Below, one piece after another: positions 1 through 64,000 of a DNA stretch of 64,000 nt. Both the position numbers and the translations under genes were made by a program. Source of the DNA: Bacilli bacterium (GTDB lineage: Bacteria > Bacillota_I > Bacilli_A > RFN20 > CAG-826). How positions within the stretch are numbered: the first letter of the stretch is position 1; the number at the start of each line of letters is the position of its first letter. Under the pieces are notes generated by a model, which was not told where the DNA came from, did no database searches, and saw only the letters and a program-made list of their open reading frames with translations. The stretch covers positions 17,659 to 81,658 of the forward strand of contig JBGUXN010000002.1 of the NCBI GenBank assembly GCA_045222195.1, given 5' to 3'.

Positions 1-2
1 GC

Positions 3-140
3 CGTAAATGGTATTGGACAAGATTCGTCGAAGATGGTGGTTTCATCCTCTGGTCATTCTTACCAATTACATTAATATTCGCAGCGATATCTGCCTACGG
101 ATTCATCTCGTTTGCTAATTGGTACGCTGCTCTATCATAA
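3..140 (+). CDS. 3' end of a membrane protein gene (partial, enters from window edge)
   Basis: Frame open from the window edge to TAA at 138-140. The tail ...GGFILWSFLPITLIFAAISAYGFISFANWYAALS is a hydrophobic helix. A hairpin terminator follows. Confidence 0.4.
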   Translation, partial: RKWYWTRFVEDGGFILWSFLPITLIFAAISAYGFISFANWYAALS

Positions 141-170
141 AAAAGCGAATCGTTGATGGTTCGCTTTTTA
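139..170. terminator. Bidirectional rho-independent terminator between convergent genes
   Basis: AAAAGCGAA (141-149) pairs with TTCGCTTTT (160-168). A-run upstream and T-run downstream. Confidence 0.7.
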
Positions 171-198
171 AATACAGGGACTTCGCAGTTTCTGTTTT

Positions 199-1116
199 CT
201 ATTCTTCTTTTGGTTCTTCTTCCTTAATTTGTAAGGCTTTGATATGCATCACAACTTCGTTAGCAATGAACACTAAGGTGATGACAATAGTGGCACCGAA
301 TGAAACATCGCTTAAGAAGTGAGCGGCCGCTAAGATACGGGCAAGAGCCACTAATAAGACTAAGCCACAACCTGCTAAGAATAGTGGTAGTTGATATTTT
401 TCAAATTTCTTATTGGCTAATGGTAAGAAAGTGAACGCCACTAAAACGATACTCGCTTCAGCGGTATGGCCGCTTGGATATGATTTGAAGTTATCTTTAT
501 GGATACCATATGTATTAATCAAATCTTTATAGTTCTTTGTTGGTTCCCACCAGTTATGGAAGAAAATATCTGGATTACTTTCGTAAGCCACTAATAATCT
601 ATAACGTGGACGATGGATAAAGTCTTTTAATCTTGGAACAATACCAAGCAAAGCAATGAGTAAGAGAACAACAACGATACAGAAAATAATCCATAAGTTC
701 TTGTTTTGATAATCTTTAAATAAGAAATAGCCACCTACCATAGCAGCACATTCAGGAATAATGACTACTAAATAACCAACCCATTCAGGGGCAGCTTTAT
801 AAAATCCATTAATACCAAAATATTCGCCAGCAGGATAAAAAATCGAGACCGCCAAACAAGCTGCGGCTAAAACACCAAATAAGATTTTAAGAGCAATATG
901 ATATTTACCTTTAACGATTAACGCGACAAAGCCGCCACCCATGGCTGCCACCGCGGCAAAACCAATTGTTGGGCCAATAGCGGACACTGTTAAAGCAAAT
1001 TTATTGTTCGCGGAAGCAATCGCTGTGCTAATTTGTAAATCAAAGAACGATCCTAAAACTATTCCTATAATCGCTACTCCTAAAGCGATAATTAAAGGAA
1101 GTCTCATTTTTTTCAT
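199..1116 (-). CDS. PAP2-family membrane phosphatase
   Basis: Motifs KDFIHRPRY (KX6RP), YPSGHT (PSGH) and ARILAAAHFLSD (SRX5HX3D-like). Multiple hydrophobic helices. Confidence 0.8.
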   Translation of the reverse strand: MKKMRLPLIIALGVAIIGIVLGSFFDLQISTAIASANNKFALTVSAIGPTIGFAAVAAMGGGFVALIVKGKYHIALKILFGVLAAACLAVSIFYPAGEYFGINGFYKAAPEWVGYLVVIIPECAAMVGGYFLFKDYQNKNLWIIFCIVVVLLLIALLGIVPRLKDFIHRPRYRLLVAYESNPDIFFHNWWEPTKNYKDLINTYGIHKDNFKSYPSGHTAEASIVLVAFTFLPLANKKFEKYQLPLFLAGCGLVLLVALARILAAAHFLSDVSFGATIVITLVFIANEVVMHIKALQIKEEEPKEE

Positions 1117-1152
1117 ACTATAAATCTCCTTCGCACTAATATATTACTCTTT

Positions 1153-2403
1153 TTATTTTAGTTTTTCTTGTTTTTTAAGGTCGTAAATGTGTTCAGTCGC
1201 AAAATGTAACTTAGTTAAATAGGCTTTCTTATTAAGTGGATATATAAAATATACATCCTTGTTATCCGCTAGTTCTAAGAAAGCACCTCTTTCTTCATAG
1301 TTATATTCAATATGTAGAGCATAGCTTTGTAAGCTAGAACGATGGAATGAGAAATCGTTATCAACGCCTTTCACATTAAAGCCTTCGTTAATATCATGAG
1401 TTAAGTGGTGGTGACCTTCTAAAGGCACAAAACCAATACCAGCGCCCATTAATTTCTCCACTCTCACATCATCATCGAAATGATACGTGCCATTAGTAAC
1501 TTCTTGTTTAACGCATTCTTTTTCCCATTTATACCATTTACTTGGATAGTCAAATTTGGTTTCTCCATTAGTGCATTCTAAATGCCCATCTTCTAAATAG
1601 TCATAGGTAATACCACAGTGATTGCATTTTAAGAAGTGGCCTTCAGAGGACATTTCAAATTCAGCGCCACAATGTGGACACTTATAAAGGATTCTTTCTA
1701 GACCGACCGCTCTATTCTCATATTTGATTTTAATATTCTTTAATTCCATCCAATCTTCTTCGGAATTATAGAATTTGCTTTCAATCTTTTCTTGAATCTC
1801 TTGAGCGCTTAAGTTTTCTAAGTCATTCTTATCGATAATGGTTTCAATTTCATTAACAATAGGTCTAACCTTTCTCACTTTACGGTCACTCCATTGTGGG
1901 CAATATAAGTAGTTACCATGTTCTCTATTTAAAACGACTGGAACATTCGCCATCTTCGCGAATCTACCTAAACTTTTATCAATTCTTTCGGTTTCACCCA
2001 TGAAAGAGTATCTAGCTTCTGGATAGATAACTAAGATTTTCTTCTTTTTAAGAACTTCTAAATATCTAATAGCCCCCTTAGGGTCATTAGTGAATTTTCT
2101 TTTAGCAAGAACACCAATTCTTCTAAAGATAAAGAATCTAGGAATGAATTCCTCAACAGTGCTAATCCAATAGACTTTATGTGGGAATGTTAAACATAAA
2201 GCCATATAAAAGTCCAACATGGAAGCGTGTGTACTAATTAAGATATATGGAGGCTTTGGTAACTTATTCTTTTTAACAATTTTAGCGTGGTTTTTAATTT
2301 TATTAATTAAACCAATAATCCAAATAATAATATAAAAAAGAGTCCACGTTCTTTGGTAAGGGAGATCTGGAGTAATCTCCGGATATTTTTTCTCTTTTGC
2401 CAT
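1153..2403 (-). CDS. Lysophospholipid/glycerol-phosphate acyltransferase family protein with C-terminal zinc ribbon
   Basis: HX4D motif HASMLD, block VIYPEARYS, N-terminal TM helix. C-terminal CPHCG...CNHCG. Confidence 0.7.
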   Translation of the reverse strand: MAKEKKYPEITPDLPYQRTWTLFYIIIWIIGLINKIKNHAKIVKKNKLPKPPYILISTHASMLDFYMALCLTFPHKVYWISTVEEFIPRFFIFRRIGVLAKRKFTNDPKGAIRYLEVLKKKKILVIYPEARYSFMGETERIDKSLGRFAKMANVPVVLNREHGNYLYCPQWSDRKVRKVRPIVNEIETIIDKNDLENLSAQEIQEKIESKFYNSEEDWMELKNIKIKYENRAVGLERILYKCPHCGAEFEMSSEGHFLKCNHCGITYDYLEDGHLECTNGETKFDYPSKWYKWEKECVKQEVTNGTYHFDDDVRVEKLMGAGIGFVPLEGHHHLTHDINEGFNVKGVDNDFSFHRSSLQSYALHIEYNYEERGAFLELADNKDVYFIYPLNKKAYLTKLHFATEHIYDLKKQEKLK

Positions 2404-2497
2404 GTAATAATTATACCTGTTTCGTCACAATTCACTAAATATATGTAATTTATACGTATATGTGCAATAATTAAGGTATAGCCAGGAAATATTTAAT

Positions 2498-3490
2498 ATG
2501 GATTTGAAAGCCACCCCTAAATTTTGTGTGCACTGTGGATCTCCGATTAAACCAGGAGAAAAGTTTTGCATGAAATGTGGCGCTCAACTCGTCAAGAATC
2601 TTTACGATAAAACAGCGATTGAACCCACAAAGATTGAACCAACCGAAGTTAAACCAACAGAAATAGAACCCACCAAGATAGAGCCGACAAAAATCGAACC
2701 GACTGAAATCAAACCAACAGAGATTAAGCCGACTGAGATTGAGCCAACTCCTATAGAACCTACCCCAATTGAGCCAACACCAATTAAAGCTGGTGTCTTT
2801 AATAATAGGTTCTTTATGTTTTTCACTCACCCAAACATTTTGATATGGGGCGCTATTAATCTTGGTTCAACCTTATTCCATGTTATTTCAGTTAGCGCTG
2901 GTGGCTTTAACTGGTGGAATATCATTTCTTTGATTCTCGTGCTCGGTTCATTATTTGAAGTAGTATGGGGCATTATCACAGCGCCAGTTAACAAAACTAA
3001 TCCAGATGGTTCACCTAAGAGCAAAGGCAAAATCCTTGGCGATAAGATGAAATCTATATTTAAAGGCAATGGTCCAAAACCAAGCCCTAAGAACTTAATT
3101 GGTATTATCGGTAGTAGTATCGGAGTTCTTGCTTTAGTTATTTTTATTCTTGGATCATTATTCTCTGGTTTCAAAAACCACGTTGTTATAGACGGTTATA
3201 CCTTTAGGTATTCATATACTGGCTATGGTTATAACCCTGAAGTTGATTATGAACTAGTGACATTCTATCCTGGCTATAAAGCACGCAATACAATTTATGA
3301 AAAAGGAGTAATCACATTCCAAGCCTATGGCCCATATTGGCGAATTGGCGATGAATGCGGCCTTAAATTAAAAACATGTGAAGTTGGCACAATGAATAGC
3401 TGGGGAGAATGGGGTGTTACAACCAACTTCCATATTAATAGTTATAAGCATTTGCAAAGTGGTGGTTGCCACTTCTATAGGACTAAATAG
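2498..3490 (+). CDS. Zinc-ribbon membrane protein with an 11x EPTxI pentapeptide repeat linker
   Basis: N-terminal CVHCG-x10-FCMKCG. The repeat occupies aa 42-96, followed by 3 hydrophobic helices and a Cys/Trp/Tyr-rich C-terminal domain. Confidence 0.75.
   Translation: MDLKATPKFCVHCGSPIKPGEKFCMKCGAQLVKNLYDKTAIEPTKIEPTEVKPTEIEPTKIEPTKIEPTEIKPTEIKPTEIEPTPIEPTPIEPTPIKAGVFNNRFFMFFTHPNILIWGAINLGSTLFHVISVSAGGFNWWNIISLILVLGSLFEVVWGIITAPVNKTNPDGSPKSKGKILGDKMKSIFKGNGPKPSPKNLIGIIGSSIGVLALVIFILGSLFSGFKNHVVIDGYTFRYSYTGYGYNPEVDYELVTFYPGYKARNTIYEKGVITFQAYGPYWRIGDECGLKLKTCEVGTMNSWGEWGVTTNFHINSYKHLQSGGCHFYRTK
2621..2785 (+). repeat. 11 in-frame tandem 15-nt units encoding (E/K)PT(K/E/P)(I/V)
   Basis: Read directly: gaacccacaaagatt / gaaccaaccgaagtt / aaaccaacagaaata ... 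gagccaacaccaatt. Units differ mostly at synonymous positions. Confidence 0.9.
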
Positions 3491-3492
3491 TT

Positions 3493-3954
3493 ATGAATTT
3501 TAATAGTGGAACTCGTTTAGTGTTTATTATCTTCCTCGCTGTGATTGCGGTTCTTTTCATTTTATTAATTCTTGCCGCGGTTATTGGCAAAAAGAAGAGA
3601 AAAGTACCCGTTATCTTAAAGGTTTTTACCATTTTATTCACTGTATTATCTATCGCGGGTGGATTTGTGTTTCCATTCACTTATTACTGCAATATCCCAC
3701 TTAATCTTAAGTACGGTCGTTTTATGGGAAATGGCACCCCTGATTATCTTGTCGTTCATCACGACAGTGTGGAATTACACGAAAATGGTGAGTCAAGGGG
3801 TTTAAAAGGTACCTATACCATTAAAAACGATGTTTTAGAAATAACTTATAAAGATGGCACTACAGATAAGTTTATTGTTAAACATTTTGGCGCTGAACTC
3901 GTTGACCCAGTCACAAATATGAGAGCGTATTACTACACAGGAGATAAGAAATAA
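3493..3954 (+). CDS. Small membrane protein, unknown function
   Basis: Two N-terminal hydrophobic helices followed by a soluble domain of about 85 aa. Sits between zinc-ribbon paralogues, starting 3 nt after the upstream stop. Confidence 0.6.
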   Translation: MNFNSGTRLVFIIFLAVIAVLFILLILAAVIGKKKRKVPVILKVFTILFTVLSIAGGFVFPFTYYCNIPLNLKYGRFMGNGTPDYLVVHHDSVELHENGESRGLKGTYTIKNDVLEITYKDGTTDKFIVKHFGAELVDPVTNMRAYYYTGDKK

Positions 3955-3957
3955 TTT

Positions 3958-4863
3958 ATGAAGTTCTGTGCGTATTGTGGTGCCAAATTAAACGATAACG
4001 ATAAGTTCTGCCTCATGTGTGGCGAGAAATGTATCGACTTTTTTGATGAAAACGAAGAATATGCTTCTAATTTAGAAGAAGAAAACAAAAAACTCGAAGA
4101 AGAAAAACTCGAAGCGGAACGTAAGGCTAAAGAAGAAGCCGAACGTTTAGAACAAGAACGATTAGCGGAAGAAGCTCGTCTTAAAGCCGAAGAAGAAGCG
4201 AGACTTGAAGCTGAAAGATTAGAACAAGAACGCCTGGCAAGAGAAGAAGCTGAACGCTTAGAAAGAGAACGCATTGAGGAAGAAAAACGCCTTGAAGCTG
4301 AGCGTTTAGAAAAAGAAAGGCTCGAAGAAGAAGCCCGCTTGAAAGCGGAAGAAGAGGCGAGAAAAGAAGCGGAACGTTTAGAACAAGAAAGAATCGCTAA
4401 AGAAGAAGCCGAAAGACAAGCCGAACTTGCTAAAAAAGAACAGGAGAACAAAGATATTGTTGCTATGCAACAAGAAATCGAAAGATTAAAAGCAGAATTA
4501 GCTAATTCTAAGCAAGCTCAACCAATTGATGAAGATCTTGAAGAGCCTGAACCAGCTCCTCAAGTCATACCATATGTGGCTTTTAAAAAGGAGAATATAG
4601 TTCTTCCTCTTGTTTTATTTATCGTTTCATTTTTGATAGCTTTCGCATATATCTTGCTTAAAGACATGTTTGATTTAAGCATCATTATCTTTGGTGTGGG
4701 TGTAGCGGCAGTCCTTTTCACCTTTATTAGTTCTTTAATCATTAGAAAGAAATATGGGCCTGCCACTAAATGGCTCTGCTTAATTAATATCTTATGTTGT
4801 ATTGGCTTATTAGCGTTCTTACTCATTACACTTTTAAGTTCCTTCCCAGGAGGAGGCAAATAA
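3958..4863 (+). CDS. Zinc-ribbon membrane protein with a long E/R/K/A-rich helical linker
   Basis: N-terminal CAYCG-x10-FCLMCG. About 125 aa of [23 protein letters not shown]-type sequence, then 3 C-terminal TM helices. Confidence 0.75.
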
Positions 4864-4864
4864 T

Positions 4865-5746
4865 ATGAAATATTGTCCTAATTGTGGTTCGCAGTTACCA
4901 GATGAAGCAAGATTCTGCCCTAATTGTGGCACTAAGCAACCAAATATGGAGAACGCTCCCGCTCCGCAACCAGCGCCAGTAGTGGAACAAACTCCAGCAC
5001 CTCAACCAGCACCTGCTCCAGTTCCTCAAGAACCAGCGCAAATGACTCCAGGTCAAAGATACAATTATCTAAAACAAAATGATGAAAGATTCAAAGCTAC
5101 CGTCAAGGTTATTTCTGTCCTCAAATTTTTGGGATTGATTAGCTTGCTATTTATCATTCCGTGGTTAGTGTGTTATTTAACACCAGTTGGCACATTAACA
5201 GGCATTGATGCCAATGATTATGGCAATAACATCATGTCAATTTCTGGTAAATCATTCCCATATAATTTCTCTATGTATGAAGTCCAGTTTGTTTTAAGAT
5301 CATGGGCAAAAGTGGGCAAATATAAACTAACACCTAATAATTCTTTGGGTAACAATGTTATGCCAAGTGTTTTGTGGTACTTTGGCTTTTTGTTCATGGT
5401 CTTGCTTGCTTTAGTGTCGATACTTGGCATGCCTAGAGGCTTTGTTCTAAAAACATATGAAAAAGATCCTAAAGAGTTATATAAAGCCGTTAAAAACAAT
5501 ACAGTTTGGTTCTTTGGTCCAGCACTTACAATTATCGCCATGGTTAACGCCATCCTCACTTATTCAAATTGTAAAAATTTAGATTGGAGTGATATGAGCG
5601 GTTGTTTCTTGGGTATAATCGTAGAAAACAAAGCAGGATTAATCGCTGTTGTCGTAGTTAGTGTAATTTTTATACTTATCATGCTCGCGGGCTCAATTGT
5701 TCCAAGAATAATACTATTTAATAAGCTTAAAAAGCATTATCAATAA
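4865..5746 (+). CDS. Zinc-ribbon membrane protein with a Pro/Ala/Gln-rich linker
   Basis: N-terminal CPNCG-x10-FCPNCG, linker APAPQPAPVVEQTPAPQPAPAPVPQEP, and several TM helices. Confidence 0.75.
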   Translation: MKYCPNCGSQLPDEARFCPNCGTKQPNMENAPAPQPAPVVEQTPAPQPAPAPVPQEPAQMTPGQRYNYLKQNDERFKATVKVISVLKFLGLISLLFIIPWLVCYLTPVGTLTGIDANDYGNNIMSISGKSFPYNFSMYEVQFVLRSWAKVGKYKLTPNNSLGNNVMPSVLWYFGFLFMVLLALVSILGMPRGFVLKTYEKDPKELYKAVKNNTVWFFGPALTIIAMVNAILTYSNCKNLDWSDMSGCFLGIIVENKAGLIAVVVVSVIFILIMLAGSIVPRIILFNKLKKHYQ

Positions 5747-5767
5747 TTAATAAAATATACTGAAAAC

Positions 5768-5790
5768 GCCGCCTTAGTGGTGGCTTTTTT
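5768..5790 (+). terminator. Rho-independent terminator
   Basis: GCCGCC (5768-5773) pairs with GGTGGC (5779-5784), including one G-T wobble, followed by TTTTTT. Confidence 0.65.
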
Positions 5791-5822
5791 CTTGCATAAA
5801 ATCTAAATAAATTACAAAATAC

Positions 5823-5851
5823 TTTACAACGCTAAAGTGATAAATTATAAT
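5823..5851 (+). promoter_or_regulatory. Sigma-70-type promoter of the amino-acid ABC operon
   Basis: TTTACA (5823-5828), 17 nt spacer, TATAAT (5846-5851). Lies 48 nt upstream of the ATG at 5899. Confidence 0.6.
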
Positions 5852-5898
5852 TGATGACAGTTTAACGATTTAGTGCGTTAAAGTAAGGAGTCAATTAA

Positions 5899-6684
5899 AT
5901 GAAATTTATTAAAGCATTACCATTATTAATGGTAGCAGGATTATCTCTCGTTGGATGTAATAAAGCGGGAGACGTTGAAAATATTAAAAAAACAGGTTTC
6001 TTAAATGTTGGTATAACAATGTATGAACCAATGGATTATTTCGATACAGATGGCGAAACCGTTATTGGTTTTGATGCTGAACTAGCTAATGCATTTGCTA
6101 AGACATTAGACGCAGAAGCGCGTTTCATTGTTATTAAATGGGATTCAAAAGTTCTCGAACTCAATAGTGGCAAGATCGATGTCATTTGGAATGGGATGAC
6201 CATCACTGATGAATTAAAGAAGAATATCGATTTAACTATTCCATACGCCACCAATTATCAATGTGTCGTTACTAAGACCGCTAATATCGCTGACTATACC
6301 AGCGCTGATTCTATTAAAGATAAGAAAGTAGCAGTGGAATCTGGTTCCGCTGGTGAAGCAGTGGCAGAAGGCGTTGCTAATTTAAATAAAGTCACTTCTC
6401 AAGAAGCTGCTTTACTTGAAGTTAAAGCGGGTACGTCTGATTGCGCTATTATCGACGTCACTATGGCCAATAGTGTTGTGGGCAAAGGCGATTTCACTGG
6501 TTTATCCACAGTCAGCGCGGATCTCATCGCTTTTGAAAAAGAAGATTTCGGTGTTGGAGCGCGCAAAGGTAGCGACCTCACCGATAAATTGAATGTCTTT
6601 TTCAAAGACAGTTATAAATCAGGTTTATTAACTACATTGTCCACCAAATATAACGTTGCTATTAACGATGCGACTTTAAAATAA
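5899..6684 (+). CDS. Polar amino-acid ABC transporter substrate-binding lipoprotein
   Basis: Signal peptide with lipobox LVGC. SBP_bac_3-like GFLNVGITMYEPMDYFD..GETVIGFDAELANAF. Confidence 0.85.
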   Translation: MKFIKALPLLMVAGLSLVGCNKAGDVENIKKTGFLNVGITMYEPMDYFDTDGETVIGFDAELANAFAKTLDAEARFIVIKWDSKVLELNSGKIDVIWNGMTITDELKKNIDLTIPYATNYQCVVTKTANIADYTSADSIKDKKVAVESGSAGEAVAEGVANLNKVTSQEAALLEVKAGTSDCAIIDVTMANSVVGKGDFTGLSTVSADLIAFEKEDFGVGARKGSDLTDKLNVFFKDSYKSGLLTTLSTKYNVAINDATLK

Positions 6685-6685
6685 A

Positions 6686-7375
6686 ATGGCAGATTTTCTA
6701 TCTATAACATTAGAGTTACTTAATGGTTTAGCAAGCTCCTTCTTTCTATTCCTTCTCACCTTGCTATTCTCTTTGCCTTTAGGGTTAATAATGTGTTTCG
6801 CAACAATGGCAAAGTTCAAACCGTTAAGCTGGTTATCTCAAGGTATTGTTCTCGTACTAAGAGGTACCCCTCTAATGTTACAGATATTTGTCATTTTCTA
6901 TGTACCAGGTCTCTTATTTAACTTTCAGTGGCCATCATTAACCACGGGTAATGTCTGGTTTGATAACACATTCAATACAAGATTCATCGCCGCTTTAGTG
7001 GCATTTGTTATTAATTACGCTGCTTATTTCTCCGAAATATTTAGGGGCGGCATCCAATCTATTCCAAAAGGTCAATTTGAAGCGGGTGCGGTCTTAGGAA
7101 TGAGCAAGAAAGAAGTATTCTTTAAAGTCATTCTTCTTCAAATGATAAAAAGAATAGTGCCTCCAATGGGTAACGAAGTTATCACTTTAATTAAAGATAC
7201 CTCTTTAGCCAATGTCATCGCTGTAACTGAACTCATGTTTAGAGCGCAGCAACAATTAAATAAAGGCCTTATATGGCCAATCTTCTACGCTGGTTTGTTC
7301 TACTTGTTATTCAATACATTAGTGACCTACCTTTTAAAACTTACAGAAAGAAAACTCGAATATATCAAGGTGTAA
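6686..7375 (+). CDS. Amino-acid ABC transporter permease (His/Glu/Gln/Arg/opine type)
   Basis: EAA-loop region EAGAVLGMSKKEVFFKVILLQMIKRIVPPMGNEVITLIKDTSLA. Five hydrophobic helices. Confidence 0.85.
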   Translation: MADFLSITLELLNGLASSFFLFLLTLLFSLPLGLIMCFATMAKFKPLSWLSQGIVLVLRGTPLMLQIFVIFYVPGLLFNFQWPSLTTGNVWFDNTFNTRFIAALVAFVINYAAYFSEIFRGGIQSIPKGQFEAGAVLGMSKKEVFFKVILLQMIKRIVPPMGNEVITLIKDTSLANVIAVTELMFRAQQQLNKGLIWPIFYAGLFYLLFNTLVTYLLKLTERKLEYIKV

Positions 7376-7376
7376 T

Positions 7377-8156
7377 ATGTCTTATTATTCCGTTAATAAT
7401 TTAAATAAATCTTATGGTAAGAATCTTATCTTAAAAGATATTAACTTCTCCATTAATGAAGGAGAGGTTCTTTCTATTATTGGGAGAAGTGGATGTGGTA
7501 AAACCACATTACTCCGCTCTTTAAATTATTTAGAAAGTATTGATTCTGGTACAGTCACACTAAACGATGAACTTCTTTTATCTAATGAATATCCAAAGAA
7601 AGAAAAAGATGTAATTAAAAATAGAATCCATTATGGCTTAGTCTTTCAATCCTTTAATCTATTTCCTCAATATACAGTCTTTGAAAATATCGCCTTACCA
7701 TTAAGGTTAATGGAAGAAAAAAGAAAGAAAGACAATCTTCCTTCTTTGCTCAATAAATCAATTGAAGAAGAAGTAATGGATTTATTAACTAAGATTGGTT
7801 TAGAAACTAAAAAAGATTTCTATCCTAGTGAGTTAAGTGGTGGTCAATCTCAAAGAGTGGCGATTGCTAGAGCGATGGCCCTCAAGCCAGATATCTTATG
7901 CTTTGACGAACCAACAAGTGCATTAGATCCAGAACTAACAGGCGAAGTTTTAAAAGTCATTTTAGAACTCAAAGAAAAGTATCATTTAACGATGATCATA
8001 GTGACTCACGAAATGGCATTCGCGAAGAAAATTAGTGATAAAGTCCTATTTATGGACGATGGAGAAATCATCGAATTTGGCACTCCTAAACAAGTGTTTA
8101 ACTCCTCTAATGAAAGAACAAAATCCTTCCTAAATTCATATATCGCTTTAAATTAG
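7377..8156 (+). CDS. Amino-acid ABC transporter ATP-binding protein
   Basis: Walker A GRSGCGKTT, signature LSGGQSQR, Walker B ILCFDEPTSALD. Confidence 0.9.
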   Translation: MSYYSVNNLNKSYGKNLILKDINFSINEGEVLSIIGRSGCGKTTLLRSLNYLESIDSGTVTLNDELLLSNEYPKKEKDVIKNRIHYGLVFQSFNLFPQYTVFENIALPLRLMEEKRKKDNLPSLLNKSIEEEVMDLLTKIGLETKKDFYPSELSGGQSQRVAIARAMALKPDILCFDEPTSALDPELTGEVLKVILELKEKYHLTMIIVTHEMAFAKKISDKVLFMDDGEIIEFGTPKQVFNSSNERTKSFLNSYIALN

Positions 8157-8185
8157 TAAAGTAAGTTGTTAGAATATATGAAAAT

Positions 8186-8461
8186 ATGAAAAAGATAGAC
8201 CATTCTGAACTTTATAAGGAAATTTTAAAACTTGAAACTCTCGAGGAGTGCGAGAAGTTTTTTGATGACTTATGCACAATTAATGAATTAGACGCCATGC
8301 TTCAAAGAATTAAGGCGGCTAAAATGTTACTTGAAGACAAAACGTTCCAAGAGGTCACAAAAGAAACAAAGATTAGTAGTGCTACCTTAGCCAGAATATC
8401 TAAATGTATTAAATATGGCGATGGTGGTTATAAAGATATCTTAGAAAAGAAAGAAAAATGA
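8186..8461 (+). CDS. YerC/YecD-type TrpR-like small DNA-binding protein
   Basis: FFDDLCTINELDAMLQRIKAAKML...ISSATLARISKCIKYGDGGY matches the YerC/YecD pattern as I remember it. Confidence 0.7.
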   Translation: MKKIDHSELYKEILKLETLEECEKFFDDLCTINELDAMLQRIKAAKMLLEDKTFQEVTKETKISSATLARISKCIKYGDGGYKDILEKKEK

Positions 8462-8482
8462 TCTCCGTTGGAGGTCTTTTTT
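8460..8482 (+). terminator. Rho-independent terminator
   Basis: GATCTCC pairs with GGAGGTC (one wobble), followed by TTTTTT. Confidence 0.6.
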
Positions 8483-8496
8483 AAAGGTACATCGTT

Positions 8497-8742
8497 ATGG
8501 CGTTAAAACAGAAATGGAAAAAATCAGGTAAATCAGTAGGTAAAGCTTTCTCTAACTTTGGTAGAGCCTTTGGCAAAACCATGAAAGTGGCTTTTACTGA
8601 TGATCCTAACTGTATTGAAAGTAATGGTCATACAGAAACCGCGAATAGATGGAGAGAAACTGGTAAAGCCTTTGGCGAAGCTGGTAAAGATTTCGGTGCC
8701 GCTATGGAAGGTACAGTCGATAAAGTAGTGGGAAACGATTAA
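8497..8742 (+). CDS. Small basic protein with GKAF/FG repeats, unknown function
   Basis: 81-aa ORF with internal repeats VGKAFSNFGRAFGK and TGKAFGEAGKDFGA. Its stop abuts the ATG of the next gene. Confidence 0.5.
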   Translation: MALKQKWKKSGKSVGKAFSNFGRAFGKTMKVAFTDDPNCIESNGHTETANRWRETGKAFGEAGKDFGAAMEGTVDKVVGND

Positions 8743-9330
8743 ATGAAAAAGCTATCTTGTCTTTCTTTACTCTTAATACCTCTTGTTTTAAGTGGTTGCC
8801 TTTCTCATCCTCAAACACATAAAGATCCAAGTGAATATTTTTCTTGTTTGGAATCAGCGATTAATAACTCTGATTTCCATTCTGAGCTATATATTTTCCC
8901 TAAAAACGTCAAAGAAGAATCGATAAGTAACTTTGCTTATCAAACTAGTGATGGCCTCTTTAATGGTTCTTATTTTTTCTATCTTGTTGTTAACTATAAT
9001 CAAGCGGATTTCGAACAAGAATTACTAAGATTAGATAGTGTTAAAGCCACGTTTAAAAAAGGGAATGAAAAACCAATCATTAAATATAAAGAGCATTATT
9101 TATATTTAACAATCAATAGAAATGAACGTTGTGAATACGTCAAATATAACGAAGAAAAACTTGAAATTGCTTATGTCTCAAATCAAATTTATGAATGGTA
9201 TAAAGTTGACATCAGCAATGATCATTTATTAGATGACGTTACTATTCCAAGCGAACTAGATGACGGCAATAATTCCTACAACATGTACTATTCCTACGAA
9301 GGTGATGTTGGTTGGTATGTTAATGACTAG
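8743..9330 (+). CDS. Lipoprotein, unknown function
   Basis: Signal peptide with lipobox LSGC. Confidence 0.65.
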   Translation: MKKLSCLSLLLIPLVLSGCLSHPQTHKDPSEYFSCLESAINNSDFHSELYIFPKNVKEESISNFAYQTSDGLFNGSYFFYLVVNYNQADFEQELLRLDSVKATFKKGNEKPIIKYKEHYLYLTINRNERCEYVKYNEEKLEIAYVSNQIYEWYKVDISNDHLLDDVTIPSELDDGNNSYNMYYSYEGDVGWYVND

Positions 9331-9338
9331 AAAACAAG

Positions 9339-9851
9339 ATGACTAATTACCGAAAAGCCACATTAGAAGATCTTCCCCAAGTCATGGAAGCCGTTGAAGA
9401 TTCTCGTGAAGTTTTAAGATTGCAAGGAAATGGGCAGTGGCAAGATGGCTATCCCAACAAAGATGACTTCGTTAACGACATCAAAAACGGTCGTCTTTTT
9501 GTCACTTATGAAAATGACCCAAATGAAATAATTGGTGTCTGCGCTTTAACATATCGTGAAGAAGATTATCATCATCTTTACGAAGGAGAGTGGTTAACCG
9601 ATCTTCCGTATATGGTTATGCACCGCGTCGCTATTAAAGAGAAATACCGTAACCAAGGGTATGGTAAAAAACTATTTGAAGTTTTTATTAAACAAGCTAA
9701 AAAAGAAGGCTTCAATTCTTTGAGAATAGACACTCACAAAGGTAATAAAGTCATGCGTCACCTCATAGAATCGTTCGGTTTTGTCTACTGTGGCAAAGCC
9801 ATACTAACTCCAGATAAAGATAGAATGGTGTTTGAAAAAGTCTTAAAATAG
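9339..9851 (+). CDS. GNAT-family N-acetyltransferase
   Basis: Acetyl-CoA binding block VAIKEKYRNQGYGKKLF. Confidence 0.8.
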   Translation: MTNYRKATLEDLPQVMEAVEDSREVLRLQGNGQWQDGYPNKDDFVNDIKNGRLFVTYENDPNEIIGVCALTYREEDYHHLYEGEWLTDLPYMVMHRVAIKEKYRNQGYGKKLFEVFIKQAKKEGFNSLRIDTHKGNKVMRHLIESFGFVYCGKAILTPDKDRMVFEKVLK

Positions 9852-10050
9852 GTTAAATCATTTTTCAAAACCAGCCTAATGAAAAAACAAAATATTCTTA
9901 ATAATTTTGTTAGTTGCTGTGACAAAGACCAGCTTTAATTACGTTTATTGACTAGACAATAAAATATTTGAATGATATAACTTTATATTATTAGTGCTTT
10001 GCACAATGGTTTTTCGTTTCTAAATTGTTTGCCGTCCAAGGAGGTAATTA

Positions 10051-10596
10051 GTGAAAAAGTCTTTAAAACTTATCTTAAGTTCAATTGCTCTGATTTCTTT
10101 AATTGCATGTAGCGAAACTTACAAACCTAGCCACGAATTACCAAGCAGCATTGATGATACTAGTGTCCAAGAATCAATAAGTAGTTCTGAAGACACAACA
10201 TCCGAAGAAATCTCCTCAAGCAGTAGTGAGATATCTTCCGCTTCTAGCTCCTCTAGTGAAGAACAGTCATCATCGGCCCCATCTTCATCTAGCGAACAAC
10301 AATCATCCACTGAGGAACAATCTTCTAGTCAAGAACAGTCATCATCAGAAGAAGGAACTTACTATCATGTCACATTCATCAACTATGATGACAGCGTGCT
10401 CTACGAAGTTGATGTTCTAGAAGGACAAGAAGCAATCTATAACGGTGAAACCCCAATTAAACCAGAAGATGATGAATTCGTTTACGAGTTCAAAGGGTGG
10501 GATCAAGTTCTCACAAACATTCTCTCTGATTTAACCGTTAAAGCGGAATATTCATATACCGCGAAAGAAAACTGGGGTTCAATAATTTGGTTCTAA
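10051..10596 (+). CDS. Ser-rich lipoprotein with a C-terminal InlB B-repeat (Listeria-Bacteroides repeat) module
   Basis: GTG start 6 nt after AAGGAGG. Lipobox LIAC and a long SSSE/EQSS low-complexity tract. C-terminal YHVTFINYDDSVLYEVDVLEGQEAIYNGETPIKPEDDEFVYEFKGWD. Confidence 0.7.
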   Translation: MKKSLKLILSSIALISLIACSETYKPSHELPSSIDDTSVQESISSSEDTTSEEISSSSSEISSASSSSSEEQSSSAPSSSSEQQSSTEEQSSSQEQSSSEEGTYYHVTFINYDDSVLYEVDVLEGQEAIYNGETPIKPEDDEFVYEFKGWDQVLTNILSDLTVKAEYSYTAKENWGSIIWF

Positions 10597-10618
10597 TTAA
10601 TTGAGGAGGAAATCAATT

Positions 10619-10750
10619 ATGGAAGATAAGAAAAAATACGTAAAACCAGATGCTAATGTTGTCGATTTCGTCGATGAAGACATCATCACATTAAGTCTTG
10701 GCACACAAAACGGTGACTGGACAGAAGATGACAACGGCGAAAACATGTAG
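10619..10750 (+). CDS. Unannotated 43-aa acidic peptide (MEDKKKYVKPDANVVDFVDEDIITLSLGTQNGDWTEDDNGENM)
   Basis: ATG lies 9 nt after GAGGAGG (10603-10609); stop is TAG at 10748-10750. Fits exactly between two lipoprotein genes that use equally strong SDs. Confidence 0.6.
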   Translation: MEDKKKYVKPDANVVDFVDEDIITLSLGTQNGDWTEDDNGENM

Positions 10751-10762
10751 GAGGAAACGACC

Positions 10763-11983
10763 ATGAAGAAAAAATTACTTTTAGCAGTTCTTCCTGCTTT
10801 GCTAGTTCTTGCTTCTTGCTCTGCCCAACCAAATGCTAAAGCAGAACCAATCTTCCAAGAAGATACATTAGCTCACGAGGAAATCTTTGGTGAAGCAGAA
10901 GGTTTTGAATTAAGAGCACCAAAGCGTAACTTGGACAGCGACCCATACATGGCCGATAGAGCTCAACCAGCGATTGGCGTTCAATATCAAGAAAATGGTG
11001 ACAATATTTCGATTCGTTTTGTTGCTGCTATCGATATCGGTGAAGCAAATCTTGCTGATGTTAGTGCGGTTTGGCATAGAGTCTTATATTGGGATGATGG
11101 TTCCGTTGGTAAAGCTGATGCTCCAAAAGAATCTCTCAAGGCTTATACATCTTTGAATAACAAAGGAGACATTTATTCCATTAGTGACTTTAACGGCGCT
11201 ACAGGAACATATGACTATTTCGTTGTTTACACGTTGTTAAATGTTAAAAAGTCAGACTATCAATATTGCCGTTTGAATGCTTACTTGGAATTAAATGGTG
11301 GTGCTTCATATTCTAAAGTGTTATCAACAACCCTTGGCGGCGAATATAGATTTACATTTGACCACAATGATTCTGGTTACTTCTTGGCCGGAAAGATTAA
11401 TGGTGTTGAAAACGCTGTCGTTAAGCAACATTCACCAACATTGGGTAACGATAATCAAGCTTCGTTTATTGCAGACATCCAAAGCAACGACATGTTCTTT
11501 GTTGTTCACAAAACAGATGGTTATTTCGGAGTTAAAGGTGGCAGTGATGTTAGAAATTCATCTGACTTCGTTGCTAGCGAAGGAATGATTAAAGCAAACC
11601 AATCTGGAAACTTTGCTTTCTATTTTGGGAATGATAACCTAATTTATCCTTCTGGTAAATTAGTTACTGGTGGAAAAGGCTATTATGTTAGAGGCGAAAC
11701 TGCAAAAGGATGGGATGATTTAACTTTAGAATTACACCAAGACAACTGGGAAAACCTTATGTTGATTGAAAATGTTCAATTAACCGAAAATAAAGAGTTC
11801 AAAATTGGCACCAGCAACTGGAGCGCTGAATACAACTGGTACAATTTACTTGATTCTTCTAAGGACAATTTCGAAAAAGCAGACGGCGAAAGTTCTAATA
11901 TTAGAGTGAAATCTGGCAAGGGCGGCACTTATAACATTTACATTACAATTAACCAATGCCTTTCTATTGCGAAAGTTGCTTAA
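10763..11983 (+). CDS. Lipoprotein, unknown function (C-terminal Trp-rich module, possibly carbohydrate-binding)
   Basis: AGGAGG SD and lipobox LASC. C-terminal GYYVRGETAKGWDD...EFKIGTSNWSAEYNWYN; the CBM idea is a guess. Confidence 0.6.
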   Translation: MKKKLLLAVLPALLVLASCSAQPNAKAEPIFQEDTLAHEEIFGEAEGFELRAPKRNLDSDPYMADRAQPAIGVQYQENGDNISIRFVAAIDIGEANLADVSAVWHRVLYWDDGSVGKADAPKESLKAYTSLNNKGDIYSISDFNGATGTYDYFVVYTLLNVKKSDYQYCRLNAYLELNGGASYSKVLSTTLGGEYRFTFDHNDSGYFLAGKINGVENAVVKQHSPTLGNDNQASFIADIQSNDMFFVVHKTDGYFGVKGGSDVRNSSDFVASEGMIKANQSGNFAFYFGNDNLIYPSGKLVTGGKGYYVRGETAKGWDDLTLELHQDNWENLMLIENVQLTENKEFKIGTSNWSAEYNWYNLLDSSKDNFEKADGESSNIRVKSGKGGTYNIYITINQCLSIAKVA

Positions 11984-12007
11984 TTCATAATTTTCATTAT
12001 TTCTTAT

Positions 12008-12036
12008 AGAGCTTCTTTATGAAGCTCTTTTCTTTT
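12008..12036 (+). terminator. Rho-independent terminator of the lipoprotein operon
   Basis: AGAGCTTC (12008-12015) pairs with GAAGCTCT (12021-12028), followed by TTTTCTTTT. Confidence 0.8.
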
Positions 12037-12143
12037 GCATTTTCTCTATTTCATATGAATAGAAAATCGGCTCAAGCGTGACTTGGTCCATTCATTGCGA
12101 TCAAACACGCTCATAGTAGATATACGCTAAATAATAATTGTTT

Positions 12144-12197
12144 AAACTAGACTGTCTTTACAAACATTCTAGTTTTTCTTTCATTAAAGATATAATA
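12144..12197 (+). repeat. Hairpin/T-tract/-10 cassette, copy A
   Basis: AAACTAGA (12144-12151), 16 nt loop, TCTAGTTT (12168-12175), then TTCTTT and TATAAT (12191-12196). Confidence 0.7.
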
Positions 12198-12215
12198 TCT
12201 GTATACTTGTAACAA

Positions 12216-13604
12216 ATGTTGACCAAATTATTTCCATCTCTAGAAAATAACAAAGTTATAGTACTTCTCAATAAGTTTCTATATTCATATTATTACTTAG
12301 CTTTTATCGCGTTATTGACCGCTTTATCTTGTCTATTTGGTTTTGAGATGGTGACATATTACATCTATGTCCTATGTGGTGGTATCTTACCTTGCTTATT
12401 CTCTAAAGATATGACACCAATCTTTGCGCCTTTAGGTATGGCGTATTCTTCTGTTTCTTTAAGAACAAAAGACGTAGAGAACAATAAAACTCTATTTGGC
12501 GCTCAAATGTATCATTTATATATTCTTCTTGTTTTAATCGTGATCTTCGTTGGTGGAAGATTAATCTTTGATCTAATCACTAATAAAGAAAAAAGACATT
12601 ATTTTCCACGTTTAACAATTGGTTATATCATCTTTGGTGTAGCCCTGATCATCGGTGGTATTAATTCTCAATATTATACCGCTAGAGATTTCACCTTTGG
12701 TTTAGTGGAATGCCTAGCATTATCTGGTTGTTATTTCATTTTGATATACATCATTGATTGGAAAAACATCAAAAAAGAATATTATGCCTTCTTAATGCTA
12801 TTCTATGGCTTAGCCTTAGTTATTGAAGTGCTAGTTATCAGAATCACCAATGGTGGTGAAACAGTGAGAACTGGTTGGGGTATCAGCAATAATATCGCTG
12901 GCCAATTATGCATGTGCTTAGCAGGCCCAGTATATTTGGCCATAAAGAAAAAGCTGGCGCCTCTCTATTTAATTAGTGAAGGCACCATCCTTTTAGCCAT
13001 TGGCCTCACTAATTCCAGAACCGGCGCCTTAATGGGTACGATTATTTGTATCGGTTCATTAGTCATCTTCTTTATCAAAGCGGATAACAAGAAAAGACTT
13101 GCTGCTGGTATTATTGGTTGTCTAGCCATTACCTTATTCCTTGGCTTCACATTTATCTTTATGGATACTTTTGCCGTGGCATTTGAAGGCTTATTTAATA
13201 GAAGAAGCGGTACTTTCTCTTTAAACGGTAGACAAATCATTTGGGAACAAGCCTATAACAGTTTTATATCCAATCCGTCATTAGGAGTTGGTTGGTATCA
13301 ATGTAACTTTGGTAGAAGTGATTACTTTGCCTATAGCTTTGTGCCTGGAAGATATCACAATACCTTCTTCCAAATCATTGCGACGATGGGCTTGTTCGGC
13401 TTAATAGCGTACGCCTTCCATCGTTATCAAACTATTAAGATGGTTTTCAAAAAACCAACACTAGAAAAGATATTTATCTTTATTTCTATTCTAGGCCTCT
13501 TATTAACATCGTTATTTGATTGCCATTTCTTTAACTTAGGTCCAGGTCTAAATTACTGCATCGCTTTAGCGTTTTTAGAAGGGATTGTTATAGCGGCAAA
13601 CTAG
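12216..13604 (+). CDS. O-antigen ligase/polymerase-like (Wzy_C superfamily) polytopic membrane protein
   Basis: About 12 hydrophobic helices. Characteristic loop GLTNSRTGALMG, later GVGWYQ...RYHNTFFQIIATMG. No SD upstream. Confidence 0.65.
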   Translation: MLTKLFPSLENNKVIVLLNKFLYSYYYLAFIALLTALSCLFGFEMVTYYIYVLCGGILPCLFSKDMTPIFAPLGMAYSSVSLRTKDVENNKTLFGAQMYHLYILLVLIVIFVGGRLIFDLITNKEKRHYFPRLTIGYIIFGVALIIGGINSQYYTARDFTFGLVECLALSGCYFILIYIIDWKNIKKEYYAFLMLFYGLALVIEVLVIRITNGGETVRTGWGISNNIAGQLCMCLAGPVYLAIKKKLAPLYLISEGTILLAIGLTNSRTGALMGTIICIGSLVIFFIKADNKKRLAAGIIGCLAITLFLGFTFIFMDTFAVAFEGLFNRRSGTFSLNGRQIIWEQAYNSFISNPSLGVGWYQCNFGRSDYFAYSFVPGRYHNTFFQIIATMGLFGLIAYAFHRYQTIKMVFKKPTLEKIFIFISILGLLLTSLFDCHFFNLGPGLNYCIALAFLEGIVIAAN

Positions 13605-13641
13605 ATTGTGTTTAAACAGTCTAGTTTTTCTTTTATAATAT
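13598..13641 (+). repeat. Hairpin/T-tract/-10 cassette, copy B
   Basis: AAACTAGA (13598-13605, contains the TAG stop of the upstream gene), 14 nt loop, TCTAGTTT (13620-13627), then TTCTTTT and TATAAT (13634-13639). Confidence 0.7.
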
Positions 13642-14368
13642 GAATACACAAATGATTAACTTTAGAATCAAAATCGCTGATAAGGTCTTAGACATTAATG
13701 CTTTTAATGAAACTACGAAAAGATATTGTCGTCATTTTTTAAGTGAAGAAGAACCAGACTATGTCATTACCATGACCGAAGAAGATCTTAAAAACGAATC
13801 ATCTAATTCAGCGGATGGCAAAGTCTATGTTAATGAAGAAATAAGCGCTTTATATAGAAAGATCGCTAATATATTCGTTAATGATGGCATTATCGTTTTT
13901 CATGGTTCTTCATTTATGGTTGATGGTAGTGGTTTTCTTATCACCGCGAGAAGTGGTGTTGGTAAATCCACGCATTCAAGACTCTTAAATGAATTAATGG
14001 GTGAAGATTTTATCTATATCAATGACGATAAGCCTCTTATTTTAGTTAATGATTCGGTGACTATTTATTCTTCTCCTTGGAACGGTAAAGAAAGAAGAGG
14101 GAATAATGTGTCCGCTCCTTTAAAAGCTATTATGTTTTTATCTAGAAGCGAAACACCTTCTTTTAGAAAGATTGTTAGTAAAGAAGAAATCTATATTAAG
14201 ATGCTCTCTCAAATCTACTTACCAAAAGAAAAAGACTTAAGAGAAAAAGCCTTAAAGATCGCAGATAAATTATTAAGACAAGTTAATTTTTATGAAATAA
14301 ATGTTAATCAAGATATTGAATCCGCTAAAATGACATATGAAAGGATTATCAAAGATGAAATTAAATAA
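13640..14368 (+). CDS. HPr-kinase-C-terminal-domain-like P-loop protein (putative peptide/substrate kinase)
   Basis: FHGSSFMVDGSGFLITARSGVGKSTHSRLL...FIYINDDKPLI resembles HprK-related kinases from lasso/PqqD clusters. The start could instead be ATG 13652. Confidence 0.6.
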   Translation: MNTQMINFRIKIADKVLDINAFNETTKRYCRHFLSEEEPDYVITMTEEDLKNESSNSADGKVYVNEEISALYRKIANIFVNDGIIVFHGSSFMVDGSGFLITARSGVGKSTHSRLLNELMGEDFIYINDDKPLILVNDSVTIYSSPWNGKERRGNNVSAPLKAIMFLSRSETPSFRKIVSKEEIYIKMLSQIYLPKEKDLREKALKIADKLLRQVNFYEINVNQDIESAKMTYERIIKDEIK

Positions 14369-14624
14369 TGATTTTTTAATCCATGATACTGGTAATGGAG
14401 AAATGCTCATCCCAGTGGGGGAAGAAACTAAAAAGTTCCACGGTGTCATTAAACTTAATGCTACTGGCTCTGAAATAGTCCATCTTCTAGAAGAAGACAT
14501 TTCTTTAGATGCCTTACTTAATCACTTCTATGAAGCTTATCCAGATGATGATAAGGAAATGATTAAAACTACAGTTACTGAATTTATTAACAAGTTAAGA
14601 GAAGTCAATGCAATCACCTTATAA
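14355..14624 (+). CDS. PqqD-family protein (RiPP recognition element-like)
   Basis: About 90 aa: FLIHDTGNGEMLIPVG...VIKLNATGSEIVHLLEEDISLDALLNHFYEAYP...TVTEFINKLREVNAI. AAGGA SD precedes ATG 14355; the ORF track starts at 14337. Confidence 0.65.
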   Translation: MKLNNDFLIHDTGNGEMLIPVGEETKKFHGVIKLNATGSEIVHLLEEDISLDALLNHFYEAYPDDDKEMIKTTVTEFINKLREVNAITL

Positions 14625-15039
14625 GTTTGAAGAAGTATTAGAAAAAGACGGAGAACTCTTTTTTACTAATGTTGGGTATTCAATGTATCCACTAATTAAA
14701 GAAAGAGAGGATATTTTACATATCGTTACTTCTAATACATTTCAAAAAGGTGACATCATTCTTTTTAAATCAAAAGAAGAACACTATGTATTACATAGAA
14801 TCTTAAAGATTAAAAAAGATAAGATTATAACCGCAGGAGACTATAATTATTTTAAAGATCAACCAATCGTTAAAGAGCAGATATTAGGTAAACTAATAGA
14901 TATTAAAAAGAAAGACGGTAAGATCATCGATTTATCTAAAGATAAGAAAGGAAGAAAATTCTGGTACACTAATTTCTTTCCTATCAAAGCTTTCTTTCAA
15001 AAGGCTGGTAAAGTCTTACACTTAAGGAAAATCAAATGA
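14608..15039 (+). CDS. Soluble S24/S26-like serine peptidase (SipW/Sec11-like Ser-His pattern)
   Basis: GYSMYP (GxSMxP), GDIILF, VLHRIL, TAGDYN. No N-terminal TM helix. Overlaps both neighbouring genes. Confidence 0.6.
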   Translation: MQSPYKFEEVLEKDGELFFTNVGYSMYPLIKEREDILHIVTSNTFQKGDIILFKSKEEHYVLHRILKIKKDKIITAGDYNYFKDQPIVKEQILGKLIDIKKKDGKIIDLSKDKKGRKFWYTNFFPIKAFFQKAGKVLHLRKIK

Positions 15040-16676
15040 GAAACAAAGAAACATTAAGGTTCATTAATAGCAATATTAAGGGCTGTAAAGCTAAGATAGC
15101 CATTCTTTCTATTGCTCAAATCTTATTAGGTGCCTTAACCGTAGCGTTCTCATTTATGCTTAGATACGTAATAGGGGCGATTGAAGCAAAAGATCAAGAC
15201 GCTTTAATGCTATATACCATCATCATTGGTTCTATCGCTTTACTTCTTGTCGTTTTACAAATCTTCTACCGTATCTATTACGAAGTAAGCTTCGTGGATA
15301 TTGAAAATAAGCTCAAAAAGAACTTATTCCAAACCATCTTAAACAAAGATTACCAAGAAATTAAAAAGACCCATGATGAAGAATGGATTCATCGATTAAC
15401 TAGTGACACGAATGTGATTGCTTCATCAATATTGTCCATCTTACCTTCTTTATGTAGAATGGTGGTCCAATTAGTTTTAGCGTTAGCCGCGATTATCTAC
15501 TTATATCCAATCTTTGGTTTATCTTTATTGCCATTTATTGTTCTTATCATCTTAATTACCTATTTCATGCGTAAACGCCTTAAAAAGGCCCATCACCTAG
15601 TACAAGAAACAGATGGTAAGGTCAAAGTCTTCTTCTTTGAATCATTACAAGGTTTATCCATCGTCCATAGCTTTGTTAAAGAAGATGTCTTCTCTAAGAA
15701 AAATGAAGAAAACCTAGAAGCCTATAAGAAAGCCAGATTTAAAAGAAACGTTTTCGCGGTGATCTGCTCCATCGGTTTTGTCGTTGTTTATTACGCTTTC
15801 TATATCTTAGCGATTATCTTCTGTGGTAACGCGATTATTAAAGGGGCGATGACCATTGGTTTATTAACCGCGGTAGTGGCCCTTCTTACTCAATTAACAG
15901 GACCATTAGGTAATATTACTTCAATTATTCCTCGTTATTATTCTTTATTAGCCAGTGGTGAACGCTTAAGAATTGAAAAAGAAGAATCATTTAGTTACTT
16001 ATCTAAAGAAGAAATCGCGGAATTCTATGATAAAGAATTTAAATCTTTGAATATCAACAAAGTCTCTTTCTCCTATATTGATAAATATGGTAACAGGGTT
16101 GATGCTCTTAAGGATTTCTCCTTATTGGTGAATAAGAATGAAAGAATTTTAATTAAAGGCCATTCTGGTGGTGGTAAAACCACTCTCTTTAAGATTATTC
16201 TTTCCTTGCTTAAACCAGAAAGCGGTGAAGTCTTGCTTAATAACGAAGCATTAGACGCTAAATATGAAAGATTATTCGCCTATGTTCCTCAAGATAACTT
16301 ATTGATGGAAGGCACTATTAAAGAAGTCATCTCTCTATACGATAAAGATGTCGATGATGATAAACTCCAAAAAGCCATTCGCTTAAGTAGTTCAGATGCT
16401 TTCATTAATGAATTAGCGTTAAAAGAAAATACTTACCTTAACGAAAAAGGTAGCGGTCTATCTCTTGGTGAAATGGAAAGAATCGCGATTGCTAGAGCCA
16501 TCTATAGCGATGCGCCTATCATGTTACTTGATGAATGTAGTGCTTCTTTAGATTTAGAAACAGAAAAGAAAGTCATTTCCAATATCCTTTCTTTAGAAAA
16601 TAAAACGATCTTATTAATCTCCCATCATAAGTATGATGAATCATTATTTGATAAAGTTATTGATCTAGGTGAATAA
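15036..16676 (+). CDS. ABC exporter, fused TMD-NBD
   Basis: Six N-terminal helices, Walker A GHSGGGKTT, degenerate signature LSLGEMER, Walker B MLLDECSASLD. ATGA overlap with the upstream gene. Confidence 0.85.
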   Translation: MRNKETLRFINSNIKGCKAKIAILSIAQILLGALTVAFSFMLRYVIGAIEAKDQDALMLYTIIIGSIALLLVVLQIFYRIYYEVSFVDIENKLKKNLFQTILNKDYQEIKKTHDEEWIHRLTSDTNVIASSILSILPSLCRMVVQLVLALAAIIYLYPIFGLSLLPFIVLIILITYFMRKRLKKAHHLVQETDGKVKVFFFESLQGLSIVHSFVKEDVFSKKNEENLEAYKKARFKRNVFAVICSIGFVVVYYAFYILAIIFCGNAIIKGAMTIGLLTAVVALLTQLTGPLGNITSIIPRYYSLLASGERLRIEKEESFSYLSKEEIAEFYDKEFKSLNINKVSFSYIDKYGNRVDALKDFSLLVNKNERILIKGHSGGGKTTLFKIILSLLKPESGEVLLNNEALDAKYERLFAYVPQDNLLMEGTIKEVISLYDKDVDDDKLQKAIRLSSSDAFINELALKENTYLNEKGSGLSLGEMERIAIARAIYSDAPIMLLDECSASLDLETEKKVISNILSLENKTILLISHHKYDESLFDKVIDLGE

Positions 16677-17803
16677 TGGATAAGCTCACTTTTATTAATT
16701 ATCTTAATAAATACACTAAGTTAATGGCCCTTTATTTAAACAATAAAGAAGACCCTAATTTTGCTATTAGTAATGAGGAATTAACTTTTTTCATTAAGCT
16801 TTCTAAACATCATTCTTTGATGGCGTTCCTTTATAAAGCCATCAGTGAAGTAAGAGTAAAAGCGGATGAAGATAAAATCCACAAATTAGAAGAATACTAT
16901 TTAGCGAACCTTCGTAAATCCGTTCTCTTTGATAAAGAAAGAAAGGACATCTACGCTTTCTTTAATGAAAATGAGATTGAGTTTCTCCCTCTTAAGGGTA
17001 TTATCTTAAAAGATTATTATTTAGATCCGTACACTAGAGAATTCGCGGATAACGATATCTTGTTTGCTAATAAAGATAAGCTCATCAAAAACTTCTTTGT
17101 TAAAAGAGGCTACGAAGTAGAATCATTTAGGAAGAGTAACCATGATGTCTATTTAAAGAAACCATTCTTTAATTTTGAAATCCATCGAGATTTATTTGAT
17201 GAAACCGAGGACAATAGGAAAAACATTAAATACTTTAAGGATTACCTAGATAAAGCCCCAGTTAAAGAAAATCACGAACATTATCTTTCTAACGAAGATT
17301 TCTATATTTATTTCTTGGCCCACACTTATAAACATTACCATGTTTCTGGATGCGGCCTTAGAACACTTATTGATATCTATTTATATTTAAAGAAAGAACA
17401 ATTAGATTTTAATTACATTAATAAAGAATTAGAGAAATTAGATTTAGTGGAATTCTCTAAAGAGATTATCGATTTATCGTTTGCCTTATTCGATGAAAAA
17501 GAATTGAACGAAGAGCAAAATAACATGCTTTTATTTATCGCTAGTAGTGGTACTTATGGCACCCTTGAACACAGTGTTAAAAAAGGCGTTAAAGAAAAAG
17601 GCAAGTTTGGCTACGCCATGAAAAGAGTGTTCCCACCTTATTCTTTCTACAAAAATACCTACAAATGGGCTTATAAAGTCCCAATCTTAATTCCAATTGC
17701 CTGGTTATGTCGATTCTTTAGAATCCTCTTCAAGAATCCGAAAAAGGCGACGAAAGAATTAAAGATGATTAGCGAAGTTAAAGAAGAAGAGACCACTGAT
17801 TAG
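16676..17803 (+). CDS. Uncharacterised nucleotidyltransferase family protein (NTP_transf_5-like)
   Basis: FLPLKGIILKDYYLDPYTREFADNDILF...FEIHRDLF pattern. TAATG overlap with the ABC gene. Confidence 0.6.
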   Translation: MDKLTFINYLNKYTKLMALYLNNKEDPNFAISNEELTFFIKLSKHHSLMAFLYKAISEVRVKADEDKIHKLEEYYLANLRKSVLFDKERKDIYAFFNENEIEFLPLKGIILKDYYLDPYTREFADNDILFANKDKLIKNFFVKRGYEVESFRKSNHDVYLKKPFFNFEIHRDLFDETEDNRKNIKYFKDYLDKAPVKENHEHYLSNEDFYIYFLAHTYKHYHVSGCGLRTLIDIYLYLKKEQLDFNYINKELEKLDLVEFSKEIIDLSFALFDEKELNEEQNNMLLFIASSGTYGTLEHSVKKGVKEKGKFGYAMKRVFPPYSFYKNTYKWAYKVPILIPIAWLCRFFRILFKNPKKATKELKMISEVKEEETTD

Positions 17804-17816
17804 TGGCCTCTTTTTT
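17789..17816. terminator. Terminator between convergent genes
   Basis: GAGACCACT pairs with AGTGGCCTC (one mismatch), followed by TTTTTT. Overlaps the TAG stop at 17801-17803. Confidence 0.65.
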
Positions 17817-17817
17817 A

Positions 17818-19923
17818 TTAATCAAGGTTGAATACAAGCGGCGATGATTCAACTCCGTTATATTCGAGAATATAAGTGACTTTATTACTTTCAGATTTAC
17901 TCTTTAATGTAATAACGATTTCATCTTTTTGATATCTTTGAATAGTCCAACCATCTTGATAGTCACTGCTTAAATATTCCCAGCGTGGAAAATCGCTATT
18001 ATAGGTATTTTCCGCTAAACCGTATCTATTAACGTAGACTTTAACATCGCCTACACTAATGGCTTTCGCGTGGCATAATTGACACTCACCATCTTTATCG
18101 CAGTGATCAAGGATATAAATAGAAACATATGTATCAATCTTTTTCCCTTCAGCATTATATTGGGTGGCATAACCACTGTATCCGTTATAGTGATTAGAGA
18201 AGTCACCCTCTTTTACTTCGTAAACCGATTCATCTTTTTCGTGACATTTTGTGCATTCATCGTATTGGAAATATAAATAGCCTGCTTGAGCCCAAGATGG
18301 ATTGCTGATTAAGTTAAGATGGCGATCGTGAGAATAGGTATCATTTACATATGTGGTTCTACCACACTTACTACAGATACTTGGAGTGCTTGTTAAGCAT
18401 GTGTTGATAACAACTGGTTCTCCATAAGAGGAATTATGAGCAGTATACACATACCAAGTATTTAATTCTTTTAATAAGGTATATCTACTCTTAATATCGG
18501 CGATGGTGTTAGTGTCACTAGATAAACCAACGCCCGCTAAATAGACTTTCTTTTTATCGCTACTGGAAGAGTCTTCATTATCAAGAATGGCTTGTTGTTC
18601 CGCGGTAATGTTAAATTTAACATTCTTAAAAGCAATGAATGTATATTGTGTTTCTTCGACACATGAAGATTCACTGATATATTGTTTATCTCCACTTTGA
18701 TAGACGATAATCATAATTTCGTCTTTTTCATAATAAGCGACATAATTAGTGCCGCCTTTAGAATCGCTAAGTGGGAATGTTTGTCTGAATAATGGTGGAT
18801 AGCTACTATCTGTACCAATGTAATTAGAACCAATGTATTCATTAGTGTCCTTACAGTATTGAATTGAAAGCAATTTATGACCATCTTTATTAATTAATTC
18901 TTCTGGGCAATAACTGCTTTGATAGTCCGGATGATAATCACAAACACCACAGTATTTATGTTTGTTATTTATATCATGTGGCTTAATTTCTTTATCGAGG
19001 TATTTTTGACAGTCATAGCACATCTTACGGTGGCCTTTACCTTCTAAATTATCCATCTTAAAGAACTTATGTTGATGTTCACAAGTGACTTCACCACTTG
19101 GAATAGTTAATTTAACTTTATTCAAGTCAGTGGCTTTAACTTCGACATTAGCCTCAAGAATAGTGCCACTTCCTAAAATATCACCATTTAATGAGCCCCC
19201 TAATGTCATAGTGGTGCCATCATGTTTAAAGTGGGCTTTATCTAAGACAGTTCCTGAGATATTAATGCCACCTTCTGGCTCTAAGATATATTCCCCGTTA
19301 ACGGGTTTGCCGTTCACTAGGGCTTCTTTAATAAGATCTTTTAAATTATGAAGAATAAAGCAGTTATCTTGGACATCTTCATATTCATCATAGTTAGTGT
19401 ATTTACTAGCGATGAGCTTATCTTTGCTGTCAAATTCTAAGACTTTGTATTGATCATATTCTTGATCATAGATGTAATATTTATTCTTCGTAGCTTTTTC
19501 TGAACCAGAAGAAGTTTCTTGAGAAACAGTTCTTTTTGCTTCGTCAAAAGTGTACTTTGGATAAGCTTCTTTAAGTTCAGCAATAGATTTATTACCACTG
19601 TTTTTGATGATGTCATCTAAAGGATATGTTTCTTTAGTGGTGGTTAAACTTTCTTGCGGTAAAGAAACAGCGTTTAAACCATCAACTTTACTCTTTTCAA
19701 CTACTGATATTTCAGTCACGCCTTTGGTGAGCATATCACCGAATTTGGTTTCACCTTTTAAAGCTAAAGTGGTGCTTAAAGAATAACTAGTGTAAGAAGT
19801 ATATTCTTCCGCTTTTTGTTCGGCTTCTGAACTATTGTAGTTTCTTTGTGGTCCTTGACAGCCACAGCTAGATAAGGCGAAAAGCGCCACTAGTGGAATA
19901 ATGGATAATACTATTTTTCTCAT
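17818..19923 (-). CDS. Large lipoprotein with several Cys/His clusters, unknown function
   Basis: AAGGAGAAGG SD and lipobox LSSC. Clusters CEHQHK..HRKMCYDCQ..HKYCGVCDYH, ICSKCG..HDRH, ECTKCH, HCDKDGECQLCH. Confidence 0.65.
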   Translation of the reverse strand: MRKIVLSIIPLVALFALSSCGCQGPQRNYNSSEAEQKAEEYTSYTSYSLSTTLALKGETKFGDMLTKGVTEISVVEKSKVDGLNAVSLPQESLTTTKETYPLDDIIKNSGNKSIAELKEAYPKYTFDEAKRTVSQETSSGSEKATKNKYYIYDQEYDQYKVLEFDSKDKLIASKYTNYDEYEDVQDNCFILHNLKDLIKEALVNGKPVNGEYILEPEGGINISGTVLDKAHFKHDGTTMTLGGSLNGDILGSGTILEANVEVKATDLNKVKLTIPSGEVTCEHQHKFFKMDNLEGKGHRKMCYDCQKYLDKEIKPHDINNKHKYCGVCDYHPDYQSSYCPEELINKDGHKLLSIQYCKDTNEYIGSNYIGTDSSYPPLFRQTFPLSDSKGGTNYVAYYEKDEIMIIVYQSGDKQYISESSCVEETQYTFIAFKNVKFNITAEQQAILDNEDSSSSDKKKVYLAGVGLSSDTNTIADIKSRYTLLKELNTWYVYTAHNSSYGEPVVINTCLTSTPSICSKCGRTTYVNDTYSHDRHLNLISNPSWAQAGYLYFQYDECTKCHEKDESVYEVKEGDFSNHYNGYSGYATQYNAEGKKIDTYVSIYILDHCDKDGECQLCHAKAISVGDVKVYVNRYGLAENTYNSDFPRWEYLSSDYQDGWTIQRYQKDEIVITLKSKSESNKVTYILEYNGVESSPLVFNLD

Positions 19924-19968
19924 ATTTCCTTCTCCTTTATGAGTGTTTATAGTTTACTCTTTTTTTAA

Positions 19969-21375
19969 TTATTTTAAAAATTTGGAAAGCATTTTCTTTT
20001 TCTTTTGATTATATGGATGTTCTCTTAATGAGAGATTCATCTTTGTGTGACCATATAACACTGTAGATGGGTGAGTGAATTCTCTAAAGCCCCAGATGCC
20101 GTGATATGCTCCCATACCAGAATGACCGACACCATTAAATGGGACACCTTTCACCATTAAGTGTAAGCATACTTCGTTGATACAACCGCCACCATATTGT
20201 TGTGTTTGCATCACTTTCTTGGCCCATTTCTTATTCTTAGTAAAGATATAGAAGGCTAAACCGTGTTCTCTTTCACTAATAACTTTCAATAAGTTATCAA
20301 TTTCAGCGTCTTTATATTTAACGACAGGTAATAATGGTCCAAAGATTTCGTGTTGAACGATTGGCTCGTTAATATCCACTGGATAAATAATCGTTGGGGA
20401 ATATTTACATGTTTCTAAACTGCCTTCTCCACCAAAAACGATACGGTCTCTATATTGTTCTGCTTCATCCGCGATTGCTTGATAGGCTCTAGAAGTGATG
20501 AGTTTAGGATATTCTTCATTTAAATATCCTTGTTCACCGATTTGTTTAATAAAGGCTTGTTTTAATTCTTCAATAAACTTATCAGCGACTTCTTCTGCGA
20601 CTGCAACTTGGTTGATGTTAATACAAACTTGACCAGCATTACATAACTTGAAGAACGCTATTTTTCTCGCGGCGTCTTTTAAATTTGCGTCTTTTCTAAT
20701 CACGCACCAGTTGCCTGTTTCTCCACCTAATTCTAAGGCGACAGGTGTTAAGTTTTTAGAAGCCATTTCCATGACGTGCTTAGCAACTTTAGGGGAACCG
20801 GTATAGAAAATCTTATCCACTCTTTCTTCTAAGCAGAAGTCTGCAACATCATGCCCGCCATCAATAACCACGCAATATTCAGGTGGGAAGGTACGGGAAA
20901 TAATATCCACTAAAGCTTCAGTGGTGGCTCTAGATTTGCTACTTGCTTTAATAATCGCCGTGTTACCTGCAGCAATAGAAGCGGCCAATACACCAATTGA
21001 TAATAAAACTGGGAAATTAAATGGCGAGATGATTAAAGAAACACCATACGGCATCTTATAGACTTTCGTGGTCATGCTTGGAAAACACGCTAAACCAGAG
21101 AAATGCCTTTCTGGCTTACTCCATTTTCTTAAGCCCTTAATATATTCATTAATTTCCATGACGACATCACCGACATCGCAGAAATACGATTCAACATCAC
21201 ATCTACCTAAATCGATATGCAAAGCCTCGATGATTTGATCTTGGTTATCAATAATTGCCTGTCTTAGTTTCTTAAGTTGTTCTTTTCTAAACTTAATGTC
21301 CAAGGTGACATTACTATTAAAAAACTCGCGTTGTTTCAAAACAATCTCATGGATTGACTCTTTTGTGTGTGCCAT
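19969..21375 (-). CDS. NAD(P)-dependent aldehyde dehydrogenase (class 3-like)
   Basis: VALELGG, catalytic region LCNAGQVCIN, EIFGPLLP, GHSGMGAYHG. Confidence 0.85.
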   Translation of the reverse strand: MAHTKESIHEIVLKQREFFNSNVTLDIKFRKEQLKKLRQAIIDNQDQIIEALHIDLGRCDVESYFCDVGDVVMEINEYIKGLRKWSKPERHFSGLACFPSMTTKVYKMPYGVSLIISPFNFPVLLSIGVLAASIAAGNTAIIKASSKSRATTEALVDIISRTFPPEYCVVIDGGHDVADFCLEERVDKIFYTGSPKVAKHVMEMASKNLTPVALELGGETGNWCVIRKDANLKDAARKIAFFKLCNAGQVCININQVAVAEEVADKFIEELKQAFIKQIGEQGYLNEEYPKLITSRAYQAIADEAEQYRDRIVFGGEGSLETCKYSPTIIYPVDINEPIVQHEIFGPLLPVVKYKDAEIDNLLKVISEREHGLAFYIFTKNKKWAKKVMQTQQYGGGCINEVCLHLMVKGVPFNGVGHSGMGAYHGIWGFREFTHPSTVLYGHTKMNLSLREHPYNQKKKKMLSKFLK

Positions 21376-21478
21376 AAATATTTCCTCTTATTATCTTTAT
21401 TATATAAATCTTTATTTATTATTGTTAGATGGGCGATTTATTTATAAAATGAAAACAGCAATTAAATTGGAGATTATT

Positions 21479-21730
21479 ATGGAAAAATATTTCAAAGTGC
21501 AAGTTTCTTATCCTGATGGCAAAGTGGAAATGATTGAAGAAGATTTTGAAAAAGGCGCTGACGCCTTAGAATACGGTAATAGTTTATTAGCCCAAATCGC
21601 TATTAATCAAAATTATCACGAAGGTGCAATCGATGAATTCGGCGAAGAAACATTAAAAAATCCTTATTTCTTCATCATTGAAGTCTATGACGATAAACAA
21701 GCCGTCGTCTACGATAGTAGAAAAGCTTAA
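21479..21730 (+). CDS. Small hypothetical protein (83 aa)
   Basis: ATG 21479 follows a GGAG. The longer ORF-track start (21296) overlaps the aldehyde dehydrogenase gene and is rejected. Confidence 0.5.
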   Translation: MEKYFKVQVSYPDGKVEMIEEDFEKGADALEYGNSLLAQIAINQNYHEGAIDEFGEETLKNPYFFIIEVYDDKQAVVYDSRKA

Positions 21731-21744
21731 TTAATCGAGAAATT

Positions 21745-21773
21745 AAAAGAACCGTTGGCGCGGTTCTTTTTTT
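21745..21773. terminator. Bidirectional terminator
   Basis: AAAAGAACCG (21745-21754) pairs with CGGTTCTTTT (21761-21770), flanked by T/A runs. Confidence 0.8.
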
Positions 21774-21774
21774 G

Positions 21775-22509
21775 TTAGATGAACAAGATACAAAGGGCGA
21801 TTAAGAACTGGGCTAGATAATACGTTACTGAATTAGAAACGATATCGAATGGTTTTTCATGTCCTTCAGTGAAGTAAGTCATATTTAAGATTAAATCTGA
21901 TACGACAAATAGGAACGCTCCAATGAAAAATAATAGTAGTGATGTTTCAGTAAATGCTGTCATCATCCATAAGAAGAATGAAGTAAAGAGTGTGCCAAAT
22001 AAGGTCATCGCATAGAAGAAAGCAATCCAGAAGAATTTTCCATAAACCGCTTTCATGGCTTTACCAATTAACATAGTAATTGGGCCCATAATAATCGCCA
22101 AAAGAATTGGAATGAAAATATAGAAGATACTTTGATCAACGTAATATTCTAAGAACATGCCGGTGATATATAGAATATGTCCAACACCAAAGGCGACAAA
22201 GCCGAGCATGGTCCATAAGTAATCTTTTTCTTTTTGGACGTATTTTAAATCTAAAAAGATATCGCCTAATAAACCAAAGAATAATCCCGGAACTATGAAG
22301 AAACTCAGAACCCTAAATTCCATCGCAATCATGCCATATATACCCAAAGATAAAAATAGCAAAGAAGTAATGCCTTTAATAATGACGGTGCGATAAGAAT
22401 AAGACTTTACTTTGCTTATGCAAAATAAGGTCAATGAAATAAGGCCTAAGGCAAGAAGAATTATTGGTAGAATCATAACTTCATTTACATTATAAATAAG
22501 ATTAATCAT
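21775..22509 (-). CDS. YhhN-family (lysoplasmalogenase-like) membrane protein
   Basis: Eight hydrophobic helices. FGLLGDIFLD and FGVGHILYI motifs typical of YhhN/TMEM86. Confidence 0.65.
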   Translation of the reverse strand: MINLIYNVNEVMILPIILLALGLISLTLFCISKVKSYSYRTVIIKGITSLLFLSLGIYGMIAMEFRVLSFFIVPGLFFGLLGDIFLDLKYVQKEKDYLWTMLGFVAFGVGHILYITGMFLEYYVDQSIFYIFIPILLAIIMGPITMLIGKAMKAVYGKFFWIAFFYAMTLFGTLFTSFFLWMMTAFTETSLLLFFIGAFLFVVSDLILNMTYFTEGHEKPFDIVSNSVTYYLAQFLIALCILFI

Positions 22510-22512
22510 AAG

Positions 22513-22521
22513 TGATATAAT
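22513..22521 (+). promoter_or_regulatory. Extended -10 element (TGaTATAAT), 8 nt upstream of the ABC start codon
   Basis: TG at 22513-22514, TATAAT at 22516-22521, ATG at 22530. No SD in between. Confidence 0.5.
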
Positions 22522-22529
22522 AATCTAAG

Positions 22530-25190
22530 ATGTTGCAAGTCCATAACTTGACCAAAAGATACGAGTCTAAAGATGGTGTAACTTTTGCTTTGGACTCAGT
22601 TAATCTCGAATTCAATAAAAACGAATTTGTTTTCGTGGTGGGTAAATCCGGAAGTGGTAAATCTACCTTATTAAATATCTTAGGTTCATTAGATAAACCA
22701 ACTTCTGGTGAAGTCTTTTTAAATAATGAATCATTGCATGATTTTGATAACAATCAGACCAACATATATAGGCAAAACATCGCCTTTATCTTCCAAGACT
22801 TTGCCTTAATCGATAATTTAAACGTTAGAGATAATATCAAACTCGCGAGAAGTGATGTTATAGACGAAGATATCAAACTCGCTTTAGAAAAAGTAGAACT
22901 ACCTGGCTTTGAAGATAGAAAAATCCAAACCTTATCCGCGGGTCAAAAACAAAGAGTGGCGATAGCAAGAGGCATCGTTAAAAATCCGAAAATTATCTTG
23001 TGCGATGAACCCACTGGTAACTTAGACTTTGCCACCTCACAAGCCATCATCAAATGTCTGAAGACATTAGCTAATGATACATTAGTCTTGTTTGTTTCTC
23101 ATAACTTAGATGATGCTTATACGTACGCGAATAGAATCATTGAATTAGATAATGGCAAAGTCATTAGGGATATTCAAGTGGCTTCTGAATTAGGAAATAA
23201 GGCATATGTGATAGAAAATAATAGCCTCTATTTAACGACAATTAAATCATTAGATGATCAAGAAATTGATGAAATCAATAGAGAAATCAAAACTGGTCAA
23301 ATCAAAAAGATTCATCCAAAAAAGGAACTTTTCAAAGATCATCAAATTGAAGAGGACAAAGATATAGAAATAGGTAAAACCTATAAAAAGATTAAAACTA
23401 AAGACTTATTCTCTTTTTCTAACAAAGTTCTTGAGAAGCAATTTGTTAAGACATCTTTATTCGCTCTGATTGGCGCTTTAGTGCTATCGGTGTTTTCCAT
23501 CGCGTTTAGCTTTGTGACTTTCAATTCTCAAAGCTATACCTCTAGAAGTTTGAATGCCTCTAAAGAAAATAACATTAGATATGTGCAGTTTACTAAAGAC
23601 ACCTCTAATGTTGATGAAAATGGTAGATGTCTTCCTCTTTCTCCTTATTTTGATGAACAAGTGATAGGAGAAAAATATGTCGATTATTGTCCTATTGTTG
23701 ATATCGAAGTGCCTGGTACCGCTAATTCGATAACTGCGGGGCCATATCGTAACACAAATCCAATTGATAAAACGTGCATCTTTAAAGATAGAAAAGTGTG
23801 CTTTAATACCTCTAGTGGCGCAGTCATAATAACCGAAGAATCATTTTCTAAAAACCTCAATGGTGGTCGTCCTTTTAAGATTATCGAACAGGCAGAAGAA
23901 TATAAAGACTATGGTGTTTATATTACCGATGTCGCGATGAAGTGGTTGAAAAGAGACCATATAGATTATTTAGGAGAGAAAAAATCAGCGCTTACCCCAA
24001 GCAAAGATTACTTTTATGGAGCGTATATCAATGGTGTTGTTGAAACGGATTTGGAAGACCGCTTCCCTGAATTTAAACAATATCTATATAGCAATAATCT
24101 AAACAGTGATGATTATAAAACTTTCACTAGATCAAAAGACTTCGATAAGTTCCTTAGAGTGGTGGGAAGATACTCTACTTTCTATTATTCTTTCAATAAA
24201 AACTTCTTAGAAGATTTTAGAAATGTGAGAAGAGATTTCAAATGGTTCACCAACTATGGTGTGGTTTTAGAAGCTTCAAAGAAATACGCTAGTGAAGAAG
24301 AAAATGAAGAAGAAAATAGTGTTCTTGTTCATTCTCGTGGCTATTTTGGTAGTCAGCCAGTTAATAGTATCCCTCAAGGCTACTGCAATGTTTCCCTTGG
24401 CCTATTAAACACCATGATGAAAGAAGAAGAGGAACACACAAAAGAGGAATGGAACGAGATATTAGATACTTATGGTAGAGGATTAACGTTACACAATGCG
24501 ATTTATGATGTCGATGGTTACACCCATCCAGTGTTTAACTTTCAAATCCGTGCCATTACCGATTCTGATGGTGTCTTTCTATCTTTAAATAACGATGACG
24601 CTAACGAAGTTAACAAAACTTCATTTTATGAAGTTGGTTTAGTTTCTTTTGATTCAGAGTTCTTTTCAAAAAATGAAGAATTGTTTGAAAACTTGCATAT
24701 TAAAATCACTAATTCCTATGCGACTATTGGTACTTCTGTCGCTAAAACCATCAATGCCTATAATGGTTTATTTAAAGTAGTATTCTATATTATGCTTATC
24801 GCGGCTTTATTTATCGTCTTTGTGGCCGCGTTTGATGCTATAAGAAGACAAACATATTCTGTTGGGGTTATGAAATCCCTTGGTTTAAAAGAGTCATCTA
24901 TTTTCTCTTGCTTCTTAGTTCATCAGATTGAATTCATTTTGATGGCCAGCATTCTCTCTTTGATAGGGGAAATAGTATTCATGAGTCTCGCTAATCAATT
25001 GCTAGTGGTGGCTTTTAAGAGTTTATTTAATCTTTCGGTCAGGCCTGTTGTTCCCGTTATTGAGTTCACGCCAGTGGTGTATCTAGTGACACTAGCAATC
25101 ATTATTGGCATTACAACAATATCTTTAATCGCTTCCTTTATCTTTATCAAAAAGATGAAGATAGTTGATATTTTAAAGAGCAAATATTAG
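22530..25190 (+). CDS. MacB-like fused ABC ATPase/FtsX permease with a very large extracytoplasmic domain
   Basis: Walker A GKSGSGKST, signature LSAGQKQR, Walker B ILCDEPTGNLD. TM1 at about aa 305-330, about 410 aa of hydrophilic domain, then 3 C-terminal FtsX-type helices. Confidence 0.8.
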   Translation: MLQVHNLTKRYESKDGVTFALDSVNLEFNKNEFVFVVGKSGSGKSTLLNILGSLDKPTSGEVFLNNESLHDFDNNQTNIYRQNIAFIFQDFALIDNLNVRDNIKLARSDVIDEDIKLALEKVELPGFEDRKIQTLSAGQKQRVAIARGIVKNPKIILCDEPTGNLDFATSQAIIKCLKTLANDTLVLFVSHNLDDAYTYANRIIELDNGKVIRDIQVASELGNKAYVIENNSLYLTTIKSLDDQEIDEINREIKTGQIKKIHPKKELFKDHQIEEDKDIEIGKTYKKIKTKDLFSFSNKVLEKQFVKTSLFALIGALVLSVFSIAFSFVTFNSQSYTSRSLNASKENNIRYVQFTKDTSNVDENGRCLPLSPYFDEQVIGEKYVDYCPIVDIEVPGTANSITAGPYRNTNPIDKTCIFKDRKVCFNTSSGAVIITEESFSKNLNGGRPFKIIEQAEEYKDYGVYITDVAMKWLKRDHIDYLGEKKSALTPSKDYFYGAYINGVVETDLEDRFPEFKQYLYSNNLNSDDYKTFTRSKDFDKFLRVVGRYSTFYYSFNKNFLEDFRNVRRDFKWFTNYGVVLEASKKYASEEENEEENSVLVHSRGYFGSQPVNSIPQGYCNVSLGLLNTMMKEEEEHTKEEWNEILDTYGRGLTLHNAIYDVDGYTHPVFNFQIRAITDSDGVFLSLNNDDANEVNKTSFYEVGLVSFDSEFFSKNEELFENLHIKITNSYATIGTSVAKTINAYNGLFKVVFYIMLIAALFIVFVAAFDAIRRQTYSVGVMKSLGLKESSIFSCFLVHQIEFILMASILSLIGEIVFMSLANQLLVVAFKSLFNLSVRPVVPVIEFTPVVYLVTLAIIIGITTISLIASFIFIKKMKIVDILKSKY

Positions 25191-26476
25191 AAACCAACTT
25201 CTAAATTAAGCATTAATAAAGCGGTCATAATTAAAGGAATAGAAATAACCGCCCCATATTTCACAAAGTCCAAGAATGTGAACTTGGTTTCGTGTTCGTT
25301 CACTAAATTAGTGAACATAATACCCGCTAAAGCGCCTGTAGGCATTAAGAAAGCTCCGATATTACTACCAATAATTGAGGCGTAAATCGCTGCATTGTTA
25401 TTACAAATATTGCTATAAAGAATAGACATTGGAATATTGTTGATTAAGTTAGACACAAAGAACGAAGATAAACCATATGTCCAAATCGTGTTAGAAGTAC
25501 CCAATACTTCCATAATCTTCGCTGAAATACCTTGATAGTTAAGAGCGACCACAATGACAAACATTGATAAGAAGAATGGAATGAGTTGATATGGAAGCTT
25601 CTTAAGTGATTCAGATAAGTAGTTCCAATTCTTTTTAGTGATTAAAGACATAACCACACTTGCGAGTAATAGTGATAAAGCACAGATAAAGGAAACAATC
25701 CACATCTCCACACCAATGTAGCTAGAGATAATTAAGAACACTAAGCAGACGCCTAAATGACTTAAACCAATAATTAAAGCAGGCTTATTTTCAATATGAA
25801 CTTCTTCTTCGTTTTGCTCTAATGGTTTTCTAAGCTTCTTATTGAATAATAAGAATAATAAAGAGAATTCAATGAGACCCGCACATAAAGTTGGAATAGC
25901 CATCATCTTAAAATATTCAAAGAATGTAATACCTGCGGATGTCGCTAAATAGATGTTAGTAGGATTACCAATAATGAACATTAATGACCATGTATTAGCG
26001 GCCGCAAATTCTGCGATTAAATATGGAATTGGATTAATCTTAGAGTTCTTACAGAAGAAACAGATAAATGGAGTAAATGTGAGAATGACAATATCGTTAG
26101 ATGTAAAGATTGTTAATGTCGCTGTTAAGAAATACAAAATAATAAAGAGCGTGTATTGATTGTTCTTTGCTCTTTTCGCGGCGACACTCGCTAAATACTT
26201 AAATAAACCAACCTCATCTAAGTAGATAGAAAGGATGGTCATCGAGAAGAATAAAATGATGATCTTTAAAGGATTAACGGTGGTGTTACTTGTTAACTCT
26301 TTAAAAACTTCATTTATTGGGGCTAGGGAGAACGCTAAAAGGACTATCGCACCAACTAGGGCAATAATCCAATAAGTTCCTAATCTAATTTTGCCAATTT
26401 TAACGATTGGGAAGAATAAGATTGAGAGAGTGATTAATGTGAATGTAACAAGTGAAATAACAATGGTGGGAATCAT
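25187..26476 (-). CDS. ArsB/NhaD-superfamily anion permease
   Basis: 429 aa with about 11 helices and overall ArsB/CitMHS-like layout. Substrate not assignable. Confidence 0.55.
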   Translation of the reverse strand: MIPTIVISLVTFTLITLSILFFPIVKIGKIRLGTYWIIALVGAIVLLAFSLAPINEVFKELTSNTTVNPLKIIILFFSMTILSIYLDEVGLFKYLASVAAKRAKNNQYTLFIILYFLTATLTIFTSNDIVILTFTPFICFFCKNSKINPIPYLIAEFAAANTWSLMFIIGNPTNIYLATSAGITFFEYFKMMAIPTLCAGLIEFSLLFLLFNKKLRKPLEQNEEEVHIENKPALIIGLSHLGVCLVFLIISSYIGVEMWIVSFICALSLLLASVVMSLITKKNWNYLSESLKKLPYQLIPFFLSMFVIVVALNYQGISAKIMEVLGTSNTIWTYGLSSFFVSNLINNIPMSILYSNICNNNAAIYASIIGSNIGAFLMPTGALAGIMFTNLVNEHETKFTFLDFVKYGAVISIPLIMTALLMLNLEVGF

Positions 26477-26569
26477 AGTAACACGAACGCTATTATCCGC
26501 CTATTTTTTAAAAAGTGTTAGTAATTTATTCAAAAATTAATAACAGATAGTAAAATAAAGTTATCAACA

Positions 26570-27310
26570 ATGAAAAAAGATAAAGAGAAAAAGCAGAAGA
26601 AGGAAAAAAAGAAAAAGATAAAGATTCCTTTGACTCCTAAACAAATCGCTATTGGTATGGCCATTATTGCTTTGGTGTCTTTCTTATACAAATTCACCAT
26701 CGGCATCATGTCTTTATCAATGGTTTTAATTATCGCCGCAGTACCAACATTATTCGTCTTTATTTGTAAGTTCTTATACGCTAGACACATGGACACCACA
26801 AAAGCGAAAAAGAAGAGATCTTATTTCTTCATGATGATTGCTACTGTTTGCTTTGTTGTGCTTTTCCTCATGTTCTCCTTATTAAAAGTAGGGGGTATTG
26901 ATATTACTCACCACAACACCTTTACTGGTTGGATTGGCATTGTCTTCATCTTCTTTATCATCGCTATGTTTGTTTTATCTATTATCAACTTAAGAGGCGC
27001 TTTACAAAAAGACGACCTAGTGGTCATCGGTATTAAAGAAATCAGCTTTGTAGCCGCTCTAGCGGATGCTGTCATGATTAATGGCTTCTTATATCGTGTC
27101 TTGATTAAATACATTGAGAAATTCATTCCATTCTATAGCTTCTTTAATCAATACTTCCCACTCGCAGTTTCTGTTCTTATGTGCATTATCCCAATCATCA
27201 TGCTCAAACGCTTCATCACCTACAAGGTGGACGAAAATAGCGATGAGGAAAAGGCTGAAGAAGCCCCTGAAGCCCCAGAAGAAAATAATGCAAACACTGA
27301 AGAAGTGTAA
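26570..27310 (+). CDS. Membrane protein with poly-Lys N-terminus and acidic C-terminus, unknown function
   Basis: MKKDKEKKQKKEKKKKIK..., 5-6 helices, tail DENSDEEKAEEAPEAPEENN. Confidence 0.55.
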   Translation: MKKDKEKKQKKEKKKKIKIPLTPKQIAIGMAIIALVSFLYKFTIGIMSLSMVLIIAAVPTLFVFICKFLYARHMDTTKAKKKRSYFFMMIATVCFVVLFLMFSLLKVGGIDITHHNTFTGWIGIVFIFFIIAMFVLSIINLRGALQKDDLVVIGIKEISFVAALADAVMINGFLYRVLIKYIEKFIPFYSFFNQYFPLAVSVLMCIIPIIMLKRFITYKVDENSDEEKAEEAPEAPEENNANTEEV

Positions 27311-27348
27311 CCTTAAATAATTCCTATAGTGTCTTTTTTCTTTTATGT

Positions 27349-28224
27349 GTGCTAATATTAGCGAGATTTCGCATTATGTTATTAAATACAAGTTTCTACG
27401 ATTGGTTTTTTAGAGAAGTTGGTAGAGAGCCAGCTGGTTTATTTTCTTTCCAACATCTTTTTACCGTCACTTTAACATTAGCGATCTTTTTAACTCTCGC
27501 CGTTTTATTAGGCAAAAAGTTTAAAAATGATCCAAAGAAACAAAACTTAGTTTTATTAATCGCAGGTATTGCGATAGTTACAGTCCAATTATCCAAGAAT
27601 ATCTGGTTATTAACAGAAACTGACAACATCGCTGACTGTATTATTGGTAACTGGCCACTTTATTTCTGCGATATTCCAATTTATATCATTCCTCTTGCCG
27701 CCCTCACCAAAGGTAGATTCAAACAGTGGTGTATTGATTTCCTCGCGGTATGTGGCTTATTAATGGGCTTCATGGGTAATTACTTTGCTGGTAATTTATA
27801 TCCAAGTCACGCTATTATCTCTTTCTCCACATTAAATGCTTTAATTAATCACTCCATTTCTGCCTTTACCGCCTTATTCATTTGGGTCGCAGGTATGAAC
27901 AAGATGGAAAAAAGAGATATGCCATTCTCTATTCTTATCTTATTCACATTCATGAGTATTGCTTTACTCGTTGACTATATCCACTTATGGAGAACAGGTA
28001 ATCCAAGAAACTTCATGTTCTTCTTCTTTGGAGATGGTACTCCATTCACCTTCTTCGATGAACACTTAAGTTTTGGTGTTAAACAAATCTATCAACTTTG
28101 GATCTATGTCTTGCAGTGTGGTTATATGGCGGGATTCTATGGTATCTATTACGCTACGACAAAGCAGGTAGAGAAAAGAAAAGCCCAAAAAGAAGCCGAA
28201 ATTGCGGAAGAAAATGCTCAATAA
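27349..28224 (+). CDS. Integral membrane protein (YwaF/TIGR02206-like?)
   Basis: GTG start and 7-8 helices. N-terminal FSFQHLFTVTLTLAIF resembles the YwaF family from memory. Confidence 0.45.
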   Translation: MLILARFRIMLLNTSFYDWFFREVGREPAGLFSFQHLFTVTLTLAIFLTLAVLLGKKFKNDPKKQNLVLLIAGIAIVTVQLSKNIWLLTETDNIADCIIGNWPLYFCDIPIYIIPLAALTKGRFKQWCIDFLAVCGLLMGFMGNYFAGNLYPSHAIISFSTLNALINHSISAFTALFIWVAGMNKMEKRDMPFSILILFTFMSIALLVDYIHLWRTGNPRNFMFFFFGDGTPFTFFDEHLSFGVKQIYQLWIYVLQCGYMAGFYGIYYATTKQVEKRKAQKEAEIAEENAQ

Positions 28225-28226
28225 TC

Positions 28227-28251
28227 AAGATAGCGAATTGCTATCTTTTTT
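28227..28251 (+). terminator. Rho-independent terminator
   Basis: AAGATAGC (28227-28234) pairs with GCTATCTT (28240-28247), followed by a T-run. Confidence 0.75.
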
Positions 28252-28274
28252 ATTTCTTGCTAATATATACTTCA

Positions 28275-28964
28275 ATGAAAAAGCAAGCAGTATTCTCATT
28301 ATTATTAGTAGCCCTTACCAGTTGTGGTTCCTTTTCACCTAATTCTGTAACGATTGATGGAAAGACATATAAGACTGGTTTTTATAAATACTATGGTAAT
28401 GATTTGCACGTTTTAAATATCAAAGCCAGAGATTTTTCTACCTCTGAACATAAAGAAGGTAAATACCATTTCTGGAAATTTGAAAATGATAAATTCCAAA
28501 TGTATTTTGGAGAAAATGAAGACTCACTCGTTTGGAATCCAACACTTTACTGTTTAAATACAGAGTTAAGAGAGGCTAAACAGTACTATTCTGATTTAGA
28601 TAATTATAATTACTACTTTGGTCAATATCTTGAAGAAGAATCATATAACAAGGTGGAAGATAAAAAATACTTTGATGCGATTGAATACGCGATTAAAGTG
28701 ATGGTGACCAAACCTTTCTCTCGTAAACAAAATAAGAAGATTGATTTGAATGCCTTTGGCGCTTTCACATTCTTTAGAATGAGTAATGATAACTTATTCA
28801 CTTCCACGAGAGATCAATTCCTCTATAGTGAAGAAACTGGTTTCATTTATTTATCAACTTTCTTCGCTGATACAGAAGACGCTATCTACTACACATTAAG
28901 CAAAGAAAACAACGAACTATTAACGGAATTATATAAATCTCTTTATCAAAAAACTGAAGAATAA
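28275..28964 (+). CDS. Lipoprotein, unknown function
   Basis: MKKQAVFSLLLVALTSC lipobox. The ORF-track start (28098) spans the upstream gene and its terminator and is rejected. Confidence 0.65.
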   Translation: MKKQAVFSLLLVALTSCGSFSPNSVTIDGKTYKTGFYKYYGNDLHVLNIKARDFSTSEHKEGKYHFWKFENDKFQMYFGENEDSLVWNPTLYCLNTELREAKQYYSDLDNYNYYFGQYLEEESYNKVEDKKYFDAIEYAIKVMVTKPFSRKQNKKIDLNAFGAFTFFRMSNDNLFTSTRDQFLYSEETGFIYLSTFFADTEDAIYYTLSKENNELLTELYKSLYQKTEE

Positions 28965-28989
28965 TCGTCTACATTGGTAGATGATTTTT
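28965..28989 (+). terminator. Rho-independent terminator
   Basis: TCGTCTAC pairs with GTAGATGA (one wobble), followed by TTTTT. Confidence 0.65.
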
Positions 28990-29017
28990 ATATTGCAAAG
29001 TCATACAATAATTAAGC

Positions 29018-30580
29018 ATGAAGAAGAAAGTAATTATCATTGGTGCGGGTCCAGCGGGACTTAGTACTGCTTATGAATTAGCGAAAAGCGATGATTTTGA
29101 TATTACCATTTTAGAGCTTGAAAAATTTGTAGGTGGCATTTCCCGTACCGCTTATTATAACGGCAACAGAATGGATGTTGGTGGTCACCGTTTCTTCACT
29201 AAGGTTGATCGCGTGAGTGACTTATGGCATGAAATCATGCCTTTGCAAGGTGCTCCTAGTTTAGATGACATCATCTTAGAAAGAAAAGTTGAACTAGTGG
29301 AAGGCGGCCCAAATCCTGAACTAGTGGATAATGTCATGTTAAAGAGAAACAGATTTTCTCGTATCTATTTCTTAAAGAAATTCTTTGATTATCCAATCTC
29401 TATGAAGATGAGAACATTCGTTAACATGGGTTTCTTTAGAAGTGTGCACGCTGGCTTTGGCTATATCGGTAGTGCCATTCATAAAAGAAAAGAAAAATCC
29501 TTAGAGGATTTCTATATCAATAGATTTGGTAAACCTCTATATAGACTTTTCTTTGAAAGCTACACCGAAAAGTTATGGGGTGTCCATCCATCCAAGTTAA
29601 GCGCGGATTGGGGCGCTCAAAGAGTTAAAGGATTATCTTTAATGAAAGCTTTCTTAACCGCAATCACTAAGCCATTTAAGAAAAAGAATAAGAAAGTTGA
29701 AACTTCCTTAATTGAGTCATTTGAATATCCAAAATATGGTCCAGGACAACTCTATACCTTGCTCGCGGAAAAACTCGTTAAAGAAGGCGTAAATATCGTT
29801 TATGGCGCGGAAGTGAATAAAATCATCCTCGATGATAAGCACAATATCGCAAAAGTGGTGTGCTCTAACGGTCAAACCTATGAAGGCGATTATTTCGTCT
29901 CCTCTATGCCAATTAAAGACTTATTCGTTTCTTTAGGCAAAGAAGCCGTTAACGAAGAAGCTTATGATACCGCAGTTAATCTTCCATACCGTGATTTCAT
30001 CACCGTTGGTGTGCTCCTTGATAAATTAAAAATCAAAAATAAGACCAAGATTAAAACTTTAAACAATATCGTTCCTGATACTTGGATTTATGTCCAAGAA
30101 AGAGATGTGACCATGGGTAGAATGCAGTTATTCAATAACTGGTCACCATATATGGTTAAAGATCCGGAACATACTGTATGGATGGGTTTAGAGTATTTCT
30201 GCTCGGAAGGCGATGAGATGTGGAATGATTCTGATGAACACTTCATCGCTAATGCGGTGGATGAACTCGTGAGAATGGGTATCATTGAAGCTAAAGAAAA
30301 CGTCTTAGATGCCACTAGATTAAGAGTCAAGAAAGCCTATCCTGCCTATTTTGGTAGTTATGACAACTTTGCCGTGGTGAGAAAAGAAATCGATTCCATT
30401 GCTAACTTATATTGCGTTGGTCGTAACGGTCAACACCGTTATAACAATATGGACCACTCCATGTTAACGGGTTTAATCGCCGCTGATTACATTAAAGAAA
30501 ACAAGACCGATAAAGAGGCCTTATGGGAAGTGAATACTGAAAAAGAGTATCACGAAACTAAAGAAGAGAAATCTAAATAG
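29018..30580 (+). CDS. FAD/NAD(P)-binding oxidoreductase (amine-oxidase / UDP-galactopyranose-mutase-like fold)
   Basis: Dinucleotide motif IIGAGPAGLS, GGHRFF, C-terminal GRNGQHRYNNMDHS. Confidence 0.7.
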   Translation: MKKKVIIIGAGPAGLSTAYELAKSDDFDITILELEKFVGGISRTAYYNGNRMDVGGHRFFTKVDRVSDLWHEIMPLQGAPSLDDIILERKVELVEGGPNPELVDNVMLKRNRFSRIYFLKKFFDYPISMKMRTFVNMGFFRSVHAGFGYIGSAIHKRKEKSLEDFYINRFGKPLYRLFFESYTEKLWGVHPSKLSADWGAQRVKGLSLMKAFLTAITKPFKKKNKKVETSLIESFEYPKYGPGQLYTLLAEKLVKEGVNIVYGAEVNKIILDDKHNIAKVVCSNGQTYEGDYFVSSMPIKDLFVSLGKEAVNEEAYDTAVNLPYRDFITVGVLLDKLKIKNKTKIKTLNNIVPDTWIYVQERDVTMGRMQLFNNWSPYMVKDPEHTVWMGLEYFCSEGDEMWNDSDEHFIANAVDELVRMGIIEAKENVLDATRLRVKKAYPAYFGSYDNFAVVRKEIDSIANLYCVGRNGQHRYNNMDHSMLTGLIAADYIKENKTDKEALWEVNTEKEYHETKEEKSK

Positions 30581-32168
30581 CGGTCAAATAGAATAAAGTA
30601 GTGGAGATTAGTAATAATCCACCCGTAGAGAAAGTAACGATTGAGTAATATTTCTTCCAATCGTTTTTCTTTATAAAGAAATCAATCGCTAAAACATCTA
30701 AAACCATAAAGCCAATAATGATTGGGACGATATATCTAAAGTCCATCGTACAGCCATATGGCATCTTGATATTGAAATAAAGTTGAGCGAGTAATTGACT
30801 AATCACTAAAACACCAGCGATAATTTTTGTTTCTAAATTCTCTTTCTTAGAGAAGATGAAATATAAAATCATTAGGATTAATGATAAATAGACAAATAGA
30901 TAGTTAAAAGCGAGAGCGAGGACTGCTAAAGCGTCAGAACAAATAAATGAATACTCACCAAATAAAGCGGACTTAATTAAGAAGTTAGGGACATTGTAGT
31001 TTACAAACGTATTTCCCCATACCGCTGTAGTCATATCTTTAAAGTCAAAGATATTAATAAATCTTTCAAAGAAATTATGATCACCTGTATAAAGGTTGCT
31101 GTTTAAATTGCCAAAGACAAAACCAAATGGTTGATTAAATTTGACTTTCGCGTAGATATGAAACCATAAACCTAATGGAAGAACTAAAGCGGCAATCACC
31201 GCTCCTTGTAAGAAGTAGTGAGCAAACTTCTCTTTTTTAACAATTGCGTGAATAATGCTATAGATATAGGCAACGACCGCTGGTAAAGCGATTAACGCGC
31301 CACTTAATTTAGCAAACATCGCTAAACCAGTGAATAAACCAATCATAATCGCGTTGAACCAAGAACGGTTTTCCCACCAGGCAAAAGTGAAGTACATAAC
31401 GATGAAACAGTTCATAATGCATAATGGGTCGTTATTTTCTTGCCCCGCTAAAATGATTAACGCTGGGAATAAACCAATAAATAAAGCGCCAAATATTTTG
31501 AATTTATTATCAACTTTTAACTTATGAGCAATCTTAATACCAAAATAGATAGCGATATTCATATAGAAGGTGGATAAGATTTCACTAGTTTGGAACAAAC
31601 TATGCATATCATTCACATCATAATAAGTGCTATTAAATATCGCGTTATACGCTAGCATAAATGGCTTGCATATATGCATAAACACGGCTTGCATAATCGC
31701 ATTAAATGGTGGGTGATAGAATTGATAATCTAAATGTCCTTGAGCGTCCACTTGGGTTGGCAACTTACCAGTGCTATATAACGTCCAAGCATAGCCTTCA
31801 TGCCCAGCATTATTATGGGAGAAAACATCGTGTTGACGATAATTATATGGAGTGATAAGCATGTAATTTAATTGCATTACCACACCTAATAAAAATATAA
31901 GGAATAATAGTGTTTCAAAAGTTAACTTGTTTTTAATTCTTAAGACTAAACCAGTAATTCCAATCGCTAAAATACAAACAATAGTGAATATTCTCGCTGG
32001 CACCCCGTCAACAGAACCAAAACCATATGTTGATCTTGAATAAATTGGTTTAAAAAGAAAATACGCAAAAAAGACAAATAAAAAGACGCCAAATAGTACG
32101 GCTATATCAATTAATAATCTTTTATGTTTAATAGCGAATTCTTTCATGTATTGATAATGATAGCACAT
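30573..32168 (-). CDS. Polytopic membrane protein, GT-C (ArnT/PMT-like) glycosyltransferase candidate
   Basis: More than 12 helices across 531 aa with loops typical of GT39/GT83-like enzymes. The start may be ATG 32147. Overlaps the convergent flavoprotein gene by 8 nt. Confidence 0.45.
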   Translation of the reverse strand: MCYHYQYMKEFAIKHKRLLIDIAVLFGVFLFVFFAYFLFKPIYSRSTYGFGSVDGVPARIFTIVCILAIGITGLVLRIKNKLTFETLLFLIFLLGVVMQLNYMLITPYNYRQHDVFSHNNAGHEGYAWTLYSTGKLPTQVDAQGHLDYQFYHPPFNAIMQAVFMHICKPFMLAYNAIFNSTYYDVNDMHSLFQTSEILSTFYMNIAIYFGIKIAHKLKVDNKFKIFGALFIGLFPALIILAGQENNDPLCIMNCFIVMYFTFAWWENRSWFNAIMIGLFTGLAMFAKLSGALIALPAVVAYIYSIIHAIVKKEKFAHYFLQGAVIAALVLPLGLWFHIYAKVKFNQPFGFVFGNLNSNLYTGDHNFFERFINIFDFKDMTTAVWGNTFVNYNVPNFLIKSALFGEYSFICSDALAVLALAFNYLFVYLSLILMILYFIFSKKENLETKIIAGVLVISQLLAQLYFNIKMPYGCTMDFRYIVPIIIGFMVLDVLAIDFFIKKNDWKKYYSIVTFSTGGLLLISTTLFYLTAI

Positions 32169-32173
32169 TTGTT

Positions 32174-32210
32174 ATACAAAACAAAAAGAGTGGTGCATGT
32201 GACCACTCTT
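32174..32210 (-). terminator. Rho-independent terminator of the GPH transporter gene
   Basis: AAGAGTGGT (32186-32194) pairs with ACCACTCTT (32202-32210). T-run on the minus strand (A-run 32176-32187 on plus). Confidence 0.75.
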
Positions 32211-32225
32211 AATGTTTGTTTTTAA

Positions 32226-34322
32226 TTATTCAGCAGGAACAGCCGGTCTACCAATGCCTTCTCTAATCTTGTTGAGATCTTCAAGGGCAGCAGCATCTTT
32301 TTCTGCTTGTTTGGCTTTCTTTTCTTCTTCTTTTTGTGCTTTTGCGGCTTTTTGTTCTTCGCTCATCGCGTCGAGCTTGGCTTGTTTCTTTGCTTCAGCA
32401 GCAGCTTTCTTATCGGCAGCCTTCTTATCAGCAGCAGCCCTTTGTTCTAAGAACTTAGCGTTTTCAGCATCGAAGTCTTTGCCTTTCTTTTCGCAGTCGA
32501 TCTTTAATTGTTCGATTCTAGCTTCTTCCACTAAGCGAGCATTTTCTTCTTCTTCGAGTCTGGCTCTTTCTTCTGGTTCAATCCATTGACCACCAGCGGC
32601 TAAAACTTCAGCCTTTTGGTCAGCCACAATGGCTTTATTGTCAACGTTGGTGAATTTTTCAACGTTCATGAATAAGAACATAATGGCGATTAAGAGGTAG
32701 CAGACACCTTCAACACCAAACGCTAAAAAGGTATGTAAGAAGCGGAGCGCTTCTTTGTTTGCTGGATCGATTAAGTTATTCAAACCGATAATGATACCAT
32801 TACAGATACCGCTCATCGCGACCATGATGGAACCATAGACCGCCATGGTGAAACCATCAGTACGGATACCGTGGACAGCTTCTTGGTGATCTAAGACGTT
32901 AGCCATTAAAGCGATAGAAATGTACATAGCAGGAGCAGTACCTAAAGCTTTAACGCAGAATGCACCAATGGAGACACCGCTAACAGCAGCTTCATTTGTG
33001 GCAAAGCCTAAACATGAGAAGGCAGCAGTAGCGCCAAGCGCGGCAAGTACGCCACCTAATGAAATGGCTTTTGATTTAGTGAATTTCGCGGCCAGTGGCC
33101 AGACGATCGCCATACCTAACGCGGTTGGTACCGCACCAATTGTGTTAATAAATGAAGATAAGGAAACACCGTTCGTATAGGCTTGTGAATAGAACGACAT
33201 GTCGTTGTTCTTCATCATGCCACCGAACTGGTATAAGAACCAGAAGATCATGATCATCCACCAATATTTGTCTTTCATACAAATCTTGATTTGTTGAGAC
33301 ATGGTGACTTTCTTAACTTCTTTATGTTCTTCATTGCCAGCATTTTCAGCGTTCTTAATTTGTTCTTCTGTGATACGTTCGCGTGTAAAGAAGTATTCTA
33401 ATAAACAACCAATGATTAAAGCGGCGATCATGACAATCATTAAAATGACCCATTTTTGGTTGGCAGCTTCACGAGAAATGGTGATGGAGTATTCAGTACC
33501 ACTTAATTTTTGGACTTGTGTAAAGTCATTGGTGAAAGCGGAAGTAACACTGTTTTCAAGACCTGGAACCAATGTCTTAGTGCCGGCTTCAACAGCTTTC
33601 ATATCCGCTTCGCTTAATAAATTGTTAGCGTAAGCATATGTATTGTCGTATGTATAGACAGGCAATAAGCCTAATAAGTCAACGATAATACCACCAAACA
33701 TACCAGAGACACCAGCAGCGCCTAATTGCGCGGCCATAATCGCTGTACCTAATAAGCCACGTTTGCCACTGTCACGAGTGGATAAGTTAACTAAGGCACT
33801 GTGAGATGTGTAATACATTGGCCAAGCGAAGGCATAAAACAAGTTATAACCAACAGCGGCGAAGATGGAGGCTAATAAGCCACCTTCCATTGATGTTTGG
33901 CCACTGATTAAGCCTTGGAGAATTGTTTCTTCTTTAGCGGCTCCTGGAACTGGAATGATAAATAAGAGAACCAAGGCCACCGCAATAATTGGCATACCAA
34001 GTAAGATAAGTGGTCTTGCTTTACCAGCAAGTGTTGGTTTTCTTTCCATTAATCTACCAACCAATAAGTTACCAATAATGATAATAATGGATGATGCTAG
34101 TGGAATAATTGTTTCAAGCCATGGGGCCCAAGAACCCATACCGATGACGTTGTGCCAATATTGGACGAGCCAAATATTAACGACGCCATTACAGAATAAA
34201 GCGAGGATAGGTCCTAATAAGTAACCTAGACCAGCTTCTGGAAATAGTGAGACTGTGCGACTTTTTATTTTTGTGCGCATCAAAGGAGTTTCAAAAAAAC
34301 TCTTTTTTGTTTTTTCAGCCAT
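32226..34322 (-). CDS. Glycoside-pentoside-hexuronide (GPH/MelB-like) MFS transporter with a charged C-terminal tail of about 120 aa
   Basis: 12 helices, LLVGRLMERKPTLAGKARPLILLG loop. Tail EERARLEEEENARL...AADKKAADKKAAAEAKKQAK... Confidence 0.7.
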   Translation of the reverse strand: MAEKTKKSFFETPLMRTKIKSRTVSLFPEAGLGYLLGPILALFCNGVVNIWLVQYWHNVIGMGSWAPWLETIIPLASSIIIIIGNLLVGRLMERKPTLAGKARPLILLGMPIIAVALVLLFIIPVPGAAKEETILQGLISGQTSMEGGLLASIFAAVGYNLFYAFAWPMYYTSHSALVNLSTRDSGKRGLLGTAIMAAQLGAAGVSGMFGGIIVDLLGLLPVYTYDNTYAYANNLLSEADMKAVEAGTKTLVPGLENSVTSAFTNDFTQVQKLSGTEYSITISREAANQKWVILMIVMIAALIIGCLLEYFFTRERITEEQIKNAENAGNEEHKEVKKVTMSQQIKICMKDKYWWMIMIFWFLYQFGGMMKNNDMSFYSQAYTNGVSLSSFINTIGAVPTALGMAIVWPLAAKFTKSKAISLGGVLAALGATAAFSCLGFATNEAAVSGVSIGAFCVKALGTAPAMYISIALMANVLDHQEAVHGIRTDGFTMAVYGSIMVAMSGICNGIIIGLNNLIDPANKEALRFLHTFLAFGVEGVCYLLIAIMFLFMNVEKFTNVDNKAIVADQKAEVLAAGGQWIEPEERARLEEEENARLVEEARIEQLKIDCEKKGKDFDAENAKFLEQRAAADKKAADKKAAAEAKKQAKLDAMSEEQKAAKAQKEEEKKAKQAEKDAAALEDLNKIREGIGRPAVPAE

Positions 34323-34517
34323 AAAAACCTCCTGAGTATTATATTATCGTAAAGATAAGTCTCTTTTATTATAAAGCACTAAGGTAAATCACATAACACT
34401 TTTTAATAAACTTATTAATTTATGTCGCAAACTTATGATAAATGTGCTATTTTTCACGGCATAATCGCGCTTTACTAGTGAAAAGCAATGAAAAATATTA
34501 TAATATTGTAAGATATT

Positions 34518-37500
34518 ATGAGAGATGATGAATTTACCAACTCGAAATCGAATAACGACTCGTTTATAGGCAAATCCGAATATGGCAATTTACCTGAGAA
34601 TGAATTTTCTGATTCTGGTGAAATGAATCTTCATAAAGCCGCTTACGATGCGAGCTTAATGAAAACACAAAACACCAAAACAGTGGAAGATGTCACTCAA
34701 GGTGCCGCTGGGGCGGAAACATCTGTCGCAAGTAGCACAGCCGCTTCTGGTATCGCCGCGGGCACAGTTTCCACAATTGTCGCGGCCTCTTCGGTGGCGG
34801 TCGTGGCTATTGGTGTTTTGACTGGTGTTTCTGTGGCCTTACACGACTATAGTTTTAGCTGGAACTCTTTTATCGTCTCTTCTAATCAACTTCGTTATGA
34901 TTTGACAATTATTGATAACGAGATGAAAGAAGATGATTATGAGCATTGGAGTGACCAAAATCCTGATCATCCAGAAGAAAGTTCGTTGCCATTTTTAATC
35001 AGAGTCTATAACAATAATTATGATTCTTCTCAAGAACTATATTATTTCTCACAGAGTGGCGTATTTAGCAATTTAACATTGGGCGCTAAATATCACGTTA
35101 CAGTTTCAGAGAATAAATTCAACGGACAAATCATCTACGATGATACTTTCATCACATACGTTAATTCCTCTTTAATTGATTTTAGATTTAATGGTGATAG
35201 TGACTTTGAAAATGGGACATTTGAAATCTATATGGATGTCATCGATGAAAAAGACATCATGGATTCTTATAAAATCGATTTATATGAGCCAGACGCTCCA
35301 GAAAAGATCCTCGCTTCCTTTGATTTAGAAGAAAAAGAAGGCTATCAAAATATTTCATATCTCGGTTCTAATAATGAGGCATTAATCGATATCACCAAAG
35401 AATATGGCTATACATTCAGCTATATGTCTGATGGTGAACTCGTCGAATATAAAAAAGATAAAGTAACACTCTTTGATATGTATGGAAGAGTTTCTAAATT
35501 CAATGGCTTTATCTTTGATAAGACATATAATTACAAAGAAGGCACAATGGATGTAAGACTTGACTATCAAGACTACTTTGGTTGGTATGATAACTTTGTT
35601 TTAACTCTTACCGCTCACTATGTCGAAGGTGATCCAACCGGTGCTGATGGAAGCCAAACCTGGACTGATGATCGAGAAATTGAGCTCCAAACCACAACAG
35701 ATGTCCAAACAATTGATGTGATGGGACTCGACTTGAACCTCATGGATCCAAATGTCACATTTACTTATGTCTTAACTGCGAATTACCGTGGTGTTAATAC
35801 AACGCTTGCAGAAGAAAGCGAACCATTCACGCTTACTGATAATAGTGGCGCTAAATCCGAATGGAATAGATTTATCTTTGATAAGACCGCTAACTTCTTA
35901 GAGAATAGCTTTGAAGTACAACTCGACTATGTTGATGACTTCTATTATTACGATGACTTTACCCTCACGCTCCTTCCAAGTGGTGTGAACGCACAATATG
36001 ATTTCCATTTGGAATCAACTACTGAAGTCCAAACTTGTGTATTTGATGAACAACTACATTGGAACTATTCGTTCGCCTATGATTATGCATATTCATTGAC
36101 TTGCGCATATCAAGGCGCAATGAAAACATTAGATAGTGGAGATCAATTTAAGTTCACCGATATCAGTGGCTTCCATGGCTTTGAATTCGATGGAACATAT
36201 GATTATGGCAATCAAACGTTTGATGTCCAATTAGATTATGAAGATCCAAATGATTACTTCTCTAACTTTGTGATGCATATCGTGGAAGAAGATTATCCGG
36301 ATGAACCATACGCTGATATTTCTTTAGAAAAGACTACTGAAGTGCAACATGTTAACATGACTGAGTACGATTTCAATTCAGAAACATGGTACTTGTACAC
36401 ATTAACGTGTGATTACAAAGGTAATTCGGTCACTTTGATTAGTGATAATAATTCCTTCATGTTCTCTGATCCAGATCTAGTGCCTACTACATCAATTGCC
36501 TTTGTTAATAATGAAATGAACTACCACGACGGCACAATGTGGGTCCAATTTGATTACACCGATAAATACAACATGATTTCTAGTGCTTGGCTTGTTTTCT
36601 ATGGTAAGAACAATGAAGAACAAGATGATTACATCAATGAATCAACTGAAATCTATTTAGAATTAACTAAAGAACCACAACAAATTAATATTGCTGATAT
36701 CAACACTGGCGAAGATGATGGCATTAATTTCACTAAGTATAATCTTGCCTATGACCTTTACTATGAATATTACACAGACACAGATACCGATACTAGTAGC
36801 TTATATGGTAGTCCTCACCCAATTACTTTAACTAACTCCGCTAAAACGGAAGTTAATGGCTATGAAAGTAAATTCCAAGTCTTCGAAGAAATGGATTCCG
36901 CTCAAGGTTATGCACAAACCTATATGTATATCTATTTCGATGCTGTTGACGAAAACGGCATGTGGAGTTCTTATAAAGCTTATTGGGAAGGCAAAAATGA
37001 AAATGGTACAACTTTCCAACAAGCCGATATCCAATTTAATGAAAGAGAACTAGGTGGCTGGCACAAGGTAAACATTACATGTGATGGTGCAAGTGACGAC
37101 ATTTTCAACGGAGATGGTTGGGATTTAGTGGTCATCGCTGATGTTAATAACCCATATACCGGTTATAGTGCGGTAGATGAAGAAATCTATCGTATTAAGG
37201 ATACTAAACCAGTTTATGTCGAAGCTCCTGACCCAGAAATCTTTGATGTTGGCTTCTCTGATACCGTCATCAGTGGTGGTGATGATAACTATTCTCTTAC
37301 CGCTTTCCCAACATTCGCGGGTGATGAAACACAATTTACGGACTTCGCTATTATCTTCGAAAAAGAAGATGGAACGACTTATACATACTCCCTCACATTC
37401 ACTAGTTACTTTGACTTCTATGTCAACGATTCAGATGAAGGAGAAATTAATGTTGATGAATTTACGGATGTGCCGTTTAAGATCAGCATCAGATATCGCA

Positions 37501-37577
37501 CTGTTGTTAGCGGAGTCACCTCTGAACTCATTACCAAAGTGGTGGCAACCAACAAATCATTCGGTCTATCAGTTTAG
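34518..37577 (+). CDS. Large N-terminally anchored surface protein built from degenerate repeat modules of about 105-120 aa
   Basis: One TM helix (AAGTVSTIVAASSVAVVAIGVLTGVSVAL). Repeated FIFDKT.N...G...V.LDY.D and TT(D/E)VQ...LT(A/C).Y.G...TL...F.F(T/S)D blocks. Confidence 0.7.
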   Translation: MRDDEFTNSKSNNDSFIGKSEYGNLPENEFSDSGEMNLHKAAYDASLMKTQNTKTVEDVTQGAAGAETSVASSTAASGIAAGTVSTIVAASSVAVVAIGVLTGVSVALHDYSFSWNSFIVSSNQLRYDLTIIDNEMKEDDYEHWSDQNPDHPEESSLPFLIRVYNNNYDSSQELYYFSQSGVFSNLTLGAKYHVTVSENKFNGQIIYDDTFITYVNSSLIDFRFNGDSDFENGTFEIYMDVIDEKDIMDSYKIDLYEPDAPEKILASFDLEEKEGYQNISYLGSNNEALIDITKEYGYTFSYMSDGELVEYKKDKVTLFDMYGRVSKFNGFIFDKTYNYKEGTMDVRLDYQDYFGWYDNFVLTLTAHYVEGDPTGADGSQTWTDDREIELQTTTDVQTIDVMGLDLNLMDPNVTFTYVLTANYRGVNTTLAEESEPFTLTDNSGAKSEWNRFIFDKTANFLENSFEVQLDYVDDFYYYDDFTLTLLPSGVNAQYDFHLESTTEVQTCVFDEQLHWNYSFAYDYAYSLTCAYQGAMKTLDSGDQFKFTDISGFHGFEFDGTYDYGNQTFDVQLDYEDPNDYFSNFVMHIVEEDYPDEPYADISLEKTTEVQHVNMTEYDFNSETWYLYTLTCDYKGNSVTLISDNNSFMFSDPDLVPTTSIAFVNNEMNYHDGTMWVQFDYTDKYNMISSAWLVFYGKNNEEQDDYINESTEIYLELTKEPQQINIADINTGEDDGINFTKYNLAYDLYYEYYTDTDTDTSSLYGSPHPITLTNSAKTEVNGYESKFQVFEEMDSAQGYAQTYMYIYFDAVDENGMWSSYKAYWEGKNENGTTFQQADIQFNERELGGWHKVNITCDGASDDIFNGDGWDLVVIADVNNPYTGYSAVDEEIYRIKDTKPVYVEAPDPEIFDVGFSDTVISGGDDNYSLTAFPTFAGDETQFTDFAIIFEKEDGTTYTYSLTFTSYFDFYVNDSDEGEINVDEFTDVPFKISIRYRTVVSGVTSELITKVVATNKSFGLSV

Positions 37578-37624
37578 TTGAACTAAACTCAATATAAATA
37601 AAACAAATTAGGAGGTTGTTATTT

Positions 37625-38704
37625 ATGAAAAATGAAAAACTAGTTAAGACCATTATTAAATGGTCGCTCTATGGATTACTAATGATTGGTACAATCTTAG
37701 TATTCGTCTTTGCGGAACAAATTTTTGGTGGTCCACTTGTAGAAGTGACCAACGCTGATGGTTCCATCGCGGAAGTTCGTGATCCAGAATCAGTATTCAA
37801 ATTTGCTGGTGATAGTGCGTTCCTCAAATACTTTATTGAACAAGCCATTCCAAGCTTATTAGCCACGATTAGAATTGCTGGTGTGGCTATTACCCTCGGT
37901 ATTGGCGTCCATTACTTAGCCAAAGTTGTAGTCCATGGTAAAAAAGCCGTTACCATTGCCCGCTTAATGGTCTCTTTCTTAAAATGGGTTATCTTCTTAT
38001 GCGCGATATTCTTCACGATGGATGCGTGGGGTGCAAACACAACGACAATGTTAGCCAGTGCTGGTGTCTTAACTCTTATCATAGGCTTAGGTGCTCAATC
38101 TTTGATTGCCGATATCTTAGCTGGTATCTTCATCGTCTTTGAAGGTGAATTCCAAGTTGGTGATATCGTTATCATTGATTCCTGGCGTGGTGAAGTGAAA
38201 GAAATTGGTATGAGAACCACTAAACTCGTTGACGCTGGTGGTAACATCAAAATCGTTAACAATAGTGAAATTAGAACGATTATTAACCAAACTCAAGAAT
38301 TATCCGTTGCTAAAACTTATGTCTCCATTTCTTATGGCACAAGAATTGAAGCGGTGGAAGCGGTTATCGCTGATAATATCCAAGAAATGAAAGAAAAGAT
38401 TCCTTACATTGTTGAAGGTCCATTCTATATGGGTGTTTCTGAACTTGGTGAAAGCGGTGTTGTCTTGTTATTCACCGCCAAATGTAAAGAAGCTGATTAT
38501 TATCAATGTTCAAGAGATCTTAACCGTCAAGTAAAAATCATGTTTGATGATAATGGCATTGAAATTCCATTCAATCAAGTCGTTATCCATCAAGAAGATG
38601 GTACAGAAGATAAGAGTCCAAAGCCAACTAAGAAAGAAATTAAAAAGGCTGAAGATTTTAACGAAGAACAAAAAGAACTTTCTAAAGATATTAACGAAGA
38701 ATAA
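37625..38704 (+). CDS. Small-conductance mechanosensitive channel (MscS family)
   Basis: GGAGG sits 9 nt upstream of ATG 37625. LIADILAGIFIVFEGEFQVGDIVIIDSWRGEVKEIGMRTTKL. Confidence 0.85.
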   Translation: MKNEKLVKTIIKWSLYGLLMIGTILVFVFAEQIFGGPLVEVTNADGSIAEVRDPESVFKFAGDSAFLKYFIEQAIPSLLATIRIAGVAITLGIGVHYLAKVVVHGKKAVTIARLMVSFLKWVIFLCAIFFTMDAWGANTTTMLASAGVLTLIIGLGAQSLIADILAGIFIVFEGEFQVGDIVIIDSWRGEVKEIGMRTTKLVDAGGNIKIVNNSEIRTIINQTQELSVAKTYVSISYGTRIEAVEAVIADNIQEMKEKIPYIVEGPFYMGVSELGESGVVLLFTAKCKEADYYQCSRDLNRQVKIMFDDNGIEIPFNQVVIHQEDGTEDKSPKPTKKEIKKAEDFNEEQKELSKDINEE

Positions 38705-38716
38705 CCTCCCTCAATA

Positions 38717-38750
38717 TAAAAAAGAACCCACCTTAATGGTGGGTTTTCAT
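38717..38750. terminator. Bidirectional terminator
   Basis: AACCCACC (38725-38732) pairs with GGTGGGTT (38738-38745), flanked by A-run and T-run. Confidence 0.8.
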
Positions 38751-38756
38751 TTTACC

Positions 38757-39065
38757 TTAGAAATTAAATACAAATATCAAAAGTATTAAAGCGGTGATAT
38801 GAATGGCTAAACCTAATAAGTTAACGAAGGTGAAATACCAGTGTTCCGCTTTTGTTTTATGTCTAAAGATGAGCATTGCTGGATAACCACCGAAAGCGCC
38901 ACCTAAAAATGATAGGAATAGTAGTGTTTTCTCTTTAGTTCTATATTTACCATCTTTTGCTTTCTTTTTATCCGCGCCGTAGGCGATAAAGGTAATGATT
39001 GATAGTAAAACAAGATACGCCGCATAAGCGATAATAACGATTTGTTTCGTGGTCAGTTCTGGCAT
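38757..39065 (-). CDS. DUF1294 membrane protein
   Basis: YGADKKKAKDGKYRTKEKTLLFLSFLGGAFGGYPAMLIFRHKT pattern. Confidence 0.75.
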   Translation of the reverse strand: MPELTTKQIVIIAYAAYLVLLSIITFIAYGADKKKAKDGKYRTKEKTLLFLSFLGGAFGGYPAMLIFRHKTKAEHWYFTFVNLLGLAIHITALILLIFVFNF

Positions 39066-39076
39066 AAATAATCTCC

Positions 39077-39676
39077 TTATAATTTATGAACTTTTTCAAT
39101 CTTCAATTCAAATTTCTCGTATCCTTCTCTAGTGATTGAGACAATATGTTTATCAAAGATAAATGTTTGGCATTGATAGTCTTTGCCTTTAAATGTTTTG
39201 ACGCCATTGAATGGGAGGCTTGGTACTTCTTTAACATGACTAATCGAACTACCCATGCATTTAATTAAGCTTTCTTTTGCGCACCAAAGATAATAGAAAT
39301 CAGCGTGTTCTTTAATCATTTTAGCTTCGGCTTCATTGAATATCTTGGTTAATAAAGACATGTCTTTTGGAATGTTCTCTTCTATATCGATGCCAATCTC
39401 ACTAGAGGATACCGCCATCATGACATATTTTCCCGAATGGGAAACATTAAAATATGGTCCGTTTTCATAATACGGTTTACCCATTTCATTAAAGAGAAGT
39501 GGTTCTTTAGATAATTGGTTTATTAAATAAGAAGATAATAATGATCTAATCTGATCTTTTTCGTTTTTAAAACGAAGCGCTTTTTCCACTTGCTTTTCAT
39601 TAACAAGCTTTAATAGCTTTTGTTTATGGGTGTTACCAAAATCTAAATCTGCGATTAACAATCTAACGATTTCCAT
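39077..39676 (-). CDS. 4'-phosphopantetheinyl transferase (Sfp type)
   Basis: GKPYY..GPYFNVSHSGKYVMMAVS..EIGIDIE and WCAKESLIK motifs. Confidence 0.75.
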   Translation of the reverse strand: MEIVRLLIADLDFGNTHKQKLLKLVNEKQVEKALRFKNEKDQIRSLLSSYLINQLSKEPLLFNEMGKPYYENGPYFNVSHSGKYVMMAVSSSEIGIDIEENIPKDMSLLTKIFNEAEAKMIKEHADFYYLWCAKESLIKCMGSSISHVKEVPSLPFNGVKTFKGKDYQCQTFIFDKHIVSITREGYEKFELKIEKVHKL

Positions 39677-39733
39677 GTCTCTATTTTACCATTTTTGTGA
39701 ACAAATAAATAAAACGTAGTAGAATGATAATTG

Positions 39734-41104
39734 ATGATTAAGAAAAATGTCGGTGTATTATTACCAATATCCGCTTTACCAGGCAAACATGGTATTGGTG
39801 ATTTTAGTGTCCACGCTTTTGAATTTATCGATTGGTTAAAAGAACATCATTACCGTTATTGGCAAATCTTACCACTTAATCCAGTGGGACCAGGTAACTC
39901 GCCATATATGACTTTATGTAGCGAGGCAATTGATATCCGTTATATCTCTTTAGATGATTTAGTGGATCAAGGCTTATTAAAGAAAGTGCCTGACTTCCAT
40001 CCAAGAGCGGGTATGGTTGATTATCAAGCGGTTTTAGCTTTTAAAGATAAATACTTAAGAAAAGCTTTTAAAAAGAGCACCTATAATCTCTATAAATTCA
40101 AAAAGGAAAATCCTTGGAGCGTGGAATACGCGAAGTATTTGATTTTAAAGAGATTAAATGACGGTAATGCTTGGAATAAGTGGTGGATTAAAGAAGTTCC
40201 AGAAAAAGAATTAAATGAAATCGATTACCATGTCTGGTGTCAATATATTGCTTACAAGCAATGGAAGAGAATCTTTAAGTACGCTAACGCGAACCACATT
40301 GAACTTATCGCAGACTGTCCATTCTATGTCGGTCTCGATAGTGTGGACTGCTATTTAAATAAAGATGAATTCCTTTTAGATGAATACAATAACCCAACAG
40401 TGGTGTCAGGTTGTCCACCAGATGCTTTCTCTGATGATGGCCAATTATGGGGTACACCTATCTATAACTTTGAAAAAATGAAACAAAACGGTTATAGTTT
40501 CTTGATTAACCGTATTGCTTCTTTAGCAAGCCATTGTCATTACTTGCGTTTAGACCACTTTAGAGCGTTTGACACATATTGTGTCATCCCTGCGGAAGAT
40601 GAAAATGCGAGAAGAGGTCAATGGTTAGTGGGCCCACGTAATGATTTCTTCGATGAATTATATCGTAGATATCCAGATATTAAGATTATCGCGGAAGACT
40701 TAGGTGAAATGTTTGATAGTGTCATTGAACTTAGAGATCATTACAACTTACCAGGTATGAGAGTGTATGAATTCTGTATCTTTGATAACTTACCAGAAAG
40801 TACAAAATTCGTCGCCTATCCAGGTACACATGACAATGAAACATTATATGGTTGGTACAAGAATTTAAGCGAATATAACATCTCTAGATTAGAAGAAATC
40901 TTAAATCACCCAAAGAACTTATATAACGCAATCTTTGATTACATTTGGAATGTGCCAAGTTTAATGACCATCTTCCAATTACAAGATTTATTAAAGCTCG
41001 ATAATAAAGCAAGAATTAATTCTCCAGGTACAATTGGTGATCCAAACTGGTGTTGGAAACTAAAGGATATGTCCTGGATTAATAAAGTTAAATACGGCCA
41101 GTAG
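39734..41104 (+). CDS. malQ: 4-alpha-glucanotransferase (amylomaltase, GH77)
   Basis: GIGDF..FIDWL...YWQILPLNP, LWGTPIYN, LDHFRAF, YPGTHDN. A TTG at 39731 is an alternative start. Confidence 0.9.
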   Translation: MIKKNVGVLLPISALPGKHGIGDFSVHAFEFIDWLKEHHYRYWQILPLNPVGPGNSPYMTLCSEAIDIRYISLDDLVDQGLLKKVPDFHPRAGMVDYQAVLAFKDKYLRKAFKKSTYNLYKFKKENPWSVEYAKYLILKRLNDGNAWNKWWIKEVPEKELNEIDYHVWCQYIAYKQWKRIFKYANANHIELIADCPFYVGLDSVDCYLNKDEFLLDEYNNPTVVSGCPPDAFSDDGQLWGTPIYNFEKMKQNGYSFLINRIASLASHCHYLRLDHFRAFDTYCVIPAEDENARRGQWLVGPRNDFFDELYRRYPDIKIIAEDLGEMFDSVIELRDHYNLPGMRVYEFCIFDNLPESTKFVAYPGTHDNETLYGWYKNLSEYNISRLEEILNHPKNLYNAIFDYIWNVPSLMTIFQLQDLLKLDNKARINSPGTIGDPNWCWKLKDMSWINKVKYGQ

Positions 41105-41127
41105 TCGTATTTTTCTTTTTATTTAAT

Positions 41128-41155
41128 TTGACAACCACATTTTATTATTTATAAT
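41128..41155 (+). promoter_or_regulatory. Near-consensus sigma-70 promoter of the feo operon
   Basis: TTGACA (41128-41133), 16 nt spacer, TATAAT (41150-41155). Confidence 0.7.
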
Positions 41156-41161
41156 ATATCT

Positions 41162-41179
41162 AGTTAGTGGCGACTAACT
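41162..41179. promoter_or_regulatory. Operator-like perfect palindrome AGTTAGT-N4-ACTAACT (site 1, at the predicted +1)
   Basis: AGTTAGT 41162-41168, GGCG spacer, ACTAACT 41173-41179. Confidence 0.6.
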
Positions 41180-41209
41180 CTATAGTGGTCACTATTATTT
41201 TTAAGGATA

Positions 41210-41227
41210 AGTTAGTCAAAACTAACT
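41210..41227. promoter_or_regulatory. Operator-like perfect palindrome AGTTAGT-N4-ACTAACT (site 2, abutting the SD)
   Basis: AGTTAGT 41210-41216, CAAA spacer, ACTAACT 41221-41227. GGAGG follows at 41228-41232. Confidence 0.6.
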
Positions 41228-41239
41228 GGAGGTAACATT

Positions 41240-41452
41240 ATGCCAATCGTCATCGCCCCAACAGATACTGAATTAACAATCGTGAAAGTGCTCGCAGATG
41301 AAAAAACCAAAAGACATCTCGAATCTTTGGGCGTGGTGGCTAATGGTAAGATCACTGTTATCTCATCCAATGGTGGTAACACGATTTGTGTTGTGAAAGG
41401 CATACGCTTAGCCTTCAATCGTGAAACCGCTAGCAAAATTCTAGTAGCGTAG
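41240..41452 (+). CDS. feoA: FeoA-family protein
   Basis: 70-aa SH3-like FeoA pattern (TIVKVLADEKTKRHLESLGVVANGKITV), upstream of feoB. Confidence 0.75.
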   Translation: MPIVIAPTDTELTIVKVLADEKTKRHLESLGVVANGKITVISSNGGNTICVVKGIRLAFNRETASKILVA

Positions 41453-41465
41453 AAAGGAAGGAATC

Positions 41466-41705
41466 ATGCTAAAAAAACTAGATCAAATTGAAAAAGGCGA
41501 GACTGGCCTTGTTAAGAATGTCGAAGGAGATGGTAAGATTCGTCGCCGTTTATTCGATATGGGTGTCACTCCTGGTGCTATCGTGACATTAAGAAAAAAA
41601 GCGCCAATGGGTGATCCAATTGAAATCACTATCCGTGGCTACGAACTTTCACTTAGAAAGGCCGAAGCTTGCTTAGTAAATATCGAAGTTAAGGAGGCTA
41701 AATAA
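41466..41705 (+). CDS. feoA: FeoA-family protein (second copy)
   Basis: GETGLVKNVEGDGKIRRRLFDMGVTPGAIVTL...IRGYELSLRKAEA. Confidence 0.85.
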   Translation: MLKKLDQIEKGETGLVKNVEGDGKIRRRLFDMGVTPGAIVTLRKKAPMGDPIEITIRGYELSLRKAEACLVNIEVKEAK

Positions 41706-43973
41706 ATGAGAAAATTTGCATTAGCCGGTAATCCTAACTCCGGTAAAACTACATTATTTAACTCTTTAACAGGCGCAACAGCGCACGTAGGTAACTGGCC
41801 TGGTGTTACCGTTGATAAAAGAGAAGGCCAATATCGTAAATTAGGCGAACCCATTTACATCGTTGACTTACCTGGTATTTATTCTTTATCTCCATATACT
41901 CCAGAAGAAGTCATTTCTAGAAACTATATCCTAGATGAAAAGCCAGATTGTGTTATCAACATCGTTGACGCCACTAACTTAGAAAGAAACTTATATTTAA
42001 CAACTCAAATTCTTGAAATCGATGTTCCAGTCGTAGTGGCCCTCAACATGTCTGATGTCGTTAGAAAAAACGGCGATCAAATCGATGCGAAGACATTAAG
42101 CGAAAGACTTGGTGTTCCAGTCGTTGAAATCTCCGCTTTAAAACAAGAAAACTTAGATGAATTAATGGAAGCAGCTGTTAAAGCGGCCAACCAAGAACGT
42201 AAAGGTTCAACCATTATCGGAGATAAGGATTTATTACACCTCATTAACGATGTCCAAATTGCTTTTGAATTAAAAGGCATTGAAAATCCTTTATTCCACG
42301 CCATTAAACTCGTGGAAATGGATGAACTTGAAGTTGAAATGCATCCAGATGCGGTTGAAACAGTTAATAAGTTCAAAGCCACATTTAAAAACGAAACATT
42401 TGGCAGTGACTTTGAAGCTTTAATCGCTGATAACCGCTATGAATATATTGCGAAAAACTACGCAACTACTCTTAAAAGAGCGAAAACTGAAGACAATAAA
42501 GAAAGATTAACTAAATCAGATAAGATTGATAAAGTTATGACCCATAGAATATGGGCTATCCCATTATTCGTGGTTATCATGTTCTTTATTTTCCACTTCA
42601 CCTTCTCTGAAGACTTATTTTTCATGAATAGAATCTTCGGTTTAGAAATCCATAACGAAGAATTTATTAACTTCTTAACCGGTATGGGTTATGAAGGCGA
42701 ACCTTTAGGTGGCGTTCCATCTCTTGGTGTTTGGTTACAAAACTGGTTTGGTTGGTTAACTGGTAGTGTGATTGATTTATTTGGCTCATTTATGCCTGCG
42801 GGTAAATGGTATACATCACTTGTTTGTGATGGTATCTTAACCGGTTTAGATGCTGTCTTATCATTCGTCCCACAAATCATGATTCTCTTCTTATGCATCG
42901 CTATCCTTGAAGATAGTGGTTATATGGCACGTGTCGCCTTTATCTTAGATAGAGCGTTTAGAAAATTCGGTTTATCTGGTAAAGCATTCATTCCAATGTT
43001 AACTGGTTTTGGTTGTAGTGTTCCTGCGATTATGGCCACAAGAACATTAGAAGATGAAAGAGAAAAGAATAGAACCATTAGATTAATGACCTGCTTCTCT
43101 TGTGGTGCTAAAGCACCAATCTGGGCTTTATTAGCAGGCGTTGGCGCTATGGCGGGTTTCGCAGGTGATATCTTTGTCTTTACTATCTATTTAGGTGGTA
43201 TCGCTTGTGCGGTCATCTTCGCTTTATTCATGAAATTATTCTCCAAAGATCAATATGTCTCTCCATTTATTATGGAGTTACCAGCCTATCATATGCCTCA
43301 AGCTCGTAACGTAGGCGCTCATCTTTGGGAAAAATTCAAACATTATTTAATTAAAGCCGGTACCATTATTGCCGCTTGTACAATTGTCATTTGGTTCCTC
43401 AAATCATTTGGTTGGGAAGATGGTAAATTCGGTTTATTGTTATTCGAAGAATTAAACCCAGAAAGTGGTGAAATGGAATGGATCCTTCATATCGATGGTT
43501 CCATCCTTGCCTATATGGGTAGAGGCTTAAGATATTTCTTCTATCCTTTAGGATGTTTAGAAGGTGGTTGGACCAATAACGTTGATGGTTGGAAATATGT
43601 TGTTTCTACCTTAACTGGTTTAATCGCTAAAGAAGATGTTGTTGCCACAATGGCAGAACTCGGTTTAGCTGAAGACACAGTTGCCTTATCCTTAGCCGGT
43701 GTCTATAGCTTTGCTGTTTATAACTTATTCACCATCCCATGCTTCGCCGCGATTGGCGCGACACATGGAGAACAAAAAGGTAAAGAATTCTGGCTCACCA
43801 TGTTGTGGTGGTTTGCTATGTCCTATGGCTTTGCCTTAGTGGTCTATTGGTTAGGTACATTATTCGGTATTGCTTGGTGGGCTGGCTTATTAGTCTTATT
43901 AGCCTTAAGTGGCGCAGTCGTGGGTGCAGGTATTATTGTCAGTAGACGTCATAAACTTGCCTTAGCGGAATAG
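41706..43973 (+). CDS. feoB: Ferrous iron transporter FeoB
   Basis: G-domain [23 protein letters not shown]. Large polytopic C-terminal domain. Confidence 0.95.
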
Positions 43974-43990
43974 AAAGTGAGTTACATTGC

Positions 43991-44200
43991 ATGGCCTGGT
44001 TTGAACCTTTAATTATTCTTGGAGCAGTCTCCTTTGTAGGATTAGTAATATTCCTAAGCTTTTATTTGAAGAAAAAAGGTAAGAGTTTAGGTGGAGATTG
44101 TGGTTGTAATTGCTCCGGAAATTGTTCAGGCTGTGGCCTGCAATGCTCTAATAAAGAGCAGATGCTCAAAGAATACAAAGAAATGTATTCAAAAGAATAA
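43991..44200 (+). CDS. FeoB-associated Cys-rich small membrane protein
   Basis: One TM helix followed by GGDCGCNCSGNCSGCGLQC. Confidence 0.7.
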   Translation: MAWFEPLIILGAVSFVGLVIFLSFYLKKKGKSLGGDCGCNCSGNCSGCGLQCSNKEQMLKEYKEMYSKE

Positions 44201-44205
44201 AAGAT

Positions 44206-44225
44206 AGGGGGCTTCGGTCCCCTTT
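44206..44225 (+). terminator. GC-rich UUCG-tetraloop hairpin with a weak T tail (possible leaky terminator)
   Basis: AGGGGGC ttcg GTCCCCT followed only by TTT. Confidence 0.4.
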
Positions 44226-44233
44226 AAAGAATT

Positions 44234-44485
44234 ATGGAATTATTTAAATACGTTTTATCGGTAAGAGGTATGAGATGTGGGGCTTGCGAGTCTCATGTTA
44301 ACGATGTCATTAGAAAAAACTTTGAAGTGAAAAAGGTCAAAGCTAATCGCTTTAAGAAAATAGTAGAAATCTATTCTCTTAATCACTTAGATGAAGAGGC
44401 CTTAAAAGAGACAATTGAAAAGACAGGTTATATCTGTTTAGGAGTCATTGATAAACAAGTAGTCAAAAAGAGATTCTTCTTATGA
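44234..44485 (+). CDS. Heavy-metal-associated (HMA, CopZ-like) domain protein
   Basis: GMRCGACESHV metal-binding motif in an 83-aa protein. Confidence 0.8.
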   Translation: MELFKYVLSVRGMRCGACESHVNDVIRKNFEVKKVKANRFKKIVEIYSLNHLDEEALKETIEKTGYICLGVIDKQVVKKRFFL

Positions 44486-45276
44486 AAGATTATTTATATG
44501 CAGTTATTGGTATAGCTTTGATATTTATATGCACGACTATTGGTGTGCTTTTTGTCTTCTTTTTTAAAAACAAAACCATTTCACCAAGATTAAATAAGAT
44601 ATTCATTGGTTTTGCGGCAGGTGTCATGCTTTGTGCGTCTTTTACTTCTTTAATTGTTCCCGCTTTAAATAGTGAAGCCACTTATATGCCTTCCTGGTCA
44701 ATAGTGGCTATTTCGTTAATATTAGGTGCGGGTTTCTTATGGTTAATTGATAAATTAGTGCCACACTTCCATGTTAATGAAAATAAAGATGAAGGTTTAC
44801 CAGGTAGAGGACTCTCTAAAACAAGCAAAATGTTTTTAGCGGTTACTATCCATAATGTTCCAGAAGGTTTATCGGTTGGTATTGCCTTTGGTGTAGCATT
44901 AGCTAATCCCGGTAATCACGCTTTACTAATGGGCGCTTTATTACTCGCTATTGGTATTGGTATTCAAAACATTCCAGAAGGCGCTGTAGTGGCCTTACCA
45001 ATTAAAGGCGAAACAGGTTCTTCCTTAAAAGCTTTCTTATTTGGCATGGGTTCAGGCGCAGTTGAACCAATCGCCGCGGTCTTAGGCTTATTCTTAGCCA
45101 TGGAAATCCAAGCCATTATGCCTTGGTCATTAGCCTTCGCTGCGGGTTGCATGATTTATGTCGTCGCCGAAGAAATGATTCCAGAAATGAAAAGTGAAGA
45201 TCACGACCACTTTGGTGTCTGGTCATTTATCCTTGGTTTTGTCATTATGCTCGTTCTAGATTCAATACAATTATGA
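44482..45276 (+). CDS. ZIP-family divalent metal transporter (ZupT-like)
   Basis: HNVPEGLSVG and QNIPEGAVV motifs with 8 helices. ATGA overlap with the HMA gene. Confidence 0.85.
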   Translation: MKDYLYAVIGIALIFICTTIGVLFVFFFKNKTISPRLNKIFIGFAAGVMLCASFTSLIVPALNSEATYMPSWSIVAISLILGAGFLWLIDKLVPHFHVNENKDEGLPGRGLSKTSKMFLAVTIHNVPEGLSVGIAFGVALANPGNHALLMGALLLAIGIGIQNIPEGAVVALPIKGETGSSLKAFLFGMGSGAVEPIAAVLGLFLAMEIQAIMPWSLAFAAGCMIYVVAEEMIPEMKSEDHDHFGVWSFILGFVIMLVLDSIQL

Positions 45277-45315
45277 GAAATACATTAATATATAATTAAG
45301 GATTTATATTGATAT

Positions 45316-45346
45316 AAAGAGTTGAGTTTTGAGGCTCAACTTTTTA
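45316..45346 (+). terminator. Rho-independent terminator
   Basis: AGTTGAG (45320-45326) pairs with CTCAACT (45335-45341), followed by TTTT. Confidence 0.65.
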
Positions 45347-45422
45347 CTTAAATACGATTTTTTCGATAATGTTTGAATATTTATGTATTTTTATGTATTA
45401 TTATGTTGAAGGAGGAAATCCT

Positions 45423-45797
45423 ATGATTAAATGGTTCAATGTTAAAGATCGTACTGGCGTTGCTTCTCTCTATCCTAATAACATCACTCTTAATACCGCG
45501 GCGATGTCGCCATTAGACTTTGCCTATCGTGTGCAAGTTGGTCTTAATGAAGATGGCAATATCATCGTTCAACCATTATCACGCGAAGTGGTAGAATCAG
45601 GTGTCTTAGATGAATGCTGCTTACTCAAGTTAGAGATTCACAAAAGCTTCGCTAGAATCAGTTCTGCATCATTACTAAAACAGATAAGTGAAGCATTAGG
45701 CCTCACCTTATCAAAATCACCTATCCAATATCAAACCAACTGGGATAGCGTGGAAAATATCTTAATTATCAATGTGAAAGGAGGACAAAAATCATGA
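45423..45797 (+). CDS. Hypothetical 124-aa protein, first gene of the NfeD/SPFH operon
   Basis: GAAGGAGG SD before ATG 45423. ATGA overlap with the nfeD-like gene. Confidence 0.55.
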   Translation: MIKWFNVKDRTGVASLYPNNITLNTAAMSPLDFAYRVQVGLNEDGNIIVQPLSREVVESGVLDECCLLKLEIHKSFARISSASLLKQISEALGLTLSKSPIQYQTNWDSVENILIINVKGGQKS

Positions 45798-46246
45798 GTA
45801 TTGAAAACTATATGTGGATTATTTGGTTAGTCCTATTCGTCGCCATGTTAATCGTGGAAGCGAGTGGTCCCGCTCTTGTGTCCATTTGGTTCTCCTTTGG
45901 TGCGATTGTGGCCTTAATCCTCTCATTCATTCCAGGTGTTGAGTGGTGGATTGAAGTGATCGTCTTCGTCGTTATCTCGGTTGCGACACTTCTTGCCTTA
46001 CGTCCAGTATTAAAAAAATACATTAAGCGCAACAAATACAACACCAACATTGATAGCTTCACTGGTAAAAGAGGCTATGTCATCGAAGACATGACTTACT
46101 TAAGACCAGGCGCTGTTAAAATCGGAGATGTGAGTTGGACCGCTATTCCAGCTAACAAAGACGAAACAATCGTTGAGAACGAAATTATCGAAGTTGTTGC
46201 CGTTAACGGTAACAAATTAATTGTTAAGAAAGTCGAGGGTAAATAG
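45794..46246 (+). CDS. NfeD-family membrane protein
   Basis: Three N-terminal helices plus a C-terminal OB-like domain (GKRGYVIED...GAVKIGDVSWTA...IEVVAVNGNKLIVKK). Precedes the SPFH gene. Confidence 0.8.
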   Translation: MSIENYMWIIWLVLFVAMLIVEASGPALVSIWFSFGAIVALILSFIPGVEWWIEVIVFVVISVATLLALRPVLKKYIKRNKYNTNIDSFTGKRGYVIEDMTYLRPGAVKIGDVSWTAIPANKDETIVENEIIEVVAVNGNKLIVKKVEGK

Positions 46247-46247
46247 T

Positions 46248-47189
46248 ATGCCAGATGCATTAATTCCAGTCATTATCATTCTTTCCGTAGCAGTCTTCAT
46301 CCTGCTCATCATCTTAATCGCCAACATTAAGATCGTAAAACAAACTGAAAAGATTATCGTTGAAAGATTAGGTGCTTATCGTACCACATGGGGTGTCGGT
46401 ATCCACATGCTCCTTCCATTCTTTGATAGAGTGGCCTTAAAGGTTTCTATGAAAGAACAAGTCAAAGACTTTGAACCACAATCCGTTATTACTAAAGATA
46501 ACGTCACCATGCAAATTGATACCGTCGTCTTCTTCGTCGTCACAGATGCGAAATTATACGCATACGGCGTTGAAAACCCAATGAGTGCGATCAATTACTT
46601 ATCCGCTACAACATTAAGAAATATCATCGGTGAATTAGCGTTAGATGAATGCTTAACTTCTAGAGAAATCATTAATGAAAAGATGAGAAAAATCTTAGAC
46701 GAAGCCACAGACCCATGGGGCATCAAAGTCAACCGTGTTGAAGTTAAGAACATTCTCCCACCAAAAGATATCCGTGAAGCCATGGAAAAACAAATGAGAG
46801 CGGAAAGAGAAAAAAGAGAAAAAATCTTACTTGCTGAAGGTCAAAAGCAATCCGCCATTCTCGTGGCTGAAGGTCAAAAACAATCCGCTATCTTAGGCGC
46901 CGAAGCTGACAAACAAATGAGAATCCTTCGCGCTGAAGGTGAAGCTGAAAGCTTAAGACAAGTCAAGCAAGCGGAAGCTGATTCCATCCGTATGGTTAAA
47001 GAAGCGGAAGCAGAAGGCTTAAAGATGATCAACGAAGCCAAACCAAACGATGCTGCCTTACAACTCCGTTACTACGAAGCTCTTGCTAAGATGGCCGATG
47101 GTCAAGCCACCAAGATCTTCTTACCAGCAGATTTCTCTAAAGCGGGCTCCTTAGCCTCCGTTGTCAAAGAAGTGGTAAAAGACAAATAA
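46248..47189 (+). CDS. SPFH/band-7 (stomatin-like) protein
   Basis: N-terminal helix, IVERLGAYR..., DPWGIKVNRVEVKNI, AEGQKQSAIL repeats. Confidence 0.9.
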   Translation: MPDALIPVIIILSVAVFILLIILIANIKIVKQTEKIIVERLGAYRTTWGVGIHMLLPFFDRVALKVSMKEQVKDFEPQSVITKDNVTMQIDTVVFFVVTDAKLYAYGVENPMSAINYLSATTLRNIIGELALDECLTSREIINEKMRKILDEATDPWGIKVNRVEVKNILPPKDIREAMEKQMRAEREKREKILLAEGQKQSAILVAEGQKQSAILGAEADKQMRILRAEGEAESLRQVKQAEADSIRMVKEAEAEGLKMINEAKPNDAALQLRYYEALAKMADGQATKIFLPADFSKAGSLASVVKEVVKDK

Positions 47190-47252
47190 CCAATAATGTA
47201 AACCTTAACCAGTTTATATAGATAAAAGAGGTGTGGTATAATCTCATTGCTT

Positions 47253-48290
47253 ATGAAAAAGAAAATACTTCCCCTCTTTTTTATTGCCGCAGTTTCGTTA
47301 ACTGCCTGTGGTGGTAATTCTTTTCATTACGAAGAACATCTTTCTGACTATGTCATGAATATTGATCTCGGTGATAAGACGAATTTTAAAATACTACAGT
47401 TAACAGATTTACACATCTCTGACAAAGATGACCAAGACGAGTTATATCGTTATGTCGATACCTTAGTGGAGGATGCAAAAACAAAATATGGTGTCGACTT
47501 TATTGTCGTAACGGGTGACTTGTTTACATTTGCGTCTAGATGGACCGCTAAGAAATTATTCAATCACATGGAAAGCTATGGTGTGCCTTGGACAGTTGTT
47601 TTTGGTAACCACGACGAACAAACATATTTCTCTGTTGATTGGATGACTAATTATTTAAACAAATTTGGTAAGAATTGTTACTTCAAAGACATTCAAAATG
47701 ATGACGTTGAAGGTAACTGCAACTTTGTTGTTCACCTCAATAAAGGCGGCAAAGTTAAAGAACAATTAATCTTTATGGATAGTAACCGTTACCATTTCGG
47801 TACTGACTACAATGGTTATGATTATTTCAAAAACCCACAAATTGGTTGGTATAAAGCGATGGTTAATTATTCCAAAGAATTAAATGGTGAAGCAGCTCCT
47901 GCAAAATCATTAATGTTCTATCACATTCCATTACCAGAAATTAATAACATTACCGATCAAGAAGTCATGTTAAAAGATGATCCAAATTATTGCTTCCTCT
48001 ATGGCGAGAAGAAAGAAAAGACTTGCCCACCAGATCAAGACCTTGGTTTCTTCAAAGTTATTGACGAAATGGATGCCACAAACGGTATGTTCTTTGGTCA
48101 CGATCACATCAATGACTACGAAGCCGTTTATAACGATGTCTATTTCTGCTATGGCTTAAAGAGCACAGATCGTATCTATTACGATGAAGAAATGCTCGGC
48201 TATAAACTCATCGATTTAAAAGAAGATAGTACATTCGAAGTGAAGAGAACAAGAATCAGCTTCGATGGAAAGGAGAGATATTATGAGTAA
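47253..48290 (+). CDS. Calcineurin-like metallophosphoesterase lipoprotein
   Basis: Lipobox LTAC. LTDLHISD, VVTGDLF, FGNHDEQ, FFGHDHIND. Confidence 0.8.
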   Translation: MKKKILPLFFIAAVSLTACGGNSFHYEEHLSDYVMNIDLGDKTNFKILQLTDLHISDKDDQDELYRYVDTLVEDAKTKYGVDFIVVTGDLFTFASRWTAKKLFNHMESYGVPWTVVFGNHDEQTYFSVDWMTNYLNKFGKNCYFKDIQNDDVEGNCNFVVHLNKGGKVKEQLIFMDSNRYHFGTDYNGYDYFKNPQIGWYKAMVNYSKELNGEAAPAKSLMFYHIPLPEINNITDQEVMLKDDPNYCFLYGEKKEKTCPPDQDLGFFKVIDEMDATNGMFFGHDHINDYEAVYNDVYFCYGLKSTDRIYYDEEMLGYKLIDLKEDSTFEVKRTRISFDGKERYYE

Positions 48291-49155
48291 GAAATTCGTA
48301 ATCATTTCCTTAGCCATTCTCGCTGTTATTGGTTCTATTTGGACATTCTATGCTTCAAATATGTTCTTTGGTGATGTCTCTAACTTTGGTGCTGGTTTCA
48401 TGAAAACCACCTTGTTTGTGACTTTACCTGGATTATTATTAGGCGCGATGTTTGTGACTGCTTGTTTATTCATCGTCCGCTTCTATTTAAGACCAGCTTC
48501 TAGAAAAGTCTTAGCTAGAAACTACTTATTTATTGCTATTGCATTAGCAGCATTTGGTATTCTCTTTACCGTTTTAGGCGCTGTTCTTAATATGCATTCA
48601 TTCATTAAACCATACCCATTCCCAGGCTACTTAATTATTATGTTAGTCTTACATCTTTTAGTCATCGTTGGTTCAGCGGTGGTCTTATTTAAGGTTGTTC
48701 TTAAGATGCCTGATGATGCAGAAAAATACAAAGTTACTGTTAAACACATCTTCCATACACTTGGCTTATATTTATTAGTCGCTTTAGCGTTCAACCGTTT
48801 TGGCGCTTTCTTATTAATGCCAGTGTATTGCCAATTCTCCACTCTTTATAAGACATTTGTTTATTACTTGTTCTTATTAGTGCCAATGATGATTTTAGTC
48901 ATCAAAGTCATGAGAGTTTTAGAACTCGGTAAAAACCGCTTCTTAATGAGCATTGTCGTTTTAGCGCTTGCCGTTGTCTTATTTGGCGTTACCGCCTTAC
49001 TAGGTATGAATGATTCTTCATTCATTTCCGCTGTCAGTGCAGCAGCTCCATTAGAAAGATTAGGCTCTATGCCAATGGAAATCCTCATTCATGTCGTTTC
49101 CTATGTTGGCGTTTTAGTCTATTACGTTATAATAGAGAGGCCTAAAAAAGCTTAA
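48283..49155 (+). CDS. Polytopic membrane protein, unknown function
   Basis: AGGAGA SD before ATG 48283, 8 helices. Overlaps the upstream stop by 8 nt. Confidence 0.55.
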   Translation: MSKKFVIISLAILAVIGSIWTFYASNMFFGDVSNFGAGFMKTTLFVTLPGLLLGAMFVTACLFIVRFYLRPASRKVLARNYLFIAIALAAFGILFTVLGAVLNMHSFIKPYPFPGYLIIMLVLHLLVIVGSAVVLFKVVLKMPDDAEKYKVTVKHIFHTLGLYLLVALAFNRFGAFLLMPVYCQFSTLYKTFVYYLFLLVPMMILVIKVMRVLELGKNRFLMSIVVLALAVVLFGVTALLGMNDSSFISAVSAAAPLERLGSMPMEILIHVVSYVGVLVYYVIIERPKKA

Positions 49156-49162
49156 TTAAAAT

Positions 49163-50335
49163 ATGTCACCAATTGCGAAAGTACCAATTGAGAACTTCTT
49201 TTACCTTGAATCGCTATTACTTTGTTTACTCGTTTTAGCGGTTTTGTTCGTGGTGAATATCAGATACTGGAGACCTCTCATCATCAATAGGCTTTCATTG
49301 ATTTATATTTTCGTAGCTTTAACCATTCTCAGTTATGCCGCGTGGGTTTTCGTTGATGGGCACCCATCTGTAGCGTGGATCAATAAAGTAACTACCTTAT
49401 TTGCGACGACATTCATGACTTTAACATGTATGTTCTATTACTATTACATACTGAAACAAGTGGGTGTTACTTTCCAAAATGGTAAGTTCTGGTATATTAC
49501 CTCATTCTTTGCCATTGGTTGTTCCTTCATTTTATATTTTGTTTCCATTTGGACTGGAACAGCCTTCTATATCGATCAAAGCGGCCATTACCAAAGAGGA
49601 GTGCTCTTCTATGGGGATTTAATCGCTTCTTATGCTTACGTCGCTTGTGGCGTCGGTTTTGCGATCGCTAAAGCCCTGAAAGCGGATAACTTAACTGAAA
49701 GACATAAATACACAACTTTAGCGACAGCGATTATTCCAACAGTAATTTTAGGTATTATCAACAATGTCTTGCCATTCCCATCAGGTTTACCTACTGTCTT
49801 CTATGGCATTCTCGTTTCCTTATTAATTGTCTTTGCTTCTAGCTCCGCGAGTAGAGTTACTAGAGATGGCTTAACCGGTTTATTAAACCGTTTCGCTTTC
49901 GATAGACTTCTTTCCCAAATCATTAACAAATCCAATAGAAATGATGCGATGAACGTCTTCTTACTCATGATTGATATTAATGGTTTTAAAGGCATTAACG
50001 ATACATATGGTCACGCCTTGGGTGATGAAGTGCTTAAAAAAGTCACTTCCGTGATGGAGAAAGCCTGCGTTGAATACGATGCGACCATCGCTAGATGGGG
50101 TGGTGATGAATTCATCGCTTATTTAGAAACAAGCGAAGATTCTAAAGCCATCAGATTCCAACAAGTCTTAAAAGAAAGAGTTAATGAAGAATGTAATGAT
50201 GATCCAAGAGTCTTGGTCTCTATCTCTGTTGGTATGGCTAAACTCCGTGAATACGAAACCACAAAGCATCTCTTCGAAGAAGCTGATCATAAGTTATACG
50301 AAGATAAACAAAAATATCATCGTAGCAATCAATGA
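49163..50335 (+). CDS. Membrane-anchored diguanylate cyclase (GGDEF)
   Basis: Six or seven N-terminal helices. DGLTGLLNR ... NGFKGINDTYGHALGDEVL ... RWGGDEF. Confidence 0.85.
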   Translation: MSPIAKVPIENFFYLESLLLCLLVLAVLFVVNIRYWRPLIINRLSLIYIFVALTILSYAAWVFVDGHPSVAWINKVTTLFATTFMTLTCMFYYYYILKQVGVTFQNGKFWYITSFFAIGCSFILYFVSIWTGTAFYIDQSGHYQRGVLFYGDLIASYAYVACGVGFAIAKALKADNLTERHKYTTLATAIIPTVILGIINNVLPFPSGLPTVFYGILVSLLIVFASSSASRVTRDGLTGLLNRFAFDRLLSQIINKSNRNDAMNVFLLMIDINGFKGINDTYGHALGDEVLKKVTSVMEKACVEYDATIARWGGDEFIAYLETSEDSKAIRFQQVLKERVNEECNDDPRVLVSISVGMAKLREYETTKHLFEEADHKLYEDKQKYHRSNQ

Positions 50336-50904
50336 GTATATTTGTTAGGTAATAATGAGACCACTAGAGTGGCAATCACAATCTTAGCAATATCAAAAGG
50401 AATATAAGGCACTACACTAATGAGTAGTGCTTTTTCTATACCAATATTCAAATAAAACTTTAAGAAAATCGTTCCGATTGCGTAGCAAATAAGTAACGCG
50501 ATGATGCACGCTAAACCCATTCTAATAAATTGATTCTTAATTTTTAGTTTGTTTAAAAAATATAGAGGAATCGTAATAACAGGGAACGATAAGACAAAAC
50601 CAAAAGTAGGGGATGGACCAGCACTAAATCCCGCATATATTGGTAGGAACAAACCTAAAAGCACATATAAACCAGTCACAATTAAAGAATCCACAAAAGA
50701 AGAAGCGGTGAGCCCAATAATAAAGACCATCAATAATTGAAGCGAAACTTTGATATTATCCCCTAAGGGGAGGGCAAACATTCCTATCACACAAAGAAGG
50801 GCTAAATATATCGCGTTTTTAGTAATTCTTTTAATAAGATGGTTTTGATTCATACCCACTAATAATAGACTATTTTTAAAGACTTTTTTTAAAATATTAA
50901 CCAT
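50329..50904 (-). CDS. bioY: BioY-family biotin transporter S component
   Basis: ALPLGDNIKVSLQLLMVFIIGL, GPSPTFGFVLSFP, VPYIPFDIAKI resemble conserved BioY blocks. Confidence 0.6.
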   Translation of the reverse strand: MVNILKKVFKNSLLLVGMNQNHLIKRITKNAIYLALLCVIGMFALPLGDNIKVSLQLLMVFIIGLTASSFVDSLIVTGLYVLLGLFLPIYAGFSAGPSPTFGFVLSFPVITIPLYFLNKLKIKNQFIRMGLACIIALLICYAIGTIFLKFYLNIGIEKALLISVVPYIPFDIAKIVIATLVVSLLPNKYTH

Positions 50905-50915
50905 TTTTCATTTTT

Positions 50916-50940
50916 TCCTCCTATAGGGTAAGTAGGAGGA
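50916..50940. promoter_or_regulatory. Mirrored Shine-Dalgarno pair forming an 8-bp inverted repeat
   Basis: TCCTCCTA (50916-50923), 9 nt, TAGGAGGA (50933-50940). One arm is the SD of bioY (minus strand); the other is the SD of the ORF6N gene (plus strand). Confidence 0.6.
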
Positions 50941-50947
50941 CTTTTCT

Positions 50948-51913
50948 ATGTCTGAGCAAAATAACGAACTAATTGAATTAACAGATGAAACAATATCTTC
51001 AATGATCTATGAAATACGAGGGCAGAAAGTAATGCTGGACTATGATTTAGCTAAAATATATGGATATTCAACGAAAGACTTCAACAAGCAAGTTAAAAAC
51101 AACATTGAGAAATTTGATGATGACTTCATGTTTAGATTGAGTCGAGAAGAAATGAAGGGCCTTTTGAGGTGGAAAAATTCCACCGCAAATACTTTATCTT
51201 CTAAAAGAAGATATAATCCGTATGCCTTTACTGAACAAGGCATTTACATGTTAATGACTGTCTTGAAAGGAGAACTTGCTGTAAAGCAAAGCAAGACATT
51301 AATTAGATTATTTAAACAAATGAAAGACTACATTGTGTCTTCAAACAACCTTTTGAAGGCAAACGAGATTCTCAAATTGTCAAATCAAGTTTCCAACAAT
51401 ACATCTCGTCTCGACACAATTGAAAACAAACTAGAAATGGTGATGGATGGATTCTCGGATTCATCAAAATTTACTCATATGCTAATCATGGATGGTGAAC
51501 GCATTGAATCAGATCTCGCTTATCAATCAATATACAAAGAAGCCTCTTTTTCCATTTTCATCGTTGATGATTATATCGATATCAAAACATTGCAACTGCT
51601 AAAATCATGCCATTCTAGCGTGGAAGTGACCGTCTTTACCGATAACAAATGCAAAAACAGTATTACCAAAGAATTTATCAATGATTTCTTTTTGGACACT
51701 GGTATCAACATTGTATTTAAGAAAAATAATGGCCGTTTCCATGATCGATATATTTTTATTGATTACAATCACGATAATGAAATCATTTATCACTGTGGGA
51801 CATCAAGCAAAGACTCTGGTAGTAAAATAACAACAATTATGAGAATTGATGTCAAAAAGCAATATCATCAAATAATCGAGGACATTTTGCATAATTCGTT
51901 GTTGTCTTTTTGA
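50948..51913 (+). CDS. ORF6N-domain DNA-binding protein with an uncharacterised C-terminal domain
   Basis: IYEIRGQKVMLDYDLAKIYGYSTKDFNKQVKNNIEKFDDDFMFRLS...NPYAFTEQGIYMLMTVLKG. C-terminal FHDRYIFID...YHCGTSSKDSG. Confidence 0.75.
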   Translation: MSEQNNELIELTDETISSMIYEIRGQKVMLDYDLAKIYGYSTKDFNKQVKNNIEKFDDDFMFRLSREEMKGLLRWKNSTANTLSSKRRYNPYAFTEQGIYMLMTVLKGELAVKQSKTLIRLFKQMKDYIVSSNNLLKANEILKLSNQVSNNTSRLDTIENKLEMVMDGFSDSSKFTHMLIMDGERIESDLAYQSIYKEASFSIFIVDDYIDIKTLQLLKSCHSSVEVTVFTDNKCKNSITKEFINDFFLDTGINIVFKKNNGRFHDRYIFIDYNHDNEIIYHCGTSSKDSGSKITTIMRIDVKKQYHQIIEDILHNSLLSF

Positions 51914-51928
51914 TGTTTTGCTATACTA

Positions 51929-53311
51929 ATGGTTGATATGGCGGTTCGTTATTTAATCATTAAACATCTCTCGCTCGGTTATGGAGTGTTACTAAAAAGA
52001 GACAATAATGATGCAGGAAAAATCTATTTCGCAGAATCAGGGATGAAGACCATGGTCCTTTCTCATCCTTATTTATCTGTCGCCGATAAGATTTCTCTTA
52101 ATAAGTTTGTCTCTTTAGGCCTTTATGAAGGTCTATTTGACAAGGACACTAAAGAGAGAGCAAAAGAATATATCGATAACCGTATTAAAAATATGCATTT
52201 AAGTGAAAATGAATGCTATGGAGCGATTATCGGTACCCACGAATATTCTTTTAGAATCACAATCGATAATAACTCATTTATTACCTTATCTTGTACATGT
52301 CCTGTGGAAGGTGCTTGTAAGCACCTATACGCGGTATTTGTAAATATCAAAAAGCTCATTGATCCAAAGGCTAATGAAGCGAAAATGTTATCCCCAAGTG
52401 AAGATAACAACGAATTTAAAAACGCTTTAGAAAGATATTTATATGTGAGAGGCGCGGATAACTTGCCACTTATTTCTAAATTCAATTATCAAATTAGAAG
52501 TTTTGATAAAGCCCGTTTATTTATTGAAACCTTATATCCTTTCTATCAAAGAGGACAATATAAAGCCCGTATCATTAATGATATCCTTTCTCCTTTATAC
52601 TTTAATGCCTCTAACTATGATAACTTTAATAAAATTAAAGAAGATACTTCTGAAGATATCTTAGGCATGTTAAATGAAGCGGAAGCCTATTATCAAAATA
52701 ACTTATATAAAGACTACGAAAGAAAGAATAGCGAGACTAAAAAATCAAATCTTTATCACATTCTTTTAACTCCTGATTGTGATGCGCTTATTTCTTTACT
52801 CAAACACGCGGAAGATAACTATTCCGAAGAAAGAATCGCTTCCCAAGTGATGGTGGAGTTCATCAAATATCAAGATTTAACCATTGAAAATATCGCGGAT
52901 TTAAAATCCTGCTATATCTTTCAAATGAATCATCGTTTCTATATGTCTGATCTCATGAATTCCCCGATGAAGAATAGACTTAGTTCTTATTTACTATTCT
53001 TTGATGAATTGCCTTTAGACGAAAACAAAATTAAACAAATTCCTTTGGAATATTTCTTAAAAGTGGCGGCGTTCAGTAACGATAAATCACATTATGTGCA
53101 AATCGCCCATGCGTATTTTGAACAAATTAAAGATGAGAATATTCCTTTGCTCGCTGAATTACTAGTGGGTGTTTCTTTACAGCACGATTACGTTGATGAA
53201 AGAACAATTAGATTAACTATCGAACTATCTAAAAAGATTCCAGAAGCGACATATATTCAAGAACTCGTAGAGAACAATATTAGAAGACCAAAGAAGGCTA
53301 AGGTGCGTTAA
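51929..53311 (+). CDS. SWIM zinc-finger protein (YwqB-like)
   Basis: SWIM motif CTCPVEGACKHLYAV. Ends 2 nt before the SNF2 gene. The start may be ATG 51938. Confidence 0.7.
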   Translation: MVDMAVRYLIIKHLSLGYGVLLKRDNNDAGKIYFAESGMKTMVLSHPYLSVADKISLNKFVSLGLYEGLFDKDTKERAKEYIDNRIKNMHLSENECYGAIIGTHEYSFRITIDNNSFITLSCTCPVEGACKHLYAVFVNIKKLIDPKANEAKMLSPSEDNNEFKNALERYLYVRGADNLPLISKFNYQIRSFDKARLFIETLYPFYQRGQYKARIINDILSPLYFNASNYDNFNKIKEDTSEDILGMLNEAEAYYQNNLYKDYERKNSETKKSNLYHILLTPDCDALISLLKHAEDNYSEERIASQVMVEFIKYQDLTIENIADLKSCYIFQMNHRFYMSDLMNSPMKNRLSSYLLFFDELPLDENKIKQIPLEYFLKVAAFSNDKSHYVQIAHAYFEQIKDENIPLLAELLVGVSLQHDYVDERTIRLTIELSKKIPEATYIQELVENNIRRPKKAKVR

Positions 53312-53313
53312 TA

Positions 53314-56300
53314 ATGGATGTTTTAGAATTACTTAACCATTACCGTTTAGAATCGCTTAATGATAAAGAGAAAGAACTCTTTACCTATTTTGGTTATAGC
53401 TACTCTATTGAAAACGATGAGAATAACCACCCTAATTTCCACATTTCTTTATTCTCTAAGATTTCTAGAATATCCGTGATTGACTTCATCGTTTCCTATA
53501 AAGGCATGATTTCCTATAGCTGTCAAATCTGTAGAGATAAACAACCTTGCTATCATTTCTCCATCTTAGTGACTAAGTTACTTAATGATGAATACGAACA
53601 AATCAAAGCGTTATCTGAAAGATTTAACTATGAAGTAGGGGATGTTGATCGCAGAGAACAACAAGCCGCTTTTGATTATGAATTAGAACAAGTCTTTAAA
53701 GAAATTAGAAAAGAAGACATCGCTAAATCATCCACAAAAGCGAGACTTAAAATCTATTTAGAAGATACACGCTTCTCTTATTCTGTGAATCTTACTATCG
53801 CAAAAGGTAAAGAATACCGTATCGCCTCCATTGATAGATTTTTAAATAGATTCGATAATGAAGAAGAATTTAGATATGGTAAAGACCTCACAATAGTGCA
53901 CCGTCTTTCATCATTTGATGAAACAAGCCAAAAGATTCTTAAGATTCTCGGAGAAACTGAACAAAACGCTTTCATTGATTTAAATAACGAAGAATCTTTG
54001 AATTACTTAGATAAATTATTAGACGCTTTAAGCGATGACTATCTATATATCAATAACGAAGTTTATCATGTCGAAAAAGACACAATGGATATCAAGATTG
54101 TGGCGAATGATAACTATTCTTTAAGCGTGAAAGGCCTTATCAAAGGCTATATCCCATTAACCAGAAACTATTACATTTGTAAATCAGCGAATAGTGTGAA
54201 ACCAATCACCAATAATAGATACATTAACTATCTCGTAGATTCTGTGATCAATTATCCACTTAGTACAGTTAGAGATAACTTTGATAACTTTAAATATTCA
54301 TTCTTTGAAAAATATCCAGAGTTCTTTGAACTATCTGATGAAATCAAAGAGTTAATGAATACATCTTCTTTGAAGATAGAAGCTTATTTTGATTACGATA
54401 AAGATAATGTCTATGAAAAAACTAGATATTTAAAAAATGAAGAAGAAATCGATCCTAACAAGGTCACTAACTTCTATGAAGTTTCTCAAATCAAACACTA
54501 TCAAGAAATCTTATCTAGTTATGGTTTCTTTGATCATGTTTTAACCGATGGTGGTCAAGTCTGGGATTTCTTGAATAGCACTTTAGATAACTTACGCGCT
54601 GTTGCGACACTCTTCTTCTCTAAAGACTTAGAAAATAGAAACACATCATTATTTAGTTCGCCTTCCATTAGCGTCAAAAAAGAAGGTTCAATGTTATCGG
54701 TTCTCGTAGATAGCAGCGCTTATTCCGATGAAGAACTCAAAGCTATCTTAATTGGACTAAAACGCAAAAAGAAATTTGTGAAGATTGGTGATAACTTCAT
54801 CTCACTTTTAAGTGATGATACGAAGAAGTTCTATGACTTCGCTAAAGATTTTGACCTTATTAGTGAAAACTCCCTCAATAAGAAAAAAGAAGTACCTTTG
54901 TACTATGCTTTCAAGGCCTATGGACAAGATAATTCCTTCTTATCAATGGATAGTTATTTAGATGACATCTTCACTGATTTAAAGAATTTCTCAGATTCTA
55001 AACTTGAAATCGCTAAGATTAACGGGGAACTTAGACCATATCAAGTCGATGGTGTGAAGTGGCTTGCCACTTTATATAAATACTCTTTAGGCGGCATCCT
55101 CGCTGATGACATGGGTTTAGGTAAAACCATCGAAACAATAGCCTTTATCAATACAATTAAAACCGATAAACCGATTCTTGTCGTCTCCCCTAAATCCTTA
55201 GTGTTCAACTGGGTCAGTGAATTTAATAAATTCGCTAAAGATATACCAGTCTATCCAATCATTGGCACAGTGGAGGAACGTAAGAAGATTATTAAGAAAA
55301 TCAAAAACGATAAATTCGGTGTCTATTTCATCTCTTATGATTCATTAAGAAATGAATATGAAAATCTTTTAGATTTTACTTTTGATTTAGTCATCTTAGA
55401 TGAAGCCCAATTCATCAAGAACATGCATGCGAAAAAGACTAACGCTGTTAAGCAGATTAATGCCTTGCACACAATTGCGTTAACTGGCACCCCAATTGAA
55501 AATAACATCTATGACTTATGGAGTATCTTTGATTTCTTAATGCCGCATTACTTATTAGACTATGAAGACTTCAAAGATTCTTATGAATCAGATGAAGAAT
55601 ACGTGAAGATCGTGAAGAGTAAAGTTGCTCCATTCATCTTAAGAAGAAGAAAAGAAGATGTCTTAAAAGACTTACCAGAAAAATTCGAAGTCATCATGAC
55701 AACAGAAATGTCTCAAGAACAAAGAAAACTTTATGATGCCTTTAGACTTAAAGCTAAAGAAGAACTCAAATCCAAAGATGGTGGTTCTCACGTCATGGAA
55801 GTCTTATCAATTATCACAAGACTTAGACAAATCTGCGTTGATCCTTCTACATTTGTCGAAAACTTCACTGGTGAATCGGGTAAAATCACCATGCTTAAAG
55901 AAATCGTGGAAAGAAAAATGGCGGAAGGCCATAGGTTCCTAATCTTCTCGCAATTCGTGTCCGCTTTAAACATCGTTAAAGAAGAAATAGAAAAGATGGG
56001 TATCAAATATTTCATGATTACTGGTGATACAAGCGCGAAAGATAGACTTGCTATCTGCAACGAATTTAACGATAACGAAGATTATAAAGTCGTCTTAATT
56101 TCATTAAAAGCAGGCGGTACTGGTCTTAACTTAGTGGGCGCTGATGTGGTCATCCATCTTGACCCATGGTGGAATTACTCCGCTCAAAATCAAGCTAGTG
56201 ATAGAGCGCACCGTATCGGTCAAACTAGAACCGTGGAAGTCATTAAACTCATCGCTGAAAACTCTATCGAAGAAAGAGTGGTCTCTCTTCAAGATGAAAA

Positions 56301-56391
56301 GAAAGAACTCGTTGATAAAGTCATTTCTAACGATGATTCCTCTATTAAGAAACTCTCTATTAAGGATTTGAAATCAATTTTGAGCTTATAA
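53314..56391 (+). CDS. SNF2-family helicase with an N-terminal SWIM-like finger (YwqA-like)
   Basis: CQICRDKQPCYH; ADDMGLGKT (I), DEAQFIKN (II), LTGTPIEN (III), SLKAGGTGLNL (V), DPWWNYSAQNQASDRAHRIGQ (VI). Confidence 0.9.
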   Translation: MDVLELLNHYRLESLNDKEKELFTYFGYSYSIENDENNHPNFHISLFSKISRISVIDFIVSYKGMISYSCQICRDKQPCYHFSILVTKLLNDEYEQIKALSERFNYEVGDVDRREQQAAFDYELEQVFKEIRKEDIAKSSTKARLKIYLEDTRFSYSVNLTIAKGKEYRIASIDRFLNRFDNEEEFRYGKDLTIVHRLSSFDETSQKILKILGETEQNAFIDLNNEESLNYLDKLLDALSDDYLYINNEVYHVEKDTMDIKIVANDNYSLSVKGLIKGYIPLTRNYYICKSANSVKPITNNRYINYLVDSVINYPLSTVRDNFDNFKYSFFEKYPEFFELSDEIKELMNTSSLKIEAYFDYDKDNVYEKTRYLKNEEEIDPNKVTNFYEVSQIKHYQEILSSYGFFDHVLTDGGQVWDFLNSTLDNLRAVATLFFSKDLENRNTSLFSSPSISVKKEGSMLSVLVDSSAYSDEELKAILIGLKRKKKFVKIGDNFISLLSDDTKKFYDFAKDFDLISENSLNKKKEVPLYYAFKAYGQDNSFLSMDSYLDDIFTDLKNFSDSKLEIAKINGELRPYQVDGVKWLATLYKYSLGGILADDMGLGKTIETIAFINTIKTDKPILVVSPKSLVFNWVSEFNKFAKDIPVYPIIGTVEERKKIIKKIKNDKFGVYFISYDSLRNEYENLLDFTFDLVILDEAQFIKNMHAKKTNAVKQINALHTIALTGTPIENNIYDLWSIFDFLMPHYLLDYEDFKDSYESDEEYVKIVKSKVAPFILRRRKEDVLKDLPEKFEVIMTTEMSQEQRKLYDAFRLKAKEELKSKDGGSHVMEVLSIITRLRQICVDPSTFVENFTGESGKITMLKEIVERKMAEGHRFLIFSQFVSALNIVKEEIEKMGIKYFMITGDTSAKDRLAICNEFNDNEDYKVVLISLKAGGTGLNLVGADVVIHLDPWWNYSAQNQASDRAHRIGQTRTVEVIKLIAENSIEERVVSLQDEKKELVDKVISNDDSSIKKLSIKDLKSILSL

Positions 56392-56521
56392 ATCGCATAA
56401 ATAACACATTCTAATTTGTTATTTGTCATATTTTTATACACCTATAAATGCAAAAATGAATCAAGTGAGCAATGTTTTAAATTTAATTTGATTTATTTCA
56501 TTGTGGTTAAGGAGACAAACT

Positions 56522-58099
56522 ATGATCTTAGAAAAATGTGTTATTGGTATTGAATTTGGTTCCACCAACATCAAAGCGGTGATGCTTGATGAAAATCATG
56601 AAATTATCGCAAGCAATGATTATTCTTGGGAATCAACATTAAAAAACGGCATTTGGATTTATACATTAGAACAAGCCAAAATCGGTTTAGCGGATTGCTA
56701 TGCTGGTTTAAAAAAGAAATTTGAAACCAAATATCGTAAACCATTAAGCAAAGTGGGTGCGATCGGTATTTCTGGTATGATGCATGGTTACCTCGTCTTT
56801 GATAAGAATGGTAAACAACTCGCAGAATTCAGAACCTGGAAGAATACCATTTGCCCAGACGCTCAAGATCAATTAAGCGCATTATTTAATTTCAATGTTC
56901 CACAACGTTGGAGTGTTTCTCATATTTATCAAGCAATCCTTAACGGAGAAAAAGAAGTGAAAGACATCGTCTTTGCCACAACTCTCGCAGGTTATTTCCA
57001 TTATTTATTAACCGGTCAAAAGGTTTTGGGCGCTAACGATGCTTCTGGTATGTTCCCGTTAGATAAGAACACCAAAGACTATGACGCTGAAATGGTGGAG
57101 AAATTCAATGACTTAGTCAAAGACAAAGTCCCATGGAAGATTTTAGATATCTTACCAAAATGCATGGTCGCTGGTGAACACGCTGGCAAATTAACTAAAG
57201 AAGGTGCTCTATTAATCGACCCAAGTGGTGTCCTTCAAGCTGGCATTCCATTCTGTCCACCAGAAGGCGATATGGGTACAGGTATGATTGCCACTAACTC
57301 CGTTAGAGTGGGCTATGGTAACTCTTCCTTAGGTACATCTGGCAATATTACTTTAGTAACAGATAAAGACATCGCTATGAATAAAGAAATCGACGTCATC
57401 GCTTCTCCAAGTGGTGTTCCAGCGGTTTTGGTCCATGAAAATAACTGCACAACCGATATTAATGCCTGGGTTGAATTATTACACCAAGCTATCGTTTTAG
57501 CGGGTGGTTCCATCCAAAGAGGCGAACTCTTTATAAGATTATTTAACAAATCCTTAGAGGGTGAAGTTGACGCTGGTGGTCTCATTTCATTCAACTATTT
57601 CTCTGGTGAAGCCGCAGTCGGTGTCCAAGAAGGTAGGCCGTTATTCGTTCGTGAACCAGACGCTAAACTCTCATTAGCGAATTTCATGAAAGCCCATATC
57701 TTAGGTATTTTAGCAACCCTCCGTATTGGTTTAGATATCTTAATCAAACAAGGTGTGGAAGTTAATAAAATCTATGGCCATGGTGGTTTCTTCAAAACAC
57801 CAGTGGTTGGTGCTAAAGCCTTAAGTGCCGCTCTTAACGCTCCGGTTGCTACTTTAAGTAGTGCGGGCGAAGGTGGCCCATATGGTGAAGCCTTACTCGC
57901 TGCCTATATGATTGAAAAAGAAAGAGGCGAAACATTAGAAGATTATTTACAAAATGAAATCTTCGCTAATACTAAAGAAGATGTTGCTGTGGCTTCTAAA
58001 GAAGAAGTTGATGGCTTCAATAAATTCTTAGATAGATATAAAGCGGCTGTGCCAGTGGAAGTAGCGGCTGTTAAAAACGTTAAAGGACAACATAACTAA
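56522..58099 (+). CDS. FGGY-family carbohydrate kinase
   Basis: AAGGAGA SD. GIEFGSTNIKAV, GISGMMHG, HGGFFKTP. Confidence 0.8.
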   Translation: MILEKCVIGIEFGSTNIKAVMLDENHEIIASNDYSWESTLKNGIWIYTLEQAKIGLADCYAGLKKKFETKYRKPLSKVGAIGISGMMHGYLVFDKNGKQLAEFRTWKNTICPDAQDQLSALFNFNVPQRWSVSHIYQAILNGEKEVKDIVFATTLAGYFHYLLTGQKVLGANDASGMFPLDKNTKDYDAEMVEKFNDLVKDKVPWKILDILPKCMVAGEHAGKLTKEGALLIDPSGVLQAGIPFCPPEGDMGTGMIATNSVRVGYGNSSLGTSGNITLVTDKDIAMNKEIDVIASPSGVPAVLVHENNCTTDINAWVELLHQAIVLAGGSIQRGELFIRLFNKSLEGEVDAGGLISFNYFSGEAAVGVQEGRPLFVREPDAKLSLANFMKAHILGILATLRIGLDILIKQGVEVNKIYGHGGFFKTPVVGAKALSAALNAPVATLSSAGEGGPYGEALLAAYMIEKERGETLEDYLQNEIFANTKEDVAVASKEEVDGFNKFLDRYKAAVPVEVAAVKNVKGQHN

Positions 58100-59061
58100 T
58101 GGAATTCAACTGGTGTTTCATTGGAACAGGTAAAATAGCGAACAAAGTCGCTAAAGAATTAGTGACCAATCCCGGTCATAAAATCGTTTCTGTTTTCAAT
58201 CGCACCAAAGAAAAAGCGGAAAAATTCGCTCTTAAATACCGCTGTAAGGTTTATGACAGCGCTTTTGAGGCGATCAACGATCCACGTGTTGATGGTGTTT
58301 ATATTGCGACCACGAACGAAACCCATCTTGAGTTTGCTAAACTTTGCTTATATAACAGTATTCCAGTCTTATGTGAAAAGCCCATTACTGGTAATGCTTT
58401 AGAATTAAGAAAACTTATTAAGATAAGTGAAAGCAATGAAACATTCTTAAAAGAAGCGATGTGGACATGGTTTAACCCTGTCGCTCATAAAGTCAAAGAA
58501 TGGATCAAAGAAGAAAAAATAGGCAAGATTCAATCCGTAGAATGCATTTTTAATATGCCAATATTCGGCTATAACAAGGCTAAAGGTAGATATATTTCTC
58601 CTGCAAGATATGGAGGAGCCCTCCTTGATTTAGGGGTTTATCCAGTGAGATATGTCTATGAACTATTTGGCAAGCCTCAATCAATTGAAGCAAAAGGTAA
58701 ACTCTATAACGGTATAGATGTCTGGAATGAATCAATCTTTGATTATGGTGATTTCAAAGCCAAAGTCAGCAGTCAAATCAACGCTCTCGTCGGCGAACAC
58801 TGCATCATCAAAGGTGAAAAGGGCATGATTAAGGTGCCGTTATTCCATATGGCAAGTAAAGCCGTCCTAAAAACCAATGAAGGCAAAGAAGTCTTTAAAG
58901 ATAAAAATAAAAAGTTTGCTACACAGTTCCGTGTGGTCGCGGAAATGATCAAAGGTCAAAGGCCAAATGACATGGTGACATTAGAATCATCTCTAGATGT
59001 CATGGAATTAATGGATGAAATTAGAAAACAAATCGGAGTCATCTTCCCTTGCGATGAATAA
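58099..59061 (+). CDS. Gfo/Idh/MocA-family oxidoreductase
   Basis: FIGTGKIANK Rossmann start, LCEKP motif. TAATG overlap with the kinase gene. Confidence 0.8.
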   Translation: MEFNWCFIGTGKIANKVAKELVTNPGHKIVSVFNRTKEKAEKFALKYRCKVYDSAFEAINDPRVDGVYIATTNETHLEFAKLCLYNSIPVLCEKPITGNALELRKLIKISESNETFLKEAMWTWFNPVAHKVKEWIKEEKIGKIQSVECIFNMPIFGYNKAKGRYISPARYGGALLDLGVYPVRYVYELFGKPQSIEAKGKLYNGIDVWNESIFDYGDFKAKVSSQINALVGEHCIIKGEKGMIKVPLFHMASKAVLKTNEGKEVFKDKNKKFATQFRVVAEMIKGQRPNDMVTLESSLDVMELMDEIRKQIGVIFPCDE

Positions 59062-59107
59062 GAGATGTTTTATAATTATAAAATAGAGAAACTGAGAGGA
59101 AATTATT

Positions 59108-59470
59108 ATGCCAGCAAAGAAACCTGCCCCAAAGAAAGCTGAACCAAAGAAAGCCGCTAAACCAGCACCAGCGAAAAAAGCCGCTCCTGCTAAAAAAGCA
59201 GAACCAGCCAAAAAGCCAGCCGCTAAACCAGCTGCCAAGAAACCAGAACCAAAGAAAGCCGCTCCAAGCGCTAATGCTTCATACCATCTTTCCAAGAGAG
59301 AAGATGGCAAATGGCAACTCTTCATCACCGGTAGTGACAAAGTAATTAAAACATTCGCCACCAAAGCGGAAGGCGAAGCCTATGCCAAAGAAAAAGCCGC
59401 CAATACTGGTCGTGCTGTCTTAGCCCATAACTCTAAAGGTGCTAATAAAGGCAAAATTAAAAAGAAATAA
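59108..59470 (+). CDS. Histone-H1-like Lys/Ala/Pro-rich protein with a DUF2188-like C-terminal domain
   Basis: PAKKPAPKKAEPKKAAKPAPAKKAAPAKKAEPAKKPAAKPAAKKPEPKKAAP, then YHLSKREDGKWQLFITGSDKVIKTFATKAEGEAYAKEKA. Confidence 0.7.
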   Translation: MPAKKPAPKKAEPKKAAKPAPAKKAAPAKKAEPAKKPAAKPAAKKPEPKKAAPSANASYHLSKREDGKWQLFITGSDKVIKTFATKAEGEAYAKEKAANTGRAVLAHNSKGANKGKIKKK

Positions 59471-60255
59471 TGTCAAAAAAACTCATCTGCCTTGATATGG
59501 ATGGTACCGTCTATCTAGGGGACCATTTATTTAAAGGCGCCAAAGAAACATTCGAATATTTTAAAGCTAACGATATTTCGTTTGTTTTTTTGACTAACAA
59601 TTCTTCGCATTCATTACCTTTCTATGTTGAGAAGATCAAAAAGATGGGTATTGAATGTAGTGAAGACAATTTCTATTCCTCAATTGAAACTACAATTCGA
59701 TATTTAGAATCACGCCATATTAAAAACATCTACGTATTAGGGGTAAAAACGTTCAAAGACGAACTTAAAAAGCATTTTAATGTATTTGAGCAGTACGATG
59801 AAAAAAACGTCCCAGAAGTTGTTTTAGCCTCATTTGATACTGAATTAGTCTATGTAGAATTAAAGACCGCTTGCTTATATATCCAAAAAGGTAGTGAATT
59901 TATCGCCACCAATATGGATTATCGTTGCCCAATCGAAGATGGCTTATATATCCCAGATTGTGGTGGTCTTTGTAAGTGGATTGAAATGTGCACCGATAAG
60001 AAACCATTGTTCCTTGGCAAACCTGAACCTACGATGATCTATCAAGTGATGGAAAAGTTTGGTGTTAGTAAAGAAGAAACAATGATGGTGGGCGATCGTT
60101 ACTACACCGATATCGTTGCGGGTATTAATGCAGGTGTTGATACAGTCGCGGTCTTAAGTGGAGAAACTTCCTTAGAAGAATTTAAAAAAGCAGATAAAAA
60201 GCCGACGTATATTATTGATTCAATCGCCGACTTAATAAAGTTATTAGAAAAATAA
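59470..60255 (+). CDS. HAD-IIA family phosphatase (NagD-like)
   Basis: LDMDGTVY, LTNNS, LGKPEP, VGDRYYTDI. Confidence 0.85.
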   Translation: MSKKLICLDMDGTVYLGDHLFKGAKETFEYFKANDISFVFLTNNSSHSLPFYVEKIKKMGIECSEDNFYSSIETTIRYLESRHIKNIYVLGVKTFKDELKKHFNVFEQYDEKNVPEVVLASFDTELVYVELKTACLYIQKGSEFIATNMDYRCPIEDGLYIPDCGGLCKWIEMCTDKKPLFLGKPEPTMIYQVMEKFGVSKEETMMVGDRYYTDIVAGINAGVDTVAVLSGETSLEEFKKADKKPTYIIDSIADLIKLLEK

Positions 60256-60277
60256 AAGCCGAACTCAATCGGCTTTT
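60254..60277. terminator. Bidirectional terminator
   Basis: AAAAGCCGA (60254-60262) pairs with TCGGCTTTT (60269-60277). Confidence 0.8.
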
Positions 60278-60281
60278 CTAG

Positions 60282-60797
60282 TTATTCAGAATAGGAATAC
60301 TCAACGGTTTTAACAACGGATTTCACAGAATTTAAATCTGTGTTTTTGCTATATCTATATGTCGCTAAACCATCTGCGTTGTATTTATATTCAATTTCAA
60401 CTTGGTCACTGGAACTCTTATAAGATGCGGTAATTCTGAAATCTTTATTTGAACCATAGAATTTGAACACGCTATCAACCTCTTTATCTAATAAGGCAGC
60501 GGCTAATTGACAAGATTTAACATCAGGAATGATATCTAAGGTGTTGGTACCTGTACCATCATCTTCGGTCCATACGCCATCGATCAAGACATAGTCTTTG
60601 GTTGACTTTGTACCATCGTTATCTGTCACTGCGTGACATTTGGTGACGGTATAAGAAAAGTGTTTATCTGCGAGCAACGCTCTAAAATCATCGTAGTTAT
60701 ATTGTTTTTCACCTTTTAATAGGCCTTCGATAAAATCGCAGCCTGTTAAGGATAATGTGCCGAGTGCGGCTAAAGCAACTAATAGTAATTTCTTCAT
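60282..60797 (-). CDS. Lipoprotein, unknown function
   Basis: Lipobox LTGC. GAGGTAACC SD region. Confidence 0.65.
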   Translation of the reverse strand: MKKLLLVALAALGTLSLTGCDFIEGLLKGEKQYNYDDFRALLADKHFSYTVTKCHAVTDNDGTKSTKDYVLIDGVWTEDDGTGTNTLDIIPDVKSCQLAAALLDKEVDSVFKFYGSNKDFRITASYKSSSDQVEIEYKYNADGLATYRYSKNTDLNSVKSVVKTVEYSYSE

Positions 60798-60857
60798 AAT
60801 GGTTACCTCTTTTTCTATAAAAAAGATTATACTACTCCCACTTATTATTTGTAAAAT

Positions 60858-60894
60858 TTTGACAAATATTTGAAATTTATGACAAAAATTTGAA
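60858..60894 (+). promoter_or_regulatory. Two 17-nt direct repeats (TTTGACAAATATTTGAA / TATGACAAAAATTTGAA), 20 bp apart
   Basis: 60858-60874 and 60878-60894 match at 15 of 17 positions, directly upstream of the AraC gene. Confidence 0.5.
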
Positions 60895-60907
60895 TAATAT
60901 AGTAAGT

Positions 60908-61768
60908 ATGAGTGTCAAAACTGCCCACGCTGTCACAGTGGATGAGCTAGGTAAATATGATTTCATATTTTCTCTCAATCATTTTTCGATTGCTAAAAAT
61001 GTTATTAGAGATAAACCTATCGTGTTAAATGCTTTTAAGCACACTCACGATGAATATGAATTTATCATCCCTTTAACCACAATTCCGTTGCTCTATTACG
61101 CCAAAGCGAATTATATCGGTGAAGTGGGCTTTTGCTATCCAGTTAATCCATATGTGGAGCATGGTATTGAAGTAGAACTTCATTCTAGAGTTATTTCTAT
61201 TTCTGTCGACAAAGAATATTTAGATGATGTGAAAAAGGAACTAGGTTTTGAAGGCAAATACTTCTATACCCGTTTCATGTATAAGAAACCACTTCTTGAT
61301 TTAATCGATCTATTTGAACAAGAATACAAAAATGAAGAATCTTCAAGGATTAAGAAATTAAATGATATTTCTCGTCAAATTGTTTCTATGCTTATTAAGT
61401 TAGGTTTGCAAAGCGGGGAAGATAACCGTCGTCCAGAAAAACAATACATTAAGAACATGAAGAATGTCCTTCTCTATATCGAAGATAACTTTAAAGATCC
61501 AGAATTAAACATCGCTAAAATCGCTGAATACAGTGGTTATTCTCTCGCCTATTTTACAAAAGCTTTTAAGTTATACATGAACGACACCCCAATTATGCAT
61601 TTAAATAAGAGAAGAATTAGTCACGCTAAAGCGTTACTGCAAAAACCAGATTTATCTCTTTCTGAAATCGCTAAAATGAGTGGTTATAAAAACCTCTCCA
61701 CCTTTACTGAAGCTTTTAAAAGAGTGATGGGGATGTTACCAACTGAATATAAGAAGAAATATTTATAG
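60908..61768 (+). CDS. AraC-family transcriptional regulator
   Basis: C-terminal double HTH (IAKIAEYSGYSLAYFTKAFK...LSEIAKMSGYKNLSTFTEAFKRVMGMLPTEY). ATG 60908 is preferred over TTG 60890. Confidence 0.8.
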   Translation: MSVKTAHAVTVDELGKYDFIFSLNHFSIAKNVIRDKPIVLNAFKHTHDEYEFIIPLTTIPLLYYAKANYIGEVGFCYPVNPYVEHGIEVELHSRVISISVDKEYLDDVKKELGFEGKYFYTRFMYKKPLLDLIDLFEQEYKNEESSRIKKLNDISRQIVSMLIKLGLQSGEDNRRPEKQYIKNMKNVLLYIEDNFKDPELNIAKIAEYSGYSLAYFTKAFKLYMNDTPIMHLNKRRISHAKALLQKPDLSLSEIAKMSGYKNLSTFTEAFKRVMGMLPTEYKKKYL

Positions 61769-63112
61769 TTGAGCGATATGTCTATTAACAAATAAGACCA
61801 CTGTTAATAAACAGAGACCCGCTGCACAAGCAATAAGTAACCAGCTTGGTCCAAACGCACTAATCACTAAACCGGCTAATAAATTAGATAAAGGAATTAA
61901 ACCTTGAGAACCAACGTCAGTGACGCTGCTTACTTTTCCTAATTTATCTTTTTCGACGAGGGTCATTAATTTTGTGCTTGTTGGAATATTAATGGCTGGT
62001 AAAGTTAAGCCCATACCAAACGCACCAGTCATAAAGATAATTAACATGACGTTGATATCGAATGTGCCATTAGCAAAGAACATGTAAGCAGCGGCTAATA
62101 TGGCAAATAAAACATCAAAAATAATAAATGCTATACGTAAACCATTAATGACCTTTTCTTTTTGTGGTCTTGTGGAAATGATGACCGCCATAATGATCAT
62201 GCCAAGAGCGAACACTACAGAAACAATGGAGTTCCACATTTCTGGTTCCATGATGTCTTTAAACATGTAATTAGATGAAGCAACATCAGTGGCAATGAAA
62301 TAAGGTAAGAAATTGCTCGTTAATGGGGCAAAGAAGAAATTGATAAAAAGAATAGTAATGATTAACGATAAGAGCATCTTGAAATTGAAGATATATTTAA
62401 GACCAATACCGATATCAGAGAAAACCGTCTTAACCGTTAACTTATCTTCTTTCTTTTGATAATCATACTTAATAAACATTTCTGAGATAGCGCTTAATAT
62501 ATAGCAGCCACCCACAATCATGAACAATATATTCACCGGAAGAATGCTATAAAGAATACCCGCTAGGATAATACCTAAAATAGAAATGCTACTTTGCATG
62601 ACTGAATAATAGGATTGGGCCTGTTGTAATGATTTTTCAGGCACAATATGTGGTAATAATGAAGCGGAAGATGGGGCAAATATCGCCGCGATAGCGTTAC
62701 CTAATATCGCAATGACAAATAAGACAATGACTTTCGCAGTGTTGTCTTTACACAAAAGCATCATCACTAATGTTAAAGAAATAATTACTGCGCCTTTAAG
62801 GTAGTCACATATCGACATGATTTTACCTTTATGGAATCTATCAGAGATAACTCCACCAAACAAAGTCACTAAAACATAGGTAATTCCGCCTGCGGCTAAA
62901 TAAATACCTTGAATAGCGGCGTTATTATCAGTGAGCTTTAAAATATAAAAACTAACTGCAAAACCATATAAAAGATTACCTAAATTAGAAACAAGCGCGC
63001 CTAAAAAGGTCAAGACGTAGTCCCTATTAGTGAAGACATTCTTTGGTTTTTCTTCAACTACTGGTTCTTGTTTTGCTTCTTCTTCGATAATGACTTGTTC
63101 TTCGTTTTCCAT
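61763..63112 (-). CDS. MFS transporter
   Basis: 12 helices and SDRFHKGK-type loop 2-3. The start is probably the MENEEQ... ATG at 63112; the ORF track extends to 63136. Confidence 0.75.
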   Translation of the reverse strand: MENEEQVIIEEEAKQEPVVEEKPKNVFTNRDYVLTFLGALVSNLGNLLYGFAVSFYILKLTDNNAAIQGIYLAAGGITYVLVTLFGGVISDRFHKGKIMSICDYLKGAVIISLTLVMMLLCKDNTAKVIVLFVIAILGNAIAAIFAPSSASLLPHIVPEKSLQQAQSYYSVMQSSISILGIILAGILYSILPVNILFMIVGGCYILSAISEMFIKYDYQKKEDKLTVKTVFSDIGIGLKYIFNFKMLLSLIITILFINFFFAPLTSNFLPYFIATDVASSNYMFKDIMEPEMWNSIVSVVFALGMIIMAVIISTRPQKEKVINGLRIAFIIFDVLFAILAAAYMFFANGTFDINVMLIIFMTGAFGMGLTLPAINIPTSTKLMTLVEKDKLGKVSSVTDVGSQGLIPLSNLLAGLVISAFGPSWLLIACAAGLCLLTVVLFVNRHIAQL

Positions 63113-63189
63113 ATGTTGCCAATAGTGTATCCACAAAAAGAAACTTAAACAAGCAAGTCTAGTTGGAATTTACGCTACTATCAGTTGCA

Positions 63190-63218
63190 AAAGCAAAATA
63201 AAAGGGCCGAAGCCCTCA
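63190..63218 (-). terminator. Rho-independent terminator of the GDPD gene
   Basis: On the minus strand: GAGGGC ttcg GCCCTT followed by TTATTTT. Confidence 0.6.
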
Positions 63219-63220
63219 TA

Positions 63221-63922
63221 TTATGATTTTTGATCGAAGACATTCGTGGTGATGTAGTCAACGCCCATATCTTCTAATTTTCTAAGCATTTCTACTTCAT
63301 CCACAGTCCAGCAATTAACTTTGAGTTTCTTTTTATGGAATATCGCTAATAATTCAGGAGTTAATAATTTCTCTTCGATATCGATATCCATCTTAAAGAA
63401 CTTAGCCCATTTATATAGAGTCTTGTAATGGCCTTCTTCTAAAAGGTGTTGTAAGTGTACTTTCTTATGATATCTATTTCTTAATTTAATAAGTGGCCAA
63501 GGATAGAACGCTATAAAGTGGACATTATCAATACCCATAAACTCATCGATATATTTCACTAATTGCTTTAAGTATTTAGCTTTTGGGTTTTTAGGTTTGA
63601 TTTCAATGATAGGGCGTTTGCCACTTTCTTTACATATCTTCAGATAATCTTCAAATAATGGAATATAAGCTTCTTTATCATTTTGGTCATTATCTAAATG
63701 GAGTTTAATGACATCATCTTTATTCATTTCCGCGATGACATATTTTTTACCATCGCTTAAAAAGTCTGGGTCGTGGTGAACAACCCAATAGTTATCTTTA
63801 GTTAAATGAATATCGGTTTCAATACCAAAGAAATCACCTTTAGCAGCTTCTTTAAAAGCGTTTAAAGTATTTTCAAAGTATTTATCATGTTTGCCCCTGT
63901 GGGCAATACATAAAGGTTTCAT
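63221..63922 (-). CDS. Glycerophosphodiester phosphodiesterase
   Basis: CIAHRG, ENTLNAF, GIETDIHLT, VNCWTVD. Confidence 0.85.
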   Translation of the reverse strand: MKPLCIAHRGKHDKYFENTLNAFKEAAKGDFFGIETDIHLTKDNYWVVHHDPDFLSDGKKYVIAEMNKDDVIKLHLDNDQNDKEAYIPLFEDYLKICKESGKRPIIEIKPKNPKAKYLKQLVKYIDEFMGIDNVHFIAFYPWPLIKLRNRYHKKVHLQHLLEEGHYKTLYKWAKFFKMDIDIEEKLLTPELLAIFHKKKLKVNCWTVDEVEMLRKLEDMGVDYITTNVFDQKS

Positions 63923-63923
63923 A

Positions 63924-64000
63924 TTAGTCGTCCGCTCCGAGTGCCTCTAAACCTTTGGCGTTTCCGGATTTATTCGCTTTGATGTTTTTAACAATTAGAG
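63924..64000 (-). CDS. 3' end of an upstream gene (partial), unknown product
   Basis: Open frame to the window edge ending ...LIVKNIKANKSGNAKGLEALGADD, with TAA at 63924-63926, 1 nt before the GDPD start. Confidence 0.35.
   Translation of the reverse strand, partial: LIVKNIKANKSGNAKGLEALGADD

Follow-up and report, generated by a model that had tools for sequence, protein, structure and literature searches.

A five-gene operon in the 64,000-nt window analysed here (positions 17,659 to 81,658 of contig JBGUXN010000002.1, assembly GCA_045222195.1, from a Bacilli bacterium of the CAG-826 lineage) belongs to a widespread, unnamed gut and rumen bacterial system that appears to process and export very short acidic peptides, and that is regarded as a candidate new RiPP-like class. 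The cassette encodes a ScmC/HPr-kinase-like P-loop protein, a PqqD recognition element, a soluble Sec11/SipW-type (S26B) signal peptidase, an ABC exporter, and an NTP_transf_5 enzyme, without any of the known peptide-cyclising enzymes. A 43-aa ORF located 2.9 kb upstream of the operon belongs to a large unannotated family of peptides with a conserved leader and a hypervariable core. The chemistry of the kinase-like and nucleotidyltransferase-like steps, and the biological role of the system, are inferred. The coordinates of all features are listed in Table 1.

Table 1. Features of the peptide locus and the maturation and export operon (positions are those of the window).
Position	Strand	Feature	Characteristics
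10051..10596	+	Conserved 181-aa lipoprotein	Lipobox, Ser/Glu-rich linker and C-terminal beta domain ending in WGSIIWF; precedes the peptide gene
10619..10750	+	Precursor peptide, 43 aa	Leader MEDKKKYVKPDANVVDFVDEDIITLS; predicted core LGTQNGDWTEDDNGENM
10763..11983	+	Hypervariable 406-aa surface lipoprotein	Coupled to the peptide gene by a 12-nt gap; conserved EDTLAHEEIFG motif after the lipobox; all-beta multi-domain body
12008..12028	+	Terminator-like hairpin	Ends the peptide-lipoprotein unit; right-hand breakpoint of the swapped allelic block
12216..13604	+	Wzy_C (O-antigen ligase/polymerase-like) membrane protein	Clade-specific neighbour; bracketed by two copies of a roughly 40-nt hairpin element at 12144-12184 and 13598-13636
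13640..14368	+	ScmC/HPr-kinase/PEPCK-fold P-loop protein	Likely true start at 13652 (238 aa); Walker A SGVGKST and an INDDKP motif
14337..14624	+	Discrete PqqD-type RiPP recognition element	Likely start at 14355
14608..15039	+	Soluble S26B (Sec11/SipW-type, Ser/His) signal-peptidase-like leader peptidase	No N-terminal membrane anchor
15036..16676	+	Half-size TMD-NBD ABC exporter	ATGA junction at 15036; no C39 peptidase domain
16676..17803	+	NTP_transf_5 nucleotidyltransferase-fold enzyme	TAATG junction at 16676; intact P-L-K-G ... D-N-D motif
17787..17812		Terminator-like hairpin at the operon end	Lies between the convergent NTP_transf_5 gene and the 701-aa lipoprotein gene

The first-pass annotation, which was made from the sequence alone, described five overlapping or abutting genes in this region, and that observation was confirmed, all five ORFs being present with the coordinates and junctions given. 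Family assignments were examined using Pfam and NCBIfam profile searches. The PqqD protein matched PF05402 at 38.6 bits (cut-off 23.4) and showed weak similarity to the lasso B1 models NF033530 and NF033536. The NTP_transf_5 enzyme matched PF14907 at 137 bits, the exporter matched ABC_membrane (119.7 bits) and ABC_tran (88.3 bits), and the neighbouring Wzy_C protein was confirmed at 59.4 bits. For the exporter, the nearest NCBIfam models were CydD, MsbA, and bacteriocin exporters, all below cut-off. The peptidase passed TIGR02228 (archaeal/ER-type signal peptidase I) at 54.9 bits against a cut-off of 51.85 and was only weakly similar to Peptidase_S24. The first protein scored below the curated cut-offs of every sequence model, including Hpr_kinase_C and ScmC, but it carries the precomputed PF27840 ScmC label. 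Its AlphaFold model (pLDDT 96.3) matched ATP-PEPCK (E 5e-8) and HPrK/P (E 2e-6) folds in a Foldseek search, and residues H88, S105, G106, G108, K109, H112, N128, D130, K131, and P132 were invariant among its relatives.

Several details of the earlier description were corrected. The first protein, given as 242 aa, most likely starts 12 nt further downstream, as in nearly all relatives, and the PqqD gene most likely begins at the second of its two possible starts. The peptidase is of the S26B type (Ser/His, SipW/Sec11-like) and not LexA-like S24. The LSLGE signature of the exporter, which had been called degenerate, is a clade-specific variant, the family consensus being LSEGQ in 30 of 37 sequences. 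There is indeed no precursor inside the operon, but the upstream 43-aa ORF, which the first-pass annotation had suggested as a candidate peptide, is preceded by a strong Shine-Dalgarno sequence (GAGGAGG) 8 nt upstream of its ATG.

The cassette was compared with 82 related loci (labelled with L numbers below). The set recurs as a unit, and the same gene order (ScmC-like, PqqD, S26, ABC, NTP_transf_5) was found in the closest relatives L001, L003, L083, and L087, while L002 and L085 keep the order with extra genes inserted. Among 79 species-level loci, from Ruminococcus, Lachnospiraceae, Erysipelotrichaceae, and others, all five genes occurred together in 20, PqqD was adjacent to the ScmC-like gene in 61, the S26 peptidase was present in 52, and NTP_transf_5 was present in 32, sometimes placed before the ScmC gene. 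Natural fusions of the ScmC-like protein to PqqD and to the S24/S26 peptidase tie three of the proteins physically, and one fusion to radical SAM was also found. The G-x-S-M-x-P, H-R, and G-D motifs of the peptidase were conserved in at least 95% of 52 homologues, and the NTP_transf_5 motif in at least 95% of 32 homologues. The catalytic residues of both the peptidase and the NTP_transf_5 enzyme were thus conserved, as were the P-loop and DD motifs of the ScmC-like protein, whose fold was confirmed.

No SGGxDS PP-loop ORF indicative of a lasso cyclase was found within 10 kb in any of the 82 loci, and Pfam searches of 40 ORFs of the window returned no RiPP core enzyme (lasso C/B2, radical SAM, YcaO, or Lan enzymes). 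A radical SAM/SPASM enzyme was found beside the peptide in only 8 related loci, where cores often carry Cys.

The leader of the peptide family is conserved (M-x-K-Y-E-x-P-E-M-E-V-V-E-F-E-x-E-D-V-I-T-T-S), and the core is hypervariable, short (median 14 aa), and acidic. About 52 copies were found beside the same cassette in 36 of 83 sequences (the 82 related loci plus the window), some in tandem arrays of 5-6 copies, and a profile search returned at least 1148 protein clusters, none of them named. No NCBIfam or Pfam model was found for the family. Ser occupied position -1 in 88% of members, Thr position -3 in 80%, and Thr position -2 in 76%, and 98% of cores were net negative, whereas 26% of cores had no Ser, Thr, or Tyr and C-terminal Ser was rare. 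Loci L093 and L094 provide a self-contained minimal cluster in which ScmC, two peptide genes, PqqD, S26, ABC, and NTP_transf_5 lie among pyr genes, the peptide genes being inside the cassette.

Peptide genes were almost always coupled to genes for secreted or lipid-anchored proteins. Homologues of the 181-aa lipoprotein sit directly upstream of the peptide gene in L001, L002, L083, L085, L087, and L088, and downstream of it in L003. Within the species of the window, the peptide and the lipoprotein gene after it form a swapped hypervariable block, with 49% and 34% identity, respectively, between strains whose flanking genes are 95-100% identical (98% for the 181-aa lipoprotein between the window and strain L083). 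Core and lipoprotein divergence did not, however, correlate across 10 pairs (rho 0.02, p 0.44). Relatives of the hypervariable lipoprotein carry CBM26/CBM20 domains and the name 'starch-binding protein', and its AlphaFold model (pLDDT 85.6) had no PDB match at E<=1e-3. The link to surface lipoproteins and the strain-level hypervariability had not been seen in the first-pass annotation.

The explanation favoured here, with moderate confidence, is that the operon is the processing and export half of a two-part locus. The identity of the substrate, the 43-aa peptide with a conserved RRE-type leader and a hypervariable acidic core of about 17 aa, is regarded as shown by the sequence analysis, although 47 of the 83 sequences had no peptide within 10 kb, so that in many genomes the substrate link is by inference. 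The remaining steps are inferred. The discrete PqqD protein would bind the leader and present it to the soluble Ser/His peptidase, which would cut after the near-invariant T-x-S in a manner that fits the -3/-1 rule of signal peptidases, although the preference for Ser and Thr over Ala at -1 and -3 is not explained by the peptidase rule alone. The ABC exporter, having no peptidase domain of its own, would secrete the short acidic product. The ScmC/HPrK-fold protein and the NTP_transf_5 enzyme would act on the RRE-bound peptide as ATP/NTP-dependent tailoring enzymes, the precedent being PsmK, which phosphorylates, and PsmN, which decorates the phosphate, of lasso precursors (PMC6993621; see also PMC7533575). 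The only characterised activity of the related kinases is C-terminal Ser phosphorylation, which, given the composition of the cores, cannot apply generally; the target here cannot be a conserved core hydroxyl and is more likely the T-T-S junction, a carboxylate, or a terminus. The product probably works together with the surface lipoprotein encoded next to the peptide gene because the two are exchanged together between strains. Against the favoured explanation as a whole, a promoter-like site and a hairpin separate the peptide unit from the operon. In this view, no lasso cyclase, B2 protease, or radical SAM enzyme is needed in this version of the system.

The earlier interpretation was supported in part. 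The proposal of an RRE-centred peptide kit that lacks the known core enzymes, recurs as a unit, and co-occurs with a small ORF was supported, as was the parallel with lasso-peptide accessory genes. Phosphorylation or nucleotidylation of the core, which had also been proposed, is unproven and cannot be a universal hydroxyl modification, and the alternative that the kit decorates a surface glycoconjugate through Wzy_C is not a family feature.

The strongest rival, although unlikely, is that the product is an unmodified pheromone or bacteriocin-like peptide for which the only chemistry is leader removal and export. In this reading, the RRE, the P-loop protein, and the S26 peptidase would form an ATP-dependent leader-peptidase complex, functionally analogous to the ATP-dependent lasso B protein, and NTP_transf_5 would be an optional accessory. 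This is favoured by the fusions described above, by the constancy of the ScmC-PqqD-S26 trio relative to NTP_transf_5, by the absence of a conserved modifiable residue in the cores, and by hypervariable cores and tandem arrays of variants, as with pherotype peptides. However, no sensor kinase or Rgg/PlcR-type receptor is conserved next to the cassette, the kinase fold has all catalytic residues of phosphotransferases, and the one studied homologue pair modifies the peptide (PMC6993621).

It is doubtful that the kit decorates a surface glycoconjugate or lipoprotein, with Wzy_C, the ABC protein, the kinase, and the nucleotidyltransferase building or attaching a phospho-linked group and the peptide serving as the acceptor or as an anchor for the neighbouring surface proteins. 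A Wzy_C gene lies near the cassette in three different arrangements within the clade of the window: at the same position in the same species (L083, L084), and downstream of the cassette in L085 (67% identity) and L088 (22% identity). The ABC protein also resembles PglK and MsbA flippases, and the coupling to secreted or lipid-anchored proteins would fit. Nevertheless, Wzy_C was absent from all 80 species-level GTDB loci and from the minimal cluster, no other glycan-synthesis genes are conserved next to the cassette, and the RRE and leader-peptide architecture point to a peptide substrate.

Least likely is that the operon is an accessory module of a lasso-peptide or radical-SAM (ranthipeptide/sactipeptide-like) pathway whose core enzyme lies elsewhere in this genome, since, although PqqD, HprK-family kinase, NTP transferase, and ABC exporter are known accessories of Firmicute and rumen lasso clusters (PMC6993621; PMC7533575), the leaders resemble Lachnospiraceae lasso leaders (PMC7533575), Thr is frequent at -2, and radical SAM enzymes occur in 8 related loci and in one ScmC fusion, no Asn-synthetase PP-loop motif was found within 10 kb in the 82 loci, no RiPP core enzyme was found among 40 window ORFs, Asp/Glu at core positions 7-9 was not enriched over shuffled cores (0.60 against 0.56, and 0.53 against 0.57 in the other register), the window core has no Cys, a dedicated S26 peptidase occupies the B2 role, and the minimal cluster L093 lacks both enzyme types.

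Among known systems, the Firmicute lasso-peptide clusters with kinase and NTP transferase (paeninodin pade, pseudomycoidin psm) share the discrete PqqD/B1 recognition element, the HprK-family kinase, the PF14907-type NTP transferase, the half-size ABC exporter, and a short leader with a Lys-rich start, an aromatic residue, an acidic beta-strand segment, and Thr near the cleavage site. The present system differs in having no lasso cyclase and no transglutaminase-like B2 protease, whose role is taken by the Sec11/SipW-type peptidase, in its short cores without enrichment of a ring-acceptor Asp/Glu, and in lacking the C-terminal Ser that PsmK and PadeK phosphorylate. The SynChlorMet (SCM) cassette (TIGR04249 ScmC) likewise pairs an HPrK-like ScmC-type protein with a PqqD homologue in a presumed peptide-modification cassette. 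The SCM cassette is defined by two radical SAM/SPASM enzymes and is not known to have an identified precursor, whereas here there is no radical SAM enzyme, a precursor family has been found, an S26 peptidase, ABC exporter, and NTP_transf_5 are added, and the score to TIGR04249 is 21 bits against a cut-off of 125.

Double-glycine leader peptides exported by C39-ABC transporters (ComC/ComAB, class II bacteriocins) are also short ribosomal peptides with a conserved leader and a strain-variable core, in which the leader is removed, the peptide is exported by a dedicated ABC transporter, and variant copies occur in tandem. Here, the leader carries T-x-S in place of G-G, the peptidase is a separate S26B enzyme rather than a fused C39 domain, an RRE, a kinase-fold protein, and a nucleotidyltransferase-fold protein are present, and the cores are strongly anionic. 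The SipW/Sec11-type dedicated signal peptidases share the Ser/His S26B catalytic motifs and a predicted cut following small residues at -3 and -1, but the present protein has no N-terminal membrane anchor and its inferred substrate is an acidic RRE-type leader rather than a Sec signal peptide. Finally, with respect to ranthipeptide/sactipeptide-type radical SAM RiPP clusters, the same leader family and the same cassette accompany a SPASM-type radical SAM enzyme in the 8 sister loci, and several of their cores carry Cys, whereas the window and most loci have no radical SAM enzyme and their cores are Cys-free.

Open reading frames were listed for the window and compared with Pfam and NCBIfam profiles, and the five genes between 13640 and 17803 were found exactly as the first-pass annotation had described them, so that the observation is confirmed. 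Successive genes are joined by a 14- or 32-nt overlap, depending on the start taken for PqqD, a 17-nt overlap, ATGA and TAATG. Small corrections apply to that annotation: relatives start protein 1 at the second Met (13652, 238 aa) and PqqD at the internal ATG at 14355, and the LSLGE signature of the exporter is a clade variant of a family-wide LSEGQ. The coordinates of the features in the window and in related loci are collected in the table.

Coordinates of the cassette, the precursor peptide gene and other features in the window and in related loci (L numbers)
Sequence	Coordinates	Strand	Length	Feature
window	2498-5746	+	330, 301 and 293 aa	three of four consecutive genes, encoding membrane proteins that each start with a zinc-ribbon domain
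window	3493-3954		153 aa	ORF separating the first of these three from the other two; outside the set of scanned ORFs
window	10619-10750		43 aa	precursor peptide gene
window	10648-12008			allelic replacement block relative to L083
window	12144-12184		roughly 40 nt	hairpin, terminator-like element, first copy
window	12216-13604			Wzy_C protein
window	13598-13636		roughly 40 nt	hairpin, terminator-like element, second copy
window	13640-14368		242 aa	protein 1, ScmC/HPrK-like P-loop protein
window	14337-14624		95 aa	PqqD-like recognition element (RRE)
window	14608-15039		143 aa	S26B signal-peptidase-like peptidase
window	15036-16676		546 aa	ABC exporter
window	16676-17803		375 aa	NTP_transf_5 protein
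window	17818-19923	-	701 aa	lipoprotein convergent with the operon
window	39077-41104			4'-phosphopantetheinyl transferase gene next to a GH77 4-alpha-glucanotransferase gene
window	50948-56391		460 aa (second protein), 1025 aa (third)	ORF6N-domain protein, protein without a Pfam match and SNF2-family helicase in a row
L083	4983-6357			counterpart of the allelic replacement block
L029	7189-9309			large secreted protein upstream of peptide gene
L039	3395-9205			large secreted protein upstream of peptide gene
L053	437-3577			large secreted protein upstream of peptide gene
L010	884-2791			large secreted protein upstream of peptide gene
L085	9430-10725			AAA_14/DUF4143 ATPase gene between the S26 and ABC genes
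L088	6693-8111			similar gene just upstream of the lipoprotein-peptide unit
L091	10001-10114			orphan family peptide

Profile searches supported the assignments. The PqqD protein scored 38.6 bits against PF05402 (cut-off 23.4), although its match to the lasso-specific models NF033530 and NF033536 was only weak (18.6-19.6 bits against cut-offs of 70-80). The NTP_transf_5 protein scored 137.1 bits against PF14907 (gathering score 31.2), and the exporter matched both ABC_membrane and ABC_tran. The small peptidase passed the archaeal/ER-type signal peptidase I model TIGR02228 at 54.9 bits against 51.85, which places it in S26B, and was only marginal to Peptidase_S24; the membrane anchor typical of the family is absent from its sequence. 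Its Ser (G-x-S-M-x-P) and His (H-R) motifs are conserved in at least 95% of 52 homologues, and the same holds for the G...D-x-D site of NTP_transf_5 in 32 homologues. Protein 1 fell below every curated cut-off (TIGR00679, 20.9 bits against 240; Hpr_kinase_C, 19.3 bits against 33.3, E 8.8e-4; ScmC TIGR04249, 21.2 bits against 125), but it is labeled PF27840 ScmC in the protein collection. An AlphaFold model of it built on 45 homologues was very confident (pLDDT 96.3) and matched ATP-dependent PEP carboxykinases (E 5e-8) and HPr kinase/phosphorylases (E 2e-6), whereas a PDB sequence search with the ScmC-like profile gave only marginal PEPCK and HPrK hits. The Walker A motif, His88, His112 and the N-D-D-K-P motif are invariant. 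Only the fold and the P-loop/DD motifs are shared with HPr kinase/phosphorylase. From their motifs, all three enzymes look catalytically competent.

A full scan of 1.84 billion representatives returned 5161 relatives of protein 1 at E<=1e-3, some of which are fused to PqqD, to the S24/S26 peptidase or to a radical SAM domain. Eighty species-level loci were retrieved, mostly from rumen and gut Ruminococcus, Lachnospiraceae, Oscillospiraceae and Erysipelotrichaceae, with a few from Synergistaceae and Muribaculaceae/Bacteroidales and one from an uncultured actinobacterium; the nearest is an uncultured 'Bacilli bacterium' at 63% identity. Within 6 kb of the ScmC-like gene and on the same strand, PqqD was found in 61 of 79 loci, the S26-like peptidase in 52, the ABC exporter in 35, NTP_transf_5 in 32 and all five genes in 20, with many of the contigs being truncated. 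The order ScmC-PqqD-S26-ABC-NTP5 is the commonest, and PqqD-NTP5-ScmC-S26-ABC also occurs. In one relative (L085) an AAA_14/DUF4143 ATPase gene is inserted between the S26 and ABC genes.

Relatives carry small ORFs with a shared N-terminus, and a profile built from these ORFs identified about 52 copies in 36 of 83 sequences (82 related loci plus the window), including arrays of five and six copies. The copy in the window is a 43-aa ORF that had been flagged in the first-pass annotation only as a candidate, and it is preceded by a GAGGAGG ribosome-binding site. In loci that have the cassette but no family peptide, no alternative small ORF family was found. A profile search of the 5.8-billion protein collection returned 1148 clusters of 31-65 aa, none with a name or a Pfam domain and with cluster-member names empty. 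NCBIfam contains no model for the family; the NCBIfam scan of six peptides and a PADLOC scan of the operon gave no hits beyond generic ABC similarity, and PADLOC made no defence-system assignment. Literature searches on the leader motif, on NTP_transf_5 with PqqD, on SynChlorMet/ScmC and on HPr kinase with radical SAM and PqqD, together with RRE genome-mining papers, yielded no description of the cassette or of the peptide family, as far as the searchable literature shows.

Statistics were computed on 165 non-redundant family members. The leader consensus is M-x-K-Y-E-x-P-E-M-E-V-V-E-F-E-x-E-D-V-I-T-T-S, with Ser at -1 in 88%, Thr at -2 in 76% and Thr at -3 in 80%. The remainder has a median length of 14 aa and is rich in Gly, Asp, Glu and Pro; 98% are net negative, all but one contain Asp or Glu, no core position is conserved, and 26% of cores have no Ser, Thr or Tyr. 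In L093/L094, a human-gut contig, two such peptide genes lie inside the operon between the ScmC and PqqD genes, among pyrimidine-biosynthesis genes and with no other candidate enzyme present, which is the cleanest evidence that the peptide plus the five genes form a complete system. Precursors can also be scattered in a genome, since in L091 an orphan family peptide (MKEKYTAPEMEIVEFDAEDVITTSNPNGTPTTPDVDI) lies more than 10 kb from any cassette gene, next to a 258-aa secreted protein and cobW genes. One 65-aa metagenomic database protein (P0385) consists of two family peptides in tandem in a single ORF, as leader-core-leader-core.

The peptide gene of the window lies between two lipoprotein genes and is 12 nt from the second. 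The unit consisting of the 181-aa lipoprotein (Lipo181), the peptide and a lipoprotein of roughly 400 aa recurs in that order in most close relatives (loci L001, L002, L083, L085, L087 and L088); L003 places the Lipo181 homologue after the other two, and L090 carries the peptide-lipoprotein pair. The family of the larger lipoprotein has a conserved EDTLAHEEIFG motif after the lipobox, and some members carry CBM26/CBM20 starch-binding modules. Its predicted structure is all-beta and multi-domain, and a Foldseek search of the model against the PDB gave nothing at E<=1e-3. L083 belongs to the same species as the window, and its flanking proteins are 95-100% identical, whereas the peptide is 49% identical and the lipoprotein 34%. 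At the DNA level the two sequences align at 94.5% up to 10648 and again from 12008, with nothing aligning in between, so that the exchanged block runs from leader codon 11 or so to the terminator after the lipoprotein. A third strain (L089) has the identical peptide but an 86%-identical lipoprotein.

In Clostridia loci the peptide gene instead follows, by 3-50 nt, genes for large secreted proteins (the four in the table and about 20 others), which have variable N-terminal parts and share a conserved, unannotated C-terminal domain of about 300 aa. The link to surface proteins is thus general. Homology between this domain and the Bacilli lipoprotein family was not detected (hhalign probability 0.06%), and residue-level co-variation of core and lipoprotein could not be shown, as a Mantel test on 10 pairs (rho 0.02, p 0.44) was uninformative because most pairs are saturated at 25-35% identity.

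The Wzy_C gene upstream of the operon (59 bits) is conserved at this position within the species and lies downstream of the cassette in L085 (67% identical) and in the relative L088 (22% identical). The two copies of the hairpin element (AAACTAGAyTGT..TTTA.AAACA.TCTAGTTTTTCTTT) bracket it in the window, and the second copy overlaps a TTTAAA-17-TATAAT promoter-like site that ends 1 nt before the ATG at 13640. The convergent 701-aa lipoprotein on the other side of the operon has many Cys-x-x-Cys and His-rich motifs and no Pfam match; it is 95% identical in strain L083, but relatives L001 and L003 have different proteins at this position. The row containing the zinc-ribbon membrane proteins is conserved in L001 and L083. 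No carrier-protein synthase to accompany the 4'-phosphopantetheinyl transferase was seen among the scanned ORFs of the window, and the row ending in the SNF2-family helicase may be a mobile or defence-related island.

The interpretation in the first-pass annotation was partly supported. The analysis establishes the gene content, conservation, catalytic motifs and folds (that of protein 1 from a predicted model), the precursor family with its genomic linkage, and the absence of known core enzymes nearby. The mechanism, by contrast, is inferred: PqqD would bind the acidic, beta-strand-like leader, the soluble S26B peptidase would cut after T-x-S by the -3/-1 rule of signal peptidases to give a peptide starting at Leu27 (LGTQNGDWTEDDNGENM, or with a mass shift), the ABC protein, which has no C39 domain, would export the core, and the P-loop protein and NTP_transf_5 would tailor the peptide. 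The published precedent for tailoring is phosphorylation of a C-terminal Ser by PsmK, followed by hexose addition to the phosphate by PsmN (PMC6993621). For a post-translational modification beyond leader removal, which membership in the RiPPs in general requires, the support consists only of the enzyme folds and this literature precedent. That exact chemistry cannot be general here, given the core statistics, and the near-invariant hydroxyls at -1 and -3, the universal carboxylates and the termini are the candidate sites. A serious alternative is that the RRE, P-loop protein and peptidase form an ATP-dependent leader peptidase and that the peptide is otherwise unmodified. A more far-reaching possibility, considered unlikely on present evidence but not excluded, is a new RiPP class defined by the PEPCK/HPrK-fold P-loop protein and the NTP_transf_5 enzyme, which would act on carboxylates or termini of short anionic cores, for example through acyl-phosphate or acyl-nucleotide activation leading to cyclisation, or through a phospho-glycosyl or nucleotidyl cap. 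The products would then be strain-specific partners of the hypervariable surface proteins encoded next to them, for instance a peptide ligand or cap for glycan-binding lipoproteins in gut and rumen Firmicutes. A core role for Wzy_C was rejected, as an HMM built from three Wzy_C neighbours found none in the 80 species-level loci.

The cassette and its peptide family are abundant in gut and rumen metagenomes, with thousands of 50%-identity clusters of the kinase-like protein and more than a thousand peptide clusters, none of which carries a functional name or a curated model. If confirmed, the system would define a leader-peptide pathway in which a soluble Sec11/SipW-type peptidase replaces the lasso B2 protease and the C39 domain, a biological context for the long-orphan ScmC/HprK-like and NTP_transf_5 proteins seen beside PqqD in many clusters, and a link between small secreted peptides and strain-variable surface glycan-binding proteins in important fibre- and starch-degrading bacteria. 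It also supplies a concrete, short substrate and a six-gene construct for direct biochemical testing.

Membership in known systems was examined in turn. The leader resembles Firmicute lasso leaders, and the PqqD, kinase and NTP transferase have lasso precedents (PMC6993621, PMC7533575). However, no ORF of at least 300 aa in a lasso context carries the SGGxDS PP-loop of the macrolactam synthetase, either in the window or within 10 kb in 82 loci, and Pfam scans of 40 window ORFs revealed no Asn_synthase, transglutaminase, radical SAM, YcaO or lanthionine enzymes. A lasso core has Gly, Ala, Ser or Cys at position 1 and an Asp/Glu acceptor at positions 7-9; Asp/Glu at 7-9 was no more frequent than in shuffled cores, occurring in 60% and 53% of 162 cores in the two registers, against 56% and 57% in shuffled cores, although the window core alone would be compatible in one register (S1...D8). 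Even so, within the DNA examined, this is not a lasso system. A radical SAM reading was likewise rejected for the window, which has no ORF with CxxxCxxC/GGEP motifs and a core without Cys, but a SPASM-type radical SAM enzyme sits beside the peptide in 8 sister loci, often with Cys-containing cores, and the same leader and cassette can therefore serve a thioether-type branch. The SynChlorMet cassette requires two radical SAM/SPASM partners in addition to an equivalog-level ScmC, and neither condition is satisfied in the window. The system does not satisfy the criteria that define lasso, SCM, HPrK or C39-ABC membership. It is regarded as a form of the already known RRE-dependent ribosomal peptide pathway, and it could prove to be a new class if the kinase-fold and NTP-transferase-fold enzymes install a new modification. 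In its overall scheme of leader recognition, cleavage and ABC export, it works like a split-B lasso or double-glycine peptide pathway.
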